DNA of 64,000 bases from an uncultured bacterium (GTDB lineage Bacteria; Bacillota_I; Bacilli_A; RF39; UBA660): NCBI GenBank assembly GCA_946560065.1, contig CAMNUE010000002.1:78950-142949 (forward strand), in the 5' to 3' direction. The position numbers were made by a program, and so were the translations under genes. The notes below the pieces were generated by a model. It was not told the origin of the DNA and did no database searches. It saw nothing but the letters and a program-made list of their open reading frames with translations. How positions within the stretch are numbered: the first letter of the stretch is position 1; the number at the start of each line of letters is the position of its first letter. Shown one piece after another: positions 1 to 64,000 of this stretch.

Positions 1-2233
1 CATATGGATGATAATTAACAGCCATTGATAAGATAAAAGTTATAATAAACTCTGATTTACCAGAACCAGTTGAACCAGCAATCAAGCCATGAGGCCCCTG
101 AAACTTTTCATGTAAATCTAAAGTAAATAACTTGCCATCACCATCTACACCTATAGGAGTTGAAAGTGAAGCGGTTGGATTATTACTTAACCATCTATTA
201 ACAATATTTAATTGCTCAATATTTCCAGCTTTATACATTTCTAAGAAATTTATACTAGTTGGTAAACTACTACCACTAGTAGTCAAAGAAATAGGCATAT
301 TAGCAATAACAAATGAATAATCTTCAATTAACGCATTATCCATAACCTCAACTTTAAAACTAACAATATCAGTATTAGATAAATCTTTATCAGTTATCAT
401 ACCAATATCATCAATCTCAACAAACTTATTACATTTACTAGGTACGTTCTTCATGCTTGGTTCAATAGTAATTAGAGAAAAACCAATATTACTATCTTCA
501 TCTAATACTTTTTCAATAATTCCAAGCTTCTTAGTAGAAATAAAACAATCCGTAATAATTAAATAATACTCATCAAACTTCTTATATAAATCATCATGTG
601 AATCATTAATTTCTTTATCATCTTCATTTCCATTATTTAAAGTAAGAATTCTTGTATTATAAATATCTTCTAGACTAGAAGATACCATTTTCATTTCATC
701 TTCATTAGTCGCAAAGAAATGTTTACTTCTATCCCTACTATAACAATAAGGAGTATATTTCATATGATCCCAATAAAATGAGTTAGAATCATCTGTAAAT
801 ATAACAAGTTTTAAATCAACAGAACTATGATATGTCATTAATTGCAACATTAAATAATCAATAAACTGTTTTCTATTAAAACTAGGACTAACAATAAAAG
901 GTAAAATTCTATTTTCAATCAATGAAATAGTAATTGGTACTTCATCAAGGATTAATGGTGTATTAATAAGCTTAACTACCTCTTCATGCAAATTATCTCC
1001 TTCAATATCAAAATCAGATATTGAAGAATTCAAAGTAATTGATGCTTTTCTTTTTCCTATTCCTAATCTAAAAGTAAGAAAATCATTATCAGAAATTTCT
1101 CTTGTCCAAATAGAACTTCTATTCGCAATAAAATTTTCACATTCAATAACACTAAGATTATTTTTATATAAAATTTTAATTTCTTCTGCTATTTCATCAT
1201 TTATTTCCTTCTTCTTATTTTCTAAGTACTCTAAATATTTAGTTTGTCTAATCTTTTCTAATCTTTTACTTTTCCTTTTCTCATATCCACTTAATAAAAC
1301 AGGAAATAAAATTGATCCAGCTAAAGTTATTAAACACATTAATCCTTGTATTATACCAACCATTATATTTCCTTTAGTAATACTAAATAATGAAATAACA
1401 CCTGTAATTGAAGATGATAGTCCCATCATTATCGTAGAACCTAACGTAAGAATAGCTGGTGGCTCATCACTACTACGTTTAGCTGGAGGATTTGTAATTG
1501 AAATCGTCTTATTAACAATAGTCTCTTTAATAGAAGGTGTATGGAAAAAAGCCTGACTCTCGTTATATAAAACAATTCCTCTTTCACTATCTGTAATAGG
1601 ACTATATTTATTTTCGGACTCTTCTCCAAACTGTTTATAGGCTGATAAACTACTTTTAACTAAATTATTAGGACTATTAATTCTAATAAAATCATTCATC
1701 CAAATAATCTTTAAACCATGAACAAATATAACATCACCCATAGTTAATGGTTTAATTTTAGTTCTAACGTTATTAACAAACATCACTGCATTACTATTAT
1801 TAAAATCATCTACATACCAATATCCACCATTTTTATAAAATCTAATATGTGATGCTAAAACACTGCTATTATCATAAATTATTTGTGAACTAGAACTCTT
1901 ACCAAGCGTAAAACCTTCTAAACTTGGAACAGAATAATCAAAATATTGAAGAGGTGAAGAAAAACATATAATTGATAAATAATAATCTAAATCCCCGAAT
2001 TTAATCTTAAAAAAATCATTACCATTTAGATTTTCTTCATCAGCCTTCATATTATTCTTAAGTAAAGTCATTGATTCATTTGATGAAATAGTCCACTTTC
2101 CATCTCTCGCATTAATAACAATTGTCTCCTCTACTCCCATATAAGAAGTATAATTAATAATAAATGCATCTTCTATTTTTGTTGGTAAAGAATATATATA
2201 CACTTTATAATCATCATACAAATATACCTTCAT
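1..2233 (-). CDS. essC: EssC-like FtsK/SpoIIIE-family type VII secretion ATPase, N-terminal ~744 codons (3' end beyond left edge)
   Basis: Absent from the ORF track because no stop lies in the window. The minus-strand frame from ATG 2233-2231 (GAGGA upstream) stays open to position 2: MKVYLYDDYKVYIYSLPTKIEDAF... It has an FHA-like N-terminus and two hydrophobic segments (PAILTLGSTIMMGLSSSITGVISLF; IMVGIIQGLMCLITLAGSILFPVLL). At the edge is the P-loop LHEKFQGPHGLIAGSTGSGKSEFIITFILSMAVNYHP. Confidence 0.75.
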   Translation of the reverse strand, partial: MKVYLYDDYKVYIYSLPTKIEDAFIINYTSYMGVEETIVINARDGKWTISSNESMTLLKNNMKADEENLNGNDFFKIKFGDLDYYLSIICFSSPLQYFDYSVPSLEGFTLGKSSSSQIIYDNSSVLASHIRFYKNGGYWYVDDFNNSNAVMFVNNVRTKIKPLTMGDVIFVHGLKIIWMNDFIRINSPNNLVKSSLSAYKQFGEESENKYSPITDSERGIVLYNESQAFFHTPSIKETIVNKTISITNPPAKRSSDEPPAILTLGSTIMMGLSSSITGVISLFSITKGNIMVGIIQGLMCLITLAGSILFPVLLSGYEKRKSKRLEKIRQTKYLEYLENKKKEINDEIAEEIKILYKNNLSVIECENFIANRSSIWTREISDNDFLTFRLGIGKRKASITLNSSISDFDIEGDNLHEEVVKLINTPLILDEVPITISLIENRILPFIVSPSFNRKQFIDYLMLQLMTYHSSVDLKLVIFTDDSNSFYWDHMKYTPYCYSRDRSKHFFATNEDEMKMVSSSLEDIYNTRILTLNNGNEDDKEINDSHDDLYKKFDEYYLIITDCFISTKKLGIIEKVLDEDSNIGFSLITIEPSMKNVPSKCNKFVEIDDIGMITDKDLSNTDIVSFKVEVMDNALIEDYSFVIANMPISLTTSGSSLPTSINFLEMYKAGNIEQLNIVNRWLSNNPTASLSTPIGVDGDGKLFTLDLHEKFQGPHGLIAGSTGSGKSEFIITFILSMAVNYHPY

Positions 2234-2310
2234 ATCTAACATCCTCTACTATTCTTCTACCATAATTGTACCATAGATAGTAAATATTAGAAATATCAAA
2301 TTACTATCAA

Positions 2311-2335
2311 AAAAGAAAAAAGTAGCCAAGCTACT
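2311..2335 (-). terminator. intrinsic terminator after ankyrin gene
   Basis: Minus strand AGUAGC-UUG-GCUACU followed by a U-run, directly after the stop at 2338. Confidence 0.6.
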
Positions 2336-2337
2336 TA

Positions 2338-3024
2338 TCATTCTGTAATTAAATGATTGTTAACAATTGTTTCTAATATAGTTGAACCATTATTCATAAT
2401 ATCTCTCTTAATTGCATCCATATTATCACTTATACTTTCAACTAAATTAGTCATACAAGGATCCAATTCTTTCTTTTCTAAATTTTCAACTACAATTTCT
2501 AAATTATTAATCTTTGAATATTTTCCATAATACGTATTTTTAATAATAACATTAAGCAAATTTTTAAATGAAAATATATCAATGTCATTAAATCTTTTAT
2601 CTTCTAACAATTTAAATGCTGTGCATAAATAATTATTACCAAGTGCTCTATCTAAAGCAGTCTCACCCTTATTATTCTTTATGTTTGGTAAGTAGTTTTT
2701 CTTTTTAGTAAGTTGTTCTACTATCTTAACTGCAGAAATTGAATTATCATGTGCTAAAATGTGAGCAAAAGTATTACCTTCAGCATTTTTATGATTAACT
2801 TTCCAATTTCTCTTCTTCATTAAAATTAATACTAATTCATATTGTTTTGCTTTAAGAAGTCTTGTTACTACATCATTTCCAATACTATCAACTAAATTAA
2901 CATTAATTTTATTTTCCAAAACTAATTTTTCTATCTTTTCATACTCGCCTTGTTTTATTAAAGTAAATATCAGGGATGGATCTTCCTTTTTCTTATTTAT
3001 TACTACATTTTTATCATTTGTCAT
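2338..3024 (-). CDS. ankyrin-repeat protein
   Basis: ORF 2338..3033 trimmed to ATG 3024 (GAGAGG 8 nt upstream; 3033 is GTG). Repeated ~33-aa units: NVNLVDSIGNDVVTRLLKAKQYELVLILM, HKNAEGNTFAHILA, NNKGETALDRALGNNYLCTAFKLL. Confidence 0.75.
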   Translation of the reverse strand: MTNDKNVVINKKKEDPSLIFTLIKQGEYEKIEKLVLENKINVNLVDSIGNDVVTRLLKAKQYELVLILMKKRNWKVNHKNAEGNTFAHILAHDNSISAVKIVEQLTKKKNYLPNIKNNKGETALDRALGNNYLCTAFKLLEDKRFNDIDIFSFKNLLNVIIKNTYYGKYSKINNLEIVVENLEKKELDPCMTNLVESISDNMDAIKRDIMNNGSTILETIVNNHLITE

Positions 3025-3176
3025 ATAAAACACCTCTCTATAACTCGTGACAGTTATTTATTCTAGCAAAGTACTACTCCACTGTCAAATTACCAAATTT
3101 TTATTGTCATAAAAAATTTTTATTGGAACAAAAGTACCAAAATGCAGTAATATAGATAATCAAAGGAAGTGATTAG

Positions 3177-4049
3177 ATGAAATTCCCAGAAGAAAAAGCA
3201 GATTCCTACATCGAAAGATTAAGTGGAATATCTAATAGTATAAAAACTATTTATAATGATTTAAGTGCAAATTTTGATAATGAAAATGAAGTTGAAAAAT
3301 TACAAGAATATTTAACATTAGCAATAGAACTAGAAGATAAAATTTTAAACGAAATTGGAAAAGAGCTTTTGGAAAATGAACGATTCATAAATAGATTAAA
3401 TTATCTAATAAACAGATCAGAGCTAAATCATAAAAATGATGTAATTACTAGAATAAATAACTACATAATAGAAAGAGGTTATTTAAATCCCTTCTTATCA
3501 ACTGAAGGAAACCCAGAAGAGAAAACGCTTGAAAATTATGTTACTATTAAAAATCAGGCTGCCCTAGACTACTTTAAAAGTATAATTATGTACATAGATA
3601 GTGAATTAGAAAATCCTAAGCAAGAATTAAAGAGAAAGTTAACAACAGCAAAAAATAATTTACTATATAGCCATAAAATGGTAAGTATAATAATGAAGGA
3701 TGAGAGATATCATCAAGTAGATGGAAGAGTCAGATGTATAGTATTTAATCAAAATGAAAAATTAGTAACTGATACTTATAAAGAATATGCTTATAGTATA
3801 ATCAACTATTGTTTGTATAGTATTCTTAATAAAGATGAAAATATTTTAGAACAAATTGAATTAAAAAGTGCCTTAAGCCTTTTAGACAAAGGAGAAATCT
3901 TCGAAGTAGCAAGAAGTTATAATAAAGCAACAAATGAAGACCAAGTTTTTAAATCATTAAGCGAAAATAATCCTAATCATAATATTATTATAAACATTAT
4001 AAAAAGTTTTATGGAAAAGCATATGGAAGTAACTAATGCAAAAAAATAA
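3177..4049 (+). CDS. hypothetical protein (one of only two plus-strand CDS calls here)
   Basis: 290-codon ORF with AAGGAAG RBS about 7 nt before the ATG. It lies between two minus-strand units. No motif recognised. Confidence 0.6.
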   Translation: MKFPEEKADSYIERLSGISNSIKTIYNDLSANFDNENEVEKLQEYLTLAIELEDKILNEIGKELLENERFINRLNYLINRSELNHKNDVITRINNYIIERGYLNPFLSTEGNPEEKTLENYVTIKNQAALDYFKSIIMYIDSELENPKQELKRKLTTAKNNLLYSHKMVSIIMKDERYHQVDGRVRCIVFNQNEKLVTDTYKEYAYSIINYCLYSILNKDENILEQIELKSALSLLDKGEIFEVARSYNKATNEDQVFKSLSENNPNHNIIINIIKSFMEKHMEVTNAKK

Positions 4050-4082
4050 AATCACTTCATTACAGTGATTTTATTTTTATTT

Positions 4083-5216
4083 TTATAATTTTGTTCCACA
4101 GTTAGTACAGAATTTTCCACCAGTACTAGCTGTTCCGCAATTTGGACAGAACTTAGCACCTTCAGTAGTTGGTGCAGCATTATTCCCATTATTAGCATAT
4201 GGATCATAATTTTGTGTAGCCCCTTGATTAGTTTGGTTAGCTTGAGCATTGTTAACTACTCCACCCATAACTCCTCCACTAGCCATATTCATCATACCTA
4301 CACCCATAAATCCATTTGCTGCTCCACCTTCATTTTTAGCAGCATCTTGAACAGCTTGAGCATAAGCTCCTGTAAGCGTACCTTGTTGCATAAAACTATT
4401 AGAAGATAATTCATAATTATCGATTTTCTTATTTGACTCATCATCTAATGTAACACTTTCAACAACGAATCCAACTATATTAATACCACGATTTCTAATT
4501 GGCTGATCAAATACTTTTTCATCCATTGTTTTCTTAATTTCATCAGTACTACTTGGTAATTCTAGTACTGGAACTTTATGTTCAGAATTTCCTAGTTCAT
4601 TTAAAACGTTTTGGAAAGCTCCTACGACTTCACTTCTCATTTGTTCACATAAATCTTCTTTTTTATATTCATCAGCAACTCCTGCAACACGTGACATAAA
4701 CACTGCTGGATCATTAATTTTAAATGTATATTTACCAAAACATTTAACTTCAACTCTCAAAGGACTCATTGAACCAGTCATTTGATTTGGAATTGGATGA
4801 GACCAATCTTGAAATGGAACTGGTGCTGGGGTTCCAAACTTATTATCCATTATTTCCTTAGCATTAATATAGAAAACAGCCTGCTCTTTATTAGTTCCAC
4901 CATTATAAGTAAAACGAGTCCACATTTCTTTAAAAACAGCCCCAAATTGACCTGCAAAAAATGATGGAGAAGAAGACTGATCAAAAGTATAAATACCCTC
5001 TTCAGCAGTAGCATCTAAAATCTTACCATTTTCAAATATAATAGCTATTTGTCCAGGAGCAACTTGAATTGCACTATCCTTTGAAATAACCCCATTAGGA
5101 GTAGACACCCTCTTCATTAAAATATCATTTCCTAAATCTTCACATTTTATATACTCTTTCCATTGATCATGAAGAGTACTTGAAGCAGCAGCTGCTGCAG
5201 CTCTTATTAAACCCAT
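4083..5216 (-). CDS. SPFH/band-7-like protein with C-terminal double zinc ribbon (YdjI-like)
   Basis: ORF 4083..5243 trimmed to ATG 5216 (GGAG 8 nt upstream). MGLIRAAAAAASSTLHDQWKEYIKCEDLGNDILMKR..., C-terminal CPNCG..CTNCG. Last gene of a zinc-ribbon/TPM/SPFH triad, as in B. subtilis ydjGHI. Confidence 0.65.
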   Translation of the reverse strand: MGLIRAAAAAASSTLHDQWKEYIKCEDLGNDILMKRVSTPNGVISKDSAIQVAPGQIAIIFENGKILDATAEEGIYTFDQSSSPSFFAGQFGAVFKEMWTRFTYNGGTNKEQAVFYINAKEIMDNKFGTPAPVPFQDWSHPIPNQMTGSMSPLRVEVKCFGKYTFKINDPAVFMSRVAGVADEYKKEDLCEQMRSEVVGAFQNVLNELGNSEHKVPVLELPSSTDEIKKTMDEKVFDQPIRNRGINIVGFVVESVTLDDESNKKIDNYELSSNSFMQQGTLTGAYAQAVQDAAKNEGGAANGFMGVGMMNMASGGVMGGVVNNAQANQTNQGATQNYDPYANNGNNAAPTTEGAKFCPNCGTASTGGKFCTNCGTKL

Positions 5217-5283
5217 ATAAAATCTCCAATCTTTAATATTCAAATATATTATACAATAAATTATTCCACTTTTAAACTAATTT

Positions 5284-6078
5284 TTAATTATTATCAAATA
5301 ACTTATCACTATCAGTACGAACCATTAAAGTACTAGTATTAATATTTTTTTCTAGATTAATAATCACATTCTTTTTACCATTTAATTTATAAAATAAAAT
5401 AACAACAATAATAAAAGTTAAAGTAACTGATAATACAACGATTTCAATCCAAGGAATATTCTTTACAACCTTACCTTTTTTATCAACCTTATAATTGCCA
5501 TCATTCATTCTATAAAAACCATCCAATATTTTGATATAATCATCAATAGCTTTATAGTAATTACCACCGGCTATATCTTTATAAACATATTCTAAGATTT
5601 GATTAATTCTAACATCTGTATAAATTTCAAATACTTTTCCAGAATGATCTCCACTATTTCCCATATATATTTCAGGTTCACTTCCTGCCATATACATAAC
5701 AAATACAATTCCATCATTCATAAAATCATTATAATCATAAAAATTATTAGCATATTCTACAATTGAAAATCCAAATAAATCGTTAGTTGTAATTACAGCA
5801 ACATCTATATTAGAATCCTTCGTATATTCATATAACTTACTATAAATCTTTTTTTCCTCATCTTCTGTGAGTAAATCTGCATAATCATATATCTTCTCAC
5901 TACTAGAAACGGCAGGAGTTCTGCGTATAGCATCTATATTACTACTATCAACAACTACATCCTTAGGAACTAATAAATTATCATCTGTTCTAGTATATGA
6001 ATTAACAGAAGCATTACAATTTAAATTAAAGAAAAAGAATGAGACTAAAAAACAAACAATTATCTTTATACTTTTCAT
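5284..6078 (-). CDS. TPM-domain membrane protein (YdjH-like)
   Basis: Signal peptide, then YDYADLLTEDEEKKIYSKLYEYTKDSNIDVAVITTNDL (TPM-type motif), and a C-terminal TM helix IEIVVLSVTLTFIIVVILFY. Confidence 0.65.
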   Translation of the reverse strand: MKSIKIIVCFLVSFFFFNLNCNASVNSYTRTDDNLLVPKDVVVDSSNIDAIRRTPAVSSSEKIYDYADLLTEDEEKKIYSKLYEYTKDSNIDVAVITTNDLFGFSIVEYANNFYDYNDFMNDGIVFVMYMAGSEPEIYMGNSGDHSGKVFEIYTDVRINQILEYVYKDIAGGNYYKAIDDYIKILDGFYRMNDGNYKVDKKGKVVKNIPWIEIVVLSVTLTFIIVVILFYKLNGKKNVIINLEKNINTSTLMVRTDSDKLFDNN

Positions 6079-6088
6079 ACTCTACCTC

Positions 6089-6991
6089 CTATAGAAAATA
6101 AGCTACTAAAAAAGCTATTAAAAATATCAAACCAAAAATTAATAAACTAACTATAGCTAATTCTATCTTTCCAAAAGTAAGATTAATTAAAGATTTGCCA
6201 TTCTCTCCATTCATCAAATACATATAATTCTTATTATCATATTTAACATTCAAAATATACACCGGTATTAAAACTCTTTTTCTTTTAAAATTATCTAAAA
6301 CCAGTCCATTCTTTCCTAACTTTTTAGTATCATGCTGAACATTATCTCTAATCATACCTAATGAAGTTTTTACAGCAAGATTAGATACTTTAGTACAAAT
6401 ATCTTTCTCATCTAAATCTCCAAATAAAATAACACTATCATTCAAATAATTACTATCAAATTCTTTTAAATTAGAATAATTACACTCACAAATCTCAAAA
6501 TAAGAACTACCATCTATCTTAGAATTATCACAAACTAATACATTGTTATAATCAAAATTAACAGTATTAACAACCTCATGTTTACTTTGACTATTTTTAT
6601 CATTCTTATCTATTCCAATAAAAGTAGTTGTTCCACCTAAATGCAAATCACATAAACTACTAGCAAGATACATTTTAGAACAAGAAGAAATTGTACTTTT
6701 TTTCTTAAAAATCATAGGAATTATAGGATTAAAAAGAACTTTTTTCTTATAGTCCTTAATTGCATCTTCCTTATTTTTCATAAAAGGAATAATATATGTA
6801 TTAGTATAATCACTACTACACTGACTACTAATTACGTTTTCACTACCACAAAATGAACACTTATTTAATTTATCTTTTGAATTTAAAATACTTCCACATG
6901 CACTACACTTACACTCTTGTAATCCCATATCAAGAATATTACTATCATTATTAACATCATTAAATATATCACTAAAAAAATCAGTATCCAT
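6089..6991 (-). CDS. zinc-ribbon protein with C-terminal TM anchor (YdjG-like)
   Basis: N-terminal CSACG..CSFCG ribbon and C-terminal helix LAIVSLLIFGLIFLIAFLVAYFL. First gene of the triad. Confidence 0.55.
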   Translation of the reverse strand: MDTDFFSDIFNDVNNDSNILDMGLQECKCSACGSILNSKDKLNKCSFCGSENVISSQCSSDYTNTYIIPFMKNKEDAIKDYKKKVLFNPIIPMIFKKKSTISSCSKMYLASSLCDLHLGGTTTFIGIDKNDKNSQSKHEVVNTVNFDYNNVLVCDNSKIDGSSYFEICECNYSNLKEFDSNYLNDSVILFGDLDEKDICTKVSNLAVKTSLGMIRDNVQHDTKKLGKNGLVLDNFKRKRVLIPVYILNVKYDNKNYMYLMNGENGKSLINLTFGKIELAIVSLLIFGLIFLIAFLVAYFL

Positions 6992-7094
6992 ACTATCACA
7001 CCCTATAATAAAATTATAACAAATTATTCTTTATCTCACAATAAAAGAAATGACGAAAAAAGAACCATTAAGGCTCCATTTACATATATATATC

Positions 7095-8168
7095 TTAAAA
7101 ATCATAATACTCATATTCTTTACTATATACTTTTTGCAACTCATCTTCATTACTTAATGTCTCAACAATCTCCAAAGTTTCCTTTTCTATATTCTCTAAA
7201 GTTAATGAGTCTCCACTATCTAAAGTCTCTGAAATATCAGTTTTAATACTAACCATATCAGTCTCGTTTAAATACAACTTATTAGCAGCATAATGTACTA
7301 AGAATCTTTCTATTACAAATTCTGCATTTTCTGAAGAGAATTCAATGTAGTCGTATAATTGACGAAAATCTTTATTATACATATTAATCATTAAAGCTAA
7401 ATTTCCACTCCAAACATTACTTTGATCAGCTCTTATAACTTCAGTTGTTGGCTCATAGCAATATTCTATATCCTCGTCTTCATCTACAAAAGCAGCAGAC
7501 ATAATTCCTTTTCCAACTACTTCACGACAGAAATCATCTTTTTTTATCATATCTGGATTTATTTTAAGACACTTGTCTGTTTTATAAAAATATAATCCTC
7601 CATAAAAATTATTAAAATCTTCTTCATAACAATTAACTATTTTTAAGTCTTTTATATTATGGTAAAGAGCAATTAAATCTAAATCGCTAGCATTTTTTTC
7701 CAAATTATCAAGGCATTCATAAAGATAGTTTTTATACTGATTATTAATATTAACATTCTCTTCAACTGTCTTTCTTACATCATCATAAGTAGGATTCTTA
7801 ACTTCTACGTAATCTCTAAATTCCTCTAAGTTATCAAAATAAAATTTTTCCCTATGATAATCATCAGCATAAATATTATTTAAACTATAATTAACATTAT
7901 ATCTTCTTTTTACCCTAAACAAACCTTTAACAAGGAACTCACATTCATATCCTTTTTTTGCAAAAGGTTTATAATACCATTCTTCTTCAGGCAATTCTTC
8001 AAAACTTTCTAGGCTACTACAATTTACAGCTTGACTTTTTATCATATTGCTATTTTTATCATTACTACATCCAGTAATCATAGTTATCCCTAAAGTAAAT
8101 GGAACAAGCTGCAACTTTGTCATTTTTACAATTTTTTTAAAATATTTAGTATAATTGAAATTTCTCAT
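7095..8168 (-). CDS. lipoprotein, unknown function
   Basis: GGAGG RBS before ATG 8168. Lipobox LGITMITG-C at residues ~27-34. Acidic C-terminus ending KEYEYYDF. Confidence 0.7.
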   Translation of the reverse strand: MRNFNYTKYFKKIVKMTKLQLVPFTLGITMITGCSNDKNSNMIKSQAVNCSSLESFEELPEEEWYYKPFAKKGYECEFLVKGLFRVKRRYNVNYSLNNIYADDYHREKFYFDNLEEFRDYVEVKNPTYDDVRKTVEENVNINNQYKNYLYECLDNLEKNASDLDLIALYHNIKDLKIVNCYEEDFNNFYGGLYFYKTDKCLKINPDMIKKDDFCREVVGKGIMSAAFVDEDEDIEYCYEPTTEVIRADQSNVWSGNLALMINMYNKDFRQLYDYIEFSSENAEFVIERFLVHYAANKLYLNETDMVSIKTDISETLDSGDSLTLENIEKETLEIVETLSNEDELQKVYSKEYEYYDF

Positions 8169-8283
8169 AAATCCTCCCCGAAAATAATTACAAATTTAAT
8201 TAATGTATATAATATCACAAAATAACTCAAAAAGATTACATTAACCAAACAAATAGTTTTAAATATAAAAGGTTTAATCCCTA

Positions 8284-8313
8284 TTGACAAGCTTATCAAA
8301 TCACAATCATAAT
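8284..8313 (+). promoter_or_regulatory. sigma-A-type promoter
   Basis: TTGACA (8284-8289), 18-nt spacer, CATAAT (8308-8313), followed by AGGAG and ATG 8333. Confidence 0.55.
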
Positions 8314-8355
8314 TTTTATAGGAGATGAAAAGATGTCTTATATAGAAGAAAAAAA

Positions 8356-8655
8356 GTGTTAAGAGACATTAAATTTATAGTTTTAAACACTGATATAAGT
8401 GAAATTGATACTTGGAAACTAGAAAAATTAAAAAATGAACTAAAGGAGTATCAATTAAATAAAAAACTAAATGAAAATCAAAAGTCCAATTTCGAATATT
8501 ATCTTAAAGTACTATCTTATATCAAATTTAACGAAGTCAGTCGCTGCAAAATAGAACAAATAACAAAAATAAATAAATTAGTAAAACAAATAGAACAATT
8601 TTTTGAAGGAACAGTAAAAATATTAGTTACAACAGTCAATAAAAAAAGTAATTAA
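8356..8655 (+). CDS. hypothetical protein, start unresolved (see frameshift finding)
   Basis: 99-codon ORF that begins at a GTG with no RBS of its own. A 9-codon ORF with a good RBS (ATG 8333) ends at 8362 in the +1-shifted frame. Confidence 0.4.
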   Translation: MLRDIKFIVLNTDISEIDTWKLEKLKNELKEYQLNKKLNENQKSNFEYYLKVLSYIKFNEVSRCKIEQITKINKLVKQIEQFFEGTVKILVTTVNKKSN

Positions 8656-8961
8656 TAAATTATATCAACAAAATTAAAATAGCACCCAACATTTTGAGTG
8701 TTATTTTTTCACAATAAAAGCTTTTTTAGCAAAACAGCTTCCGATTTTTTTCTAAAATACCCTATACATTAAAAGAAAGAGACAACTTAAATTGTCTCTA
8801 ATATTCTTTGTATCTTAGTATAACCTTGTTTTAAAAAGAATACAATATCTTATTTGTCTAAAAACTCTTATTTTATCTCTATTTTGAAAACAATTCGTAT
8901 CACATTCGTATCATTGATACATTTTTCCAAAAACTGACTTCCTGTAGGTCATTTTTTGTTG

Positions 8962-9462
8962 TTAAAATTCATATTCATCTTCCTCGTCATATTCATCTTG
9001 TTCAATTCCATCTGTCATAAAAGAGACCTGGATTTCAGAATCGTTTTTTGCATTTTCAAAGTAGTTAATAATTTGACTATCTAACAAATGAAAATCTTTT
9101 TTCTTATCTTTGGACAAGTCGTCAAGCATTTCATTGGTTACTGATAAGGCAATCCGTTCGTTGACCCTCATTTCGCTTGGCTTCAATCCCATATCCAAAC
9201 ATACCATTGCCTGTCGAAAATATTTTGGATCTTCATCACGAATTGCTTTTAACTGAACGTACATAGTGTTTAACAAACTAATTCTGGCAATTTCTGATAA
9301 ATGTTGTTCCTGAACCTGATTCAATATTTTTTCATAATGTCCTGCTGGAACCTTTGTTGGTTTGTTTGTCTCTGGATCAATATAAGTGAAAGTCATATCA
9401 CTAATCGCCTTGCTCATATCTTTCACTTTCATTTTCGTAAATTCATCATACTGTTTAATCAT
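8962..9462 (-). CDS. hypothetical acidic-tailed protein
   Basis: ORF 8962..9504 trimmed to ATG 9462 (MIKQYDEF...). Ends DEYDEEDEYEF. Confidence 0.6.
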   Translation of the reverse strand: MIKQYDEFTKMKVKDMSKAISDMTFTYIDPETNKPTKVPAGHYEKILNQVQEQHLSEIARISLLNTMYVQLKAIRDEDPKYFRQAMVCLDMGLKPSEMRVNERIALSVTNEMLDDLSKDKKKDFHLLDSQIINYFENAKNDSEIQVSFMTDGIEQDEYDEEDEYEF

Positions 9463-9513
9463 AATGTTTCCCTTTCTATATATATTGGAATTATAACATA
9501 GCAAAAAATAAAC

Positions 9514-9542
9514 AAAAAGGAAGTTTCAGTTCTTCCTTTTTT
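9514..9542 (-). terminator. bidirectional-looking intrinsic terminator
   Basis: aaaaaGGAAGtttcagttCTTCCtttttt. Confidence 0.55.
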
Positions 9543-9647
9543 AATTTATTGAAGTTTAAAGGTTATCAAATTGGCTTTGTAATATAAATTTTCTTATCGA
9601 GTTCTTTTACTTGTTCCAATATACTTTTTTTCATCTTTATTTTCCTT

Positions 9648-9863
9648 CTAAGCATCGTATGTTTCCTCTTCCTTGCCTGTTATTTGCAAGTAATATTCTT
9701 CTGAGACCTCTTTAATCTCAGTAGGTTCAACACCCATCAGCACCGCAATATAGTCTACAAGTTTTTCCAAGTGATCTTTCGTAATTTCTACAACTCTTCC
9801 TTTTTCATCCTGTGGAGTTACAGAAATATATACTTTACCTGCAATTTCAAAATAAATGGACAT
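9648..9863 (-). CDS. hypothetical small protein
   Basis: ORF trimmed to ATG 9863 (AAGGGA upstream). No motif. Confidence 0.5.
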   Translation of the reverse strand: MSIYFEIAGKVYISVTPQDEKGRVVEITKDHLEKLVDYIAVLMGVEPTEIKEVSEEYYLQITGKEEETYDA

Positions 9864-9894
9864 ACTTTTTCCCTTCATTTAACATCTAATTATT

Positions 9895-10146
9895 TCATTT
9901 TAAATATGCAACAAACGAAAGATTTCGATTTATTGCTTTTTTATTTCCAGACTTTTTATAGGGAGCAGGGTCTTCCTCTCCTCCATCTAAAATTGGATGA
10001 ATATACACTAATTTCCCACAAAATTGAAATTCTTTTTCAATTTCTTCAATACCATATTTTCGAATGCGATTATTGCCAATCAGGCAATTTCCATTCAAGT
10101 CTAAACATTGAATCATCCAAGGTTCAATACTTTTTAATTGTTCCAT
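9895..10146 (-). CDS. hypothetical small protein
   Basis: The ORF-track start 10164 is TTG; the first ATG is 10146. Weak RBS. Overlaps the 3' end of the upstream gene. Confidence 0.4.
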   Translation of the reverse strand: MEQLKSIEPWMIQCLDLNGNCLIGNNRIRKYGIEEIEKEFQFCGKLVYIHPILDGGEEDPAPYKKSGNKKAINRNLSFVAYLK

Positions 10147-10345
10147 TTTCTTTTTTTTCTCCAAAAGTATAAATAAGGTGGCTTTCTTCTAATGACCGAA
10201 GATCTATTTCAAGCTGTTTTTCATCATAGTTTAATTCTTTTGCAAGGACATGAACACGTCGGTTCATATCCTCTGCATAAAGAATTCTTTCTAAGGCTCC
10301 AATCAACCTTTTACAATTTCTAATCATTTCATCTTGATGGTTCAT
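10124..10345 (-). CDS. small protein directly downstream of parA (possible centromere-binding partner)
   Basis: 73 aa, starting 3 nt after the parA stop. The role is inferred from position only. Confidence 0.4.
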   Translation of the reverse strand: MNHQDEMIRNCKRLIGALERILYAEDMNRRVHVLAKELNYDEKQLEIDLRSLEESHLIYTFGEKKENGTIKKY

Positions 10346-10347
10346 TT

Positions 10348-11256
10348 TTAATATCCCAATTTTGTACGAACATCATCCAAAATTTCTTCTAAATAGTTTT
10401 GATAATCTTCTTTAACACCTGATGTCAGATTATCTTCTAATAAAATGCGATTATTAAGTGCTGCTAATTCTACAGGTTTTCCTTGAAAACGAATTTCCTG
10501 CTTGAATACCCTTTCTGGAAAAATATGACGCAACGTTTTAATCCACTCTTCATTGATTTTGTTGCGCTGTTTTAACGTAATTAACAACTTCACATCATAC
10601 GGTAGACGTTCTTCTTTGATCCATTCAATCAAGATTTCAATCGTTGCACCTAATCCGTTGATTGATCGATCAGAAATATTGAGTGGAACAATAATCGTAT
10701 CTCCCTCTTTACAGCAGGCACAGACTCCATTGTATGTCAACGAACTTTCAAACGGGCTGTTATCAATGATAATAACATCGTAATCATTATCAACATAGGA
10801 AAGAGCTGTTCTTAACTTTGCACTCGGATTTTTCCCCGATAATTTTAAGAAACCATCCGTCATCGACAATTCATCCGATGCTGGAATAATATCTAAATTG
10901 GAATATTTTGTCTTATAAATCGCATCCTTAACCAAAATAGGCTTTTTGAGAACATCGTTAATATCTGTCTGGTATTTTCGTTCTTTGGTGAATCCTCTCG
11001 ATGCCAGGGCTTTATAACTTTTCAAAATACCATTTTTGTCTTTACATTTGTCATACCATTCACGAATGTTGATAGCATCCTGTTCGCTGACTTCGTTATC
11101 ATCTTTCATCAAAGTCGATTGCCCATTTGCCTGCGGATCAAGCGGAATAAACAAAGTTCTATAACCACTCTGTGAAAGTCCATATGCCATATTGAGTGCT
11201 GTCTCTGTTTTTCCTACACCACCTTTGCGGTTTAAAATGTTATAAGTAATTGCCAT
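10348..11256 (-). CDS. parA: ParA/Soj-family partition ATPase
   Basis: ORF trimmed to ATG 11256 (AAGGAG 9 nt upstream). Deviant Walker A: MAITYNILNRKGGVGKTETALNMAYGL. Confidence 0.9.
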   Translation of the reverse strand: MAITYNILNRKGGVGKTETALNMAYGLSQSGYRTLFIPLDPQANGQSTLMKDDNEVSEQDAINIREWYDKCKDKNGILKSYKALASRGFTKERKYQTDINDVLKKPILVKDAIYKTKYSNLDIIPASDELSMTDGFLKLSGKNPSAKLRTALSYVDNDYDVIIIDNSPFESSLTYNGVCACCKEGDTIIVPLNISDRSINGLGATIEILIEWIKEERLPYDVKLLITLKQRNKINEEWIKTLRHIFPERVFKQEIRFQGKPVELAALNNRILLEDNLTSGVKEDYQNYLEEILDDVRTKLGY

Positions 11257-11281
11257 GTTGTTGTTCTCCTTGGTGTCTTTT

Positions 11282-11343
11282 ACCACCGACACAAGCAGTC
11301 AGCTTGTGTTTCGTCGCAATTTTCAGCGACTCATCAGGGCGAT
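11282..11343 (-). ncRNA. hammerhead ribozyme motif, type I topology (copy 1)
   Basis: Minus-strand RNA: AUCGCC CUGAUGA GUCGC-UGAAAAUU-GCGAC GAA ACACAAGC-UGACU-GCUUGUGU C GGUGGU. All invariant core positions and three stems are present. Confidence 0.8.
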
Positions 11344-11390
11344 TTTTATATTGTGTCTTTATTGTTTATTAAATTGTTTTGTTTAACAAC

Positions 11391-11615
11391 TCACTCTACT
11401 TCTTCTACATCATTTTTATTGATAGGATATTTTGTTCCCTCGTTGTCACAAGCAATATATTCCAATTCACCAAATATCAGCGCTTTCCAATCGTTTTTAT
11501 GAACTTCTTTTCCATCTAGTTCATTCATAAGTTCCGTTGTTTCATCATCCACTTTATCAAGTAGATTTTCTGTTTCTAACCTTTTTAACATTAACTCTTT
11601 TCTAAAAACTAACAT
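11391..11615 (-). CDS. hypothetical small acidic protein
   Basis: 74 aa, preceded by the shared GGAGAACAAC RBS module and promoter copy A. Confidence 0.6.
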   Translation of the reverse strand: MLVFRKELMLKRLETENLLDKVDDETTELMNELDGKEVHKNDWKALIFGELEYIACDNEGTKYPINKNDVEEVE

Positions 11616-11660
11616 TGTTGTTCTCCTCTGGTGTCATATTTCATCCTTATTTCTATACTT

Positions 11661-11689
11661 ATTATACTACACATTGTGTAGTATAGCAA
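11661..11689 (-). promoter_or_regulatory. promoter-operator copy A
   Basis: Minus strand TTGCTA-N17-TATAAT. The spacer plus the first 2 nt of the -10 form the palindrome TACTACACAATGTGTAGTA. Confidence 0.75.
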
Positions 11690-11693
11690 GTTT

Positions 11694-11882
11694 TTATTTA
11701 CCTTTTTTTTCACTGTTAATTAAAATTTCATCCAGGGCATCGATTTGTTTTTGAAGTTCAAATTTTAAATTATTAGCTATTTCTTTTTGAGAGTATTTTT
11801 CCCTTATCGAACCCAAGGTATTATATAAAATATATGATAAATCCTCGATAATAAAAAATAATGTTTTTTCTTTTTTATTCAT
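11694..11882 (-). CDS. hypothetical small protein
   Basis: 62 aa; overlaps the end of the upstream gene by 8 nt (coupled). Confidence 0.45.
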   Translation of the reverse strand: MNKKEKTLFFIIEDLSYILYNTLGSIREKYSQKEIANNLKFELQKQIDALDEILINSEKKGK

Positions 11883-12951
11883 GATAATCCCTTTCTATTT
11901 TTTTGTTTTCCTGATTATTCACAACTTGATTGATCGTGATCGGCAATTCTGAATCATCCAACATTTCTTGATGAATGATTGATGGAGCAATCCAATTCAA
12001 TTTTAGTTGTCGGTTTTGTTCTTTCTTGCTACCGATCCAGTAATGATGCCAATGTCCTTTGCGAACATGAGGTCTTTTTTGGCTTCCATTCTTTTGCAAG
12101 ACAATTATTTTTTGCCTATTATTTATCGGTTCTGGAATAGCAACATCATTAGCATGTACTTTTACTGTCTTTCGAATAACTTCTGATATTTTTCTTCCAC
12201 ATTCAAATTGACGTACTTCTTTGTATTGATCTTTAATTACTGCTCTTTTCTTATACACCTTTCCATCTTCATTTTTTTCACTAATTTCCGCATTCTGTGC
12301 ACAAATATAAAGCAGAAGCTGCATCACAGAAGTAACTAACCGAATATATTGCTCTGCTTGATTTTTATAATCCTGTTCAGAACAAGGATGCCTTTTTTGC
12401 GTAAAAGATGAATATTGATCGAAAAAATGTGAAAACACATTCTTTATATTTTGACCTTTTGCTACGTAAAGTGGCACTGGAATTAGTAAATCTTTGGTTA
12501 CTAGCATCAAACGAAATTGCTTTTTATTATTCTTTACTAGATAAAAAGCAAAAAAACCAAGTATATCCATAATATTTAAATTCTTAGTTTCAATAAAGAT
12601 ACATGAATAAGGAAGATTTTGTAAAACATCTACGGGAACATTAAAATCTTCCGTCGCTTGCTCATATAAAAGTTTTTCCAGTTCTCCGTAAAAACTATAA
12701 ATTTGTTTATTTTTTCTCCACATACTCAATGCTGTGAGCATTTCTAAATCAATCGCAACAGAACTCATATAGTCAATCTTATCCAACACTTTCCGTTCCT
12801 TGCTCATAACTATACGAGCTATTGACTTGATGGTTGGAGATTCCTCATTAGAATTCAGGCACTTTTCATATTCAATTTTTTCCCAGCATTTTGTATAATT
12901 CTTGGAATATAACTTTACAAGTTCCAAAGGAACGCAAGTTGATTTACTCAT
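11875..12951 (-). CDS. hypothetical protein
   Basis: 358 aa; overlaps the ssb stop by 8 nt. C-terminal RPHVRKGHWHHYWIGSKK motif, not assigned to any family. Confidence 0.6.
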   Translation of the reverse strand: MSKSTCVPLELVKLYSKNYTKCWEKIEYEKCLNSNEESPTIKSIARIVMSKERKVLDKIDYMSSVAIDLEMLTALSMWRKNKQIYSFYGELEKLLYEQATEDFNVPVDVLQNLPYSCIFIETKNLNIMDILGFFAFYLVKNNKKQFRLMLVTKDLLIPVPLYVAKGQNIKNVFSHFFDQYSSFTQKRHPCSEQDYKNQAEQYIRLVTSVMQLLLYICAQNAEISEKNEDGKVYKKRAVIKDQYKEVRQFECGRKISEVIRKTVKVHANDVAIPEPINNRQKIIVLQKNGSQKRPHVRKGHWHHYWIGSKKEQNRQLKLNWIAPSIIHQEMLDDSELPITINQVVNNQENKKIERDYHE

Positions 12952-13288
12952 CTTGCGCTCCTTGATTTTTAAAACTTAGAAATTCAATTTTCTCAACCAG
13001 AATAAACATTCTTTCGACTGAGTTTCCATTTTTATTTACATATTTATTTTTATCCAATTTGCCTTCAATCAACACACTAGCTCCTTTGCTTGTGTATTTA
13101 CACAACATTTCAGCGGTTTTATTCCATGCCGTGCAATCGACAAACAATGTTTCTTTTTCTTTGATAGCTAAACCAAAATTGACTACTTTTGATTCTCCAA
13201 AAGTTTTCAATTCCAAATTTGTTGAAATACGCCCAGTAACAATTACTTTATTCATAAAATATTCGGAGCGGACATACACGATTCTCAT
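12944..13288 (-). CDS. ssb: single-stranded DNA-binding protein (OB fold), no canonical acidic tip
   Basis: MNKVIVTGRISTNLELKTFGESKVVNFGLA...FVDCTAWNKTAEMLCKYTSKGASVLIEGKL. GGGAG RBS supports ATG 13288; the alternative start is 13255. Ends ...KNQGAQDE rather than D-D-D-(I/L)-P-F. Confidence 0.8.
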   Translation of the reverse strand: MRIVYVRSEYFMNKVIVTGRISTNLELKTFGESKVVNFGLAIKEKETLFVDCTAWNKTAEMLCKYTSKGASVLIEGKLDKNKYVNKNGNSVERMFILVEKIEFLSFKNQGAQDE

Positions 13289-13386
13289 GAGAGGAAACTC
13301 CCTTTTTCTCCCTGTTTGTTTTTACATCCTTTGTTCCTCATTTTAAAATTTGATTTTTCTAAAAAGATTGTTTGTCTACCTTCTTA

Positions 13387-13854
13387 TTAGACTTTCCAAT
13401 CAAGCGGCTGTCCACATCTTGGACAATGGCTTGGCTTTTCTTCGTAATAATTAAGACCACATTTAGGACAAAGCGGAACACTGCATTTTGGCGTATACCG
13501 CCAATTTGGCTCTTTTGGTTTGGAGTTATAAAATTCGAAGAAAAATGTTCCATCAAATGGCTTCAAGTTAATTACTCCAAAGCTCATACTTACCTTTACG
13601 TTATAATCATTCGCAATCCACTCATGCAGCGTTTTTAAATACTCTCTAAGCCCTTCCAGATCCATCAAATTCTTATAGTGATTACACAATTCACAGCTCG
13701 GAAACAAATTGTCAAAGTCATTCGTTCCACCCTGACGGATAGACTTTACATAATCAACTTTCATATCTTTCAAGTCGATTTTTTCTCCACAATAAGCGCA
13801 ATGCCCATCGAATTTATCGTACACATTTTTTTGCACACTTTTTGAAAAGCTCAT
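13387..13854 (-). CDS. HNH-family protein with C-terminal zinc ribbon
   Basis: ORF trimmed to ATG 13854 (13869 is GTG). CAYCGEKIDLKDMKVDYVKSIRQGGTNDFDNLFPSCELCNHYK. C-terminal CPKCG..CPRCG. Confidence 0.75.
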   Translation of the reverse strand: MSFSKSVQKNVYDKFDGHCAYCGEKIDLKDMKVDYVKSIRQGGTNDFDNLFPSCELCNHYKNLMDLEGLREYLKTLHEWIANDYNVKVSMSFGVINLKPFDGTFFFEFYNSKPKEPNWRYTPKCSVPLCPKCGLNYYEEKPSHCPRCGQPLDWKV

Positions 13855-13865
13855 CTTATTTTCCT

Positions 13866-14057
13866 TCACTTTCTATTTTTTTCAGAACGCCATAATAATT
13901 CGTAATAAACAATCACTAAATCAAACAGAATCATTCCAAAAATCAATTCAACCCAGCTCTTAGACCAATAACCGATAAATCCAGCTATTGTCAGCATAAG
14001 CGCATAAGGAAAGAATTTTACCGCCTGGGAAAAAAGTTTCTTCACTTTTTCCATCAC
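13866..14057 (-). CDS. small two-helix membrane protein
   Basis: 63 aa, hydrophobic (FFPYALMLTIAGFIGYW; IFGMILFDLVIVYY). Overlaps both neighbours by 4 nt. Confidence 0.5.
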   Translation of the reverse strand: MMEKVKKLFSQAVKFFPYALMLTIAGFIGYWSKSWVELIFGMILFDLVIVYYELLWRSEKNRK

Positions 14058-14947
14058 TTAGACCTTTCTGCTCGAATGAATGCCGTAGTAATATGATTCA
14101 ATTCTTCATCTTCCTTTAAAGCAATCAAAATGCGATCTAGATCGAAGATATTTGCATACGTGATTGTCAACTTTTTTTCTGAGATTGTTACACCTGCATC
14201 TGTAACATCAATGATGTGTTGTTTAACATCTTTCAGTATTTCCTTAATCGCATCTGTTGTACCAGAAGCAGTTTTTTGTTTTTTAGCAGATTCTTTTTTT
14301 TGTTCTTTTCCCGAAAATTCACCCGTCAAATATTTTTGAACCTGGCGACCAGAAATATTTGATCCATCACGATTCATGAAATTGGTTTTTGTTGCAATCC
14401 AATCTCTTTTAGAAATTCCTTTCTGTAGGTATCTTTTTTCTTCCAAAAGTTCAGCTTGGAATGGATTGTCTGTAGCTTTAATCTGCCGATCCAGTTCTTT
14501 ATCCTTTTGTTTGTAATGTTCATAAACTTTTTCGTAATTTTGAATAATAACACGTTTATCATCTTCAGATAAATACCGCTGATGATTATCTCCCATTATC
14601 ATCGCCATTTCCTCAGCTTCAGTTTCAGGCTTACGAACCACATACATCGGGAACATTCCATCATGGCGACCTTCCTTATATAACAACAAAAGTGCCCTGT
14701 AGCGTGTCTCACCACCAATCAGCGTATAATGTTTTCCATCATCATCTTCTTGATAATAGACACGCCCATTATTGACATTTTCTCGTTCAATTTCGTTTGC
14801 CAGCGAACGGACCTCTTCATCATAAATGTGAAAGAAATTCAGCTTATTAGGACGAATATCATTCACGTGAATAAACTCAAACGTTGGCTTATTGCTCGCC
14901 ATCTGTTCCCCAACTGTCCCAGTATAAATTTCCTCAAGCATGCTCAT
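14054..14947 (-). CDS. ParB/Srx-like nuclease-domain protein
   Basis: IHVNDIRPNKLNFFHIY...HYTLIGGETRYRALLLL (ParB-type GxxRxxA box). Confidence 0.75.
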   Translation of the reverse strand: MSMLEEIYTGTVGEQMASNKPTFEFIHVNDIRPNKLNFFHIYDEEVRSLANEIERENVNNGRVYYQEDDDGKHYTLIGGETRYRALLLLYKEGRHDGMFPMYVVRKPETEAEEMAMIMGDNHQRYLSEDDKRVIIQNYEKVYEHYKQKDKELDRQIKATDNPFQAELLEEKRYLQKGISKRDWIATKTNFMNRDGSNISGRQVQKYLTGEFSGKEQKKESAKKQKTASGTTDAIKEILKDVKQHIIDVTDAGVTISEKKLTITYANIFDLDRILIALKEDEELNHITTAFIRAERSK

Positions 14948-14998
14948 ATAGCAATCTCCTCTCTGTCAAATGACTTCTTTTTGTATACCACTTAAAAT

Positions 14999-15007
14999 AT
15001 TATAACA
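14999..15007 (-). promoter_or_regulatory. extended -10 promoter element for the ParB-like operon
   Basis: Minus strand TGTTATAAT about 45 nt before ATG 14947; no good -35. Confidence 0.4.
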
Positions 15008-15029
15008 TTGTTTTGTTGGATAAGAAAAA

Positions 15030-15042
15030 GGAACTGAGTTCC
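15030..15042. repeat. GGAACTNAGTTCC palindrome, copy 1
   Basis: aaaaaGGAACTGAGTTCCttttt; intergenic, 72 nt after the stop at 15114. Confidence 0.9.
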
Positions 15043-15113
15043 TTTTTCTATTCACTTATTCAATGCCATAAATTTCTTCCTAGTCAGGAATTTCAGACAT
15101 ATCGTACACATGT

Positions 15114-15452
15114 TTAATCATCCTGTTCTTCGCCCTTCTCAATTGCCAAAAGCTTTTTTCGGCAAGCGTCATATTGAATGTATTCTCCATATCCATTGCT
15201 GAGCATTTCGGCTGCTTTAACGGCTTCCAAAACCGTCATCCAATAATAGTCGTAATCCCATACTTCTGGTCTTCCTTGTTCGCAATCAATATCTGCTTTT
15301 TCAATTTTAGCCACAAATTCATCGCTATTAAGATTATATTTGCTGTAATCCGTATCTCCAATTTCTGGAAGTTCGTCTACAATGATTGCATTAATATAGT
15401 ATGCAGTATTTGTACTTTCATTGGTGTTTGTTTTAACTTCAATTGTTTTCAT
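15114..15452 (-). CDS. hypothetical acidic protein (cassette gene)
   Basis: ORF 15114..15524 trimmed to ATG 15452, which carries the shared GAGGAGAACAAC RBS. The longer ORF would read through promoter copy B. Confidence 0.65.
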   Translation of the reverse strand: MKTIEVKTNTNESTNTAYYINAIIVDELPEIGDTDYSKYNLNSDEFVAKIEKADIDCEQGRPEVWDYDYYWMTVLEAVKAAEMLSNGYGEYIQYDACRKKLLAIEKGEEQDD

Positions 15453-15495
15453 GGTGTTGTTCTCCTCTGGATGTCTCATCCTTATTTCTATATTT

Positions 15496-15524
15496 ATTAT
15501 ACTACACATTGTGTAGTATATCAA
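15496..15524 (-). promoter_or_regulatory. promoter-operator copy B
   Basis: TTGATA-N17-TATAAT with the perfect palindrome TACTACACAATGTGTAGTA. Confidence 0.8.
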
Positions 15525-15862
15525 TCTTTTTTGCTTTTTATTTTGTCATTTGTGATGTAAATGTAACCAATAAGCATTCTTGAAATATCTGGAATTTTCT
15601 TTCGATCCCACACCCAGGATTGTATGGTTCGTGGGTTGATTCCTAGATATTTCCCTATAATCTCAAACTTTGCTGTTTTATTTATGTTAAAAAATTCTTT
15701 TGGGGATGCTTTGGCAACATGCCAGATTTTAGACAGTAGATCTTCTGTCAAACCACTCTTCTGATTTTCCATTTCGGAAATCTCGTTTAAAAATTCTTCA
15801 ACACTATTTTTCTTTAAAGCTATCTTGTACAAAAATACATATAAATCATATTTAATGTTCAT
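15521..15862 (-). CDS. putative HTH DNA-binding protein
   Basis: Trimmed to ATG 15862 (AAAGGAG 8 nt upstream). IIGKYLGINPRTIQSWVWDRKKIP resembles an HTH. Confidence 0.5.
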   Translation of the reverse strand: MNIKYDLYVFLYKIALKKNSVEEFLNEISEMENQKSGLTEDLLSKIWHVAKASPKEFFNINKTAKFEIIGKYLGINPRTIQSWVWDRKKIPDISRMLIGYIYITNDKIKSKKD

Positions 15863-15876
15863 TCTGTATACTCCTT

Positions 15877-16623
15877 TCAATAATTCGGTTCAATTGAAAG
15901 ACTAGATTTCAAAATTTCCACCTTTTCATCCAATTCTAAAAAAGTTGCTTTTTTATAAAAAATCCTTTCTTCCAAAACCGTTCTTTCCTTTCCATACTGA
16001 TCGATATAATCGACTACACTATTCCCATTTTTGCTCATTCTTAATTCTCGTACACGATCGGGATAACACATTAAATATGCGCCAATACAATCAAATGGAA
16101 TTTTATATATTTTTTCAAACTTTTTTTCGTTGCTTAAAATAGTTATCTCTTTTTCTTCCCACTTTATTTCAAAATACTCATTTTCAAGTGCTGCCCATTG
16201 TTCATTAATCACAATGCCTTTCAGGCAAGTATTTTCAACTGCTTTTGCAAACAATGAAATATCTTTTGGATTAAACTTTTCTTGAATGACATGAAATGGT
16301 TTTGCATCGCCGTCGTGATAAACAAATACTTGTACTAATCCTGATTTATTTATAAAAATTCGAATTGCTCCAACCTCTGTTCCACCTTGATTTTCTTCAT
16401 ACCAAACTGTAAATGGTGGAATGCGATCGTTCACATTCCAATCAAATTCAAATCCATTTTGACGATCATCATAATAGGTGTAACCTAATTTGTACTTTTC
16501 CTCAGTGCTTAAATAAGAGCAGGCTCGATCGATCCATTCTTGAATCAAACTAACTTTAAATTCACGTGGCTTTTTCATTATATTTTCCTCCTGGTTTTTA
16601 CTTGTTTTCTTCCGAAAATTCAT
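15877..16623 (-). CDS. hypothetical protein (cassette gene)
   Basis: Trimmed to ATG 16623 (shared AAGGAGAACAAC RBS). The alternative ATG 16578 has AGGAGG. Confidence 0.6.
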   Translation of the reverse strand: MNFRKKTSKNQEENIMKKPREFKVSLIQEWIDRACSYLSTEEKYKLGYTYYDDRQNGFEFDWNVNDRIPPFTVWYEENQGGTEVGAIRIFINKSGLVQVFVYHDGDAKPFHVIQEKFNPKDISLFAKAVENTCLKGIVINEQWAALENEYFEIKWEEKEITILSNEKKFEKIYKIPFDCIGAYLMCYPDRVRELRMSKNGNSVVDYIDQYGKERTVLEERIFYKKATFLELDEKVEILKSSLSIEPNY

Positions 16624-16670
16624 AGTTGTTCTCCTTCTTAGATGCCTCATCCTTTATCTTTACGTCTTAA

Positions 16671-16699
16671 ATTATACTACACGTTGTGTAGTTATACAA
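16671..16699 (-). promoter_or_regulatory. promoter-operator copy C
   Basis: TTGTAT-N17-TATAAT; operator arms ACTACAC/GTGTAGT with centre AAC. Confidence 0.7.
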
Positions 16700-16720
16700 T
16701 ATTTTTTGTAGTTTCACCCT

Positions 16721-16744
16721 AAAAAAAGCCGCTCATCGAGCGAC
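16721..16744 (-). terminator. intrinsic terminator
   Basis: Minus strand GUCGCUC-GAU-GAGCGGC followed by U7. Confidence 0.7.
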
Positions 16745-16786
16745 CTTCCTTTTAATGATTAAAACCTCATTTTTCTATAAGATCAA

Positions 16787-17119
16787 TCAGTCTTCAATGA
16801 TTTCCGATTTCACAACTCTAAAACTTCCTTTGTTTGCCCAATAATTTGCGACGGCTTTCTCGCTATCAGCACCATCAGGCACATAATGCGGAATTATAAG
16901 GATAATCTCATTATCCTTCTGCCGTAGCTTAAGTACCGTATTCAACGGAAGCGTGATGCCGTTGATCGTGATCATGTATTCGTCGCCAATCGTTTCGTAA
17001 ATTTCGTATTCATCTGGAATTGTGATTTCCACGTTGTCGTATATGTCCGAGCAAATGAATGGAACCCTCAAAAATTTACCAAAATTTGAATAACCAATTT
17101 GACCTCTAACCTTTGTCAT
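16787..17119 (-). CDS. hypothetical protein (cassette gene)
   Basis: 110 aa with AGGAGGAAG RBS; flanked by promoter copy D and a terminator. Confidence 0.65.
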   Translation of the reverse strand: MTKVRGQIGYSNFGKFLRVPFICSDIYDNVEITIPDEYEIYETIGDEYMITINGITLPLNTVLKLRQKDNEIILIIPHYVPDGADSEKAVANYWANKGSFRVVKSEIIED

Positions 17120-17184
17120 TTTAATCTTCCTCCTTTTTACTTTGATTTCTTCTTAGATATTTTATCCTTTATCTTTACGCCTTT

Positions 17185-17213
17185 ACTATACTACACTACG
17201 TGTAGTATAGCAA
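17185..17213 (-). promoter_or_regulatory. promoter-operator copy D
   Basis: TTGCTA-N17-TATAGT; operator TACTACAC-GTA-GTGTAGTA. Confidence 0.7.
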
Positions 17214-17223
17214 CATTTCTTTT

Positions 17224-17248
17224 AAAAAAGTCGCTTATTTCAGCGACT
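17224..17248 (-). terminator. intrinsic terminator
   Basis: Minus strand AGUCGCU-GAAAUA-AGCGACU followed by U6. Confidence 0.75.
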
Positions 17249-17789
17249 AATATACCTCTTTCATTATTGTAAACAAACGACCAGCAAGTGGATTTTGTTC
17301 ATACGTTTCCATATACAATGTTGGTACTTTATATTTTTTCTTTATGTTCTGGATTTCATTGGCTGATTGACAAGCCTTTTCTACATCAAAACTTTGTAAG
17401 TTTTCAATACTAGATTCAATCGAATCAATGCGAGTTTGGATCAAACTTCTAAATTTATCAATATCGATTCGATTTTCATCATCTGTAATCGTAGTTGTAT
17501 ACCTGTTTCCGTTTGATCCTTGGAAGTTAATACCATACATGTGTCTATCTACAAATTTTAATGGATGCATTTCATAGATGCCATAAGGATTTTTCCAAAT
17601 ATTCCATGTCGTATTTTCTGTTAAGAAATTACAAAAACGTTTATTTAAAATTTTTTTATTCCATTTTTCAAGGTTAGGAACTTCCAATAAACTTGAAATT
17701 TCTTTTTTCAATGCGGTATATGCTTCTAATTCAGCTCGATAAGTAGATTTAATCGTTTCGATTTCCTTTTCAGTAAAAGTTGCTATCAT
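17247..17789 (-). CDS. hypothetical protein (cassette gene)
   Basis: Trimmed to ATG 17789 (GAGGAGAACAAC RBS). The longer ORF would read through the hammerhead. Confidence 0.65.
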   Translation of the reverse strand: MIATFTEKEIETIKSTYRAELEAYTALKKEISSLLEVPNLEKWNKKILNKRFCNFLTENTTWNIWKNPYGIYEMHPLKFVDRHMYGINFQGSNGNRYTTTITDDENRIDIDKFRSLIQTRIDSIESSIENLQSFDVEKACQSANEIQNIKKKYKVPTLYMETYEQNPLAGRLFTIMKEVY

Positions 17790-17810
17790 GTTGTTCTCCT
17801 CTGGTGTCCT

Positions 17811-17867
17811 ATCACCGACACCCTTGCGAGTGTTTCGTCGCAATTTTCAGCGACTCGTCAGGGTGAC
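17811..17867 (-). ncRNA. hammerhead ribozyme motif, type I topology (copy 2)
   Basis: GUCACC CUGACGA GUCGC-UGAAAAUU-GCGAC GAA ACACUC-GCAA-GGGUGU C GGUGAU. Stems I and III differ from copy 1 but still pair. Confidence 0.8.
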
Positions 17868-17884
17868 TTATCCATTTCAAATCT

Positions 17885-18193
17885 TTAATCAAAATTTATA
17901 GGGCAGATTCGATACAGAATCTGTACCTTCCCCTCAATTTCGTAAACACATCTATCATCAGTAAGTTTCAAGTAGCGTTCAATTGGTTCTACTATGTTCA
18001 CTTCTCCTTTACCTTGCTTCATTATCTGGATAAAGCAATCTGGAATGTTTTCCATCTCTTCATGAAGATCTCGAAGAATTTCCATGTGTGCTTCTTCCTT
18101 TGTGTCATGTAGGAGACTTCCTACAATCACAGTTTGGCATTTTGGCGATCCCTTAAACCATGGATATGTTGCAGTTACGATGTATTTTTTCAT
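17885..18193 (-). CDS. hypothetical protein (cassette gene)
   Basis: Trimmed to ATG 18193 (AAGGAGAACAAC RBS). Confidence 0.65.
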   Translation of the reverse strand: MKKYIVTATYPWFKGSPKCQTVIVGSLLHDTKEEAHMEILRDLHEEMENIPDCFIQIMKQGKGEVNIVEPIERYLKLTDDRCVYEIEGKVQILYRICPINFD

Positions 18194-18236
18194 AATGTTG
18201 TTCTCCTTTGGATGTCTCATCCTTATTTCTATATTT

Positions 18237-18265
18237 ATTATACTACACATTGTGTAGTATAATAA
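18237..18265 (-). promoter_or_regulatory. promoter-operator copy E
   Basis: TTATTA-N17-TATAAT with the perfect palindrome TACTACACAATGTGTAGTA. Confidence 0.7.
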
Positions 18266-18274
18266 ATCTTTTTA

Positions 18275-18301
18275 TAAAAAAAGTCGCTTATTTCAGCGAC
18301 T
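18275..18301 (-). terminator. intrinsic terminator overlapping the last codons of 18293..18604
   Basis: AGUCGCU-GAAAUA-AGCGACU followed by U7; the same hairpin as at 17229-17248. Confidence 0.7.
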
Positions 18302-18604
18302 CATCAGGCAATTCAATTCTCTAAACCATTTATCATAATTTGCACATGAACAATAACCAGCTGACGCCAACACAAAATCATCAACCATTGTAGATAGACG
18401 TTCATCTGAATCTTCACCTACTAACACTTGTATATTACCGTTCGACAAATATTCTATCTGACAATCCATAATTGGTTGAAACTCTTTATATCCTTCTTCT
18501 GTCAACTCCATATTTTCCCATACAAATGTTGCTGTCGCTTCAAAATCACCAAACAACTCACAATCAAAATCTTTTCTTGTGTCTAACAGTTCTTTCAATG
18601 TCAT
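18293..18604 (-). CDS. hypothetical protein, paralogous to the N-terminus of 28995..29792
   Basis: ELTEEGYKEFQPIMDC here versus VLTEKGYNYFKPIMDC in the 265-aa protein. Confidence 0.65.
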   Translation of the reverse strand: MTLKELLDTRKDFDCELFGDFEATATFVWENMELTEEGYKEFQPIMDCQIEYLSNGNIQVLVGEDSDERLSTMVDDFVLASAGYCSCANYDKWFRELNCLMSR

Positions 18605-18643
18605 TTTTTCTCCTCCAAGGTGTCTTACCTTTTATCTGCCTTT

Positions 18644-18672
18644 ATTATACTACACTTTGTGTAGTTTATCAA
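18644..18672 (-). promoter_or_regulatory. promoter-operator copy F
   Basis: TTGATA-N17-TATAAT; operator arms ACTACAC/GTGTAGT with centre AAA. Confidence 0.7.
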
Positions 18673-18685
18673 TTATTTTTCGTTT

Positions 18686-19432
18686 TTAACGTTCTATTTT
18701 TCTAAGAATTGCATGAACAAAATGCCGATCTGATCCATTTAGAAATGATGAAAGAGTACTGCCTGTATCAGCACATGTATATAACGTTACTACGTTGTCA
18801 TTTTCTGATACTTCTATATTTGTTGGATAGAAACTCTTTGCTGTTACTTCATCCATATAGAGCTTCAAACTCTCCCTATTTTGTATATCGGGCTGATTAG
18901 AAGTCGAAGTTGCTTTTTCACAATATGCAGAAAAAATATCCGCTTGATAAACCGCATTTGGAGTAATGACCTGAAAAAATGTATTTTCTAAAAAGTAGGT
19001 TTTATTCATATAATTTTTTAAAAATGTAAAATGCCCACTTCCCTTAAAAATGCTATGTCCATAAATAAAAGTATTTAAACTCGTGAAATTTGGGTTAGAA
19101 CGATAATCCATAAAGATTGATCCTTGTTCATCATATTTTTTATATAGATTTCTATTCAAATAAAAGTCATTATCAGAAGTTTGTAAAACTGGAAATGATA
19201 AATCAAGATTTGGAAAATAAAGAAAGGCAACCACATCATCATTGATTGCCCATATTTTCTCAAATGCATTTTGAATTGACGAGCGATCATCCACCTCGAT
19301 CGAATCGACTGTTTTTTCAATCTTATCGTCAATTCCGTTTCTTTCCAGATTTTTTAAAGCAAAAAGAATAAGTGGTATCAGTGACCCAATTAAAGTTAAA
19401 TACAGGATACACAGTATAATTTTTCTTCTCAT
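18686..19432 (-). CDS. srtB: class B sortase
   Basis: N-terminal TM; INDDVVAFLYFPNLDLSFPVLQTSDNDFYLNRNL...GSIFMDYRSN...NTFIYGHS...VVTLYTCAD...RHFVHAIL. Its start overlaps the relaxase stop by 4 nt. Confidence 0.8.
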   Translation of the reverse strand: MRRKIILCILYLTLIGSLIPLILFALKNLERNGIDDKIEKTVDSIEVDDRSSIQNAFEKIWAINDDVVAFLYFPNLDLSFPVLQTSDNDFYLNRNLYKKYDEQGSIFMDYRSNPNFTSLNTFIYGHSIFKGSGHFTFLKNYMNKTYFLENTFFQVITPNAVYQADIFSAYCEKATSTSNQPDIQNRESLKLYMDEVTAKSFYPTNIEVSENDNVVTLYTCADTGSTLSSFLNGSDRHFVHAILRKIER

Positions 19433-21141
19433 AGTTTTTCACTCTCCGCATTTAATGAAGAGTAATACTCCTTCACCTGTTCCCTACCTTCTTTTGAAAT
19501 CATTTCTAACTGCTCACCAGAAACACTATCAACCTTTTTATTGTTTTCATCGTAAAGATCATAAGTCTTGTCATCAATCAAATACATGACTGCACGTTTT
19601 TCAAAATTGCTCCAGGCAACTGACTTTTTATCCAAATAAACATACTGTTTTGTGTATGGAAGTTTGACACAATAAAAGTCATCAGTAGTTCTTGAATAAT
19701 CAATCATATTGTTGCTAAATGACATTCCCTTAATATAACCGTTCATTTCTAAAGACTTGCCTCTGATTCGTTCCAGCTCGGTCATCCTGCTTTTTAGATA
19801 AGTAATGTACGAATACTGCTTATTCGCTTCTCGTTTCTCTTTTGTGCAGGCGGAAAGAAATTCTCGAACTTCGCTTAGTTCAGGATTTCCTAGTTCTTCA
19901 CTCGCTTGTAAATGTTTTAAAACCGCTTCTGTCGGCTCAATCTTTTCAAAACTATGTAATTGGACTTGCTCTTCATAAATTTTAAAATCGTTATACGTTT
20001 CCAAATAAATTCTAGCAAGCGGTTCATTCTTCAAAAATTCCGTTGTTAAGGACTTTTGTTTTTCATACTCCGCTTGTCGTTCTTCCAATTCCATTAAAGT
20101 TTCTTTGATACGATTCTGTAAATCCTCATACGAATATATTTTTTCCTCATTTAAAAAATCAAGTGCCTTGATTAACTGGTTATAGCGTTTCTTTTCCTTA
20201 TATCGGCTGTTGTAGTATTTCGGATAATAATCACGTTTTGCTAAACCCTTGGTGGAATTTTTGATAGCAATCATAGAATTTGTAGCTGTCTCTTTGATTG
20301 ATGAAAAAGATCCATGAACATCTGGAATTTTTTCAAAATAAAATTGATAAGAATCTCCATTCCTCGTTTTTTCACGATAAAACTGTCTAAGCGCATCCTC
20401 ACTATATTCCTCTCCTAACTTGTGTAATCGTGTGAATCGCTCCTTTCCAAACGGCTTAACGCTAATATACTTTCCTCGTTTAATTTCATATCCTTCAAGA
20501 GCTAAATTTTCAAGTAATTCATCCAGGCTATTCGTTTCTTCTTTCACTTTTTCAATTTTATCAATAATGATCGACTTCCAGGAAACAGTGGATTTTTCAT
20601 AACTGGCATCCTTGGTTCCATCGTAGTTCTTTCCTTTAAAACGACCAATCGTTTTCAGTTCATCCATCACATGACATCCATATTCCTTTGCAACTCGATC
20701 ACTGGCTTCTCGAAGTCCATAGAGTCCTTCTTTTTTGTTTGCTAGGCGATCCTCTAACTTTCGCCCGCTTAAATTTGTTGCGTTGATTACGATATGGTTA
20801 TGCAAATGCCCTCGATCGACATGCGTACAAACGACACATTGATAATCGGAATAAATTTCTTTACATAACTTCAAGCCGATCTCATTCGCTATTTCAGGTG
20901 TAATGTCATCCCTAATATCGAACGACTGAACAACATGATAGGCGACACGTTCATCTTGCTCATTGTGATATTTTGCTTGAACCGCTTGCATCTCATGTTC
21001 TGCAAAACGGAGATTGCAGTTATACGCACTTTTTAAAAGACCGTGGTCGGTCTTTTCTTCATTTTCGATATAGTTTAAACATTGTGATAATCCACTTCCA
21101 TTTTCCCCAGCATGAATTACTATTCTTTTTGTGTATGGCAT
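19429..21141 (-). CDS. MobA/VirD2-type conjugative relaxase
   Basis: Histidine triad THVDRGHLHNHIVINA in the N-terminal domain. The last ~85 aa resemble the primase C-terminal repeats. Confidence 0.9.
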   Translation of the reverse strand: MPYTKRIVIHAGENGSGLSQCLNYIENEEKTDHGLLKSAYNCNLRFAEHEMQAVQAKYHNEQDERVAYHVVQSFDIRDDITPEIANEIGLKLCKEIYSDYQCVVCTHVDRGHLHNHIVINATNLSGRKLEDRLANKKEGLYGLREASDRVAKEYGCHVMDELKTIGRFKGKNYDGTKDASYEKSTVSWKSIIIDKIEKVKEETNSLDELLENLALEGYEIKRGKYISVKPFGKERFTRLHKLGEEYSEDALRQFYREKTRNGDSYQFYFEKIPDVHGSFSSIKETATNSMIAIKNSTKGLAKRDYYPKYYNSRYKEKKRYNQLIKALDFLNEEKIYSYEDLQNRIKETLMELEERQAEYEKQKSLTTEFLKNEPLARIYLETYNDFKIYEEQVQLHSFEKIEPTEAVLKHLQASEELGNPELSEVREFLSACTKEKREANKQYSYITYLKSRMTELERIRGKSLEMNGYIKGMSFSNNMIDYSRTTDDFYCVKLPYTKQYVYLDKKSVAWSNFEKRAVMYLIDDKTYDLYDENNKKVDSVSGEQLEMISKEGREQVKEYYSSLNAESEKL

Positions 21142-21155
21142 CTTACCCCTTCTTT

Positions 21156-21581
21156 CTAATCTTCAAATAATTTTTCCTGTTTTGAATAGACCTCTGGATT
21201 GTTACAAACTTTACGAACCGAGACCCAAAGCACATTATTTATCAAACGAATCAATTCAGCAACTAGATCGGTGATTTCTTGATTCTGCTTTTTCAATTGT
21301 TCTTTATCCAAATTCGATAAATCTGTCCGCATCATGATTTTTTCCTGTTCCAATCCGAATCGATCAATTCGCTCAATTAAACGATTCACACATTCATTCA
21401 CTTCTGATTTTCCGTGTAAATCCTCTACATAGATATTTTCGTAAATTCCAGCAGCTCTTAAATAGTCAGATAAATTTTGAAATCCATAGCGTTCCATTTT
21501 TTCTTTCAGCAATAATCGTTCTTCATCATTCAATAAAACATTCACTCTTTTTCGTTTGTCGTCTAATACTCTTCTTGCCAT
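21156..21581 (-). CDS. mobC: MobC-like relaxosome accessory protein
   Basis: RVNVLLNDEERLLLKEKMERYGFQNLSDYLRAAGI, immediately upstream of the relaxase. Confidence 0.7.
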   Translation of the reverse strand: MARRVLDDKRKRVNVLLNDEERLLLKEKMERYGFQNLSDYLRAAGIYENIYVEDLHGKSEVNECVNRLIERIDRFGLEQEKIMMRTDLSNLDKEQLKKQNQEITDLVAELIRLINNVLWVSVRKVCNNPEVYSKQEKLFED

Positions 21582-22165
21582 ATTCCTCTTTTTATCTCCT
21601 GCAACAATCTTTTGTATTCATATAAGTTTTCAATGTACTTTTCCTTATAGACATTTTGCTCGATCCACTTCACACCTTCTGCCGACACGACCGTTTTTTT
21701 TGCTACCAAAGAAACAGTTCCTGGATTTTTGTTTTTCAATCTTCTAATAGCTGAATTGATGCTATTTAAAGATTTTTGAAAATAGATTGCCAATTCCTTC
21801 ACGTTCATAGATCGATAAGCGACTGGATCTTTTTTTATCTTCAACTCCTGCTCTAATCGCTTAATATTTTTCTCAACAAAAATGACCTCAGCTGTCTTAT
21901 AAGGTACATCATAGTTCAAGTATACTTGCTCGATCCACTTCACACCTTCCAGATACATCCACAATTCTTGTTTACCCTCAATATTCGTTCGATAGAAGAG
22001 CCACCGATCACCTCGATGGCTCTTCTTACACTTTTCTCTAATCCACTTCATCTGACGATTCGACAGTTCAAGCTGCTTTTGAACATCCGAAAATCTAATC
22101 CTCTGAAATTCCAATTTTTTCACCCCTCTCCAACTATACAACGTTGACGGCTTTATATATAGCAA
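21563..22165 (-). CDS. putative DNA-binding protein with an internal duplication
   Basis: EGVKWIEQ occurs twice; the HTH-like stretch is MNVKELAIYFQKSLNSINSAIRRLK. The ORF-track start is TTG, so the true start is uncertain. Confidence 0.5.
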   Translation of the reverse strand: MLYIKPSTLYSWRGVKKLEFQRIRFSDVQKQLELSNRQMKWIREKCKKSHRGDRWLFYRTNIEGKQELWMYLEGVKWIEQVYLNYDVPYKTAEVIFVEKNIKRLEQELKIKKDPVAYRSMNVKELAIYFQKSLNSINSAIRRLKNKNPGTVSLVAKKTVVSAEGVKWIEQNVYKEKYIENLYEYKRLLQEIKRGIWQEEY

Positions 22166-22480
22166 GCATGGTGTGCATACACACCTTTTCGCTTGTTAGG
22201 GGAGACCCCTAAGACCCTTTATCGTAGAAATTCAAACCCATGAATTTCAAATTTTTAGGTTCATTTCTGAAAAGGAATAAACCTGGTATAAGTAATTTTT
22301 TTCTTCCTTGCATCTTGTTTTCCCCTTTCGTTTATCCTGTATCTGTGGGATGATTTTATCCTTTAAATTTTCAGTTATCAATATTTTTTGATGCTTTCCA
22401 CCGCTCTTTTGAATGTTGTAAGAATCTGTAGAACGGAATATTCGAATCAATTTTTTTATAGTTATCATCTTGATTGGAGA
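22166..22480 (-). other. candidate oriT / relaxase-operon promoter region
   Basis: Non-coding DNA upstream of the mobC operon with inverted repeats at 22170-22185, 22196-22212 and 22227-22248. No nic site identified. Confidence 0.4.
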
Positions 22481-22482
22481 TG

Positions 22483-22512
22483 AAAAAATCAGGATGACAT
22501 AGCATCCTGATT
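22483..22512 (-). terminator. intrinsic terminator after the methyltransferase gene
   Basis: Minus strand AAUCAGGAUG-CUAUGU-CAUCCUGAUU followed by a U-run. Confidence 0.8.
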
Positions 22513-22588
22513 TGGAAAATTCTCAATGTTTATAGATACCTAATGAAAAGAAAAATTAGAAAACAAATCATGAAAAATAAAATATTTA

Positions 22589-23683
22589 TTAAAATTCATA
22601 TTCATAATCCTCTTCTTCTATGGCATTTTCTGATTCAAAACTTTCGTATTTTACTTCCAATTTTCCATCTACTTTTTGTAAATTTTTCTCTACATTATCT
22701 TTCATTTTAGAAAACATTTCTTCATCTTTTTCGATAACGATTGAATCCCTTTTGGTGTTCATACAAGCAATCGCAAAGTTTCCAGAGCCACCGAACTGAT
22801 CGAGTAAAAGCTCATTGGGAAGTGAAATATATTCGATAATCGATTCCAATAATTCGACTGGTTTTTCTGCTTCCATGACTTTATCTTTACTATTTTTTGG
22901 CTGGAAATCGAATGCTTTAGGAAGCATTCCAGACGTTCCTTTCATGTAACAAACATCCAACCCATTCGCTAAAAGTATCTCTTTTACTTGATAAGAAGAT
23001 AGTCCTTTTACATCAATTCCATGTTCTATAGCCAGTTGAATATTTTTCTTTGCATCTAGTTTTAAACTCCTTGGCTCCCCTTTGGAAAAGATCATAATAT
23101 CTTCTGTATTGTGTGCTTTTCTTCCAGTATTCGATACAAAATTCCCTTTCACCCATGGCACTTTAGCAAAATATTTGAATCCATTTTTAACCGCCATCTG
23201 TTTTATTTCATACAAATACTGGTAGTTTACTTCGTTCTCTTCTGGTAAAAATTCGATGCAAAAAGCTCCATCTTTTAATACTCGCATCTTCTCTTTAAAG
23301 TCTTGTTCCGTGTATTTAAAAAGCTCGTACTGTGCAAACTTTCTATTCCCACCAGTTAGCGATTTAGAAAGATCGTAGGGATGATCGGTAACAATTCCAT
23401 CGATTGATTTATCCTTTATGAAAGATAAATCACGACCATTTCCGTTAATTAAAAGACAAGTTGTAACCTTTCCTTCTAATTGTTTTTCAACTTTGTAAAC
23501 GCCTCTAGCGACTCGTTTAAAGATGCCACGATCAATGCCTTCGTAGATTCTAGCACGGATTGATTCATTGTTGACAGGCATATTTTTGTGAACTTTGACA
23601 AGCTCTGTAGCCTCTTTCAAAGTGAAATTTTCATCATCCATAAAGTAGTCAAATAAACTAATTTGTATTGTATCAGCGTTCAT
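22589..23683 (-). CDS. orphan N6/N4 DNA methyltransferase (beta-class motif order)
   Basis: DPPY-type motif IDGIVTDHPYDL precedes the AdoMet motif LLDQFGGSGNF. No restriction gene is adjacent. Ends EEEDYEYEF. Confidence 0.8.
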   Translation of the reverse strand: MNADTIQISLFDYFMDDENFTLKEATELVKVHKNMPVNNESIRARIYEGIDRGIFKRVARGVYKVEKQLEGKVTTCLLINGNGRDLSFIKDKSIDGIVTDHPYDLSKSLTGGNRKFAQYELFKYTEQDFKEKMRVLKDGAFCIEFLPEENEVNYQYLYEIKQMAVKNGFKYFAKVPWVKGNFVSNTGRKAHNTEDIMIFSKGEPRSLKLDAKKNIQLAIEHGIDVKGLSSYQVKEILLANGLDVCYMKGTSGMLPKAFDFQPKNSKDKVMEAEKPVELLESIIEYISLPNELLLDQFGGSGNFAIACMNTKRDSIVIEKDEEMFSKMKDNVEKNLQKVDGKLEVKYESFESENAIEEEDYEYEF

Positions 23684-23722
23684 TTTTTATTTTTTTCCTT
23701 TCTCAAAATGATAGATTTATCT

Positions 23723-24406
23723 CTAAATTTTTTCTCCTAAGTTTATTAGTGTTTGATAAATTTCTGCACATTTTTCTTCATTTTTATTGATAACTGCGTC
23801 CTCAATATTGTTAAATAAAGTCCATGCATTTTCTTGTTCAATAGGTAACCCAAGCTGATAACCAAGTAAATCCACGTATACCTGATTCGTAGAAATCACT
23901 TTACTAACTCTAAGATTTTGACTCAGATAATAAAGCAATAATCCTAAATTTGATTCATCGCTTTCATCAAGTTCAGCATCAAAAATGATACGCCAATCAA
24001 ATTCAGGAGCTATACAAATAAACTCTGATTCCTCTTCATAATCGGTCACATAATCAATAAGTAGTGGCTGCAAAATAGATTCATTTTCAAGCATATCTTT
24101 CTTATTTTCTGCATGAATATCTTCTGCTAAATCATTGAATAAATAGTTTTTCTTTTCATCTTTGACATCCCATTTTTGACTCAAATAATTCAAAAAACTT
24201 GCATCATCATAGTCAAGATCGTCTACACTAATATTCAAATCAGCTAAGTATTTTAGAATCATTCCATCTTTACAAATTGGTTTATCAACTTCATAAAGGA
24301 TTCCAATAAGTATTCCATTTTGCTCGTAAACACTGCATGTTATCCCATTCAAATCAAGTTTAGCAATAATTTGATTTAACTCTTTTTCCCATTCAATAGC
24401 GCTCAT
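23723..24406 (-). CDS. hypothetical acidic protein
   Basis: Trimmed to ATG 24406 (GGAGGG RBS), 1 nt after the upstream stop. Confidence 0.6.
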   Translation of the reverse strand: MSAIEWEKELNQIIAKLDLNGITCSVYEQNGILIGILYEVDKPICKDGMILKYLADLNISVDDLDYDDASFLNYLSQKWDVKDEKKNYLFNDLAEDIHAENKKDMLENESILQPLLIDYVTDYEEESEFICIAPEFDWRIIFDAELDESDESNLGLLLYYLSQNLRVSKVISTNQVYVDLLGYQLGLPIEQENAWTLFNNIEDAVINKNEEKCAEIYQTLINLGEKI

Positions 24407-24407
24407 T

Positions 24408-26195
24408 TTACATTCCCTCCGCAAGTTCTTCGTCCATACTAAATAAAGTCAGATTTCCTTCTTCATCTTCTGTAAGTTCGGGATAATCAATCTCAGAGGA
24501 TGAAGTTAAAGGTAGTGTTTCTTCCTTAGGAAGTTCCATAACGAAATCATGCAGGATGTTCTTTTCCTTCAATTCATGAATAAATTCATCCATGCATTTA
24601 TTTATATTTTCTCTTTCTTCACCATCTGGATATGCCTTAATCGTTGTTGTATTCCCATCTTTATCAGTATCAAAAGTTGCCACTGAATTTGCATGTCCTA
24701 CCAAATAATCGCTCCTATTATCGAGCTTATCCATGACGTAACAAGCGAATGCACGTGCAAACATTTCACAATTCGACGCCCAATAACCTTGTTCAGTTTT
24801 AGCGGAAACACTATCAAATTTTTTAGAATTTTCATAAAAATCGGTCTTAACTGTGAATACTTCCCCACCTCTTCTTTCTTCCTTATATTTCATAGTTTCC
24901 ATCAATTTTTTTAATGAATCCATTCCATGCTTTCCATATAAATTTTCAGTTGCCATCGAACATTGGACGCCTAATTCCTTACCAACAAAGTCATCTAAAG
25001 CGTGCCCCCATTCATGTGCAAGGCTTCCTGCTCCACGCATCTTTGTTAGATTGATAACTTCTTTTAATGGCTCATAATGTGCAAGTGCACTACCATGTCC
25101 ACGGGCACCAAACGCAATAGAAAGCCTGCCACCTAAGGAAATATCTTTTGGATCAATTTCCAATGCCCTGGCTAAATCCATTAGTGCATCATATCCAAAA
25201 TTCAATGATTGCTGTCGATCTTTTTCTGACATCCAAACACCAAATTCTCCACCTTTAAAATTAAATTTCTCTATATAATTACTTCCATTTATATTTCGAT
25301 GCTTTCGATAATCAACGCCATCACGTACAATATGCTCCAATTGTTTCGGAATAAATTTACTTTTCCTGGTACGCTTAGAAGTTGTTGCACGCTTTTCTTT
25401 TTTAGGTTCTTTACTTAAAATATACTGCTCGCAATCTTCATATCGTTCAAAATTATTTGCAATAACCTTGCCACCTTGGATGATAAAAAATGTTTCTTCT
25501 TTCCATTTTTTTTCATCAGCAAACTCATCTTTTGGGTAAAAGTAACTGGTTCCCCACCATTGTTTTACCCTAATCTGTATATCTCCATATTCATTTTTTG
25601 ATAAAGATGAACCATTTCCGAAATATAAAATATTATATTTGGATAAGATTTTTTGTTCTTCTGTATAACAAAATTGTTTCTTTCTAATTTCATTATCAAT
25701 AGAATTCCAGCTCCCAATCTGTAAGTTTTTCAACAATTTATTTGTAAAAAAGTTCTTTACATTGTCTGTGATCGTAACATATCTATAGTGATATTCGCTT
25801 TTTTGAATATATTTTGGTGCAATCACATCTGAATAAAATTTTTCCGCTTCTTTATCGCTCTTGATATTCATTGATTCATCTCGCAAGAACGAGACAAAAT
25901 CAACATAATTTTTGTAAGTTTGTTCAATCTCCTCTGGGGATGCTGAATAAGAAAATGTAGGCTGTGTAGGGATTGAGTCTCTTATTTTCTTTATGTAAAA
26001 TGCAACGTGAATTGGCATTCCATCCGCTACTAATTGTTCATAATCTGGCTTCTTCCAGATGTTATTTTTCTTGATATAGGTTTGTTTTTCTTTTCCATTC
26101 ATATCAAGAATATCATCAATCGTAAGTCCCCTTTCCTTCCATAAATCCTTTCTAGCTCCACCTATTTTCTCTCCGAAATCCTCGATTTTTTTCAT
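24408..26195 (-). CDS. HExxH zincin-like protein of conjugative-element (ArdC/polyvalent-protein-like) type
   Basis: GAGSLAHEWGHALDDF; N-terminal FGEKIGGARKDLW. Family assigned by eye only. Confidence 0.5.
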   Translation of the reverse strand: MKKIEDFGEKIGGARKDLWKERGLTIDDILDMNGKEKQTYIKKNNIWKKPDYEQLVADGMPIHVAFYIKKIRDSIPTQPTFSYSASPEEIEQTYKNYVDFVSFLRDESMNIKSDKEAEKFYSDVIAPKYIQKSEYHYRYVTITDNVKNFFTNKLLKNLQIGSWNSIDNEIRKKQFCYTEEQKILSKYNILYFGNGSSLSKNEYGDIQIRVKQWWGTSYFYPKDEFADEKKWKEETFFIIQGGKVIANNFERYEDCEQYILSKEPKKEKRATTSKRTRKSKFIPKQLEHIVRDGVDYRKHRNINGSNYIEKFNFKGGEFGVWMSEKDRQQSLNFGYDALMDLARALEIDPKDISLGGRLSIAFGARGHGSALAHYEPLKEVINLTKMRGAGSLAHEWGHALDDFVGKELGVQCSMATENLYGKHGMDSLKKLMETMKYKEERRGGEVFTVKTDFYENSKKFDSVSAKTEQGYWASNCEMFARAFACYVMDKLDNRSDYLVGHANSVATFDTDKDGNTTTIKAYPDGEERENINKCMDEFIHELKEKNILHDFVMELPKEETLPLTSSSEIDYPELTEDEEGNLTLFSMDEELAEGM

Positions 26196-26225
26196 AGTTT
26201 TCTCCTTTAATTCTATTTTTCTTTT

Positions 26226-26255
26226 AAAAAAAACATCGGATGTTATGATCCGATG
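26226..26255 (-). terminator. intrinsic terminator
   Basis: CAUCGGAU-CAUAAC-AUCCGAUG followed by U8. Confidence 0.75.
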
Positions 26256-26260
26256 CTTAT

Positions 26261-26503
26261 TTACTGTTCTACTTGTTCTTCTTTGTGTACTTCTGAGCTA
26301 TTCTCAGCGAATGAATCTTCAATATCTTTCATCACCTTATCGTATCTTGATTTCAACGATTTCAAGCTTTTGAGCTGATCGGCAATGAGTTCATTTTCAA
26401 TCTGTTTCGTCTCGATAATGTCATCATTCTTCTTTTTTTCATTCTCCAATTTTGCAATTTTGCTGTTAAGCTGTCGAATTCCACCATTCATTTTTTGTTC
26501 CAC
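26261..26503 (-). CDS. small coiled-coil protein
   Basis: 80 aa; heptad-like, K/E-rich. Confidence 0.5.
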   Translation of the reverse strand: MEQKMNGGIRQLNSKIAKLENEKKKNDDIIETKQIENELIADQLKSLKSLKSRYDKVMKDIEDSFAENSSEVHKEEQVEQ

Positions 26504-26584
26504 CTTTCATTCTATTTTTTATAAATTACCACAAAAAAAGAAGCATTTCACTTCTTTTATGCTGCCTATAGTTAATCGCTTATT

Positions 26585-26800
26585 TTACTTATCAACTTCA
26601 TCAAAATCATCTTCGATGCTACGATCCTCTCCTATGGGATTATCATCAATCAAACCTAGTTGATCGAACATATCCAAAAAATCTACTCCCAATTTTTCGT
26701 TATCAATCAGCTCGTCTGTTTGTGTTTTCAATAGATAATCAAATTGTTCTAACCCCTTAAAAGATAACGCATCTTTTAGCATATCAATACATTCATCCAA
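26585..26800 (-). CDS. small acidic protein
   Basis: 71 aa with about 30% D/E. Confidence 0.5.
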   Translation of the reverse strand: MDECIDMLKDALSFKGLEQFDYLLKTQTDELIDNEKLGVDFLDMFDQLGLIDDNPIGEDRSIEDDFDEVDK

Positions 26801-26878
26801 TATTTCCTGTTTAAAGTTTCTGACAATATAAACATTATACCAAATATTTATTATATTGTGTATGGCATATTTTTTACC

Positions 26879-27247
26879 TTAACAGACCTTATATTCTGTA
26901 TTAAGAAAAGATTTCATAGCTTCTTTGACGGCAAAATTTTCTATTTTATCGAATGTTTCTTCCGAAATAACACCATCAATAATGCATTCTTTCAAGTCAA
27001 AATATTCATTTTTTCTGCTTTCATGGCGTGGAAATTTTAGCACATACCAGTTCACATCATCCAACTTTTGCTTCATATTACTGACAACTTTTCGTCCTCT
27101 ATCACTCAAATCTGCTTTATTAACATGGAAATAAAATAGCAAATCATTCTTTTTTCCTACCAAATAGTAAAAGGAATTATCACACCCTTTGAATAGATAA
27201 GTGTTCTTGATGTATTCCAAATCTTCAAAAACAATCTTATTTTTCAT
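26879..27247 (-). CDS. hypothetical protein
   Basis: Trimmed to ATG 27247 (GGAG 9 nt upstream). Confidence 0.55.
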   Translation of the reverse strand: MKNKIVFEDLEYIKNTYLFKGCDNSFYYLVGKKNDLLFYFHVNKADLSDRGRKVVSNMKQKLDDVNWYVLKFPRHESRKNEYFDLKECIIDGVISEETFDKIENFAVKEAMKSFLNTEYKVC

Positions 27248-27395
27248 ACTCGTCTTCTCCCCGCTCATCTTCGTACTCGTCAATCAACTCTTCCTGGGAA
27301 TCCCACCGATCATACAATGATTCTGGTGTCCAAGGAATGTATTTATCGTTTTCCCTTACCTGTTCTTCAATCGTTTTGTTCTCTCTCGTCTTCAT
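27237..27395 (-). CDS. small acidic protein
   Basis: Trimmed to ATG 27395 (AAGGAG RBS). Ends GEDEYEK. Confidence 0.45.
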   Translation of the reverse strand: MKTRENKTIEEQVRENDKYIPWTPESLYDRWDSQEELIDEYEDERGEDEYEK

Positions 27396-27405
27396 GCTTT
27401 CTCCT

Positions 27406-28197
27406 TTATTCAAATCTTGCTTCCATGCCATAGTAAATTCCATTCGCATCCTGTAGCGGATAACAACCTCCCGTATACCCTGCTATATAAGCCATACAAG
27501 CTCCTGATACATTTTCCATGTTATATCCCTCGGAAAATAAAAATTGCTTATTTCCAGGGTTTTGCGGAGCCACTGGGGCTGGTGTAGATGGAACGACTGG
27601 TTGTGGTGTAGAAGGAACTGTCGGTACAGATTGTGGTGGTTCTACATACACTGGTTCTTCTGTTGGTGTTTGCTGTACCTCTGCAAGTTCTTCTTTCTTT
27701 TCTTCAATCGAAGTTTCTTTCTTTTCTTCTTTTTCCGTTTCTTCTTTTGGTTTATCCGAATCCTTATTTCCAACTGTAACCTGTAACAATGCAGTTGCCT
27801 TATTTCCAGCTTTATCTGTTACCATATAAGTAATCGAATACTCCCCACTCTTAGATGTATCAATGGTTGAATATTTAACTTTATTATGAAGATTACCATC
27901 CCGATCATCCTCAGCGTGACTTACATACGCCATATAATCAATCGTTTCACCTTCCTTGATCTCAATTGATTCCCTGCTTAATTCAAGAACAGGAGCGGTA
28001 TGATCGATTTTTTCATTTTGTTCTTCCATTTTTGCTACAGACTTCTTGCTTGGTTCATAAATATACTTATATCCAGTATATAAACTTCCAGATAAAACAA
28101 GTATCAAGAAGAATCCCAACAAAAGTCGTTTCCGTTTCTTCTTTTTATGAAGCCGATACAGATTCAGTAATTCTTTTTCCTTTTCAGTCAATTCCAT
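27406..28197 (-). CDS. membrane-anchored protein with Ig-like domain
   Basis: N-terminal TM. The stretch HTAPVLELSRESIEIKEGETIDYMAYVSHAEDDRDGNL...GEYSITYMVTDKAGNKATALLQVTV is like bacterial Ig-fold domains. Pro-rich linker. Confidence 0.55.
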   Translation of the reverse strand: MELTEKEKELLNLYRLHKKKKRKRLLLGFFLILVLSGSLYTGYKYIYEPSKKSVAKMEEQNEKIDHTAPVLELSRESIEIKEGETIDYMAYVSHAEDDRDGNLHNKVKYSTIDTSKSGEYSITYMVTDKAGNKATALLQVTVGNKDSDKPKEETEKEEKKETSIEEKKEELAEVQQTPTEEPVYVEPPQSVPTVPSTPQPVVPSTPAPVAPQNPGNKQFLFSEGYNMENVSGACMAYIAGYTGGCYPLQDANGIYYGMEARFE

Positions 28198-28211
28198 CTC
28201 TCATCCCCCCT

Positions 28212-28937
28212 TTACTCACAGATGTTTACATAAATTGTATAGTCTTTGTTATCACTTTCCGCAAAACCAATATAAACGTAATCTCGATATGTTTCATTTT
28301 TCGGAATCTCTGTAAATTCGAAAGGAATCACTTCTTTGATTTCTTCTTTTTTGTCACTTGTATAATAAATAATATATCCAGAAACAGTCAATTTTCTTTT
28401 TGTTTTGTTTTCTATCGAAATAAGCGGTTGCCCACTATCATTTTTTCGTTCTGGAAAAAACTGCACATCAATATTGTCCTGCATCAAAATTTTAGTGGAA
28501 CGTTTTCCATCTTCATTGCTTCCTACGACTGGTGAAATTTTTAACTGATCGGCTTTAAAATCAATTGGCAATTTACCTTCTCTAGCAACTTTGTTATTTG
28601 GATTTGTGGTTTCAAGCACATAAGTTTGTCCAGGATTCAGATTGATGTCAATTTCATCATCATAGTTTTCATTATGAACACCATTTTCATCCTTTTTTGC
28701 AATCGTTCCTGCAATATTGACTTGAAATTTATTGTCATTTTTTATCAAGAGAAGTGTCTCGTTATTAGAATCCCCATAAGGCACATATTGAATATCCACT
28801 TTTTTCAGTGCATCTTTGAATATGTCCACTTTTTCAACTACTGGTTCTGGTTTTGTAAAAAATTCTTTATAAACGTATAACCCACCAAACGAAACGATCA
28901 CTATTCCCATAAGAATCATTGCTATCTTTTTACCCAT
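28212..28937 (-). CDS. membrane-anchored T4SS-region protein, function unassigned
   Basis: N-terminal TM MILMGIVIVSFGGLYVY. Confidence 0.5.
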   Translation of the reverse strand: MGKKIAMILMGIVIVSFGGLYVYKEFFTKPEPVVEKVDIFKDALKKVDIQYVPYGDSNNETLLLIKNDNKFQVNIAGTIAKKDENGVHNENYDDEIDINLNPGQTYVLETTNPNNKVAREGKLPIDFKADQLKISPVVGSNEDGKRSTKILMQDNIDVQFFPERKNDSGQPLISIENKTKRKLTVSGYIIYYTSDKKEEIKEVIPFEFTEIPKNETYRDYVYIGFAESDNKDYTIYVNICE

Positions 28938-28959
28938 TTTTATGCTCCTTTCATAAGAA

Positions 28960-28989
28960 AAGGCATCTTATTTCAGTATAAGATGCCTT
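28960..28989 (-). terminator. intrinsic terminator
   Basis: 12-bp stem AAGGCAUCUUAU/AUAAGAUGCCUU followed by UUUUCUU. Confidence 0.8.
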
Positions 28990-28994
28990 CTGTT

Positions 28995-29792
28995 TTATGG
29001 TTCAATCTCCTCTTGTTCTTCCGTTTCTTGCTCCTCTTGAGTCTCCATCTTTGATGTGTATTCATCATATTCTTCCTTTAATCTATATTGCAAATCTTCT
29101 GCATCCGAAGCCTCTAAATATTCATGATAAGCAATTGATTTAAAATGTTCATCGGAAATCAGTGTAGTTATTTCTTCTTTTGGAATATCTGGAATAGTGT
29201 TCATAATAGCTTCAATGTCTTCAAAAGCAGATTTTTTATAATAATGATTTTCCAAAGAAATTCCTATTGATGATGCACTTCGTTCTAACAAACTCACATA
29301 AGCATCCTGTTTATTTCCAAAGTAACTTCCCTGATCGTATCCTCGATCATTCTTTACCCATGTTACATATTGGTATCCCTCGATTGCATCTTTATTTTCA
29401 CCCATAACGATGCTAGATTGACCATTCAAATTGATTGAATGCAAAATCTCATATCCTGCGTTTTTCGGAATCCTGCTAATTCTCGAAAACCTTTTTTCGA
29501 ATTCGTTTTCTGGAAAATAACTTGATAGCGCCACTGACAATTCAGTAACCAATTTAGTATTTTTTAATTTATCATTTAATTTTACTTCAATACAACTATT
29601 TTCTTTATTTATACTACATTCACAATCCATAATCGGTTTAAAATAATTGTATCCTTTTTCTGTTAATACTAAATCTTTCCAAAATATATTATTATGTCCT
29701 TCAAAGTGAATAAGTATTACATTTCTTCTATGATCTTTTAAAGAATGTTTAATATAATCTTCGGAGCATAAAATATCTTTCAATTTCATCAA
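28995..29792 (-). CDS. hypothetical protein with N-terminal domain paralogous to 18293..18604
   Basis: See 18293..18604. Acidic C-terminus. Confidence 0.6.
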   Translation of the reverse strand: MMKLKDILCSEDYIKHSLKDHRRNVILIHFEGHNNIFWKDLVLTEKGYNYFKPIMDCECSINKENSCIEVKLNDKLKNTKLVTELSVALSSYFPENEFEKRFSRISRIPKNAGYEILHSINLNGQSSIVMGENKDAIEGYQYVTWVKNDRGYDQGSYFGNKQDAYVSLLERSASSIGISLENHYYKKSAFEDIEAIMNTIPDIPKEEITTLISDEHFKSIAYHEYLEASDAEDLQYRLKEEYDEYTSKMETQEEQETEEQEEIEP

Positions 29793-30520
29793 TTATCACC
29801 CTTTCCCACATTGTCTTTAAAATAGCACAAGTACCTGGTATTTCCATCTTCCTTTTGAATATTTCGAATTTTAAATTCCTGAGATGAATTGATGCCATAG
29901 TTGTATGCCATGGAGTAATTGGAAAACTCCATATCGTCCAATTTTTCTTCTCCTGTAGAAGTTCCTTTCATCCAAATATCTTCTAAAGGTTCCTCTTCCT
30001 TTGGCTTTTCATTTTCTTCTGCTCCCTTTACCATTTCAACGTACTCTGCAATCTCTTGATCGTTTAAATTCCAAGATTTTGGAATTTCTACGTTATCAAC
30101 GATAATTACATCCATCCCTTGTTTGTTTTCTCCATCTGTAGCACTAGAAAGATCGATAAGCCCTTTTACTTTAAAATCTCGAATTGGATTTTTACAATTC
30201 AATTTTAGCTTCTTTGCCATCTCAGTATCATAGACAACTTCTACCGATATTGTATCACCATTGGAAAGTGATTTTCTCGGAAAAGCAGTATAATCAAATG
30301 TTTCAATAAATTTTTCTAATTCTCGATTCCCTTCTGTGTCAATAGGATTCTGAATTTCCTCGATTACACCTCTTCCAGATTGTCCTGAATAAATGATTTT
30401 AATATCTTTTGTTAAGTCTATCGAATGTTCATTTTGTTTCAAACAAGATCCAACAAAAAACAAGATAATCAAAATTCCTGTAACTCCAATTCCTAAGTGA
30501 AATATTGTTTTTCTTTGCAT
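29789..30520 (-). CDS. membrane-anchored T4SS-region protein, function unassigned
   Basis: N-terminal TM/lipobox-like LIILFFVGSC. Coupled (4-nt overlap) to the downstream gene. Confidence 0.5.
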   Translation of the reverse strand: MQRKTIFHLGIGVTGILIILFFVGSCLKQNEHSIDLTKDIKIIYSGQSGRGVIEEIQNPIDTEGNRELEKFIETFDYTAFPRKSLSNGDTISVEVVYDTEMAKKLKLNCKNPIRDFKVKGLIDLSSATDGENKQGMDVIIVDNVEIPKSWNLNDQEIAEYVEMVKGAEENEKPKEEEPLEDIWMKGTSTGEEKLDDMEFSNYSMAYNYGINSSQEFKIRNIQKEDGNTRYLCYFKDNVGKGDN

Positions 30521-30540
30521 ATATCTCTTTCCCTCTTTCC

Positions 30541-33165
30541 TTATTTTTTACTTAAATCATGTAACATTTTCGTAGGTTTTGCGTAAATCGGTGCGTAGAT
30601 CGAATCCATCTGCGCTTTTGTGTACGTGACTATTTGATAATCATTTCCCGATGTTGCATATTCCCAGTTATCTGTTGCTCCATTTGTATTTCCATCCAAA
30701 ATTGTGATGTTGTTTCCGTCAACAGCAAGGACAATTCCTACATGATTACATGAGGTAGCTGAAAATACAGAGCCAACAACAGGCATCGATCCTTTCGGTC
30801 CATATACAAAATACTGCGGATGACGTTGTGTAATTGCACTCACCCAGTTATCCCCATTTCCAAGATAATTGAAATCTAATTTTGTTCCGTATAGATCTAA
30901 AAGTGCCCCAGCACTGTACCAGGTACATTGCCCGATTGGATACGTATTGAGTGGTGCTTGCCATAATTCCTTTTTGCTGAAATTTGGAATCCCATCAACA
31001 GAACCACCATATCCATATCCTTCACAAGCATTTAACGCATTCCTGTTTCGGACAATATCATAAATTTGATTATAGGTATCATTATCATAATGGATTCCTT
31101 CACTGTCTGTTTTCAAGTTATTTTTGATGTTACTATAGGTATCAACATACTTAATTTTACTATCTAATCCAGCTTTCATTTTTTGATTGAAGGATTCAAT
31201 ATCCGAGTTTTTTACATATCTTGATTTTGCATCATCAACTGGATTGATTGACATAAAAATAATGTCTTTCCCTTTCCATGCCCCGTTTGCAAGTTCATTG
31301 AGTTTGCTCAGGTATCGATCAGCATTACTTATGTCATTTACACCAAGATTGAAAACAATTGTATCACCATCTTGCAATTGGGCATTTGCTTGATTTAAAC
31401 CAGTGCTCATAAACCAATTATAGCCCTGTCCTGATTCAGCAATGAATACATCATTTCCGCCAGAAACAGCACCTTTCATTCCTACGGTTCGAGAATCTCC
31501 AATCCAGACAACTCGTCCTGTTATAGCATTTCCTGTTCCACCAGTACCTTTTAGTAAATCATACCACTTTTTGGCGGCTCCTCCTCGCCCTGCTACAACA
31601 GCGTCATAACTGTCAGCAGAAACCTCTACAATTTTATGAAATAAGTAAGCTGTCTGTACTGGATCTTTGGAAGTATAGAATCCTTCATTTTTTAATTGGT
31701 TATGATAATAACCATCCGTAAAAGCTTCTTTCCATAAATAGTCCAATTGAAATTGCAAATCATCCCAGCTCTTACCTTGACGAGCAGCTTCGGCAAATAA
31801 GGCATCTTTTCTTCCAAAAGACCATTGAACAATGCCATGTCCTTCGCCATTTGATTCAATGGCACCAGGATCGAATGAGGATTCTTTTTCAATGTTTCCT
31901 AAAACGCCAGAGGCAGCTTCATCGGATAGCCCCTTTGATGTTAGAAATTTAAAGATAGAGCGAGCATTCTGTTCCATTGTTCCGTTAGTGGCAGTGTACA
32001 TGGAACAATCCTCAGTCATTCTCTTGTGTTCTCCCATACTTGCCATTAAGACAATAACAATCAAAAAGCCGAAAAGTGTAATTAAAATCGGTACAATATA
32101 AGGAGCTAGAAAGGAAATTATAGCACTGACGGCTTTTCCTACCGCTTGAACAACAGTGGTGATAATCTTTTTAATTGTTCCACCTATTGCTTTTCCAGCT
32201 TTTGAACCTACTTTAATAGAGGACTTCACCAATCTTACAGAGCTTTTACCTACTTTTTTTCCTGCTTTATAAGTCGTTTTCGTAGTGGTTTTTCCAATAG
32301 TTTTAGCAACTTTAGCGCCCTTCTTTACCACTTTTTTTTGCATCTCAGATTGGGCGATCTGAACACCGCCTTCGCCTTCATCTTGCATCTTTGAAATCTT
32401 TCCAGATGTAGAAGAAATACCTTTTATTGCCTTTCCTGATACAACAGCTGTTTTTCCTATTACGGTTGCTGTTTTGGAAATTTTTCCTTGACTCTTTTCA
32501 AACTGGAATGTTTTCTTGTTTAAAAACTTTCCAATGTTTTTAGCAGTCGATTTGATCTTTCCATCTTCTGCGATAGCTGAAACTTCCTCTGCTCCTTCAA
32601 TATCAACTGTTTTACCTGCCTGTGTTTTAATACCAGTTAAGACAGATTCTTTGTTCTGTTGTGAATTAGGATTCTTTGATTTTCCTGGATCAACTAATGT
32701 CTTAATTCCTAAAAGTGATGAACTCTCATTTTTTGAGCTAATCGTATTCGCTTTTATGGAATCTGTTTTTACATCCGTTTTTGACAAATTTTCATTTACC
32801 AAACTACCTTGCTTAGAGGAATTATTTTCTGGTGATATTCCTTCATTTTTGGTTGGTACAACATTTGTTTTAATGCCTATTACACTAGAAGATTCTTTTG
32901 GTTCTGTGGTCTCCGTGGTTATTCCTTTAGGATCTGCATAATCTGCTTTTTGTGTATTGCTTGTAGTAGAGGTTTGCAAAGAATCACTTTCTAAATTGAG
33001 TGGACGGGATTTTCCTTCCTGTAGATGGTGTCTACGATCGTTCCACCTTGAAATTGCTTTTGCACTTTTATCTAATCCACTACCCGATTTTTCAAGACCT
33101 TTTCCAACATTCGCAGATGTTTTTCCGATTGTAGTTTGTGTATCTTTTTTTGTTTCCTGGCTCAT
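30541..33165 (-). CDS. multidomain peptidoglycan hydrolase of the T4SS (lysozyme-like + SGNH/GDSL + CHAP)
   Basis: TM segment; GVLGNIEKESSFDPGAIESNGEGHGIVQWSFGR (tail-lysozyme-like); VVWIGDSRTVGM and GVNDI (SGNH); QCTWYSAG...NHVGIVLAVDGNNITILDGN (CHAP/NlpC). Confidence 0.8.
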   Translation of the reverse strand: MSQETKKDTQTTIGKTSANVGKGLEKSGSGLDKSAKAISRWNDRRHHLQEGKSRPLNLESDSLQTSTTSNTQKADYADPKGITTETTEPKESSSVIGIKTNVVPTKNEGISPENNSSKQGSLVNENLSKTDVKTDSIKANTISSKNESSSLLGIKTLVDPGKSKNPNSQQNKESVLTGIKTQAGKTVDIEGAEEVSAIAEDGKIKSTAKNIGKFLNKKTFQFEKSQGKISKTATVIGKTAVVSGKAIKGISSTSGKISKMQDEGEGGVQIAQSEMQKKVVKKGAKVAKTIGKTTTKTTYKAGKKVGKSSVRLVKSSIKVGSKAGKAIGGTIKKIITTVVQAVGKAVSAIISFLAPYIVPILITLFGFLIVIVLMASMGEHKRMTEDCSMYTATNGTMEQNARSIFKFLTSKGLSDEAASGVLGNIEKESSFDPGAIESNGEGHGIVQWSFGRKDALFAEAARQGKSWDDLQFQLDYLWKEAFTDGYYHNQLKNEGFYTSKDPVQTAYLFHKIVEVSADSYDAVVAGRGGAAKKWYDLLKGTGGTGNAITGRVVWIGDSRTVGMKGAVSGGNDVFIAESGQGYNWFMSTGLNQANAQLQDGDTIVFNLGVNDISNADRYLSKLNELANGAWKGKDIIFMSINPVDDAKSRYVKNSDIESFNQKMKAGLDSKIKYVDTYSNIKNNLKTDSEGIHYDNDTYNQIYDIVRNRNALNACEGYGYGGSVDGIPNFSKKELWQAPLNTYPIGQCTWYSAGALLDLYGTKLDFNYLGNGDNWVSAITQRHPQYFVYGPKGSMPVVGSVFSATSCNHVGIVLAVDGNNITILDGNTNGATDNWEYATSGNDYQIVTYTKAQMDSIYAPIYAKPTKMLHDLSKK

Positions 33166-33197
33166 ACATTTCCCCTTTCACAACACAACAAAAAAAA

Positions 33198-33210
33198 GGA
33201 ACTGAGTTCC
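33198..33210. repeat. GGAACTNAGTTCC palindrome, copy 2
   Basis: 2 nt after the VirB4 stop and 32 nt before ATG 33165. Confidence 0.9.
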
Positions 33211-33212
33211 TT

Positions 33213-35759
33213 CTATCCTCTTGTTGTAGCCATTTTATCCGTGTTATTTAATTCATAAATTTTAAATTCCTTCGGAACAAGATTCTGGAATGGGATTTTA
33301 TCGTGTCCATAGACAATAATTCCTTGTCCAGATTTTGCATCGTTCGCAATATATCTTGACTCATTTTCAGAAATCTCAAATTGATTGCAAACAAGTTTTC
33401 GATCTATCGCTTTTTGCTTCAAAATTAAAGCAAACTCGGTATTGTTCAAGATTTTTCTTCCTTGTTCATTGTTTAAAACATCTTCAATATTTTGCGTAAT
33501 GACAGTCATCAACGCATTGTATTTACGCCCAATTTTAATCAATTTTGCCACATACTCACCAGCCGCCGCATTTTTTAGAAGAATATGAAACTCATCAATG
33601 AAAATCCATGTATCAATTCCTTTGTTTCGGTTAGTAACAAGTCGATTCATGATATGGTCCAAAACGACCAAATATCCTGCTGTCTGCATAGACTGAGGAA
33701 GTTCTGATATGTCAAATCCGATAACTCTGTTATGAATATTAACGTTAGTTGGGTGTGCAAAAATATCCTGGGAACCTTCTACGAATCTTTCCAAAGATTT
33801 AGCTAAACGTTTGGATTCTTTTTCTGGCTGTTTTTCAAGTTCATTTTGAAAATCCTTTAACAACGGCTGTTTGCTCTTATCCTTGAAATTCGACAACTCA
33901 TAATCCCAAAAAATATTTCTGACACAACGGTCAATGACCGTCTTTTCTACAGGATCTAAGTTTCCTTCATCCACTATTGATTCTACCCATCCTTGAATGT
34001 ATTCAATCTTTGCTTTGACAGGGGAATCATTTTCTGTTTCGGACAAGTTATAGTTTTGATCCAAATCCAGTGGATTGATGTGCGTATCAGTAGAACTTGA
34101 AATCACAATCTTTTGTCCTTGAAACCACTCAATCAAATTGTCATACTCCTTTTGAAAGTCGATAACAACTATTTCATCTTGTGGATAACGAATAAGAATT
34201 TGTTCAATTAACATTTTCATGGAAAAGGATTTACCAGAACCAGACGTTGCCAGAACAGCACCATTGCCGTTCATTAAACGCTTTCGTTCCAGGAAGATGG
34301 GATTTCTACTCACAAGATTGATTCCGTAGTATAAAGCCTGCGAATGCTGAAAGTCTTTTGAATTGAACGGAACGTGAACACCTGTTGCTTCGCTCGTTTC
34401 CTGGTGCTGGAATTGCAATGTGTTATGTCCAAGTGGGAGCGTATTTATGATTCCTTCGATTTGTTGCCAAACCAAAGGTGTCAATTTAATCAACATTTCT
34501 CCGATCTTATTTTGAACCTTCACGGTGTTGTCTTCTAATTCCTCATAACTATCCGCTACAATACAAACAACAATATTCTCATAGAACATTTTCTGATCGT
34601 TATATTGAATATCCTCGATCATCTGACCTACATCTTCCAATTTACTTTCCAACTTTTTATCTTTCATATATTCATAATTCAGTTGTTGTTTTGCCAAACT
34701 TTTGATTTTGCCAAAACGTTCTGTTTCTAGTCCAGACTGCAATTTACTCAGTTTTTTTACGGCTTTTACGGTTTCTGTTGGCTGAATATTGATTGTCGTT
34801 ATCATATTCACATCCTGAATCGTTGTGAGTGTATTGTAAAAGTGCGGCGTAATCGCATTTGGAAAGTCAGGATCAATATAAAGGCATCGAATGAACTTCT
34901 TTTTATGCTTCGTTTCCTCAGCATCAGAATTCGCAATGTCTTGTGGAGTGATTTCAAGATAATCTGTAGTCGTTACGTTGATATACTCTTTTGGTGCAAG
35001 AACATCATAAATGGTTAAATCATTTTCTTTTGCATATCCCAGAATATCGTGCATGTTTTTTTCGTCTGCGGTTTGAATATTCCAAAAATCGTGGATCAAC
35101 GTCAATCTTTCATTCATTGGAACAATCCGAATATCACTCTTTAAATCTTTGAATTTTTCTTCTGTTCTTCTATAAATATTGAAAAAGATTGATTTTGCAT
35201 CATCAAAATTCATCGCTTGCTGTGATACTGTGATATATCTTTTTGTGATTAGTGTATTTCGATTCGTTCCAATTGCATGATCGATCAAGGTATTGAACTC
35301 TCTTGCAATTTCTTTCTCATTTTCATTTGCTAATTGATCCTCGTCATATATGAAATCCCTTTTATATTTTTCTGTGTTGATTGGTGTACTGGCGTTTGTA
35401 ACCTGTACATGGGTATTTTTCGTAAATGAGTTAAGATAATCAACCCATTTTAGAAAAATTGCTCCTGCATCTTCGAAATCTGCCTTTGCAAAGGATATAT
35501 CCGTATATTCAAAGCAAATAGAATATGTATCATCATCAATTCTCATGATGTTTTGAGAAATTTCTTCAAACATCATTGACATAAGCTGTTGATTGGTTTT
35601 TGGAACAAATACTTTGTTCTTCTTATACTTTTTTTGGACAGATTTTATAACTGGATTATTTCTTTTCGAGGTTTTCTTCTCTTTCTTCGGTGGCTTCTCC
35701 TTTTTCAATTTCTCCTTCTTTGGTTTCTTTTCCTTCGGTTCCTTTTTCTTCAAGAACAT
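33213..35759 (-). CDS. virB4: VirB4-family conjugative ATPase
   Basis: Walker A GAVLATSGSGKSFSMK and Walker B TWIFIDEFHILL. Start set at ATG 35759 (AAGGGA upstream). K-rich N-terminus. Confidence 0.9.
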   Translation of the reverse strand: MFLKKKEPKEKKPKKEKLKKEKPPKKEKKTSKRNNPVIKSVQKKYKKNKVFVPKTNQQLMSMMFEEISQNIMRIDDDTYSICFEYTDISFAKADFEDAGAIFLKWVDYLNSFTKNTHVQVTNASTPINTEKYKRDFIYDEDQLANENEKEIAREFNTLIDHAIGTNRNTLITKRYITVSQQAMNFDDAKSIFFNIYRRTEEKFKDLKSDIRIVPMNERLTLIHDFWNIQTADEKNMHDILGYAKENDLTIYDVLAPKEYINVTTTDYLEITPQDIANSDAEETKHKKKFIRCLYIDPDFPNAITPHFYNTLTTIQDVNMITTINIQPTETVKAVKKLSKLQSGLETERFGKIKSLAKQQLNYEYMKDKKLESKLEDVGQMIEDIQYNDQKMFYENIVVCIVADSYEELEDNTVKVQNKIGEMLIKLTPLVWQQIEGIINTLPLGHNTLQFQHQETSEATGVHVPFNSKDFQHSQALYYGINLVSRNPIFLERKRLMNGNGAVLATSGSGKSFSMKMLIEQILIRYPQDEIVVIDFQKEYDNLIEWFQGQKIVISSSTDTHINPLDLDQNYNLSETENDSPVKAKIEYIQGWVESIVDEGNLDPVEKTVIDRCVRNIFWDYELSNFKDKSKQPLLKDFQNELEKQPEKESKRLAKSLERFVEGSQDIFAHPTNVNIHNRVIGFDISELPQSMQTAGYLVVLDHIMNRLVTNRNKGIDTWIFIDEFHILLKNAAAGEYVAKLIKIGRKYNALMTVITQNIEDVLNNEQGRKILNNTEFALILKQKAIDRKLVCNQFEISENESRYIANDAKSGQGIIVYGHDKIPFQNLVPKEFKIYELNNTDKMATTRG

Positions 35760-36390
35760 TTTCATCCCTTCTTTCATTCATTTGTAATTCCAAACGTTTA
35801 CCGAGTTCAATGATGTTTTGAATGTCGGCATATGATACAGTATCTTGGATTCCCTGTGTTTCTTTAATTTCTTTTAATTTTTCTTTTTCCTTATCTAAAT
35901 CGCCATACATTTTTTTCGCTTTTGCAAGTTCTCGCATCTGCCTACGTTCCAACTGCATTTTCTTCTTAGCTTCTTTTTCCGTACGTTTTTTCAGCTTCTT
36001 TTCTGCCCTGGTAATTTTAACCTTCTTTGCCTTCTTTTCTTTCTGTTTCGGTTTATTTTTCTTTGCCTCTTTTTCCGCTAGAATTTCTTTTTCTGTCTTA
36101 TATTCCAATGGTTTATAAAAATAGATGTAGTGTCTTTTCAAATATAAGAAAAGACGGTCTGCCTTTAATCCTTGAAACGTTAAAAATCCACAGGAAAGAA
36201 GAGGACCGCCAATTAAAATTACAAGCCAACTTGCCAGTTCATCTCCGATAATTGGTTTTATATAAATATAAAGCGGCACAACAATAACAGCTGTCAGGGC
36301 TAGAAAAAACCATTGGCGGAAGGTAAATCCCCAATATTTTTCCGAAACGTCAGAAAGTTCCTTATGTGTTCTAATTCTTATATTATCCAT
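35656..36390 (-). CDS. PrgI/VirB3-like membrane protein with long K/E-rich tail
   Basis: EKYWGFTFRQWFFLALTAVIVVPLYIY plus a second TM. The tail overlaps the virB4 start by about 104 nt. Confidence 0.7.
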   Translation of the reverse strand: MDNIRIRTHKELSDVSEKYWGFTFRQWFFLALTAVIVVPLYIYIKPIIGDELASWLVILIGGPLLSCGFLTFQGLKADRLFLYLKRHYIYFYKPLEYKTEKEILAEKEAKKNKPKQKEKKAKKVKITRAEKKLKKRTEKEAKKKMQLERRQMRELAKAKKMYGDLDKEKEKLKEIKETQGIQDTVSYADIQNIIELGKRLELQMNERRDENVLEEKGTEGKETKEGEIEKGEATEEREENLEKK

Positions 36391-36391
36391 A

Positions 36392-37273
36392 TTAAGCCCC
36401 CGTCCATTTCTCCGTTAATTGCGTGATTCCATTGAGTGCTGTTGTAAGGATTCCATTCATCAAAAGGATTCCAACCATAGCACCAAACGATACTCCAAAC
36501 GATGCCGATCCAACAACACCAGATAGAATACTCTTTAATCCAAGTGCATAAATATGGACGCATACAATCATAAGAATTCCTTCAAAAGCAAGTGCAACTA
36601 CTGACATGATAAACTTTTTACCTGTCGCACTTCCATCCTCCCACGTTCCGATTGCCAGCGGGATTGGCGAGAAAGCAAACGCAAGAATGATATTAATGAC
36701 TCTTTTGAATATTTGTGCAACCACCATTACGTAAGTACCGATAATCGGAAAATACATAACCAGGAATACAATAAACATTAAAAGAGGTGCAATTTCTCCT
36801 GTGACAATAAACAGTTTAACACCTTCGGCTTTAGCAACTAAATCACCAATCGTTGTACCAATATCAGCAGATGAGGCTGTTGAATAGTGAAGTGCTGTAA
36901 TAGTTTTATTTATGAAACCACCAGCAACGCTCATAATCATATTTAAAAATTCATAAGAGTGCTCGATCAACACTTTAAAAATCAAAAAGCGAACCATTGA
37001 CATAACAATTCTTTCCCATGAAATACGGTCAATTTCCATCGCTTTTTTTATCAAATCAATCATGACAAACACAGTCAATAAGGATAGCCCAATCGGAACA
37101 AATACATCATTCAAATCCTTTGCAATTTCTCCAAGTGTACTTTGCTGAATTTCTGTCCAATTACATAGACTCTTTGTCGTTGCAGCCAAGTTACTCAAAT
37201 CAATATGGAATCCAAATAAATTGAATCCAACATCTAAAAGCATCTTGACTATACCGCCCAAAAAATCACCCAT
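36392..37273 (-). CDS. VirB6/TrbL-like polytopic membrane protein
   Basis: 293 aa with at least 6 hydrophobic helices, positioned between the Maff2 and PrgI-like genes. Confidence 0.6.
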   Translation of the reverse strand: MGDFLGGIVKMLLDVGFNLFGFHIDLSNLAATTKSLCNWTEIQQSTLGEIAKDLNDVFVPIGLSLLTVFVMIDLIKKAMEIDRISWERIVMSMVRFLIFKVLIEHSYEFLNMIMSVAGGFINKTITALHYSTASSADIGTTIGDLVAKAEGVKLFIVTGEIAPLLMFIVFLVMYFPIIGTYVMVVAQIFKRVINIILAFAFSPIPLAIGTWEDGSATGKKFIMSVVALAFEGILMIVCVHIYALGLKSILSGVVGSASFGVSFGAMVGILLMNGILTTALNGITQLTEKWTGA

Positions 37274-37310
37274 TGTTGTTTCTCCTTTCTTTTGTTAAAA
37301 GCAAAAAGAT

Positions 37311-37323
37311 GGAACTGAGTTCC
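37311..37323. repeat. GGAACTNAGTTCC palindrome, copy 3
   Basis: 17 nt after the stop at 37341 and 37 nt before ATG 37273. Confidence 0.9.
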
Positions 37324-37340
37324 ACCTTTTTAAACTGCTT

Positions 37341-37706
37341 TTAAAGACCAAAAATATTTGGTGCCTGTGCGATTGCAACTAGCATGAAGCCAGCCATCAT
37401 AGTCATAAGTCCACGGCTCTTTCCCTCTGCATCCTCTCTCTGCCAACCGAGAGCGAAAAGCACACCACCAATCATGGCAACAATACCGCCAATTTTCATC
37501 AACCAGTCACAGATAAATGTAATAAAAGCATCCACACTGCTCGTGTTGCTTCCAACTGCGTACACATTGCTTGTCATCAACAAATATGATACTGCAAACG
37601 ATTGCATGGCAACCATACCTTGTGCTACTTTTCTTCTTAACTTCTGATTCATTTTCAAAATTCCTTTCTGTTCAACGTTTTGCGTTTTCAATACTTTCTT
37701 TTCCAT
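37341..37706 (-). CDS. Maff2-family small membrane protein
   Basis: VDAFITFICDWLMKIGGIVAMIGGVLFALGWQREDAEGKSRGLMTMMAGFMLVAIA. The alternative start ATG 37652 also has a good RBS. Confidence 0.65.
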   Translation of the reverse strand: MEKKVLKTQNVEQKGILKMNQKLRRKVAQGMVAMQSFAVSYLLMTSNVYAVGSNTSSVDAFITFICDWLMKIGGIVAMIGGVLFALGWQREDAEGKSRGLMTMMAGFMLVAIAQAPNIFGL

Positions 37707-37840
37707 ATTTTTTTCTCCTCTTCTTTCTGTTTTATCAAAAAATAAAAAGACATCTGGTCTTTTTTCTTTATGTAATTTGGTTTATTTCAAAATATCACCC
37801 CTTCCATCGCCAAAGGAAAACAATCAAACTATCAATCCAA

Positions 37841-39844
37841 TCAAACTATCAATCGACCATATCCTTTCTTTTTAAACTCTGCCTCTTCTTCTGATGTTAC
37901 CTTTTCCATCTGGAAGCCAATCTCGCATTGAATACCAATAGTCGCCATATACTCGCTCAAAAGTTCTTTGTTTGACTTTTTTGAGAGGTGTTCTAAATGG
38001 TCGTAATACTTTGCGTGATTTTCTTCCCATTCCTTTGTCGTATGATCGCTTTTCTGTTCTGTCCACGCTTCCCATAATTCGCTGTAGCGTGGATGTTTTT
38101 TTAAATCATACAACTTAGAGTAGAATGGATCTGTACCAGACATCAATAAAATTCCGTAGCCTTTAGGAAGCTGAGAAAGCTCATCCATTGTGGCGAGTTC
38201 TCTTCCATATATATCCCAATTTTGAGAAGAAGACCCTTGTCTTCCATAAGAACGACCTGTCGATTTTTTATATAAACTTTCTTTTCCTAACATGGCACTC
38301 ATGTATTCCAAAGTTTCTTTTGACCTCGATCCTAAGAAAAACAAGTAGTCACAGCAGTCAAGACCTGTTTCCCATTCGTCCTTATAAATCTTCTTAAACT
38401 GGCTCAATGATTGCAATATCACCGTTATACCGCAGTCCAAACCACGAACATAAGCCCAATTTTCCAAAAAATTTGGGATACTTCCAAGCTGCCGAAATTC
38501 GTCTAGATATATGTTGCAAGGTATTGCAAGTCGTCCATCATTATCCCCTGCATTTTGGTCGATAATATTGAAAATTTGCGAGTACATAAGATTTGCTAAG
38601 AAGTTAAATGCCTTGTCGTTTGGATTGGTGATGATAAAATAAGCAACTTTTCCATCCTTTCGCTTGCCATTCTTGTCAGTGAGACTCAAAGGCTTTCCAA
38701 TGCGGTCTAACTCCATTGTATCGTCTACAGTCATTCTTTCTACTTCTCTTAGGTTAAATGGTGCAAGACGAGCAGAAGCGGTCATAATGATTGTGCTCAT
38801 CGTTTTTGGTGTTTTTGCAGAGACCATAAAATGCTTCCACTGCTTAACTCCAATGTTGTCTGGATCGTCCTTTTCCCATTCGATAAATTTATTCCCAAGT
38901 TCGGAATTTCCTTTTTGATCGATCTCTCCTAGACGGATCAGTTCCAAAACCTTTTTAAAATTTCTCTCCTCTTCTGGGCAACGAAATAATACATAATAGA
39001 AAAGTGCCTGCAATAGCACCATCTCTGCCTTCTCCCAGAACGGGTCACCAGAACTGCTTTCGATTGTCTCGCTTTTTGTGGAGTTCATAATTGTATTGAT
39101 GAGCGACATGACATCATCTTCTGCAATATTTCCACCAGTCGTTTCCAATCGCTCCATCATTTCTTTTCGATCCTCATCACTATCACAATCAATCAAATAA
39201 GCTTCTGACGGAAGTTTTCTTATATAACTAAACGGATTGTAGTGATCGCTTCGCCATTTCGATTTGACATTTAAGACTTTAATATCATAACCTTGTTGCT
39301 TTAGTGAATGACCTGTAGCACGTAAAAGCTCTTCCTTCGGATCTGTTACAATAATGGTTTCATCATCTGCACTCAGAATATTTGGAATCAAAAAGTAGCG
39401 ACTTTTTCCCGTACCAGGACGACCAATGATAGCAAGATTTCGATTTCGTCCAGTTATCTTCATATCTTTCGATAAGATTTCTGTTTCGGTAAAAATCCAA
39501 TTTTTTGTGAATATCTTTTCTCTCAGTTTTTTTGTAAAATCTGGTGTATTCCATTTCGCACTACCAAAAGCTGTATCCTGGCGATTTTTCTTATTTTGAG
39601 ATACGAGAGTTTCGTAACACATCCAGGTAAAAAGTGATAAAGCTAATCCAATAAAAATCGACTTTTCATTAAATATAATTGGTGCAAAAGAAAATAGCTG
39701 ATCGCTCGCTTGACTTAATGCTTCAAACGACCATTCACCATCATTTAATTCCACACAGGTTCCGATTCTAAGCCCGATATAAAAAGCCAAAACAACGAAA
39801 ATCAATAGCAGCACATAATTATTTTGGTTTCTTCTTGGTTTCAT
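37841..39844 (-). CDS. virD4: VirD4/TraG-type type IV coupling protein
   Basis: Two N-terminal TMs; Walker A AIIGRPGTGKSRYF; Walker B NIYLDEFRQLG. Confidence 0.9.
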   Translation of the reverse strand: MKPRRNQNNYVLLLIFVVLAFYIGLRIGTCVELNDGEWSFEALSQASDQLFSFAPIIFNEKSIFIGLALSLFTWMCYETLVSQNKKNRQDTAFGSAKWNTPDFTKKLREKIFTKNWIFTETEILSKDMKITGRNRNLAIIGRPGTGKSRYFLIPNILSADDETIIVTDPKEELLRATGHSLKQQGYDIKVLNVKSKWRSDHYNPFSYIRKLPSEAYLIDCDSDEDRKEMMERLETTGGNIAEDDVMSLINTIMNSTKSETIESSSGDPFWEKAEMVLLQALFYYVLFRCPEEERNFKKVLELIRLGEIDQKGNSELGNKFIEWEKDDPDNIGVKQWKHFMVSAKTPKTMSTIIMTASARLAPFNLREVERMTVDDTMELDRIGKPLSLTDKNGKRKDGKVAYFIITNPNDKAFNFLANLMYSQIFNIIDQNAGDNDGRLAIPCNIYLDEFRQLGSIPNFLENWAYVRGLDCGITVILQSLSQFKKIYKDEWETGLDCCDYLFFLGSRSKETLEYMSAMLGKESLYKKSTGRSYGRQGSSSQNWDIYGRELATMDELSQLPKGYGILLMSGTDPFYSKLYDLKKHPRYSELWEAWTEQKSDHTTKEWEENHAKYYDHLEHLSKKSNKELLSEYMATIGIQCEIGFQMEKVTSEEEAEFKKKGYGRLIV

Positions 39845-41097
39845 TTTTCTAACTCACCATCTTCCAAATTCAGTGGAACGCTATCATTTTCCATATTGTT
39901 ATCTTTCGCCCACGAATCATTGGTTTTATCCTCTCGCTCTAAACCTTTTTGCGAATTTTGTTGTTCGTGGGCTTGCGCATTTTTTGATGCAACATTCTTT
40001 GCTACTTCTTTCGCAGTATTCATTGCCATCGACACAGTTACAGAACCATCAGGATTATGGATTGCAATATAATCTTTGCCGTCATATTCACTTCTGAATT
40101 TTTCCATTTCCTTTGTCTCAGTGATACGTATCGTACCTATCGCATCATCATCATTTTTTTTCTGGTCCAATGTTTCTCCGCCGTTTGCTCCATACTCGAC
40201 AATTCGTTTTTCTCCATCCCCGAATATTTTCTTGGCTTCTTCACGGTAACGCTGACGGTACCAAAGCATCATGTTATTGTCATCATACACTTTGGCACTA
40301 CATGGAAGGCTTTCGCAAATATCGGAATATTTTTCGCAGAAAGTTTCTTTAGAAATAATCTGTTTGCAAACATTTTCTTTTGTAATTTCTCGATCGATTC
40401 CATATTCACGTCCTGCTTGCAATTCTTTTACTTCTAGTTTATCAGGCTGAGCTGTGAAATCTTCTTTCGCTTTTTCATCGATAACTTCACTTCCACCGTT
40501 TTCTTTCGCTTCTTCTGCAATACGTTTCTTTACAACACTTTGAAGCCATTCATTGAAAGTCTCTGTATGTTTGGCATTACACTTGATACGGTAACACCTA
40601 TCCACATTCCCATCTTTTTTTCTTTGAACTTCTTGAAGTGCGATCTTACTTTTGAGTTCTTCAACTTTGCCGTTGCACACTTGATTCACGATTCCGACTT
40701 TATTAAACCGTTCAGCTCGTCGTTCCCATTTTCTGAGCTGGATTTCATCTTTTGCAAGGTCTTCCTGCTCTTTAATGGACATTCCACGGCTCATTGGTTC
40801 ACCGTTTGCATCCACTTCGTATGCAACTGCCAAAATATCGTTTTCCATACAAAATGCAATTCCATCTCTTAACTCATCCTCTGTTAGCTGTGGCGATTTG
40901 ACAAGCGAATCATTAATTCCATCCTGCTTGATTGCCTTAATTGGATCCATGTGTCTGTATTTATATTTTTTGACTTGTTTGTTTATCCACTCTCTCGTAG
41001 GCTTTATGACATGTCGGTTAATATATTGAAGGAAGCGTAGCCCCCACCAAATTGATTTCTGTACATTTTCTACATCATGTTTTGTGTCAGCACTCAT
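39841..41097 (-). CDS. hypothetical protein coupled between primase and T4CP
   Basis: 418 aa with 4-nt overlaps on both sides. No motif recognised. Confidence 0.6.
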   Translation of the reverse strand: MSADTKHDVENVQKSIWWGLRFLQYINRHVIKPTREWINKQVKKYKYRHMDPIKAIKQDGINDSLVKSPQLTEDELRDGIAFCMENDILAVAYEVDANGEPMSRGMSIKEQEDLAKDEIQLRKWERRAERFNKVGIVNQVCNGKVEELKSKIALQEVQRKKDGNVDRCYRIKCNAKHTETFNEWLQSVVKKRIAEEAKENGGSEVIDEKAKEDFTAQPDKLEVKELQAGREYGIDREITKENVCKQIISKETFCEKYSDICESLPCSAKVYDDNNMMLWYRQRYREEAKKIFGDGEKRIVEYGANGGETLDQKKNDDDAIGTIRITETKEMEKFRSEYDGKDYIAIHNPDGSVTVSMAMNTAKEVAKNVASKNAQAHEQQNSQKGLEREDKTNDSWAKDNNMENDSVPLNLEDGELEK

Positions 41098-44000
41098 GCA
41101 TATTCAACTCCTCTTTCGTTAAAATCATTATAAATATTTTCTATATCCATCGCACCCTTCAAAGATTCTTGGTACATTGGATCAATTTCGTTTGCCAAAA
41201 CCACAGAATCATATTCACCGTTGTTTTTGTAGCTGGAATACTCTTTATTTCTAGTTGTCATCAAAACAACATTCTCGTCATCCAAACGAAGCAGATCGTT
41301 CTTGCTGATAGCAACATATCCATAGGTACGATTTCGATATATTGGAATCCCATAAAAACCATCTTTCAATTCCATCAAATCTGATTCACGAACTGTTACA
41401 TAAGCGCTTTTTTCCATTGGAATATCAGGTATATGTTTATCCAGGTCAGAATAGTTTAATTTGCCAATTACTGCCAATTCTTTTCCTTCCTGTTTCATCA
41501 GCATGATATTGGACATAATTTGTCCTTGATACATGCCATCAATTTTTGGAGTGATCGATACTTTGTTTTTCCATTTATTATGGTAAAAACTACCGTTTGG
41601 AATGTAGAGTACATATCCCTCTACAGAACTTTTCAAATTAAGATAAGTTGCTTCTTTTTGACTTATCCGTTTTGCGGATACAACGTAAGCACCTGATTCT
41701 GGCTTTTTTAATTCCTTCACAAAAGGTAACTGCAATTTCCGTTTTCCTTTTGATATTTGTTTTACTGATTCCTGTTCTGGCAATTCTTGTTTTAGGGAAC
41801 TCAGTTCCTTTTCTTGTCTTAATAAATCGCTAGATTTCTCTTCCCAATAATGCATCAATTCATCCCCGTTTATCTTTTCATTTTTTTCTCCTGATTTGCT
41901 ATAAATCTGATACTCTTTTCCCGTATCGATCCAGGCTTTCATAACATCTCCTGATTTCGACCAATTTATGTTCTTCTTGCTCACATACATATATTTGGTA
42001 GCTCTGGTATTGGGAATCCTCACAAAGTATGCAGATTCGGTTTCTTTATGAAGCAAACTTCGATGAATAGTAAATGCTTTTGTTTCACCTTTTTTCACTT
42101 TTTCTTGTTTCATAGGTTCCTGATTTTGGGAACTCAGTTCCTTTTTTTTCTTTGACTTATCTTCCCAATAATCCATCAGTTGATTGCCTTTTAAATTTTC
42201 TTTTTTTGTACCTGCTTTATCATAAATTTTATACATATAATCCGAATCAATTATGGTACTCAATATGTCATTTTCTTTCGACCATTTGGTATGCTTTTTA
42301 CTCAAATACATATACTTGGTAGCTCCCGTATTTGGGATTCTTACAAAATAAGAACGATCAGTTTCGTTTACAATCAACGAATGATGTACTGTAAAAGTAC
42401 GTGTTTCCTGCTTTGATGCATTTACTGATTTACTATTTTCTACAGCACTTTTCTGTTCCTGCAAAACAGGTTCTTTCTGTTCTTTTTCTGGTTTAATTTG
42501 AGGCTTTATTACGTTTTCTTGAGTCAGTTTGAGAATGTCACTTTTGTTATCGAAAATCAAGATTTCTTTATATCCCGTGCCAGAAACATTTTTAAACTTT
42601 GGATCGACAGCAAAAAGCATCTCTTTTGGGAACACATTCGAATAAGAGAAAAAATGCATTTCCTCTTTCATAAAAAAACGACCTTTTAATCCTTCCACCA
42701 ATGCTTGTGACTGCGGATAGTCTTGAATCCCTACGATGGCATCATAATCATTGATGTCATTCAAAATATAGAGTTCATCCACATTGTCATACTGTGAACG
42801 TTCCTCAGCCGAATAAGTTTCTTCAAACTGTTTAATAATCAAACGTTTTTGTTCCTCGGTTAGTTGAAGTCTCGCCCTTTGTCCTTTTGCATTTTGTACA
42901 TAGCATTTATCAAATAAATTCTCATGTTTAAAAGTATGAACCTCTTCAAATTTTTTCCATTCCGCATCTTGGCGTATACTCTCTCTTACTAACTCCAAAA
43001 TATTGATTCGGTCCATTTCTTCGTTGATATAAGTTGATGGATCTTCAACAAAGATAGCAAGTGCTCGATCTTTGATTTCATCTGCATGTTGATTAAAGTA
43101 ATCCAAATAAGTTTGATTGGCATTTTTCTTTATGCAACGTTCCACGTTGGCGATCACGTAACGATTGAGCAAATTATCTTTCAGGGTATCGACTGCCTTC
43201 TTTTCCATGATTGGAACAGGATGCAAAATATCTTCCAGCTCTTTCTTCGTGAAATCACTTTTTGCATATACCAATTCTTTGAATAAGGCTTCATCAAACG
43301 TATTATTGATAATTCCATCTTCTTTGGCATTGTCATACGCTTGCTTGATATTCACCACATTCATTTCTTTGGTTAAATATTTGTTTTCAAAAAGGAACTC
43401 AGTTCCTGTTTTTTTCACCGCTGAAAGATCCTCTTCTTTTACGCCAACATTGGCAAAATCCCATAAATCCTTACTTTCAATTTCATCACTTAACCGCATT
43501 CGTTCTTTGACTTTGGATAGATCGACGACACTGACTTGAAAGCCTTTTTTCAAAAGTTCAGGTACTTCTTTTACCATAGCTGCTTTTCCAGCCTTGTCGT
43601 TATCCCTCATCAAAACAATTTCGCAATTCAGGCGCTCGATCATAGATAACTGTTCATCGCTTAGTGATGTTCCCATAGATGCAACAATATTTTGAATTCC
43701 AACTTTCTTTCCACCAGCGACATCCATAAACCCTTCAACTACATAGATTGCGTTTCCGTAACTATATTTTTTCGCTGATTCGTAATTGTATAGAATGTTG
43801 TTCTTCTTAAATAATTCCGTTGATGCAGAGTGTAGATACTTTGGTTCCTCTCCATTCATTGCACGTCCGCTGAATGCTACTGTATTTCCTCTTTCGTCTT
43901 TAATTGGAATTAAGATTCGGTCTCCAAAAAAAGGACGATAGTTTCCTTTTTCGTCTTGCCATAAAAAACCGATTTCTACCAAATCGTCTAGCGGAAAAGT

Positions 44001-44570
44001 ACGGTTCTGAATCCAGTTCTCCACTTGATGTTTTGGCAGATAACCAAAATCCATTTCTGCCATTAAAGATTTATCAAAACCTCGTGATTCCAGGTAGTTG
44101 CGTGCTTTATCTTCTACAGATGAGAGCAACTGATAACTTCCCGTTTTCATTAATCGATCAAGAAGTTCCAAAAGCGATTTTTCTTTTTCCGAATATGTAT
44201 GTGCATTGTGCACATATTGGTTATCATTTTTCCTTTTATCTAACATGGATAAATCGACATTCAAACCGCATATTTCATTCACTTTTTTCATTGCGTCTAA
44301 GGTTTCAAATTTCGTATTTCCAAGCACTTTTTCTTCATACTTCTGAACAAATGTAATTGCATTCCCCTTTTCTCCGCAAACAAAACAATTCCAAATCTTA
44401 TCATCTTTTGTGATGCTAAGTGATGGATCGTGATCGGTATGAAATGGACAGATGGTTTTATTCTTGTTGACAGAAAGCCCATATGATTCTAGCACCATGC
44501 GGACGCTTGCTTGTTCCAATATCTCTTGATATTTTTGTCCAAATAGTGTTTTGGGTTTCGTTTTTGCCAT
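41094..44570 (-). CDS. DnaG-like primase (CHC2 zinc finger + Toprim) with four C-terminal repeat domains
   Basis: CPFHTDHDPSLSI..WNCFVCGEKGNAITFV; Toprim YVVEGFMDV...MRDNDKAG. Tandem ~85-100-aa repeats lie in the last ~420 aa. Confidence 0.9.
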   Translation of the reverse strand: MAKTKPKTLFGQKYQEILEQASVRMVLESYGLSVNKNKTICPFHTDHDPSLSITKDDKIWNCFVCGEKGNAITFVQKYEEKVLGNTKFETLDAMKKVNEICGLNVDLSMLDKRKNDNQYVHNAHTYSEKEKSLLELLDRLMKTGSYQLLSSVEDKARNYLESRGFDKSLMAEMDFGYLPKHQVENWIQNRTFPLDDLVEIGFLWQDEKGNYRPFFGDRILIPIKDERGNTVAFSGRAMNGEEPKYLHSASTELFKKNNILYNYESAKKYSYGNAIYVVEGFMDVAGGKKVGIQNIVASMGTSLSDEQLSMIERLNCEIVLMRDNDKAGKAAMVKEVPELLKKGFQVSVVDLSKVKERMRLSDEIESKDLWDFANVGVKEEDLSAVKKTGTEFLFENKYLTKEMNVVNIKQAYDNAKEDGIINNTFDEALFKELVYAKSDFTKKELEDILHPVPIMEKKAVDTLKDNLLNRYVIANVERCIKKNANQTYLDYFNQHADEIKDRALAIFVEDPSTYINEEMDRINILELVRESIRQDAEWKKFEEVHTFKHENLFDKCYVQNAKGQRARLQLTEEQKRLIIKQFEETYSAEERSQYDNVDELYILNDINDYDAIVGIQDYPQSQALVEGLKGRFFMKEEMHFFSYSNVFPKEMLFAVDPKFKNVSGTGYKEILIFDNKSDILKLTQENVIKPQIKPEKEQKEPVLQEQKSAVENSKSVNASKQETRTFTVHHSLIVNETDRSYFVRIPNTGATKYMYLSKKHTKWSKENDILSTIIDSDYMYKIYDKAGTKKENLKGNQLMDYWEDKSKKKKELSSQNQEPMKQEKVKKGETKAFTIHRSLLHKETESAYFVRIPNTRATKYMYVSKKNINWSKSGDVMKAWIDTGKEYQIYSKSGEKNEKINGDELMHYWEEKSSDLLRQEKELSSLKQELPEQESVKQISKGKRKLQLPFVKELKKPESGAYVVSAKRISQKEATYLNLKSSVEGYVLYIPNGSFYHNKWKNKVSITPKIDGMYQGQIMSNIMLMKQEGKELAVIGKLNYSDLDKHIPDIPMEKSAYVTVRESDLMELKDGFYGIPIYRNRTYGYVAISKNDLLRLDDENVVLMTTRNKEYSSYKNNGEYDSVVLANEIDPMYQESLKGAMDIENIYNDFNERGVEYA
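41796..41808. repeat. GGAACTNAGTTCC palindrome, copy 4 (inside primase CDS)
   Basis: Encodes K-E-L-S-S (aag gaa ctg agt tcc). Confidence 0.9.
42130..42142. repeat. GGAACTNAGTTCC palindrome, copy 5 (inside primase CDS)
   Basis: Encodes K-E-L-S-S in the same frame as copy 4. Confidence 0.9.
43394..43406. repeat. GGAACTNAGTTCC palindrome, copy 6 (inside primase CDS, other frame)
   Basis: Encodes G-T-E-F (gga act gag ttc c). Flanked by A7 and T5. Confidence 0.9.
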
Positions 44571-44592
44571 AACAATCTCCTTTCTAAATAAA

Positions 44593-44605
44593 GGAACTCA
44601 GTTCC
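44593..44605. repeat. GGAACTNAGTTCC palindrome, copy 7
   Basis: 22 nt before the primase ATG 44570. Confidence 0.9.
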
Positions 44606-44619
44606 TTTTTCTTTTCTCT

Positions 44620-44680
44620 ATTGTTTGAAAGATAGAAAAAAATCTATCTCTCAAACAATAAAGAGAGGAATATTCCTCTC
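44620..44680 (-). terminator. two consecutive hairpins after the pilus operon
   Basis: Palindrome GAGAGGAAUAUUCCUCUC (44663-44680), then a 16-bp stem with one mismatch (44620-44659). Confidence 0.6.
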
Positions 44681-44689
44681 AATATTTGT

Positions 44690-45724
44690 TTAATCTTTTT
44701 TTGATTTTCTCAGTTTGCAAATCAAAATGATGCTTACACCTGCTACACAAGCAAGTCCTACGTAAAGTCCAAGATTAGAATTTACACCAGTATGTACGTT
44801 GTTAAACGGCAATAAGGAATTCTTATAAACGATCGAATACAATAATTCATCGTCGGATTCTGCTTTTTTGTCATTCACAAAAATACCTTCATCATTTACC
44901 TCAATTTTTACGACTTCTGGGCTGAGGATATAGCCTTGTGGGGCTTTTGTCTCTTTAATGTATGTTACACCATAATCGACCATAAATACGGCTGTTCCTG
45001 TTTCTGTGTTGCCCTGAACTGTATCAATCGGCTTCTTGCAATCTTTGTCTTCATAGGATGTAAATTCAAATTGGCTGTTCGTGATGTTTTTCATCGTAGA
45101 TTCATCCACTTTGTTCACTTCAATTTTTGGAAGTTGATTGTGTTTTGGATAAACATCTACATCGTAAAGCATCAATTTGTCAATATCATCCCATGTTGGA
45201 ATAGCAATCAAAAACGGTGTAATAAATTCGTATTCAGCAACATCGACTACGTAAAACAGATATACGCCAACTGGTACATCTGTGTATATCGCTTTTCCTT
45301 CGGCATTTGTCTTGAGTAACGTCACGTCTTCTGAGTTCTCTTCAATCTTATGTGCCAATTCTTTAGCGTAAAGCTCCATTTCATTGGCATTTTTGATTTC
45401 ATTCAAGTCAAGACCTGTTTCTGTAAAAGGTTCGTTGAGTATATATTCTCCCTTTTCGATTTTCGCAACTTGTACGACTCCAAATTGTACGTTTTCTTTG
45501 GATCTTTTATCCGCTGAATCTTCCAACTGAATCGTAATACTGCCTAATCCATTTTCGGGAATAACTGTCAAATCCTTTTCAGGAACAAGCGTTACATCAG
45601 ATGTTCTTTCGCCGTCATCGTTTTTATACTCTTCTGCCATAACTGGATTCGCACATAATAGAGGAATAGATAAAGCGATTCCTGCGGTTAGCAACATGGT
45701 TTTTAATTTATTCACCAGCATCAC
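44690..45724 (-). CDS. minor/basal pilin-like surface protein with non-canonical sorting signal
   Basis: Signal peptide. SpaA/CnaB-like module EFTSYEDKDCKKPIDTV...YIKETKAPQGYILS. C-terminus NVHTG + hydrophobic helix + KLRKSKKD. Confidence 0.7.
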   Translation of the reverse strand: MMLVNKLKTMLLTAGIALSIPLLCANPVMAEEYKNDDGERTSDVTLVPEKDLTVIPENGLGSITIQLEDSADKRSKENVQFGVVQVAKIEKGEYILNEPFTETGLDLNEIKNANEMELYAKELAHKIEENSEDVTLLKTNAEGKAIYTDVPVGVYLFYVVDVAEYEFITPFLIAIPTWDDIDKLMLYDVDVYPKHNQLPKIEVNKVDESTMKNITNSQFEFTSYEDKDCKKPIDTVQGNTETGTAVFMVDYGVTYIKETKAPQGYILSPEVVKIEVNDEGIFVNDKKAESDDELLYSIVYKNSLLPFNNVHTGVNSNLGLYVGLACVAGVSIILICKLRKSKKD

Positions 45725-46559
45725 CTTTCTCCTTTCTTTTTCGTTTCACAAAATCTGTGATATAGTGTCCGAGTCCTAAAGCCAAGAAAATAAACGGCAA
45801 CAATGCGAAAATGATCTCACGGATCGACATTCCACCGCTTGTTATACTATCTCGTTCAAGTTCGTTGTAAGGTACTCTTTCGCCTGTTACGACTAATCTA
45901 TGTGTATTGAGTCCATAGGGCGTACAAGTGATAAGCGACACCAGATCTTTCCCTGGTACAGTGTCCAGCATTTCCACGTCCGTCGGTTCGATCACAGTTA
46001 TATCATTGATTTTGTATGCTAGTTTTTCTCCTGCGGTTGTGATGTAGAATAAGTCGCCTTCATTCAATTCATCTAATCGAGTAAAGAGCTTGCTGTTCGG
46101 CAAACCTCTATGTCCCGTCAGAATAGACCTCGTATTCTCACCGCCAACTGGCAAACTGGAATTCTGCAAGTGTCCAACTCCAATTTTCAATGTGTCATCA
46201 TCTGTTCCATGATAGATGGGAAGATCTACATTGATTTTTGGAATCTCAATTTGTGCCATCACATCGGAGTTGCCGAATTTTAATTGTTTTTTATAGTTTT
46301 CATCGCTATAAAATTCCATATCAACATCCCCAACTAATCCCCCTTGGGATTGCCAGAGCTTATCATTATATGCCCTGGCATCCTTAAGGATTTCTTGTCG
46401 TTTGGCTTCATCTGAATGATCGACTTCCGATGAATATGTAGAAATGACATTTCTTTGAACATATCCTTCGTACAAACTCGCACCTAGCGGATAGGCGCAA
46501 CAGAAAATTCCTACAACAAACAAAATTCGCAGAAATATTTTTCTTGTCTTATTCTTCAT
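45708..46559 (-). CDS. srtC: class C (pilin-polymerising) sortase
   Basis: IPKINVDLPIYHGT, LTGHRG, LVSLITCTPYGLNTHRLVVTGERV, and a C-terminal TM. Confidence 0.85.
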   Translation of the reverse strand: MKNKTRKIFLRILFVVGIFCCAYPLGASLYEGYVQRNVISTYSSEVDHSDEAKRQEILKDARAYNDKLWQSQGGLVGDVDMEFYSDENYKKQLKFGNSDVMAQIEIPKINVDLPIYHGTDDDTLKIGVGHLQNSSLPVGGENTRSILTGHRGLPNSKLFTRLDELNEGDLFYITTAGEKLAYKINDITVIEPTDVEMLDTVPGKDLVSLITCTPYGLNTHRLVVTGERVPYNELERDSITSGGMSIREIIFALLPFIFLALGLGHYITDFVKRKRKEKGDAGE

Positions 46560-46577
46560 TTAGAATCCGCTGTTTTA

Positions 46578-48422
46578 TTATTCAGCAGAATCCTTTCCTT
46601 TGCGGTTTTTCGCAATAGCAATGCTGGATAATACGACACCTGCACCAAGCATGATGATTGTTGCGGAAGAACCTGTAATTGGAAGTTTTGTTCCAACTTG
46701 ATTCACAACTGTAATATTGACTGTTCCAGTTTCAACATCTGTTTCTAAATCCGATGTTCCTTCACTAAATGCACCATTCAAGAATTCCTTCATGTGAGCG
46801 GTTGCTGTTAATGTTTTCAATGTACTATCGGTTGCTCCATCACCTGCGATGTAACCATCACGATCAGTTGTGAATGTCGGAGTAATAGTAATTTCAATCG
46901 GGTCTAAAAGTTCACGGTATCCGTCTGGAGAATCCGTCTCTTTCAGCCAGTAAGTCCCCTGATCGAGACCAAAGATTTTAAATACGCCATCTGCGTTTGA
47001 TACCATCTCAACAGCATTACCAGGTACCGAACCACCTGTATGATCGTCACCACCTAAAGAATCACGGTTAATAACAATGTATCCATCTGTGGATTCCTTT
47101 AAATAAACTTCATTTTTGCAATCGGCATCAGAATACAAACGGAATTTTGCACCTTCCAATGTTTTATTGTGGTTATTGATCTTCAAAGCATCAATTTTGT
47201 ATGTAAAGCATACTACTGTATCCCATGGTGTGAATCCTGTATCTCCTGTGCCATCACTATCAGGATCGTTAGAGAATTCCAAACGAACCGTATTTTCAAA
47301 TCCAGGACGACCAGTTTGAGATGCAGCTTTATCATTCAATGTTGCCGTGTAGTTTAACTGAACAGCTTGTCCATACTGATTCTGATTGTCATTATCCAAT
47401 CCTTCTGGGAACTCACGATCCACGATTGCTTTCAAGTCAGCAATTGTTACTTGGAACGTATTTCCATTAACGTTCTGCTGAACAAGGAATTCATTGGATT
47501 GGAGTGTATACGTTTTATTCAATCCTGAAATTGTGATTTGTACTGAATCTGGATTGAACGTCAACGCTTCGTTCATTTTATCATGGAATGCAAAGTAGTA
47601 ATTATGGTAGCCATTCATGTTCGGAACAGACGTGTTATACTTATATGGTACAGTCTGTCCGATTTCATAATCGGCAATATCATTCCACCCTACGTTGTTA
47701 TCATCTTCATCAATCTTTTTCGTTACCTGCGGATAATCGGATTTGATGTTGACGGTGGCAGTCGGATTGGCTGTATTTACCATGCAAAGTGAAGCGGCAC
47801 TATGTCCTTGATTGTTTGGAACATTCACCTCGTCAACAATATAGTACCCATAATCAAGTCCACCAATTGTAATTCCGCCTTGTGCATTCGTTTGTGTAAC
47901 CGTTACCAACGATCCCCCTAAGTTTTGATTAACGATTTCATCACGAAGTTCTTCAACGAAATAACGGAAGTCAGAGTATCGTCCTTCCAATTCTTGATTG
48001 GCATTTGCTCCTTCCACTTTATGTGTATTGAGTGTTTGAATGTAATCAATCACATCATACTCGGTTACTGATGTAGGTATCTTATTTAATTTTGCACCTA
48101 CTACCGTTTGAAGTGCTGATTTATAGCGAGTATTCCAAGTATAATTGATTGACTCTCCGTCCTTCGCATTCTCAGCGTTAAAGAGTTTATATACTTCAAA
48201 CTTTTTGCCAACCATTGATTGACCCGTATTGCCGTTGATCGTGATCGAGGCGGTGCCGCCACCCAAGTTTGCATTTCCATTTGGTGTATTGGAAGTCGCA
48301 TTGAGTTCAGCGGCATACACTGTTGTCATGAGCGGTGAAAGTTGACTTGTCATTCCGCCAATAACAGATGCGAGTGCCAATGAAGACACTGCACATAGTT
48401 TAAAAAAGTTCTTTTTCCTCAT
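46578..48422 (-). CDS. LPXTG major pilin-like protein
   Basis: Signal peptide. C-terminal LPITG + TM + KNRKGK. YPQVTKK pilin-like motif. Confidence 0.75.
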   Translation of the reverse strand: MRKKNFFKLCAVSSLALASVIGGMTSQLSPLMTTVYAAELNATSNTPNGNANLGGGTASITINGNTGQSMVGKKFEVYKLFNAENAKDGESINYTWNTRYKSALQTVVGAKLNKIPTSVTEYDVIDYIQTLNTHKVEGANANQELEGRYSDFRYFVEELRDEIVNQNLGGSLVTVTQTNAQGGITIGGLDYGYYIVDEVNVPNNQGHSAASLCMVNTANPTATVNIKSDYPQVTKKIDEDDNNVGWNDIADYEIGQTVPYKYNTSVPNMNGYHNYYFAFHDKMNEALTFNPDSVQITISGLNKTYTLQSNEFLVQQNVNGNTFQVTIADLKAIVDREFPEGLDNDNQNQYGQAVQLNYTATLNDKAASQTGRPGFENTVRLEFSNDPDSDGTGDTGFTPWDTVVCFTYKIDALKINNHNKTLEGAKFRLYSDADCKNEVYLKESTDGYIVINRDSLGGDDHTGGSVPGNAVEMVSNADGVFKIFGLDQGTYWLKETDSPDGYRELLDPIEITITPTFTTDRDGYIAGDGATDSTLKTLTATAHMKEFLNGAFSEGTSDLETDVETGTVNITVVNQVGTKLPITGSSATIIMLGAGVVLSSIAIAKNRKGKDSAE

Positions 48423-48441
48423 TTTTCATTTCCTTTCTATT

Positions 48442-51264
48442 TTAAATCTTTTTCTTTTTTCCTAAAACAAACCATAAAATCATAGCAATCACACCTACAC
48501 CAATCAAAGCAATCGTTCCATTGCTTCCTGTTTCTGGGAGCTGTGCTGTTGTATAGTTCACAACAGTAATTGATACAACTTTCTTTCCATTCTGATCTTC
48601 AAGATGCACATTTCCGTTTGTGTTCGCTGTTGTGTATTTCTTGCCATCCACATAGAAGTCAAATTGCTTCTTGGCTGGGATTGCTTCAGCACGCAGTTCA
48701 TAAACGTGAACCTTACCATTTTCAAGTGGAATTCTGTATCCTTGTGGGGCTTTTGTTTCCTTGAAATAGTAAGTTGTACGATCTTTCAGATCTTGGAACT
48801 CTAAAATTCCAGACTCATTTGTCGTTAATTTATCAACTACCTTCGTACATTCTTTATCAGAATAAAGAGTAAATTCTGCTCCTGGAAGTTTCTTATCATT
48901 CTCATTGATCTTGATAAGTTTCATATTGAAATCCGATACTGTATCGCTGACTTCTAATGTAGAAGTCGTTCCAGTCGTATTTCCAGCGTTGAATGTCATA
49001 TTCTTTCCGTTCAAGTCAGTTGCAGATTTGATACCATTCTGATCGACTGTAAATACGAACTCATTCGGGTTCACCTTATAGCCTGTCATAACGGATTTTT
49101 CTTTCAATTTATGCTGACCTGTAGAAAGCCCAGTAAACTTGATTTGTCCATTTGCGTCTGTCTTTACATCCTCTGTTTTTCCGTTCGGGAAAGTATGCGT
49201 AAATACCGTTCCTTCAATAGGCGTTTTCGTACCAATCTGAACTTTTGTCAAAACAAATTCATTGACTTGTTCTGGTACTTTAGGCTGATTGTATGTATTC
49301 ACACTTTCTACGGTTCCAGATGATGTAATCTTTCTTACGAACACCTCGTTATTGATGTAATAACCTTGTGGAGCTTTCGTCTCCTGAATTGTAACCGTTC
49401 CGATTGGAAGCACAACAATGCCTTTGCTATCTTTATAGAAATCATCTCCCGATACTTTATATTGATCGGATAAATAAGTAAATCCATCTTTATCCGTTCT
49501 AAGAACCCAGCTTCTTGTTGGACTTCCATTGGTATTTGGATTTTCACCAGCAAAGAATTTGACTGTAAATTCAGCACCTTCAAGAGTGGCACTTCCTGAT
49601 GGCTTATTTTGATTTGTTTTTTTATCAACTTTTCCAAGCAGGATACCTACAGGGTCAGATTGTGGAAGATCTACTAATTCTCCATTGCTACCATAAGTGG
49701 TTGTTTCTCCTGGTTTGATAACAATCGTATGTACCTTAGTATCAAGTGCATAACCTTTTGGAGCCTTGAGTTCTTTCAAATAATAAGTTCCAGCTTTGAT
49801 ACCATCCTTATCAGCCCAACCTCGAGAATCTGTCTTGAATGTCTCAACTTGATTTGTACATCCTTTATCTGTAAACAGCCCGTATTCTGCACCTTCTAAA
49901 GAATAGCAGTTATTTCCATTCGTTAAATTCGTATTTGCAGATCGTTTTCTAAGATGCAAGTTTCCTTTTGGCTCCATTGCACCATATACAAGTGGCTGTT
50001 TAGCAACCGTATGTCCTTGCCAGTTGGTACCACTTCCAGGCACATTTACCATATATACTACATACCCATATTGAGCAGGATCTGGCATAGATGTTATTTC
50101 GTTGTAAAGTGGTCCGATCCAACCACGCCAATGATATCCATTAACAGCTGAAATAGCGACAGAATTTCCAGTATATGCTACAGATGCAAAGTCATCAGTT
50201 GCAACGATTTGTTGTTCCGTTGTATACCCTTTGCCCGCCAAAATATTTCCAGGACCATCGTAACCATAGTAAAGAGCCTTTCGTAGATTTGCATTATCTA
50301 CAATAAAAGGCTGACTGGTTGAATCTCCGACCTTTGGCTCAGCAGCCATACCATTTGCACAGAAAGCAAGTCGATTGTTTGATAAACGCCAAAGTCCATT
50401 CATCAATGAACCTACACCCCATGACGGATTGAAATTGGCTGAATCAATTACGGACAGACTACGTGGCATAATCAAATTTTTTGCATTCTTTAACGTTGCT
50501 TCCGCTTCTGCACGATATTCTTTTTTGTTATTGCGATCAAGAACAAAAGTGCGGTCAAACATTAATGTCTGTACTGAGAATTTATCATAGTAAGAATCAT
50601 TCAAGAAATAATCTTCATCGACATACTTATCAAGTCCAGTTTTTTCAGCCACTTCTTTTCGAATATCAAGATATGCATCTGTTTTTCCATCTGCATAATC
50701 TTCCAAAATCTTTTTGTCTTCATCAGAAAGAGTGTTGTCATCAAAATTGATCTTGATACCATTTGCTTCTAAAAGATTACTTGAATCCTTGACCTCGTTC
50801 TTTTCCTCTGGAACAGCTGGTTCTTTTGGTTCTTCATTTTCTTCCTCCACAGCTGGTTTTTCAAATTCCTTCGTTTCTGCTTTTTTCTCGCTAAAAGTAA
50901 CAATGATTTCCGAAGATACGCCTGGCATCGTATAATCAAATTCCAATTTTTGATTTCCATACTCATAATTTTGAGTCACACCATCAATCGAAACATCTGA
51001 TACGATCTGTTTTTGTCCATCACATTTTAGCTCTAATTTTGTGCCTTCTTTGAATTTATCTTCAAATGGAGAGGATTCAAGTGCAAATTGTGATTTTCCG
51101 CCATCAACATCGGTAATCATTACATTTCCTTCACCAACTACGTTTACTTTTAATGATGGAATATCTTCATTTGCTAAAACTGGTGTTGTTGAAGTCGGAA
51201 AGATTGATCCAAGCATCATCATACAAGTAAACAATAGTGATGGAAAACGTCTAAAGTTTCTCAT
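48442..51264 (-). CDS. LPXTG tip-adhesin-like protein with repeated SpaA/CnaB-type domains
   Basis: Trimmed to ATG 51264 (AAGGAG RBS). LPETG + TM + GKKKKI. Four modules of the type GAEF.L..D..C.....T...G...F..L....YY.KE.KAPQGY. Confidence 0.75.
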   Translation of the reverse strand: MRNFRRFPSLLFTCMMMLGSIFPTSTTPVLANEDIPSLKVNVVGEGNVMITDVDGGKSQFALESSPFEDKFKEGTKLELKCDGQKQIVSDVSIDGVTQNYEYGNQKLEFDYTMPGVSSEIIVTFSEKKAETKEFEKPAVEEENEEPKEPAVPEEKNEVKDSSNLLEANGIKINFDDNTLSDEDKKILEDYADGKTDAYLDIRKEVAEKTGLDKYVDEDYFLNDSYYDKFSVQTLMFDRTFVLDRNNKKEYRAEAEATLKNAKNLIMPRSLSVIDSANFNPSWGVGSLMNGLWRLSNNRLAFCANGMAAEPKVGDSTSQPFIVDNANLRKALYYGYDGPGNILAGKGYTTEQQIVATDDFASVAYTGNSVAISAVNGYHWRGWIGPLYNEITSMPDPAQYGYVVYMVNVPGSGTNWQGHTVAKQPLVYGAMEPKGNLHLRKRSANTNLTNGNNCYSLEGAEYGLFTDKGCTNQVETFKTDSRGWADKDGIKAGTYYLKELKAPKGYALDTKVHTIVIKPGETTTYGSNGELVDLPQSDPVGILLGKVDKKTNQNKPSGSATLEGAEFTVKFFAGENPNTNGSPTRSWVLRTDKDGFTYLSDQYKVSGDDFYKDSKGIVVLPIGTVTIQETKAPQGYYINNEVFVRKITSSGTVESVNTYNQPKVPEQVNEFVLTKVQIGTKTPIEGTVFTHTFPNGKTEDVKTDANGQIKFTGLSTGQHKLKEKSVMTGYKVNPNEFVFTVDQNGIKSATDLNGKNMTFNAGNTTGTTSTLEVSDTVSDFNMKLIKINENDKKLPGAEFTLYSDKECTKVVDKLTTNESGILEFQDLKDRTTYYFKETKAPQGYRIPLENGKVHVYELRAEAIPAKKQFDFYVDGKKYTTANTNGNVHLEDQNGKKVVSITVVNYTTAQLPETGSNGTIALIGVGVIAMILWFVLGKKKKI

Positions 51265-51543
51265 AAAATCTCCTTTCTTTATAAAAAAAGCGAGCATTCG
51301 CTCTATTTTCATTTTACTGTAATTTTTGGCGGTTTCAACCGCCGTCGTTTAATTTTTTGTATAATCATACAAATTCCCTTCCTTTCTATTGTTGAGACAA
51401 AAAAAGTGATGAACATATCATCACTTTTCTGCCTCAGAGTGTATATTACTGGGCTTACATGCTTGATTTGGGCTTTCAAGCAATGCCAGTAAAACACAAA
51501 AAAAGAGGATTTCTCCTCTTTCGTATATTTATTTCATAATACC

Positions 51544-51571
51544 ATTTTAGCATGTTTTCGTGTGAAGTCAA
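51544..51571 (-). promoter_or_regulatory. sigma-A-type promoter (conserved pair, copy 1)
   Basis: TTGACT-N16-TGcTAAAAT, preceded by GATTGCAC. About 80% identical over 41 nt to 56781-56816. Confidence 0.6.
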
Positions 51572-51579
51572 TGTGCAAT

Positions 51580-52467
51580 CTATTTTTTTGCTCCACAAGA
51601 GCAAGTATAACCAATCAAGACTTCCTCGTCATAGGCTTCCTCATCAATAACATATCGAGTTCCATATTCTGCGGGGTGTTCAATTGCTTCAGTTCCAGTT
51701 TTGATTTGATTCCATTGACTATGGTATCCACCATTTTCACCAACTAACATATGGTTCTTTATATGCTCACCAATACCACTTTGACCTAAATCGGTAATAT
51801 CAGCACCACAAGCATTGCAAATCTCTCTTTCGACCATTTCATAAATTGGAATACTTTCTGTCCATGCTTCTTTAATCACATACTGTTCGTTATGTCCTTT
51901 TTCTTCATGATGAACAGTTTCATATTCCGCTACCCAATCATGAATATGTGGCACTTCAATAGGCTCATCTTGTACATCTTTTAAACCATACCATCCGATT
52001 CCTTCTGCTCTCCAACCAATCGAAACAAGAAAATCATTTTCTTGTTTGTTTGTTGTATAGTTGTGGGTGCCTGTTTCTGCATTCGGATTATATTGACGAT
52101 ACAGCGGTACTCCTTGGTCTTCGTCTGAATACCACCCAATTCCTTCATAATTCCATCCAATAGATGCCAAATAATTTTTTTCATTTGCATCCAAAGTATA
52201 GTGATGATCGCCAGAATTTGGATTGTATAAGCGATATACTGGAATGTCTGATAACTTTGGCGCTATCCACCCAATTCCTTCATAATTCCATCCGATAGAT
52301 GCCAAATGATTCTTTTCATTTGTATCCCCAGTATAGAAGTGTTCTCCAGAATGTGGATTATACAATCGGTGCATTTCAATCGAATCTACTTCTGCTTTCA
52401 CAGGTGTAGTTCCTAACAAACAACAAATTAACATAATCAGCAAAACCAATGATGTATTCTTTCTCAT
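51580..52467 (-). CDS. secreted protein: three YRLYNP..GDH.YT..E...L...GW.YEGIGW repeats plus a Cys/His-rich C-terminal domain
   Basis: Signal peptide. Repeats HRLYNPHSGEHFYTGDTNEKNHLASIGWNYEGIGW x3. The C-terminal ~125 aa are shared with 52495..53583. Confidence 0.65.
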   Translation of the reverse strand: MRKNTSLVLLIMLICCLLGTTPVKAEVDSIEMHRLYNPHSGEHFYTGDTNEKNHLASIGWNYEGIGWIAPKLSDIPVYRLYNPNSGDHHYTLDANEKNYLASIGWNYEGIGWYSDEDQGVPLYRQYNPNAETGTHNYTTNKQENDFLVSIGWRAEGIGWYGLKDVQDEPIEVPHIHDWVAEYETVHHEEKGHNEQYVIKEAWTESIPIYEMVEREICNACGADITDLGQSGIGEHIKNHMLVGENGGYHSQWNQIKTGTEAIEHPAEYGTRYVIDEEAYDEEVLIGYTCSCGAKK

Positions 52468-52494
52468 AGTTTTTTCCTTTTCTTTTTTTATTCT

Positions 52495-53583
52495 TTATTT
52501 TGTTGCTCCACACGAACACTTATAGCCAGCAGGTACTTGTTCATCATAAGCCGCTTGATCGACTACATATCGGGTTCCATATTCCGCTGGATGATTGACA
52601 ATATTTGTACCTGTTTGGACTTGATTCCATTGACTATGGTATCCGCCATTTTCCCCAGCTAACATATGGTTCTTTATGTGCTCGCCAATACCACCTTGAC
52701 CTAGATCAGTAATATCAGCACCACAAGCATTACAAATTTCTCTTTCGACCATTTCATAAATCGGAACACTCTCCGTCCATGCTTCTTTAATCACATATTG
52801 TTCATTATGTCCTTTTTCAGGATGATGAACAGTCGTATATTGTTGCACCCAGTTATGAGTATGACTTGGTGTACTTGGTTTTTGAGAACCTTGATTGCTG
52901 TTCCCACCTGTACTTGGTTTCGATGTGCTGCCTCCAGTGCTTGGCTTCGATCCAGTATTACTTCCTGTATTGTTTCCAGAACCGCTATTAGAACCTGTAC
53001 TATTATTATTTCCAGATGCAACGCTTCCATTTCCGTTACCTGATTCAGAATCTTCACTACCAGAATTATCTGTAGTAGGTTTCTGTTCGTCATCTTTTGA
53101 TTCTTCCTCTTTCTTTTCGGAATCTTCCTGTTTTTTGTCTTCTTCTACAGTCTCATTCGTAATCACATCATGTCCATCTTTTTTCAATTCTTCGGCTCTT
53201 TCAGGAGATACAACTTCAATTTGTACCTCCTTTTCTACAGGATCCATTTTCGAATCGACTGGCACGATTGTATAAACGATTTCATACGTTCCTTCTTTTT
53301 CATAATTGATATTGGATGTATCTACTAAAACTTCTTTGACAACTTTCTTATCATAAGTGATTCCTTTTAGGAAGTCAGTTCCTTTTGTTTTCACTTCGAT
53401 ATACAGTTTATCCAGTTTTAGACCTTTTACGTCTTTAAGCAAATCCACTTTTTCAGTTTCCACTGTCTTATCATCTTTGTTGGAATTGTTAGCCCAAATT
53501 ACAGTTCCAACACCAGCACCACCAATTAAAACAACACCTGCAATGATTAACGCAATCATCCTTTTTTTCTTTTTTTGTTCCAT
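52495..53583 (-). CDS. membrane-anchored protein: Ig-like domain, S/G/N-rich linker, same Cys/His-rich C-terminal domain
   Basis: Trimmed to ATG 53583. TM IALIIAGVVLIGGAGVGTVIW. C-terminal domain HTHNWVQQYTTVHHPEKGHNEQYVIKEAW...CNACGADIT...CSCGATK. Confidence 0.65.
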   Translation of the reverse strand: MEQKKKKRMIALIIAGVVLIGGAGVGTVIWANNSNKDDKTVETEKVDLLKDVKGLKLDKLYIEVKTKGTDFLKGITYDKKVVKEVLVDTSNINYEKEGTYEIVYTIVPVDSKMDPVEKEVQIEVVSPERAEELKKDGHDVITNETVEEDKKQEDSEKKEEESKDDEQKPTTDNSGSEDSESGNGNGSVASGNNNSTGSNSGSGNNTGSNTGSKPSTGGSTSKPSTGGNSNQGSQKPSTPSHTHNWVQQYTTVHHPEKGHNEQYVIKEAWTESVPIYEMVEREICNACGADITDLGQGGIGEHIKNHMLAGENGGYHSQWNQVQTGTNIVNHPAEYGTRYVVDQAAYDEQVPAGYKCSCGATK

Positions 53584-53647
53584 AAAAATATACACTCCTT
53601 CGTTAATCACATTATACTATAAAAATGCAAGTTTTTTACATTCATTT

Positions 53648-54055
53648 TTACATTTCATAATCTTCGTCAAGTTCTTGGCTTTCCTCTTGATTATATATTT
53701 CTCCATCTTCTTTTATCAGTTCCAACTCCTTAGAGTCATTCCCTTCATATTTTCTCAAATTGGAAAGCATCTCTTTTAAATCTGTAAGCATTTTTGTGTC
53801 TTCTGTTGTCACATCCTCGATACTGCCACCAAATTGATTATCTAGTTCGATATACTCGCCGAAATCAATCGTAGGATCATCTAAAAGTTCAATGTAATGT
53901 GTCCAACAATCAAAATCAATCATATCTGCTCTCATTAAATAGCAAGCATAAAGCTGTTCCTGGTATTTTTGGATATGTGGATCGTTTTCATCCACTATCT
54001 CAGATTTGTAGTATTCCATTGCTCTTTCAAAGTTATGCTTTAATATTTCGCTCAT
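53648..54055 (-). CDS. hypothetical highly acidic protein
   Basis: Trimmed to ATG 54055 (GGAGAGG 8 nt upstream). Ends ELDEDYEM. Confidence 0.6.
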   Translation of the reverse strand: MSEILKHNFERAMEYYKSEIVDENDPHIQKYQEQLYACYLMRADMIDFDCWTHYIELLDDPTIDFGEYIELDNQFGGSIEDVTTEDTKMLTDLKEMLSNLRKYEGNDSKELELIKEDGEIYNQEESQELDEDYEM

Positions 54056-54088
54056 AAATAACACCTCTCCATTCATTTTAAAGTAAAA

Positions 54089-54101
54089 GGAACTCAATTC
54101 C
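54089..54101. repeat. GGAACTNAGTTCC palindrome, copy 8 (variant GGAACTCAATTCC)
   Basis: 33 nt before ATG 54055. Confidence 0.7.
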
Positions 54102-54225
54102 TTTTATAAAATATTCTGGTTCACAAAGCTCTGAACCAAGTATTCTCTACCCTTTGGAGTGATAGAATACAAAGAATCATTTTTACTTTCTTTTTGAACC
54201 AAATTAAATCCTTTATGCTTTTAAA

Positions 54226-55209
54226 TTAAGCATATTCAAGTTCTTCTTCTCTTTCCATAATTTCTTGTCGTGCTTGCTCTGGATCTTCGGCAAACAGTAC
54301 ATAAAATTCACCATAAAAGGTCGCTACAGTATCACAATCCCCCTTTCCTAGTTCATAATCATTGATTTCAATGAGTGTGTCAATATCTAAAATACCATAT
54401 CGATCATGTATCAACTCTACATCGTGAATCAACTGATTATAGTCCTTCATTGTATATGTACCATCTTCAAATTCTGCGGGTTCCAAAAACCATGTATAAT
54501 TATCGCTTGCATCTGCGGTTTGGTACATATCTTTCATGATTTTTCCAAATTTATTTATATCTAATTTTTTGTTTCTTTGATTTTGTGCGGTTCTTCTCAC
54601 AGCTTCCATTCTATCCTGCGATAATATTTCTAAATATTCCTGATTCGTTGTTCCCTGTGCAAGCGTCATTTTCTCCTGGAATGATAAAGTATTTATAGAT
54701 AAGCCATCATTCATTTTTTCAATTGTCTTTTCAAAGATCCATTCCTTACACTTTCTTTCTAACTTTTTAAAGTCACAAAAATATCGTCCAATTTTTGCTT
54801 TATTTCTTAGGACATTTGAGTAAACAGAATGAGCTTTTATTTGAATGGCTTCACTATGTTCATTACAAAAATTAAGTTCTTTGCTCATCAAAATGCGATA
54901 ATCTTGATCTTCTTCTTTCCATATCTGTTTTAATCCGATTTCTGAATCTGGAACAGGAAACATAAAGGAAAAACGAAGACTCCCTACAGGAATCCCACCA
55001 ACACGAATAACATAGTTGCTTGAAACATCTCTATTGAAAGAAGAAACTGGCACATAATACTTCATCCCATTTATTTTAAAAATGACTCCACACAAGAATT
55101 TTTGGTGAGAGTCATATACAATATTCGGCACTTTTGGATCAAACTTTTTTAAGTAATCTATGTAATCAATATTAACATCATAAAAACCAATTCTATTATT
55201 TCTCTTCAT
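54226..55209 (-). CDS. ToxN/AbiQ-family (type III toxin) domain fused to a ~155-aa C-terminal domain
   Basis: Trimmed to ATG 55209 (AAAGGA RBS). RIGFYDVNIDYIDYLKKFDPKVPN...GVIFKINGMKYYVPVSSF...LRFSFMFPVP...FCDFKKLERKCKEW. Ends EREEELEYA. Confidence 0.7.
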   Translation of the reverse strand: MKRNNRIGFYDVNIDYIDYLKKFDPKVPNIVYDSHQKFLCGVIFKINGMKYYVPVSSFNRDVSSNYVIRVGGIPVGSLRFSFMFPVPDSEIGLKQIWKEEDQDYRILMSKELNFCNEHSEAIQIKAHSVYSNVLRNKAKIGRYFCDFKKLERKCKEWIFEKTIEKMNDGLSINTLSFQEKMTLAQGTTNQEYLEILSQDRMEAVRRTAQNQRNKKLDINKFGKIMKDMYQTADASDNYTWFLEPAEFEDGTYTMKDYNQLIHDVELIHDRYGILDIDTLIEINDYELGKGDCDTVATFYGEFYVLFAEDPEQARQEIMEREEELEYA

Positions 55210-55230
55210 AAATAAAATCCTTTCATACAC

Positions 55231-55260
55231 AAAAAGAGCCATACATTTCTGTATGACCCT
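55231..55260 (-). terminator. terminator/attenuator hairpin 22 nt before the ToxN-like start
   Basis: GGGUCAUACA-GAAA-UGUAUGGCUC followed by UUUUUG. Confidence 0.65.
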
Positions 55261-55436
55261 ATGTTTTTTTGCTTTGCAATTCCATCACCGCTTTTAGACG
55301 AGCAGGCACCGTCATTTTGTCAGAATTTTGATGGACAAGGAACGCTAACCTTACATTACAACTCCCATTTTCATGTTTGTACATGTCTGACTCGGCTGAG
55401 AAACACCAGACAATTTAGCGGAGAACAACTGTCCGC
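55261..55436 (-). ncRNA. candidate ~175-nt structured leader/sRNA upstream of the ToxN-like gene
   Basis: Bounded by the promoter at 55443-55471 and the terminator at 55231-55260. GC-richer than its flanks; local stems GCGGA/UCCGC and GUCUG/CAGAC. No tandem repeats and no convincing ORF. Confidence 0.45.
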
Positions 55437-55442
55437 ATTCAT

Positions 55443-55471
55443 AATATACCATATTTTAATGTTCTTGACAA
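55443..55471 (-). promoter_or_regulatory. sigma-A-type promoter with extended -10
   Basis: TTGTCA-N17-TATATT, with TGG immediately 5' of the -10. Confidence 0.6.
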
Positions 55472-55505
55472 TACCTATGCTTGTTGCCCTCCAATTTGTT
55501 AAAAA

Positions 55506-55518
55506 GGAACTGAGTTCC
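55506..55518. repeat. GGAACTNAGTTCC palindrome, copy 9
   Basis: aaaaaGGAACTGAGTTCCtttt, 2 nt after the stop at 55521. Confidence 0.9.
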
Positions 55519-55520
55519 TT

Positions 55521-56480
55521 TTACCAATCCATCTCATAGTCGTCTTCTATTTCAATATCAAGAGATGCTTCTTCGTTGTTCTGTTTCTCTTCATTTAAAA
55601 GTTCTATTGATTCCTCAAACACTCCAAACGTCTCTTGGTCTCTCTCATTAGAATAATCAACACCCTGCTTTAAATTCTCCCCTTTTGTTATTTCCATTGT
55701 TTTTGACATAATCCCTAATCCTGCGGTTACAATGTCTGGGCTTCCCTGAATGATTTCTTCAATATCATTTAGAAACGAATCACCAAAGCTATGTTCCTGC
55801 TGTGGATTACATTTAATCATTGATGGATCATGTACTTCGATTTTAACTTTCGATTCTTGAATACGAGGAATATCATCAGTATCACCTCGACCTTTTGCAA
55901 TAGCAAGTGCCCTCTCTTTCATTGATTCAAATTCTAAGGCATTAAAATAATTACATTTCGAAATATTCGAATTGTAAAAATGTTCGATAAAATAGTTTGT
56001 TCCGCCATGATTGTGACCTAATCCAAAAGTTATGACAACATATCGTGGTTCTGATATTTGTTCATAGATTACACCATCAATCATTACATACCGATTCAAT
56101 TTTTCTTCCAAAAATTTCATTGCTTTTTCTTGTGTATGAAATTGTTTCCCCATATAGGCGAGTTCACTGTTGATTGAACGACTTAAATCATCTATGCTTG
56201 ATTTTTCTAATATCAGTGCCCCAGCTCGTTCTTTCATTTCAATATACAAATTTTCTTTATCAGTCAAATATTCCGTTTCAACAATTCCAAACTGGCTTTC
56301 TCCATCTTCTCCAAGATATGATTGATAGTCATGTATTTTGAGAGCTAAAGAAAAATCATCACGTTTTTTTTCCTTTAATTCAGCTTGCACAACTTCCTCG
56401 ACTTGCCGTTGTCGTGGAATACGATGTCTTTTACTTGGCAAATATTCTTCTTCATAAACAATAACCGCATCAAATTTCAT
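55521..56480 (-). CDS. hypothetical protein
   Basis: Trimmed to ATG 56480, because the ORF-track start 56519 lies inside a terminator hairpin. Ends IEDDYEMDW. Confidence 0.6.
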   Translation of the reverse strand: MKFDAVIVYEEEYLPSKRHRIPRQRQVEEVVQAELKEKKRDDFSLALKIHDYQSYLGEDGESQFGIVETEYLTDKENLYIEMKERAGALILEKSSIDDLSRSINSELAYMGKQFHTQEKAMKFLEEKLNRYVMIDGVIYEQISEPRYVVITFGLGHNHGGTNYFIEHFYNSNISKCNYFNALEFESMKERALAIAKGRGDTDDIPRIQESKVKIEVHDPSMIKCNPQQEHSFGDSFLNDIEEIIQGSPDIVTAGLGIMSKTMEITKGENLKQGVDYSNERDQETFGVFEESIELLNEEKQNNEEASLDIEIEDDYEMDW

Positions 56481-56499
56481 TTCTATTTTCACCGTCCTT

Positions 56500-56536
56500 A
56501 AAAAAGAAAGACCATCCATTTCTGAATGATCTTTCT
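56500..56536 (-). terminator. terminator/attenuator hairpin homologous to 55231-55260
   Basis: AGAAAGAUCAUUC-AGAA-AUGGAUGGUCUUUCU followed by U6. It shares the core UCAU(A/U)CAGAAAUG(U/G)AUGG. Confidence 0.6.
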
Positions 56537-56714
56537 ATGTTTTTACTTTCGCAATCCTATTTTTCGTACTGTGGAGACTCAGCCCACCAATCTTGCAGGA
56601 TTTCATCAAGAGTTGTGGGGAAAACTCTTGATGAAAAAAGCTTCTATCCCCTAGTTTATTCGGAAGGAGAGTTATAAAATGGAAAACTATTTCTTAGTTT
56701 CTCTTATAAAAAAA

Positions 56715-56727
56715 GGAACTGGGTTCC
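56715..56727. repeat. GGAACTNAGTTCC palindrome, copy 10 (variant GGAACTGGGTTCC)
   Basis: aaaaaGGAACTGGGTTCCctttt, in the leader of 55521..56480. Confidence 0.7.
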
Positions 56728-56780
56728 CTTTTCTAAAATAAGAATAATTGAATATCCCCTTACAATTATTCCATGTTATC

Positions 56781-56808
56781 ATTTTAGCACGTTTCACTGT
56801 GTAATCAA
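56781..56808 (-). promoter_or_regulatory. sigma-A-type promoter (conserved pair, copy 2)
   Basis: TTGATT-N16-TGcTAAAAT, preceded by GATTGCAC. Confidence 0.6.
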
Positions 56809-56833
56809 AGTGCAATCATATTCAGTTGATTCT

Positions 56834-57454
56834 CTATTTTCCATTTGGAAGAACCTCTTCCATGGTTCTCAATTCTGCATATTCTTCTTCGGAATAAGAT
56901 ATTCTTCGTATGTGTTTTTTCTTTCTGGAATACTCAAAAACTTTTTTCAAATGAAGCACTGGTGTCAGGAAGATTACAAGAAAAATTCCGCCAAACACAA
57001 TAATCGCCAGTACAATCTGCCAGGTCTTCGGATCAGCACCATCAAACTGTGCAAACGGTAACATAGTGACAAAGAAAGCAAGAACGCCTACAATTACTCC
57101 CCCTGTCAAAATACAGTATATTAACCACATCAACATTTCGCCAGTTACAATAAAAGCTGCTATTTCCATCCAGATTCCATTTACTTCCACGTCGTATCCG
57201 AACTTGTACTTAAAAATCCATCCACAAACGAAAAAGCCAATCAAAAGTAATGAATGAACAAATGTTTTCCAAATATGATGAAAAATCTTTTCATCCAACT
57301 TCTCTTCCTGCTCATCACACCAATAATTATTATCTTCTTTTCGTTTCAATTTCTTTTTTCGATTGATGAGCGCATAATTTGGACACCCGCATCTTGGACA
57401 TTGTGCAGAGTGCTGACTTAATGTATAACCACATTCTGGACATTGTAATAACAT
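56834..57454 (-). CDS. zinc-ribbon polytopic membrane protein
   Basis: N-terminal CPECG..CPRCGC, then 4-5 hydrophobic helices. Confidence 0.55.
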   Translation of the reverse strand: MLLQCPECGYTLSQHSAQCPRCGCPNYALINRKKKLKRKEDNNYWCDEQEEKLDEKIFHHIWKTFVHSLLLIGFFVCGWIFKYKFGYDVEVNGIWMEIAAFIVTGEMLMWLIYCILTGGVIVGVLAFFVTMLPFAQFDGADPKTWQIVLAIIVFGGIFLVIFLTPVLHLKKVFEYSRKKKHIRRISYSEEEYAELRTMEEVLPNGK

Positions 57455-57468
57455 GTTTTTCTCCTATT

Positions 57469-58557
57469 CTACCTCTTTCCTGCTTCCAGATCTTCAACGC
57501 TTAGGTGTTTCTCTGTCCAGCTTTCCAAAACTTTTTCTATGTAATTCAAATCTATTTTATTATATACAACTGCTTCATTCAATGCACAAATAACACGTCT
57601 TTCATCGTATTTACAGCATAATCTTTCAATTTTCTCAATTTCATCTACACTCATCAATCTTTTCCATTCACTATCAAAAGCATGAAGCAGATCATCAGTA
57701 ATCTTCTCAGAAGTGTAATGTTCTCTATAATCACCTGTAATTATATTTTCTTGATTTTTAAAATAACAAGAAATTTCGATTCTCACAACCTTCTTTTTTA
57801 CTCTTTTTGGCGTATACGAAAACGTAATGTTCGTTTTTTCATTAATTTCCTTTTTTACTTTTTTTAAAACAAGGTCATTAAATCGCTTGTATTCACTATA
57901 AGATTTTTCCACACACTCTAAAATATCCTTTTTTAAAGTTGCCACATCTATACTCCATTCACTAGGTAAATGATGATTCAATAAATAAAGATACATTTTA
58001 TACGAATATACACTTTTTAAATTAACAACATATCTAAGGCGATATTTTATATATTGGTAACCTTTTATATCAAAAAACATCTCTTTAATGACTGGGGATG
58101 CGTAATTACATATCATTTTTATAATTTCATCCTCATCCGAATATGAAGTTTCTGAAAATAATGGAATCACTATTACTTCCTTATCATCTGTTATAGTAAA
58201 TTTTCCCTCAGCAAAATGTTCTAAATGTTTTTGAATTTGAGCAATTCTAACTTTTGAATTGATTCCTAAAATTTCGCAATACTCCTCTTTAGAAAATTCC
58301 ACTGTAGCACATTTTCTTATAAACTCATCCCTCTCTTTTAATAGAGAGAGGCTAAAATCTTTACGCATTTTTTCATCCGTAATTTTATCTAATTCCTTCA
58401 TCTTTTCTACAGTCTTTTCTTCTACTTCCCTAATCGCCATAGGATTTATTTTGGATAAATATATATCCAACAATTTATATTCTGAAAGACTCAATCCAGA
58501 TTTTGTTATAGCTAACAAACCTTTGGATTTTGATACTTGATAATTTTCTTTTAACAT
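57469..58557 (-). CDS. rep: plasmid replication initiator (Rep_3/RepB-like N-terminus, DnaD/DnaB-like C-terminus)
   Basis: Trimmed to ATG 58557 (AGGAG 7 nt upstream). LAITKSGLSLSEYKLLDIYLSKINP. C-terminal NYIEKVLESWTEKHLSVEDL. Iterons lie immediately upstream. Confidence 0.75.
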   Translation of the reverse strand: MLKENYQVSKSKGLLAITKSGLSLSEYKLLDIYLSKINPMAIREVEEKTVEKMKELDKITDEKMRKDFSLSLLKERDEFIRKCATVEFSKEEYCEILGINSKVRIAQIQKHLEHFAEGKFTITDDKEVIVIPLFSETSYSDEDEIIKMICNYASPVIKEMFFDIKGYQYIKYRLRYVVNLKSVYSYKMYLYLLNHHLPSEWSIDVATLKKDILECVEKSYSEYKRFNDLVLKKVKKEINEKTNITFSYTPKRVKKKVVRIEISCYFKNQENIITGDYREHYTSEKITDDLLHAFDSEWKRLMSVDEIEKIERLCCKYDERRVICALNEAVVYNKIDLNYIEKVLESWTEKHLSVEDLEAGKR

Positions 58558-58641
58558 ATGAATACTCCTGTTTACAAAATAACAATAGCATAAAGGCCAT
58601 AGTGAATCAACATACATTATGACTTTTAATAAAAATTCATA

Positions 58642-58747
58642 GGAACAACTCTATGTCTTTTTGGAACAACTCTATGTCTTTTTGGAACATCTCTATGTCT
58701 TTTTGGAACATTGCTATGACCTTTCTGGAACATCGCTATGACTTTTA
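58642..58747. repeat. five tandem 21-22 bp iterons (probable oriV)
   Basis: ggaacaactctatgtcttttt x2, then ggaacatctctatgtcttttt, ggaacattgctatgacctttct and ggaacatcgctatgactttta. Starts at 58642, 58663, 58684, 58705 and 58727. Confidence 0.85.
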
Positions 58748-58811
58748 AATCACACAATCTGTAATATTACACTTTATATAAAGCAAATATCAAATCACAT
58801 AATTAAGCCCT

Positions 58812-58856
58812 AAACAAGATATATAAACAAGATATATAAACAAGATATAAACAAGT
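58812..58856. repeat. AT-rich short tandem repeats next to the iterons
   Basis: aaacaagatatat x2, then aaacaagatat, then aaacaagtat. Confidence 0.7.
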
Positions 58857-58992
58857 ATTCCTTTATGCACGCAGGAAAAAAATTTTCAACTTTCTGTTTT
58901 TGAAATTATTTTATATCTCATCAAAATATAAAAATTTCTTTTTGAGATTTCAAAACATTCTTACCTCAAAATAACAAAACACTCCAAAAAAG

Positions 58993-59135
58993 GATTCTAA
59001 GATGAATCTGTATCTTAGTATATGTTTACTCATCTTTTTCTATTTTGTTGAAATTCAACCCCTTTTTGTGCGTTTTAGGAAGAATTATATGTAAAAGAAA
59101 AAGCACTGAAACAAATATTATGTCTCAATGCTTTT
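58993..59135. repeat. ~145-bp dispersed repeat, copy 1 (includes a terminator)
   Basis: Homologous to 60800-60946. Shared core tttactcat.tttttctatt..gt.gaaatt.aacc and the hairpin gca.tgaaac...gtctcaatgc. Confidence 0.7.
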
Positions 59136-59165
59136 CGTTGATAGTTTTCTTTGTATTGTCAATAC

Positions 59166-59675
59166 TTAGCCTGTGATTGTTGCAGATCCAGTAATTACTG
59201 TAGTACCAAATCCTGATTGATAACCACAGAACGCAACAGCATATTTATGGGATGTGTTCAAATTGGCAACCTGGAATCCACCAGAAAGCCCAGTTGTTTC
59301 TGCAACCCATGTTCCAGTCGTCATATCATAAACGGCAATTCTAGCTGGATCGCCGTTGTTAGAACTGAAACTATATGAAATTCTTATAGCTCTACTTGAC
59401 GATACTTTGAAATATACATTTGTATAAAGCCAATTTCGTGTTGCACGTTCAATATTTGCCTTATATGATTGTTTGGATAAATCCAGACCAGATGTCGGCA
59501 ATGATGTAGAACGAGTCATACCATTCAACGTTTCTTCTACAATTTCCATACCATCTGTGCTCATTTGAATAACATCTGTTTGTTCCTGATCCAGTGTCAT
59601 TGCAGAAACAGGAATCATAGTAGGAAATGCTAAAAATGCGGATAATAAAGCTGGTAAAACGATTCTCTTTTTCAT
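59166..59675 (-). CDS. secreted protein, unknown function
   Basis: Trimmed to ATG 59675. Signal peptide MKKRIVLPALLSAFLAFPTMIPVSA. Confidence 0.6.
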   Translation of the reverse strand: MKKRIVLPALLSAFLAFPTMIPVSAMTLDQEQTDVIQMSTDGMEIVEETLNGMTRSTSLPTSGLDLSKQSYKANIERATRNWLYTNVYFKVSSSRAIRISYSFSSNNGDPARIAVYDMTTGTWVAETTGLSGGFQVANLNTSHKYAVAFCGYQSGFGTTVITGSATITG

Positions 59676-59722
59676 AATGTCTACTCTACTTTCTTTTTCA
59701 TTTAGAAAACTATCAACCAAAA

Positions 59723-60622
59723 CTATATTAACCTTAATCGCTTATTGGTAAACAGAACATACGTCATCATACTACCAATAAAGTTAAGGAGAATATCATC
59801 CACATCAAATACACCATAACCAGTTACTAATTGAATGCCTTCTTTAAATAAGATAATCAAGAACAGCAAAGCAATATATCTTTTTAATGAAAATTTTCTT
59901 GAACATAATATTGGAATGAATAATGCAAGCGGCATAAATAAGCAAAGATTGGGAAGTATATCAAGCAAAACATTTTGTAGTGATTGACTTCCTGTAATAA
60001 GCCAATTAAATTTTTCACCCAATGTATTGAAAGGAATAAAATTATTTTCGTAAGTTATAGGTGATTTGCTAGTAACATTAAATACGCCCGTATAAAACAG
60101 CGTTGAAATCAAAGCAATACAATAGATAATAAACAGAACAAAACAAACTACTTTTTTTATTTGTTTATTTGAATTCATTTTAATAAAAATTATAGCCGAT
60201 GTAAACAAAAATATTGAGCTGATTAGAACAATTTCTATCCGAATCATAGAAATAATCAATGAATAGCTTAATAATCCTAGCGAAAATATCAAACATCCTA
60301 AAAATAATAAGCAAGTCAAGATCTTCGAGAAGGTAATTCTCTTTTCTTTATTAGTATAAAGCATAAGCCCATTTAAAGTTATTTCTTCTGACCTCTTTGC
60401 CGTCATATTTTCAATTCTTTCACCAGCCAAAAGTTCTTGAATGCTCACCTCTAAAATTCTACTTAAATCGACCAGCAACGACACATCAGGAATTCCTAAT
60501 CCTCTCTCCCATTTTGAAACTGCCTGTTCAGTAATTTCTAAACTTTTAGCCAATTGTTTCTGAGTCATATTTTTTTCTTTTCTTTTTGTCAATATAAATT
60601 TTCCTATTTTTTGACAATCCAT
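59723..60622 (-). CDS. XRE-type HTH fused to a polytopic VanZ-like membrane domain
   Basis: Trimmed to ATG 60622. MTQKQLAKSLEITEQAVSKWERGLGIPDVSLLVDLSRILEVSIQELL. At least 5 TMs. C-terminal VFDVDDILLNFIGSMMTY. Confidence 0.65.
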   Translation of the reverse strand: MDCQKIGKFILTKRKEKNMTQKQLAKSLEITEQAVSKWERGLGIPDVSLLVDLSRILEVSIQELLAGERIENMTAKRSEEITLNGLMLYTNKEKRITFSKILTCLLFLGCLIFSLGLLSYSLIISMIRIEIVLISSIFLFTSAIIFIKMNSNKQIKKVVCFVLFIIYCIALISTLFYTGVFNVTSKSPITYENNFIPFNTLGEKFNWLITGSQSLQNVLLDILPNLCLFMPLALFIPILCSRKFSLKRYIALLFLIILFKEGIQLVTGYGVFDVDDILLNFIGSMMTYVLFTNKRLRLI

Positions 60623-60799
60623 ATCATCATCTCCCAATTCGAGTGTATATGTTTATTACTATTATATCAATAAACTATCCGTTTAGTTTTATAAATTATT
60701 CCATTTTGTCACCACAAATTTTTTGGGAATATGAAAATTCAAACTTATGCTTTAAAACTATCGTCATTCTACAGAATAATCAAAAAACATCCTAGAAAT

Positions 60800-60946
60800 G
60801 ATTCTAAGACAATTCTACAATCCGATATATATTTACTCATATTTTTCTATTTCGTCGAAATTTAACCACTTTCTGTGCGTGATACAGGTTCTTGTAGGCA
60901 CAAGAAAAAGCATTGAAACAAATTCTATGTCTCAATGCTTTTTTTA
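60800..60946. repeat. ~145-bp dispersed repeat, copy 2
   Basis: See 58993-59135. Confidence 0.7.
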
Positions 60947-60956
60947 CCAACAATTT

Positions 60957-61871
60957 TTATCCAAAAAGTTCTTCACCAAAACTGTATGAAAGCTCTATCC
61001 CCTGCATCTGATCGTATTTTGATTTTACAGAACTTGCAAAATCCAAGACATTTCCATATCCCTTGTCACTGAATGTATAGTTTTTAGATTCGGAAAGTGT
61101 AACATTCGACTGGGCATGCTGGTAGGTTCCACTAATTTTGAAAGGATCAGCACCTGAAATAAATACGACAGTCATTGAATTTTCCAATGAAGATGTTACA
61201 GAATCCACAATGTTCATTGAAATGCCAATTCCGCCTTTTCCAGTAAAGGAAGAAGAAATTTTTGTATTATCACTATTCTTATCGTAATTTACATAGTTTC
61301 CATCCCATTTTTGATAACCGCTAATAGTTGATGTACTGACATTCACGGTCATTGAATTGGAACCTGGTCTTAATGCGATTACATCATACGATTTGGTGGA
61401 AGGAATCGAAAGCCAAGTATTTGTCAAGGTTACAACTTTCTGTGAAGCATATCCATTCGCAATAACCTGCATATGAAGTCGTTTCATATTTGTTTGATGA
61501 GTTCCGTTCCAACTATAGGTGGTAATCTCATCATCGCCAAAATTCAAGGCTTCCGCTTCTGACACCTCAGTTTCTACCTGATCAACAAGAGTTCCATCGT
61601 TATCATAATAAGTATCAATTCTGATATAAGATTCTTTCTCGGTCTTTTTTAAATTTGTCTCGTCTTTTACAAGATCAATCGTTTCTGGTGTCATAGTATA
61701 AAGTGTATCTTCACTGAATACCTGTGATAACCTATCATATTGTTCTTCTGTCAAAACTGCACCATTCATATTGGTATAGAAGGCAAGCGTTGTTTCCTGG
61801 GCTGAAATCGGTGTTGGCAACAACATCAATGACAAAAGCATAGAAATGATAGTTTTTTTAGTTTTTTTCAT
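60957..61871 (-). CDS. secreted protein, unknown function
   Basis: Trimmed to ATG 61871. Signal peptide MKKTKKTIISMLLSLMLLPTPISAQE. Confidence 0.6.
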   Translation of the reverse strand: MKKTKKTIISMLLSLMLLPTPISAQETTLAFYTNMNGAVLTEEQYDRLSQVFSEDTLYTMTPETIDLVKDETNLKKTEKESYIRIDTYYDNDGTLVDQVETEVSEAEALNFGDDEITTYSWNGTHQTNMKRLHMQVIANGYASQKVVTLTNTWLSIPSTKSYDVIALRPGSNSMTVNVSTSTISGYQKWDGNYVNYDKNSDNTKISSSFTGKGGIGISMNIVDSVTSSLENSMTVVFISGADPFKISGTYQHAQSNVTLSESKNYTFSDKGYGNVLDFASSVKSKYDQMQGIELSYSFGEELFG

Positions 61872-62089
61872 AAAATAGGCGGAGCAGATACACATGGATT
61901 TTCATGTTCGGAAACTCCCTTTTCTCCTTGATCGTACCTCTTTCTTCCTTGTTAAAACATCTTATTTCTTTCTCCAATTTTTTAGAATTTATCACCTCGC
62001 TGTTTCATGGATAAATCTTGGAAAGCTTTCTTATAGTTTGATTGTAACATACATCAATATCATTCACTAGAGCAATTATGAAAACGTTT

Positions 62090-62764
62090 TCAATTCTTTT
62101 GTCGGAAATAAAAGTAAACCGTGTCCTCATTAAAAAAATGGTTAGCAGTTATTTCAACATGATAAACGCCTTTTTTCTGAATATAAGGAAATATATCATT
62201 AATATATTTTCCACTATATACAGTTTCATAGGGATTTGATGTTCTCGTAATTATCATTTTTGTATATCTTGTATCTTTATTTTTCTTCATATCTTGTTCA
62301 TTGTTTTTGCATTCAACCTGAGTTTCATTGATATAACAACTATACGAAGAAATGTCTATGACATATTTGTCCGATCCATCTGCAAAAAAGTTATGTCCTC
62401 TTTCATCGCCGACAATATCGCTATTTCCTAAACAATAACTATTGAAATTGACTAGAAATGGGATTATAGGAATTTTATGCCTTACGGTATGTGATGTTCC
62501 TACCTGCTCGCCGTTTACTGTCAATTTATAATATCTTGCTTTGGAAGGCGGATAGCCAAGTACATTGTATAGTTCTATTGTTCCAAAGAATATTTTTATA
62601 ACCGCCACAACAATAACGATAACAATACCGATTCTTATAATTTTCTTTTTGCGTTCTGCCCTTATTTCTTGATTCGTTTTTAACATTTCTACCAATGCTT
62701 CCTGTTTCATCTTTTCGATTTCTTCTTGATTGGGCATCATCTTTGAACTATTATGATTTTTCAA
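62090..62764 (-). CDS. single-pass membrane protein, unknown function
   Basis: TM IIRIGIVIVIVVAVIKIFFG after a charged N-terminus. Confidence 0.55.
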   Translation of the reverse strand: MKNHNSSKMMPNQEEIEKMKQEALVEMLKTNQEIRAERKKKIIRIGIVIVIVVAVIKIFFGTIELYNVLGYPPSKARYYKLTVNGEQVGTSHTVRHKIPIIPFLVNFNSYCLGNSDIVGDERGHNFFADGSDKYVIDISSYSCYINETQVECKNNEQDMKKNKDTRYTKMIITRTSNPYETVYSGKYINDIFPYIQKKGVYHVEITANHFFNEDTVYFYFRQKN

Positions 62765-62921
62765 ACAATCACCTCATTCTACGATCATATAATGATACAA
62801 CTTTATACTATTGTACTACTTTTTTGGTATTTAAGATAGAATGTATTAGAAAATATACATAATGAATGCCATTTCAGTGTAAAGAAAAAAAAGAGAGGTA
62901 TTCCTCTCTGATGTAGATATT

Positions 62922-63410
62922 TCAAGATAATTCTTCATAAAGATTATGTATGGAAAGATTAAAAGTGTATGTTTTTTTAATAATGAAAACTACATTATGA
63001 GACCACTCTGCAACGTAGTAGTAAGCTCTGGGCATAATGTTATACACAGTCCTTCTTGACACTTTCAAGCGATCTGCTATTTCCTGGATCGTATTTTCAT
63101 CCAGGTATTTGTATTTTAAAAAATTTCCTGCGTGTTCGTCAATCTCGATCACATCATCAACCAATTTCATAAAACGGGAAACCTGATCGTCTTCTAACTC
63201 TAATCGGTTCAAGTAACTAGATTCTGTGCCGTTTCCATTTTTTGAATCACTACTCACTTGTATAAAACTTCCTGATTTTATCAGTGAACGATTCAAAAGT
63301 TTCAATCGTTTTTGTAATAGCGGTGCATAATCTTCGCATACTTTTTCACCTTTTTTTTGCGTCGCTTCGACATCAATATTACAATCGAATAAGTTAATTG
63401 TATCTTTCAT
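62922..63410 (-). CDS. sigma-70 region-4-like HTH regulator
   Basis: C-terminal NTIQEIADRLKVSRRTVYNIMPRAYYYV. Confidence 0.5.
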   Translation of the reverse strand: MKDTINLFDCNIDVEATQKKGEKVCEDYAPLLQKRLKLLNRSLIKSGSFIQVSSDSKNGNGTESSYLNRLELEDDQVSRFMKLVDDVIEIDEHAGNFLKYKYLDENTIQEIADRLKVSRRTVYNIMPRAYYYVAEWSHNVVFIIKKTYTFNLSIHNLYEELS

Positions 63411-63442
63411 TTTGCACCTGCCTCTCAGATAATATCGAAAAT

Positions 63443-63853
63443 TTATTTAAAGAAATCGTAATCTGCCGAATAAAGAATCATAATTCTATTTTCATTCCGC
63501 ATATAAACAAAATAATGGAGTTTAACGTCTTCCAGACCTTGATTGAAATCACTGTTCAATTCTTCCATAAACTCGTTATATCTTGACAGCCACATTTCTT
63601 CATCCCAAGTAGGTCTTTGCTCAGAAAAATAAACACGTAATTTTGTGAAAGTCTCACACGCCAGTTCATTCATTGCATGTTCCTTGAAACTTCTGGCATT
63701 CTTATCATCCGAAAAATACTTATAACTGCCATCCATAAAAATGAGATTGCGTGGTTTCATCGCATATTCCACACACATCCTTACGGAATTCCAGGCAGTT
63801 AATTTCCACCCCGCTGCATTTTCATCTAAAACATCTCTTACATCTTTAAACAT
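63443..63853 (-). CDS. hypothetical protein
   Basis: 136 aa with AAGGAAAGGAAA RBS region. Confidence 0.55.
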   Translation of the reverse strand: MFKDVRDVLDENAAGWKLTAWNSVRMCVEYAMKPRNLIFMDGSYKYFSDDKNARSFKEHAMNELACETFTKLRVYFSEQRPTWDEEMWLSRYNEFMEELNSDFNQGLEDVKLHYFVYMRNENRIMILYSADYDFFK

Positions 63854-63877
63854 AACAATTTTCCTTTCCTTATTTTA

Positions 63878-63890
63878 GGAACTGAGTTCC
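63878..63890. repeat. GGAACTNAGTTCC palindrome, copy 11
   Basis: Directly abuts the stop at 63891; 24 nt before ATG 63853. Confidence 0.9.
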
Positions 63891-64000
63891 TTAAATTCCT
63901 AAGATACAATTTTCAAATGAAGAACCAATTTTAAATCTATAAACTGATTCTTCGCCATCAAATGCATAATAAACTGTATCACCTTTTACATCGACGATTG
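63891..64000 (-). CDS. 3' end of a gene that starts beyond the right edge
   Basis: The minus-strand frame reads ...IVDVKGDTVYYAFDGEESVYRFKIGSSFENCILGI then a stop (TAA at 63893-63891). Confidence 0.5.
   Translation of the reverse strand, partial: IVDVKGDTVYYAFDGEESVYRFKIGSSFENCILGI

Follow-up and report, generated by a model that had tools for sequence, protein, structure and literature searches.

The window (the whole stretch of 64,000 nucleotides of DNA analysed here) carries, in the short gap between two co-oriented genes on its minus strand, a segment that a first-pass annotation had described as the second of two hammerhead copies. Is this segment a self-cleaving hammerhead ribozyme, and what would such an RNA do between two genes? 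Our answer, drawn from sequence comparison and folding, is that it is probably a functional type I hammerhead within the two-gene transcript of a Gram-positive conjugative plasmid, and that the transcript is predicted to be cut there. The features on which this answer is based are collected in Table 1.

The window has a G+C content of 33% and nearly all of its genes are located on the minus strand. It encodes a Rep3 initiator, ParA, a MobA/VirD2 relaxase with a NikA-like partner, a type IV coupling protein, a VirB4-like ATPase, a primase, a cell-wall hydrolase, a sortase-like protein and LPXTG pilins. These genes identify it as a Gram-positive conjugative plasmid or a similar element. The element is distant from every plasmid in PLSDB, where no nucleotide match was obtained and where the relaxase is at most 32% identical to that of any plasmid. 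Both ribozymes are found downstream of the relaxase, amid SSB, an HNH protein, a weak ParB_N-like protein, a homologue of an AcrVA2-like protein and many small acidic orphans, and an orphan N6/N4 DNA methylase is encoded just upstream of the relaxase operon. From this gene set the ribozyme region looks like an establishment ('leading') region. Searches of phage and plasmid collections gave no match, either for the 76-nt ribozyme or, by megablast, for the 12 kb around the ribozymes.

Table 1. Features of the two hammerhead loci; positions are counted in the window and ribozyme parts are listed in the direction of the RNA.
Feature	Position	Strand	Basis or remark
Terminator-like hairpin of the preceding unit, CUGAUGA-GUCGC-UGAAAUAA-GCGAC-U7	18277..18302	-	
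Promoter-like palindrome ATTATACTACAC-AAT-GTGTAGTATAAT with -10 box, upstream of gene A	18233..18267	-	
Gene A (upstream), 102 aa, orphan, no family	17885..18193	-	ORF and translation
Hammerhead copy 2, type I	17811..17867	-	Sequence, RF00163 alignment, own covariance model, covariation in relatives
Copy 2 stem I, 5' strand	17867-17862	-	
Copy 2 core CUGACGA	17861-17855	-	
Copy 2 stem-loop II	17854-17837	-	
Copy 2 core GAA	17836-17834	-	
Copy 2 stem-loop III, GCAA loop	17833-17818	-	
Copy 2 C17	17817	-	
Copy 2 stem I, 3' strand	17816-17811	-	
Predicted self-cleavage site, 3' of C17 (17817) / 5' of G1.1 (17816)	17816..17817	-	GUC triplet and A15.1-U16.1
Mini-hairpin GGUGAUAGGACACC, from the 5' nucleotide of the predicted cleaved downstream RNA; re-uses stem I 3' strand	17803..17816	-	
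Ribosome-binding leader AGAGGAGAACAAC of gene B	17790..17802	-	ATG at 17789
Gene B (downstream), 180 aa, no family	17247..17789	-	ATG at 17789
Intrinsic terminator-like hairpin AGUCGC-UGAAAUAA-GCGACU with U-run, directly after gene B	17224..17248	-	
Hammerhead copy 1, same subfamily as copy 2	11282..11343	-	Sequence, covariance model R1; orthologue in L096

Read in the direction of transcription, from 17867 to 17811, copy 2 is GUCACC-CUGACGA-GUCGC-UGAAAAUU-GCGAC-GAA-ACACUC-GCAA-GGGUGU-C-GGUGAU, which agrees letter for letter with the earlier reading. The invariant core is complete and consists of C3 U4 G5 A6 N7 G8 A9 together with G12 A13 A14. Stem II has 5 bp and is opened by G10.1-C11.1. Stem III has 6 bp, is capped by GCAA and is closed by A15.1-U16.1 (A17833-U17818), a pair that is AU in 38 of 39 and in 120 of 123 relatives in two alignments. 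The NUH cleavage triplet is GUC at 17819-17817 and is followed by GGUGAU. The topology is that of type I, with an open 6-bp stem I and with stems II and III closed by loops. Every sequence and structural feature by which a type I hammerhead is recognized is thus present in copy 2, which supports its assignment as a ribozyme of this type, with self-cleavage predicted, and upholds the interpretation of the first-pass annotation. When a hammerhead cleaves, the upstream RNA ends in a 2',3'-cyclic phosphate and the downstream RNA begins with a 5'-OH (PMC8782182).

The Rfam model of type I hammerheads, RF00163 (Hammerhead_1), was aligned to copy 2 over all 45 model positions with 25.2 bits (E = 3.8e-4 in a search of 261 nt), and its core columns fell on the copy 2 core with the posterior probability marked by an asterisk. 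Insertions of 12 and 10 nt in stems II and III of copy 2 lower the score under this model. The gathering score of RF00163 is 34 bits; it is an annotation criterion and not a biochemical one, and it was not treated as defining. Because 25.2 bits is below 34, a default Rfam scan is silent on copy 2, and a scan of the 64-kb window at gathering thresholds reported nothing. When the whole window was scanned by E-value, nothing emerged but a weak match of copy 1 to RAGATH-1 and some miRNA-like hits due to chance; overall, copy 1 matched the RAGATH-1 hammerhead and type III models weakly. Since its members fall below the Rfam hammerhead threshold, this subfamily is under-annotated in the plasmids and phages of gut Bacillota.

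A covariance model, R1, was constructed from 39 database relatives and gave 76.6 bits (E 1.8e-24) for copy 2 and 72.9 bits for copy 1. The next-best full-length candidate in the 64 kb reached 23 bits and is a terminator hairpin, and no further full hammerhead was found in the window with this model. The 18-nt stem-loop II motif occurs four times in the window, compared with 0.01 expected occurrences. Chance resemblance to a hammerhead is rejected by the R1 scores and by this count. A loose regular expression for hammerheads gave 78 matches versus 61 expected, which is no better than chance, and the covariance model was therefore used in its place.

Relatives were sought with the exact 30-nt core plus stem-loop II as query, against viral contigs as well as bacterial genomes and MAGs. 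The exact search yielded 27 bacterial stretches, mostly of gut Clostridia, and 45 viral contigs, a number that rose to 67 with any loop allowed; some of the viral contigs carry 5-10 hammerhead copies. A type I parse with a correctly placed GUC (once GUA) was obtained for 64 of 76 instances, and nine others share the core but are circularly permuted to type III. The elements also occupy a typical place: 47 of 54 distinct instances come after an ORF of at least 50 codons, and family-wide the upstream stop codon is mostly no more than 3 nt from stem I and the next start codon mostly 11-75 nt past the cut.

RNAalifold, applied to a structure-blind MAFFT alignment of the 39 distinct type I relatives, recovered stems I, II and III exactly. 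In these relatives 93.6% of the cells are paired, versus 72.5% in column shuffles, a level reached by none of 500 shuffles, and slid registers gave 22-49%. Double changes were found in 126 cells versus 37 expected. When R1 was applied to all fetched loci, 141 matches were obtained, 126 of them distinct, with 92.9% pairing versus 64.8% in shuffles and with changes on both sides in 15 of 17 pairs, including four of the five in stem II; this larger alignment is model-fitted and leans towards the model, whereas the alignment of the 39 relatives does not. The argument made earlier from the two copies, that pairing kept under diverging sequence marks a selected RNA structure, is strongly borne out by the relatives.

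Copy 1 is located between a 74-aa gene (11615..11391) and parA (11256..10348). It runs into GGUGGUAAAAGACACC (11287-11272) and then into the same RBS as copy 2. The core and stem-loop II of the two copies had been described as identical apart from N7, and this is the case (C in one copy, U in the other). Compensatory changes between the copies had been claimed for stems I and III. In stem III pairs have indeed changed on both sides, and its distal part is the only place in the two-copy comparison where this has happened. The three differences in stem I, however, are one-sided changes that pass through a G.U wobble (G.U to A-U, U.G to U-A and A-U to G.U). The strong covariation evidence is that of the database relatives and not that of the two-copy comparison. 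The idea that the two copies are joined by splicing, or give rise to a circular RNA, was rejected, as the copies are 6.5 kb apart with terminator-like hairpins and promoter palindromes in between.

The copy 2 locus has the order palindromic promoter, gene A, 17 nt (counted from the gene A stop codon), hammerhead, hairpin with RBS, gene B and terminator. The copy 1 locus has a like layout, with a promoter (11689-11661), the 74-aa gene, the hammerhead, a hairpin with RBS, and parA. Neither gene A nor gene B has a Pfam or PHROG match, and a protein-database search with gene A returned only itself. The region holds six palindromes of the form ATTATACTACAC-N3-GTGTAGTATAAT, each of which includes a -10 box, and most of them sit 17 nt after a -35 sequence TTGATA or TTGCTA. 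The gene A promoter has the weakest -35 of the six sites, so that the true 5' end of the gene A-gene B unit is uncertain. The claim that there is no terminator upstream of the motif holds for the gap between gene A (18193..17885) and copy 2, and no terminator-like site was found on the minus strand between 18281 and 17248. It does not hold one gene further upstream, where a terminator (18302-18277) and a promoter-like palindrome (18267-18233) are present.

The two terminators that flank the unit resemble parts of the ribozyme itself. The stem-loop that closes the gene A-gene B unit is a near copy of ribozyme stem-loop II, and the terminator of the preceding unit has 17 consecutive nucleotides in common with the 5' half of the hammerhead. 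A search of the genome collection for the terminator variant found none. The leader of gene B likewise recurs in the region: AGAGGAGAACAAC is also found after four of the six promoter palindromes and after copy 1. The leaders that follow ribozymes (GGUGAUAGGACACCAGAGGAGAACAAC-AUG, GGUGGUAAAAGACACCAAGGAGAACAAC...) match those that follow promoters (...GACACCAGAGGAGAACAAC, GGAUGAGACAUCCAAAGGAGAACAAC), and the two sets are homologous. The GGUG...CACC hairpin and the GAGGAGAACAAC RBS that had been noticed downstream of copy 2 are real, as seen from the sequence, from this comparison of leaders and from folding.

It is useful to compare these junctions with those of related plasmids. L096, an Erysipelotrichales isolate genome, is syntenic with positions 8962-15880 of the window, has a ParA that is 94% identical, and carries an orthologue of copy 1 directly upstream of parA. 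Stem II of this orthologue is GUCUU/AAGAC where the window has GUCGC/GCGAC, which amounts to two double compensatory changes; its loop II reads GGAAGAUU, and Watson-Crick pairs stand in place of two wobbles of stem I. The gene upstream of the L096 ribozyme is unrelated to that of the window. In L103 and L104 gene A, ribozyme and gene B are found together, and the copy 2 orthologue differs only by C-G in place of U.G in stem III. An alignment of homologues had been proposed earlier as a check on the structure, and the orthologues in these plasmids differ only by changes that preserve pairing or are compensatory.

Other relatives have the downstream gene without the ribozyme. In L097-L101 a gene B of 91% identity stands directly behind the palindromic promoter and is followed by the same terminator as in the window, and in L102 a gene B of 64% identity begins 15 nt after another ORF. 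Gene B, as these arrangements show, does not need the ribozyme. L097 alone extends past the gene B terminator, into a promoter, an unrelated 84-aa gene, a hammerhead and a homologue of the window gene 15880..15521. The ribozyme comes after the first, variable gene of a promoter unit at each of the four plasmid junctions observed, of which two are in the window and one each in L096 and L097, and no homology was detected among the upstream genes of these four ribozymes. Among related plasmids the block of ribozyme and leader thus occupies differing junctions, and it is dispensable for the downstream gene. In L105 the partner sequence switches exactly inside the 30-32-nt identical core that is common with phage elements; this sequence is possibly a k=31 assembly chimera.

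The arrangement at copy 2 suggests the following course of events. Transcription would start at the palindromic promoter near 18240, or would arrive by read-through from the upstream unit, and the transcript would span gene A, the ribozyme and gene B up to the terminator at 17248-17224. The ribozyme would fold into a three-stem junction and cut itself between C17817 and G17816. The gene A mRNA would then end in a compact body of stems II and III with a 2',3'-cyclic phosphate. The gene B mRNA would start with a 5'-OH, and its first 14 nt could refold into the GGUG/CACC hairpin, which would re-use the freed 3' strand of stem I and would stand directly before the exposed GAGGAGAACAAC RBS. The net effect would be that the bicistronic message is split and that gene B is placed on its own mRNA, with a standardised leader nearly the same as the leaders of promoter-proximal genes of the plasmid. 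In this way the stability and translation of gene B may be uncoupled from the variable upstream gene, which would make the element a natural counterpart of the RiboJ insulator. A cut between GUC and G in copy 1 would likewise give parA a GGUG-loop-CACC start before an unpaired Shine-Dalgarno sequence.

The motif, its conservation and covariation, its placement within a single transcription unit, the homology of the leaders and the recurring 5' hairpin are established by the present data, whereas cleavage in vivo and its effects on stability and translation are what we infer. A 5'-OH end can direct an RNA to decay by RNase J1 in Bacillus, as with glmS, a case reportedly described by Collins in 2007. 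Since such ends can attract RNase J1, cleavage could destabilise the downstream mRNA rather than protect it. Hairpins at the 5' terminus, on the other hand, protect RNA in Bacillus. Since its 5' arm is provided by the 3' strand of stem I, the GGUG/CACC hairpin can form only when stem I is open, that is, after product release. The MFE structure of the 3' product of copy 2 is ((((......)))) at -5.0 kcal/mol, with the RBS unpaired. Similar hairpins recur in the family: over their first 26 nt, the 3' products of 52 distinct members have a folding energy of -3.2 kcal/mol versus -1.7 kcal/mol in shuffles, a value that none of 200 shuffles reached, and at least four of the first five nucleotides are paired in 46% of the 52 distinct relatives versus 21% in shuffles. 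A cruder first test (longest helix, G.U allowed, start at 0-2) gave a weak enrichment of 4.05 versus 3.72. The enrichment is moderate evidence, because the MFE test replaced the first one after the data had been seen, and the sequences in the sample are partly related to one another.

Folding of the intact RNA gives a less simple picture. For copy 2 the nearest-neighbour calculation places a competing fold, in which CACCCU pairs with AGGGUG, at -21.2 kcal/mol versus -20.8 kcal/mol for the hammerhead fold; for copy 1 taken alone the MFE structure is the hammerhead fold. Once more flanking sequence is included in these calculations, stem I loses to the GGUG/CACC hairpin and to other pairings. 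The equilibrium share of the hammerhead in context was estimated as 0.002 for copy 2, 0.0002 for copy 1, 0.06 for L103 and 0.2 for L096, values from nearest-neighbour models, which ignore the tertiary contacts between loop II and stem I that stabilise natural hammerheads.

These folding results could also be taken to mean that the hairpin is part of a regulated switch. It competes with stem I for six nucleotides, and cutting might take place only once the hairpin has been opened, for example by a ribosome initiating at the adjacent RBS, which would couple cutting to downstream translation. Equilibrium folding in context does prefer the hairpin over stem I for both window copies and for L103, and the hairpin is enriched family-wide. 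The CACC arm lies at -17 to -14 from the AUG, and the footprint of an initiating 30S subunit reaches these positions. However, no more than 4 bp make up the hairpin (-5 to -6 kcal/mol, with a z of about -1.5 when taken alone), it is absent in about half of the family members, and the MFE structure of L096 is the hammerhead fold despite the hairpin sequence. The preference for the hairpin comes from models without the tertiary contacts of the hammerhead. Leaders composed of hairpin and RBS are found also after promoters without a ribozyme, so that the hairpin has a function of its own, apart from the ribozyme. A switch of this kind is, in our view, unlikely.

Somewhat less likely still is that copy 2 is an inactive or decaying passenger. 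On this account hammerhead and leader form a mobile junction module that is copied between junctions, copy 2 cleaves poorly, and its conservation reflects recent common descent instead of selection at the site. The near-isoenergetic misfold of copy 2, and its U.G pair where the L103 orthologue has C-G, could be signs of decay; related plasmids express gene B with no ribozyme in front of it; and because the two window terminators look like remnants or recombinants of the ribozyme 5' half, decay or rearrangement of hammerhead elements does occur. Copy 2 is nevertheless intact at every core position and in all three stems, and its sole difference from its orthologue keeps the pairing. The two copies have diverged at three positions of stem I and throughout distal stem III with pairing kept, and the copy 1 orthologue has acquired two double compensatory changes in stem II beside a parA that is 94% identical. 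It is very improbable, finally, that the element acts as DNA, with its inverted repeats serving as a priming site or promoter hairpin in the single-stranded plasmid DNA that enters a recipient, or as a recombination site for cassette shuffling, and not as an RNA catalyst. Its location in an establishment region near the relaxase, SSB and an anti-CRISPR-like gene would suit such a role, as would the identical core common with phage elements, the switch inside this core in L105 and the terminator that bears the ribozyme 5' half. But the L105 switch may be an artefact of assembly, the motif is always on the coding strand between co-oriented ORFs, and the core is kept in the type III permuted versions. 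The unpaired CUGANGA, GAA and GUC are invariant while the stems vary freely, which a DNA hairpin leaves unexplained.

The reading of copy 2 as a functional intercistronic hammerhead may be extended, tentatively, to the role of the whole block. The hammerhead, the 5' hairpin that recycles stem I and the RBS would together form a portable gene-junction module of plasmid establishment regions, by which variable, fast-evolving first genes (candidate anti-defence cargo) could be plugged in before conserved genes such as parA with their expression undisturbed. The hairpin would make cleavage irreversible and would shield the 5'-OH, and the core would be a point of recombination and the source of the terminators at 18302-18277 and 17248-17224. 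We regard this extended proposal as possible but rather doubtful; if true, it would give bacterial hammerheads a concrete, testable role.

Hammerheads between the genes of mobile elements have been known since 2011 (PMC3088659), and copy 2 is a further clean example. Hundreds of bacterial hammerheads are found near prophage genes, several of them flanking single genes or short blocks (Perreault et al. 2011, PMC3088659). Prophage hammerheads that flank single genes cleave polycistronic constructs of about 2 kb in vitro, among them the triple hammerhead that surrounds ardA in Agrobacterium tumefaciens, and tandem ones are present in Clostridium scindens (PMC3088659). The elements of the window resemble these in the canonical core, in their position between co-oriented genes of a mobile element, in the several copies per element, in the small variable flanking genes, which include anti-restriction and establishment genes, and in the proposed role, the splitting of long transcripts into single-gene mRNAs. 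They differ in that the host is a Gram-positive conjugative plasmid with Rep3, coupling protein, relaxase and LPXTG pilins, in that the ribozyme is part of a defined two-gene unit from palindromic promoter to terminator, in that the leader re-uses the stem I 3' strand as a 5' hairpin, and in that plasmid terminators resemble stem-loop II. In the literature searched, of which the coverage was incomplete, no description was found of the plasmid establishment-region context, of the unit of promoter, variable gene, ribozyme and leader, of the stem-I-recycling hairpin or of hammerhead-like terminators, nor was a link of hammerheads to plasmid leading regions, or the stem II sequence, found there.

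RiboJ consists of a hammerhead and a 23-nt hairpin and normalises the 5'-UTR (PMC7536230). It has the same order of hammerhead, hairpin and RBS as the window loci, for which a normalised 5'-UTR would likewise be expected whatever lies upstream. RiboJ, however, is an engineered derivative of a type III satellite-RNA hammerhead, with a hairpin that stands apart from the ribozyme, whereas the window hairpin shares its 5' arm with stem I and would form only instead of stem I or after cleavage. The glmS ribozyme of Bacillota is also a self-cleaving RNA in an mRNA leader, and the fate of its 5'-OH fragment is likewise set by the RNases of the host. It differs in being metabolite-dependent and structurally unrelated and in destabilising its own mRNA, and there is no hint of a ligand for the window hammerhead.

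The biological function of bacterial and phage hammerheads, of which there are hundreds, is still described as largely elusive, and processing into transcripts of differing stability has been proposed (PMC6765202). The copy 2 locus leaves this general picture unchanged and offers a clean test bed for it, being a two-gene unit with a recognisable promoter and terminator. The idea of a natural insulator or of differential stability can be tested here directly. The second copy stands before parA, a gene of measurable function; natural relatives have the same downstream gene with and without the ribozyme; and the leader hairpin that re-uses stem I has its like behind ordinary promoters of the same plasmid.

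With respect to known families, copy 2 shares with RF00163 (type I; clan CL00010) the topology, the core, G10.1-C11.1, the GUC...GAC start of stem II and the GUC triplet. Its stems II and III are longer than those of the 45-position model, and the subfamily of the window differs further by its fixed 8-nt loop II and A-rich 5' flank. There is some likeness to RAGATH-1 (RF03152), also of type I, in the UAUAAAA-like single strand that precedes a 5-bp stem I and in the long GC-rich stem III; copy 1 scored 29 bits against this model (cut-off 56.3) and copy 2 gave no match at E <= 10. Membership in RAGATH-1 was rejected, as that model has an accessory 5' hairpin and a minimal stem II, whereas stem II of either window copy is a full 5-bp helix with an 8-nt loop. 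Loop II is nearly fixed in the subfamily (UGRRAAUU), and the flanks of stem I are A-rich, with A at position -1 in at least 90%. A tertiary contact between loop II and stem I or its extension, which hammerheads need for fast cleavage at physiological Mg2+, would be compatible with these features, and covariation that would prove it was not seen. In GC-rich relatives with other loops, a Watson-Crick pseudoknot between loop II and the 3'-tail was recognized by eye.

The family of hammerheads sharing the core and stem-loop II of the two window copies includes nine type III (circularly permuted) ribozymes, which are found in the database contigs L013, L015, L017, L019 (three copies), L036, L050 and L058. 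The core and stem-loop II sequence of these nine is identical to that of the type I members, and by this sequence comparison one ribozyme 'cassette' is present in both topologies. Arrays of hammerheads are found in some viral contigs (L084, L063 and L087, also L059 and L078), where the density is about one per gene junction, for nearly every gene pair. L084 has about 10 hammerheads within 8 kb (5817-13472), L063 has 6 and L087 has 5.

In most members of the family (54 distinct loci), the stop codon of the upstream open reading frame is located either within the CUGA of the core or no more than 3 nt from the first nucleotide of stem I. With the stop in this position, a ribosome terminating on the upstream frame would occupy stem I. 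The window copies are exceptional, with upstream stops located 17 nt (copy 2) and 47 nt (copy 1) before the ribozyme.

The GC-rich relatives in L078, L084, L087 and L092 have loop II sequences different from that of the window subfamily (for example, UGUGGUAG and CGUGGCAA). In these relatives a stretch complementary to the loop (e.g. ACCAC or GCCA) is located 2 nt past the 3' strand of stem I, which suggests a pseudoknot between loop II and the 3' tail. A Watson-Crick partner is not obvious for the AU-rich UGRRAAUU loop of the window subfamily.

The conserved core is also the site of a junction in L105 (366-432, Logan SRR35270336). This contig contains gene A, the gene upstream of copy 2, and the 5' half of that ribozyme, and after a switch within the 32-nt shared core it continues with the 3' half, and the flank, of a phage hammerhead found in L031, L033 and L066. 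The stem I pairing is lost in the hybrid. Either L105 is a k=31 assembly chimera due to the conserved core, or it represents genuine recombination at the ribozyme.

The ribozyme stem-loop II is nearly duplicated in two terminator-like hairpins of the window, listed below with the other features.

Terminator-like hairpins and repeats in the window
Feature	Window position	Strand	Description
Terminator-like hairpin 1	18302-18277	minus	GUCGC-UGAAAUAA-GCGAC, then U6-7
Terminator-like hairpin 2	17248-17224	minus	GUCGC-UGAAAUAA-GCGAC, then U6-7
Palindrome 12+3+12, six copies	18664-18650, 18257-18243, 17205-17191, 16691-16677, 15516-15502, 11681-11667		ATTATACTACAC-N3-GTGTAGTATAAT; has -10 box
Near-perfect inverted repeat, ~23 bp	44614-44665		within 119-nt gap 3' of primase gene

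Neither hairpin was found in a search of the genome collection. Hairpin 2 is also present 3' of gene B, the gene downstream of copy 2, in L097-L101. The open reading frame upstream of hairpin 1 terminates within it (...NCLMSR*). CUGAUGA directly precedes hairpin 1, giving 17 consecutive nucleotides identical to the 5' half of the hammerhead. Hairpin 1 looks like a hammerhead recombinant or remnant converted to a terminator.

Each of the six palindromes contains the -10 box of a sigma-70-like promoter, and a variant, ACTACAT-ATT-ATGTAGT, is found in the Erysipelotrichales isolate genome L096. These palindromes are probably operators for a single plasmid repressor governing the entire establishment region. 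From its gene content, window segment 11875-23683 looks like the establishment (leading) region of a conjugative plasmid. It encodes a NikA-like protein, a relaxase, a sortase-like protein, SSB, HNH, a weak ParB_N-like protein, an orphan N6/N4 DNA methylase and a homologue of an AcrVA2-like protein, the last assigned by the precomputed Pfam match of the L097 homologue. Numerous small acidic orphan genes of this region could be anti-defence candidates.

In Rfam the inverted repeat scored as microRNA-like on both strands, and it may be a bidirectional terminator or other DNA hairpin site.

Follow-up and report, generated by a model that had tools for sequence, protein, structure and literature searches.

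A probable type III toxin–antitoxin locus with an extended, acidic-tailed ToxN toxin in a conjugative plasmid of a gut Erysipelotrichales bacterium

A probable type III toxin–antitoxin (TA) locus was found in the window, the 64,000-nucleotide stretch of DNA analysed here, which belongs to a conjugative plasmid of a gut Erysipelotrichales bacterium. As judged from sequence comparison and a predicted model, the toxin gene encodes a complete ToxN/AbiQ endoribonuclease fold in which the nucleophile region is conserved, followed by a C-terminal extension that ends in an acidic tail. The leader RNA in front of the gene is probably still the antitoxin, in a degenerate form without repeats. At the sequence level, many non-homologous proteins of this plasmid and of related plasmids end in the same kind of tail. 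The explanation that we prefer, and on which our judgement is evenly poised, is that a conjugative plasmid of the Erysipelotrichales has taken the locus into its set of cargo proteins, with the tail as a shared recognition tag and possibly an export signal.

Results

Plasmid setting

An earlier note on this DNA had placed the gene on a conjugative element, and this was borne out by the presence of genes for Rep3, a relaxase, T4CP (37841–39844), VirB4 and a primase (41094–44570); an LPD1 protein is also encoded in the window. Comparison with the PLSDB plasmids gave no DNA or protein match to the element. The possibility of a conserved partner protein beside the toxin was considered and rejected: between the window and the homologous loci L001, L012, L009 and L015 the downstream genes differ, and two of these loci, L009 and L015, lack the DUF8359 gene found upstream.

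Toxin gene and ToxN domain

The gene and its N-terminal domain were delimited as follows.

54226–55209, minus strand: toxin gene, product of 327 aa (ATG at 55209, ribosome-binding site AAAGGA 8 nt 5′ of the ATG, stop codon TAA at 54226–54228)
54736–55209, minus strand: ToxN/AbiQ endoribonuclease domain, aa 1–158, net charge +8 (Pfam, PADLOC, solved chains, AF2/Foldseek)

An alternative in-frame start at 55242, giving a longer toxin, was discarded: it overlaps the upstream terminator and is used by no homologue, all of which start with MK(R/K)NN.

Residues 8–157 were matched by four reference sets, namely Pfam, PADLOC, solved chains compared by sequence and solved chains compared by fold. In Pfam, PF13958 (ToxN_toxin) was recovered with E 4e-36 and 125 bits (cut-off 25), covering profile positions 2–159 of 159, and the AbiQ profile of PADLOC matched with E 5e-32. 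Four solved ToxN/AbiQ chains were found by sequence search (E 1e-16 to 2e-11). The ToxN region of the AF2 model (pLDDT ∼90) was superimposed by Foldseek on 4ATO with TM 0.81 and rmsd 2.3 Å, and on 2XD0, 7D8O and 4GLK with TM 0.77, 0.76 and 0.78, respectively. In this model, the N-terminal half of the toxin adopts the ToxN fold, a twisted antiparallel beta core with helices around it. The assignment of this half to ToxN/AbiQ, made in the earlier note from motifs, was thereby confirmed by profile and structure searches, whose failure had been named there as a refutation; the motifs quoted are also all present (GFYDVNIDYIDYLKKFDPKV, GMKYYVPVSS, FSFMFPVP and CDFKKLERKC).

The active site of ToxN(Pa) comprises Lys33, the Thr52/Ser53 nucleophile pair, Tyr29 and Lys55 (PMC5086642). 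K37, S56 and S57 of the toxin align with Lys33, Thr52 and Ser53, respectively. S57 and K37 are near-invariant across a 30-sequence alignment, and the serine at the Thr52 position (S56) represents the state of AbiQ (Ser51). Tyr29 pairs with His35 of the toxin, a position at which ToxN(Bt), in the 4ATO alignment, likewise has a His. Lys55 lies opposite an alignment gap, and ToxN(Bt) has a Lys where the toxin has Arg60.

Leader and candidate RNA antitoxin

The order promoter, non-coding leader, intrinsic terminator and toxin ORF is kept as in toxIN, and both promoter and terminator are conserved in homologous loci. The following features were located around the toxin gene.

55503–55521, no strand: palindrome AAAGGAACTCAGTTCCTTT with a T-run after it on the minus strand; inverted repeat, likely a terminator or boundary element
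55443–55471, minus strand: sigma-70-like promoter (TTGTCA, 17-nt spacer, TATATT, upstream TG), a match to consensus only
55261–55436, minus strand: non-coding leader (∼200 nt), candidate RNA antitoxin by layout and conservation, without tandem repeat
55352–55408, minus strand: unit A, a ToxI-like pseudoknot unit, GGTGTTTCTCAGCC...AAAATGGGAGTTGTAATG, the best, weak match of covariance model R1
55265–55340, minus strand: unit B, a partial decayed unit, from the second R1 match (6.2 bits, E 0.19, not significant alone) and an inverted repeat
55235–55260, minus strand: intrinsic terminator (11-bp stem, GAAA loop, U-run) separating leader and toxin gene
54086–54104, no strand: second copy of the palindrome, AAAGGAATTGAGTTCCTTT with a T-run, ∼120 nt past the toxin stop; downstream boundary or terminator

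The upstream palindrome is located where the preceding gene stops, immediately before the cassette promoter. Eleven copies of the palindrome occur in the window (0.02 expected), and similar palindromes are found 5′ of the promoter in L009 and L015. The promoter-like site has the top score of the region (10/12 matches plus TG), and its −10 region is invariant in five homologous loci. The terminator has near-copies in all extended-clade relatives, with GTCATACAGAAATGTATGGCT in L015 and GTCATGTA...TACATGGCT in L009 and L019, each followed by a T-run; across the aligned homologous loci, substitutions in its stem preserve pairing.

The leader is 87–94% identical where the toxin genes are 78–84% identical, and the mean column identity over the leader region of five homologous loci is 91%, the window clade, with toxins of 325–329 aa, being represented by only four distinct, closely related leader sequences. 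No conserved ORF was found in the leader of the aligned homologous loci. A 41-aa leader ORF (55259–55384) was rejected as protein antitoxin, its frame being broken by frameshifts in L001, L010 and L012.

Tandem repeats are a defining feature of type III antitoxins. The arrays consist of ∼2–5.6 direct repeats of 31–62 nt directly 5′ of the toxin (PMC3401426, Table 2), and no such array was found 5′ of the window toxin by TRF or repeat finding. Degenerate repeats were likewise not detected in the leader by these two approaches or by self-alignment, in which the best score fell within the range of shuffles. A search of Rfam gave no match in the region or the whole window. This negative carries no information, since canonical arrays of this ToxN clade likewise escape the ToxI model of Rfam.

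Of the stand-alone relatives scanned, most have upstream arrays of 36–41-nt units in 2–3 copies. Their units fit an H-type pseudoknot and show covariation, 27 cells being changed on both sides (0/500 shuffles as high). In the intermediate or sister clade formed by L009, L015 and L019, the units measure 66–77 nt and contain the same pseudoknot plus two inserted, covarying hairpins. Unit 3 of L015 has in common with the window the terminator, AGUCAGACA, AAAAUG(G/C)GAG and GUGCCUGCUCG.

Within the window, the best R1 match, unit A, lies at the expected spot and on the expected strand. It scores 8.1 bits with E 0.053, a value for the 401-nt search only, and no match was returned across the full 64 kb with default filters. 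Its motif flanks and 3′ tail UUGUAAUG look like those of canonical units, weak as the R1 match itself is; by manual count, 23/30 positions of the flanks are identical to the canonical L079 unit. Unit A holds a 26-nt insertion with hairpin CATGTACAAACATG. The 3′ strand of P2, G(G/A)GA(G/T/A), stands opposite invariant UUCUC, so that at least four of five pairs stay paired. Unit B contains a long-range helix (TCCATCA/TGATGGA), a small hairpin (TGCAAAGCA) and an A-run, with no recognisable pseudoknot partner. The leader may thus have decayed from tandem ToxI-type pseudoknot repeats to a non-repetitive RNA with one recognisable expanded unit.

C-terminal extension

Beyond the ToxN domain, toxin residues 159–327 (∼170 aa) form a helical linker, an acidic module (∼100 aa) and an acidic tail.

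54574–54735, minus strand: helical linker, aa 159–212, EWIFEKTIEKMNDGLSINTLSFQEKMTL...QEYLEILSQDRMEAVRR, ∼50% identical to the P0008–P0020 group; pLDDT 54–79
54283–54573, minus strand: acidic alpha/beta module, aa 213–309, an uncharacterised conjugative-element domain (profile search, AF2)
54229–54282, minus strand: C-terminal acidic helix and tail, aa 310–327, PEQARQEIMEREEELEYA, followed by the stop codon 54226–54228 (tail enrichment)

The C-terminal half had been described as extra and unassigned. In agreement with this, residues 159–327 gave no match in Pfam (E up to 1), PADLOC, NCBIfam or PHROGs. The extension is also atypical for the family, as previously claimed: nearly all of 62 complete stand-alone metagenome relatives measure 156–216 aa.

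The extension is not one domain; linker, module and tail shuffle independently. In the proteins P0008–P0020, the linker is ∼50% identical and then runs into unrelated C-terminal modules, and it is missing from P0006, P0007 and P0021. It weakly resembles LRV/HEAT-like repeat proteins. The acidic module was modelled by AF2 with pLDDT 88.7 and pTM 0.80. In the full-length model, it had low confidence (pLDDT 35–70), and it became confident only after a deeper module alignment. Foldseek comparison of the module model with PDB and BFVD returned no neighbour (best E 0.25–0.9, TM < 0.4); winged-helix-like matches with TM ∼0.3 were dismissed as noise.

A word-index homology search with the C-terminal half recovered ToxN fusions only, the occurrence of the module elsewhere emerging from an exhaustive profile search. 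By the latter, 44 cluster representatives with the acidic module were obtained, in which it is found alone (100–125 aa) or at an N-terminal, middle or C-terminal position in proteins also bearing LPD1 or MuF_C. It accompanies LPD1 and a CLCA_X-like metallopeptidase region in P0093 and MuF_C in P0078, and stand-alone copies adjoin ArdC-MPTase-PolyVal and LPD1 genes. Conversely, the ToxN core is joined to at least five different C-terminal modules with the tail kept, extended relatives having up to ∼4 modules and up to 526 aa. No Pfam match was found for the alternative C-terminal modules of P0011–P0019. The acidic module folds confidently and is widespread, yet it has neither a family nor a structural neighbour, which makes it a candidate for a new anti-defence or adaptor domain. 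Rather than regulating ToxN specifically, it may serve as a second effector or adaptor head in its own right.

The charges of the two halves raise the question of a built-in protein antitoxin. The ToxN domain carries +8, and residues 213–327, module and tail together, carry −19; an acidic C-terminal half could mimic RNA and fold onto the positive ToxN groove, in which case the upstream RNA would be no more than a leader or regulatory element. The loss of tandem repeats from the leader would fit such an arrangement. We nevertheless consider it very unlikely. The same module occurs in P0007, where it follows a different ToxN (locus L005) encoded behind a perfect 40-nt × 3.2 array of the ToxI type, and module and tail are also present on RNase-free proteins. 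The leader is under stronger constraint than the gene, and the full-length AF2 model places the module relative to ToxN without confidence. Among the three guesses of the earlier note (sensor, intramolecular inhibitor replacing the RNA antitoxin, delivery domain), the inhibitor is the least supported: the type III layout is kept and conserved, the P0007 module coexists with a repeat array, and the module is found without ToxN.

Shared acidic tail

Tails were scored as acidic when at least four of the last eight residues were D or E. Among the 66 minus-strand ORFs of the window, 13 qualified where 1.9 were expected (simulated P < 5e-6), which upholds the earlier remark that the tail of the toxin is seen on other proteins of the element. 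Extended ToxNs carry it in 14/20 cases and stand-alone ToxNs in 2/62. Whatever the position of the module, the tail keeps to the extreme C-terminus. The motif reads ...(D/E)(D/E)Y-E-x in the window lineage and ...EEDLDE(I/L)EK in the sister lineage. In the window, the N6/N4 methylase (22589–23683) ends in ...EEEDYEYEF, which passes the threshold, and the DnaG-type primase ends in ...ERGVEYA, which is similar but falls below it. The sister-lineage ending is found on MuF_C, LPD11 and small neighbour proteins of L009 and L015.

Acidic C-terminal tails that dock partners are known from SSB and from TraD, whose tail binds TraM. The tail could act as a degron, or it could dock proteins onto some other hub (an SSB-like or partition protein, for instance); establishment proteins would thereby be kept short-lived or co-localised with no export involved. 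Short, lineage-specific C-terminal motifs on non-homologous proteins do imply one common reader, as this proposal has it. Rapid degradation of the toxin would, however, defeat TA logic, and the set of tailed proteins (primase, methylase, RNase, MuF_C, LPD11) fits functions predicted or shown to be co-transferred (PMC5512222, PMC11288057, PMC5675462). We regard this proposal as unlikely.

A more serious competitor, which we hold to be possible though well below an even chance, is that the locus is an ordinary plasmid toxIN for addiction or abortive infection. The toxin would then not leave the donor, its C-terminal region would tune RNase release as a sensor, regulatory or oligomerisation domain, and the tails of other proteins would have nothing to do with transfer. 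The complete type III layout is retained, as expected for such a locus, and plasmid stabilisation and abortive infection are established roles of ToxIN/AbiQ (PMC5086642, PMC4615649). Long toxins have precedents as well: a table published in 2012 lists ToxN proteins of up to 288 aa (PMC3401426), and TenpN toxins bear structured C-terminal extensions for which no secretion link was noted (PMC12283969). Against a donor-bound toxin stand the tail on many unrelated proteins of the same plasmids and the module, which is not specific to ToxN: in conjugative elements it is found by itself and together with LPD1 or MuF_C. Since the ToxN core accepts at least five C-terminal modules while the tail is kept, modular cargo suits the data better than a dedicated sensor.

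Discussion

Proposed mechanism

According to the preferred explanation, recruitment into plasmid cargo, ToxN would cleave and bind the leader RNA in plasmid-bearing cells, where the RNase would thereby be inactive, and the terminator would set an excess of RNA over toxin. The tail would be a common tag recognised by a single plasmid factor, for which the type IV coupling machinery is the most plausible candidate. The extended ToxN could then pass to the recipient along with the DNA; such transfer has been proposed for polyvalent proteins and demonstrated for the FIC toxin VbhT. Since T4SS substrates cross in an unfolded state, the toxin would reach the recipient without its RNA. There it would act on RNA until the incoming plasmid transcribes the leader.

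Several observations speak against this explanation. The window leader lacks tandem repeats, and its R1 match is weak; stand-alone proteins consisting of module and tail are odd if the module is a mere carrier; and the relaxase and T4CP of the window are themselves without the acidic tail. The delivery domain suggested in the earlier note comes closest among its three guesses. The shared tail agrees with it, but what is shared is this short tail and not the whole extension, and delivery would follow from the tail by inference.

A stronger form of the preferred explanation can be put forward tentatively. The acidic-hydrophobic C-terminal motif may be the export signal of the conjugative T4SS in these Gram-positive plasmids, defining a co-transferred set composed of primase, methylase, MuF_C/LPD proteins and the type III TA RNase. 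ToxN would arrive free of RNA and either blunt recipient defences or arrest or kill recipients in which the plasmid is not established and the leader not transcribed, a form of injected addiction. The Glu-rich Dot/Icm signal provides an analogy for an acidic export tail. For Gram-positive conjugation, our literature search retrieved no description of an acidic C-terminal T4SS signal.

Significance

In the prevailing picture, type III toxins are stand-alone RNases of ∼170 aa that are checked by tandem-repeat RNAs. The clade described here departs from it in three ways. Its toxin core tolerates several interchangeable C-terminal modules, its antitoxin array can expand (∼70-nt units with inserted hairpins) and apparently decay to a non-repetitive RNA, and the entire locus is placed among cargo proteins of plasmids from gut Erysipelotrichales. 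Were the tail a secretion tag, it would offer a first sequence-level handle on the exports of Gram-positive conjugation and allow substrates to be predicted across genomes. The use of TA toxins as conjugative effectors, so far reported for type II systems of Proteobacteria, would be extended to a system with an RNA antitoxin.

Comparison with known systems

The closest known systems are ToxIN and AbiQ-antiQ, represented by ToxN of Pectobacterium atrosepticum, Bacillus thuringiensis and E. coli and by lactococcal AbiQ. Toxin family and fold, nucleophile region, gene order and plasmid location are the same. The window toxin, however, is twice the usual length owing to its linker, acidic module and tail, and the leader of its clade has, instead of tandem repeats, one weakly recognisable expanded unit. 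TenpN toxins (PMC12283969) are also type III and possess structured N- or C-terminal extensions, with antitoxin repeats that are longer and non-identical. They belong to a different family (tenpIN), and their extensions show no link to conjugative cargo modules or a shared tail.

VbhT/VbhA of the Bartonella plasmid pVbh, together with BID-carrying FicT and PezT, likewise combines a TA toxin of a conjugative plasmid, a C-terminal extension and an antitoxin in cis (PMC5675462). The extension turns VbhT into a substrate of the conjugative T4SS; transfer of VbhT was measured, and such fusions arose repeatedly across toxin families (Harms et al. 2017, PMC5675462). Transfer by pKM101 has also been reported for CcdB and SrnB (PMC11288057). 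Those FIC and PezT toxins are of type II, whereas the present toxin is a type III RNase with an RNA antitoxin in a Gram-positive host, for which transfer is inferred. The signals differ too: VbhT has a BID domain and a positively charged tail, and the putative signal of the window toxin is acidic, no BID domain being detected in residues 159–327 with Pfam (E up to 1).

Polyvalent proteins of phages and conjugative elements comprise 2–15 domains, and those with RNase heads (PBECR/MuF_C) have been predicted to accompany the DNA into the cell (Iyer et al. 2017, PMC5512222). ToxN appears 0 times among the domains described there, the acidic tail is not described in that work, and no ToxN fusion among polyvalent proteins was encountered in a literature search. 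The proteins reported here are small in comparison, with 2–4 modules, and each has its own acidic tail. The shuffling of modular effectors is the same, an RNase head being combined with domains of unknown function, and the C-terminal module co-occurs with LPD1 and MuF_C. The window toxin has two features of polyvalent proteins: it is a multidomain protein of a conjugative plasmid, and it shares its module with recognised members of this group.

The toxin gene and its plasmid

The ToxN-ext open reading frame (ORF) lies on the minus strand at 54226-55209 and encodes 327 aa. Its ATG is preceded at 8 nt by the ribosome-binding site AAAGGA, and the start MK(R/K)NN is common to all close homologues. 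A longer start at 55242, located inside the upstream terminator, is not used.

Residues 8-157 covered the whole Pfam ToxN_toxin profile (E 4e-36) and matched PADLOC AbiQ (E 5e-32) and four solved ToxN/AbiQ chains (E 1e-16 to 2e-11). This part of the AlphaFold model has a pLDDT around 90 and superposes on 4ATO, 7D8O, 2XD0 and 4GLK with a target-normalised TM of 0.76-0.81. The assignment of the N-terminal part to ToxN/AbiQ in the earlier note was thus confirmed by sequence and structure comparison. The active site of ToxN(Pa) consists of Tyr29, Lys33, Thr52, Ser53 and Lys55 (PMC5086642). Following alignment, K37, S56 and S57 of ToxN-ext correspond to Lys33, Thr52 and Ser53; AbiQ, too, has Ser where ToxN(Pa) has Thr52. 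The Tyr29 position is occupied by His35, like in ToxN(Bt), and Lys55 lies opposite a gap in the alignment, close to Arg60. Given the aligned K37, S56 and S57, the domain looks catalytically competent.

The window is a conjugative plasmid. Genes were found for a Rep3 initiator, ParA, a MobA/VirD2-type relaxase, T4CP, a VirB4-like ATPase, a lysozyme/CHAP hydrolase, sortase-type pilins, a DnaG-type primase, an LPD1 protein and an N6/N4 methylase, nearly all on the minus strand; the relaxase, T4CP, VirB4-like ATPase, primase and Rep3 bear out the earlier placement of the toxin on a conjugative element. A search of PLSDB returned no similar plasmid. Close homologues of the toxin belong to Erysipelotrichales (uncultured Dubosiella, a mouse-gut MAG and Erysipelotrichaceae bacterium OPF54). 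The orthologous OPF54 locus (L011; BQKD01000001.1, 3012481-3019452) is located within a 3.1-Mb contig, so the element may also be chromosome-integrated there, or joined by assembly. Elsewhere in the window, the following pair was noted:

51580-52467 and 52495-53610, minus strand: adjacent His/Cys-rich proteins with a common C-terminal domain of ~110 aa

The domain pattern is H.H.W...HH.EKGHNEQYVIKEAWTES.PIYEMVEREICNACGADITDLG...CSCGA.K. The N-terminal parts are unlike each other; one protein has DUF5648-type repeats (from Pfam matches of its homologues), the other a low-complexity Ser/Gly/Asn region.

toxIN layout, palindromes and leader RNA

The order of elements around ToxN-ext is that of toxIN:

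55503-55521: palindrome/terminator, first element of the layout
55471-55443, minus strand: promoter-like site (TTGTCA, 17 nt, TG-TATATT)
between promoter-like site and terminator, minus strand: non-coding leader of ~180-200 nt
55260-55235, minus strand: strong intrinsic terminator, 5' of the ribosome-binding site of the toxin

The palindrome AAAGGAACTCAGTTCCTTT occurs at 11 window sites with at most 3 mismatches, versus 0.02 expected (19 nt each, at 15027, 33195, 41793, 42126, 43391, 44590, 53367, 54086, 55503, 56712 and 63875). The majority are intergenic and followed by a T-run; three are in the primase ORF and one in the 371-aa ORF 52495-53610. Two copies flank the toxIN-like cassette. In L009 and L015, two loci of a sister clade of extended ToxNs, the toxin promoter is likewise preceded by similar palindromes. 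The palindrome may belong to a family of terminators, act as an operator or mark the boundary of a cassette.

No tandem repeat was found in the leader, the defining repeat array of type III systems being absent, and the best self-alignment score was within the shuffle range. Leader identity is 87-94%, versus 78-84% for the toxin gene (window, L001, L010/L011/L016 and L012). A protein encoded by the sole ORF of the leader was rejected, since frameshifts destroy this ORF in homologues. The terminator GUCAUACAGAAAUGUAUGGCU is almost identical in L015, followed by a U-run, and a close variant, GUCAUGUA...UACAUGGCU, also followed by a U-run, occurs in L009 and L019. The leader of the window and the third unit of L015 have AGUCAGACA, AAAAUG(G/C)GAG and GUGCCUGCUCG in common. 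An Rfam search of the window gave no family at gathering threshold. In related plasmid locus L005, the Rep3 gene is closely followed by a RAGATH-18 RNA (477-549), which scores above gathering with 62.6 bits.

Antitoxin arrays in relatives

The majority of scanned stand-alone relatives (~156-216 aa) are preceded by arrays of 36-41 nt in 2-3 copies. These units fit an H-type pseudoknot, with GGUG...CACC around UUCGC, the latter base-paired to a GCGAA further downstream. On covariation analysis 87% of cells were paired, against 19-55% with the partner slid; 27 cells had changes in both partners, a level attained by 0 of 500 shuffles.

In the extended ToxNs P0008-P0020, a linker-sharing group (L009, L015, L019 and others), unit length is 66-77 nt, with 2-3 units per locus; TRF overlooked these units because of indels. 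Each is the canonical pseudoknot, its long loop enlarged by two hairpins that both covary. The sites are:

L015 2728-2955; L009 3837-3976; L019 2308-2448: expanded ToxI-type units, non-identical

A covariance model (R1), built from the ~70-nt units, detected canonical 36-nt units at an unrelated locus (E 5e-6). In 2012, unalignable ~60-nt units and toxIN toxins of up to 288 aa were tabulated without comment (PMC3401426); the expanded units may be these ToxI sequences. A second ToxI-like array of another sequence type (AAAAAAGTTGGAATACCCTTGCCA.AGTAGGG) was seen in L015 (2517-2570) and L029 (about 470-550), 5' of the toxin's own array and without its own toxin gene; with 26.5 bits for Rfam ToxI, under gathering threshold, it could be a remnant or decoy.

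The best R1 match in the window, at 55408-55352 on the correct strand, is weak (8.1 bits; E 0.053 for 401 nt, which would fail whole-window correction). It consists of GGUGUUUCUCAGCC, an insert of 26 nt containing hairpin CAUGUACAAACAUG, and finally AAAAUGGGAGUUGUAAUG; its 3' tail UUGUAAUG agrees with canonical units, e.g. those of L044 and L079. In homologues the 3' strand of this unit is G(G/A)GA(G/U/A) versus invariant UUCUC, keeping at least 4 of 5 pairs. A second match, 55340-55265, is partial and weaker. Conservation, the graded series in relatives and residual homology suggest that the leader is functional and derived from a ToxI-type array. As the R1 matches are weak, continued presence of an RNA antitoxin at this locus is rated as probable.

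The proposal that the extension replaces the RNA antitoxin is not supported, given P0007 (286 aa), a second ToxN-ext gene directly downstream of the window's orthologue in L001/L005, which are one contig (L001 3646-5827). P0007 is preceded by a perfect 40-nt x 3.2 array and a terminator, its tandem partner by a degenerate leader; the C-terminal module can thus be found together with a canonical ToxI array. The ToxN domains of this pair are ~40% identical and the C-terminal module of P0007 is ~71% identical to that of the window, which suggests module exchange between paralogous toxins.

The C-terminal extension

As noted earlier, the extra C-terminal region has no assignment: searches of Pfam, PADLOC, NCBIfam and PHROGs gave no match for aa 159-327. 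Comparison of homologues resolved it into three independently shuffling pieces, a tail and:

aa 159-212 (54574-54735, minus strand): linker, common to the P0008-P0020 group
aa 213-309: acidic module, common to P0006, P0007 and P0021, all without linker

After the linker, P0008-P0020 proteins diverge into at least four mutually unrelated sets of C-terminal modules, with lengths up to 526 aa; the alternative sets gave no Pfam family. In a profile search the linker (…TNQEYLEILSQDRMEAVRRTAQ…) weakly matched the LRV/HEAT-like repeat proteins P0097 and P0106 (E 4e-7 and 2.5e-4), and it may be a single such repeat unit.

An exhaustive profile search with linker and module as query gave 44 cluster representatives. 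The module forms proteins of 100-125 aa by itself (e.g. in Ileibacterium valens) and is N-terminal, mid-protein or C-terminal in larger ones, such as P0093 (with LPD1 and a CLCA_X-like metallopeptidase region) and P0078 (with MuF_C). Stand-alone module genes adjoin relaxase and LPD1 genes or are located among T4SS genes, with an ArdC-MPTase-PolyVal gene as neighbour. Modelled from a 34-sequence alignment, the module is a small alpha/beta domain (pLDDT 88.7, pTM 0.80), for which PDB and BFVD held no structural neighbour (best E 0.25-0.9, TM < 0.4). Because it occurs without ToxN and with unrelated partners, the module is, judged from these sequences, not a ToxN-specific regulator. It behaves like a further domain of the polyvalent-protein repertoire of Iyer et al., whose listed domains do not include ToxN (PMC5512222). 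A conventional addiction or abortive-infection module of toxIN order, with the extension as sensor, is a possible but doubtful reading of the locus. Net charge is +8 for the ToxN domain and −19 for aa 213-327; inhibition of ToxN in cis by the acidic half, a module also found on proteins lacking ToxN, is considered very improbable.

The acidic tail

Tails were scored as at least 4 D/E in the last 8 residues, with expectation taken from the internal composition of the same proteins. They occur on 13 of 66 non-overlapping minus-strand window ORFs (1.9 expected; 0 of 200,000 simulations reached 13), upholding the earlier remark that the acidic-aromatic tail is common to other proteins of the element. 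Examples are 8962-9504, 22589-23683, 26585-26800, 27237-27449, 53648-54097 and 55521-56519. The methylase ends ...EEEDYEYEF and the genes on either side of toxN-ext ...EDDYEMDW and ...DEDYEM; the LPD1 protein and several small ORFs are also tailed. The primase end ...ERGVEYA, under the threshold, is similar to ...ELEYA of ToxN-ext.

Tails are present in 14 of 20 extended ToxNs (exceptions mostly fragments) versus 2 of 62 stand-alone ToxNs, and in all complete extended ToxNs but the chimeric-looking P0016 (e.g. ELEYA, LDYEMG, EYEYE, DEFDEIEK, EDLDELEK, EDLDEIEM). They are always at the extreme C-terminus, whether the module comes first, middle or last. The window's lineage has ...DYEM- or ...EYEYE-; in the sister lineage, ...EEDLDE(I/L)EK, or something close to it, terminates every one of the neighbouring MuF_C, LPD11 and small proteins. 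Tailed cargo genes also occur in L001, L009, L012 and L015. An otherwise ordinary ToxN of ~183 aa (L079 1564-2169; 38-nt x 2 array, non-plasmid-looking context) ends ...EEDEYDMEI, so a short ToxN can carry an acidic tail without any module in between. That non-homologous proteins have in common a short C-terminal motif specific to their lineage implies one common reader. That the tail is a degron or docking peptide for another hub is rather unlikely.

Proposed role and relation to known systems

The sequence comparisons establish domain identities, locus layout, conservation, modularity and tail enrichment; the roles that follow are proposals. The tail would serve for recognition, with the conjugative T4SS as its most plausible reader, and transfer of ToxN by this route is put forward tentatively, by analogy. 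T4SS signals are mostly C-terminal and charge-biased, which favours this reading; the closest parallel is the Glu-rich signal of Dot/Icm. It is further favoured by the tagged set (primase, methylase, RNase, MuF_C, LPD), which fits co-transferred proteins, i.e. classes predicted or shown to accompany transferred DNA (PMC5512222, PMC11288057), and by TA toxins having repeatedly gained T4SS transfer through C-terminal fusion.

In plasmid-bearing cells, the leader RNA would be the antitoxin, processed and bound by ToxN, and the terminator would set its excess over toxin, as in classical ToxIN. T4SS substrates cross unfolded, according to the title of PMC5826034, so transferred ToxN would reach the recipient without its RNA and be active until the incoming plasmid transcribes the leader. 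Effects could include aid to establishment, punishment of plasmid-destroying recipients, or other.

The ToxN domain and type III layout were already known, and passing mention has been made of long ToxNs and 60-nt units (PMC3401426) and of extended TenpNs with non-identical repeats (PMC12283969). New are the resolution of the C-terminal part into linker, widespread unannotated acidic domain and plasmid-wide tail, the tie of ToxN to the polyvalent/cargo-protein world, the antitoxin RNA series from canonical through expanded to non-repetitive, and the hypothesis, open to testing, that the tail marks substrates of a Gram-positive T4SS. ToxN-ext would in this respect resemble VbhT, another FicT and a PezT, each BID-bearing, TA toxins turned conjugative T4SS substrates through C-terminal fusion, with transfer demonstrated for VbhT (PMC5675462).
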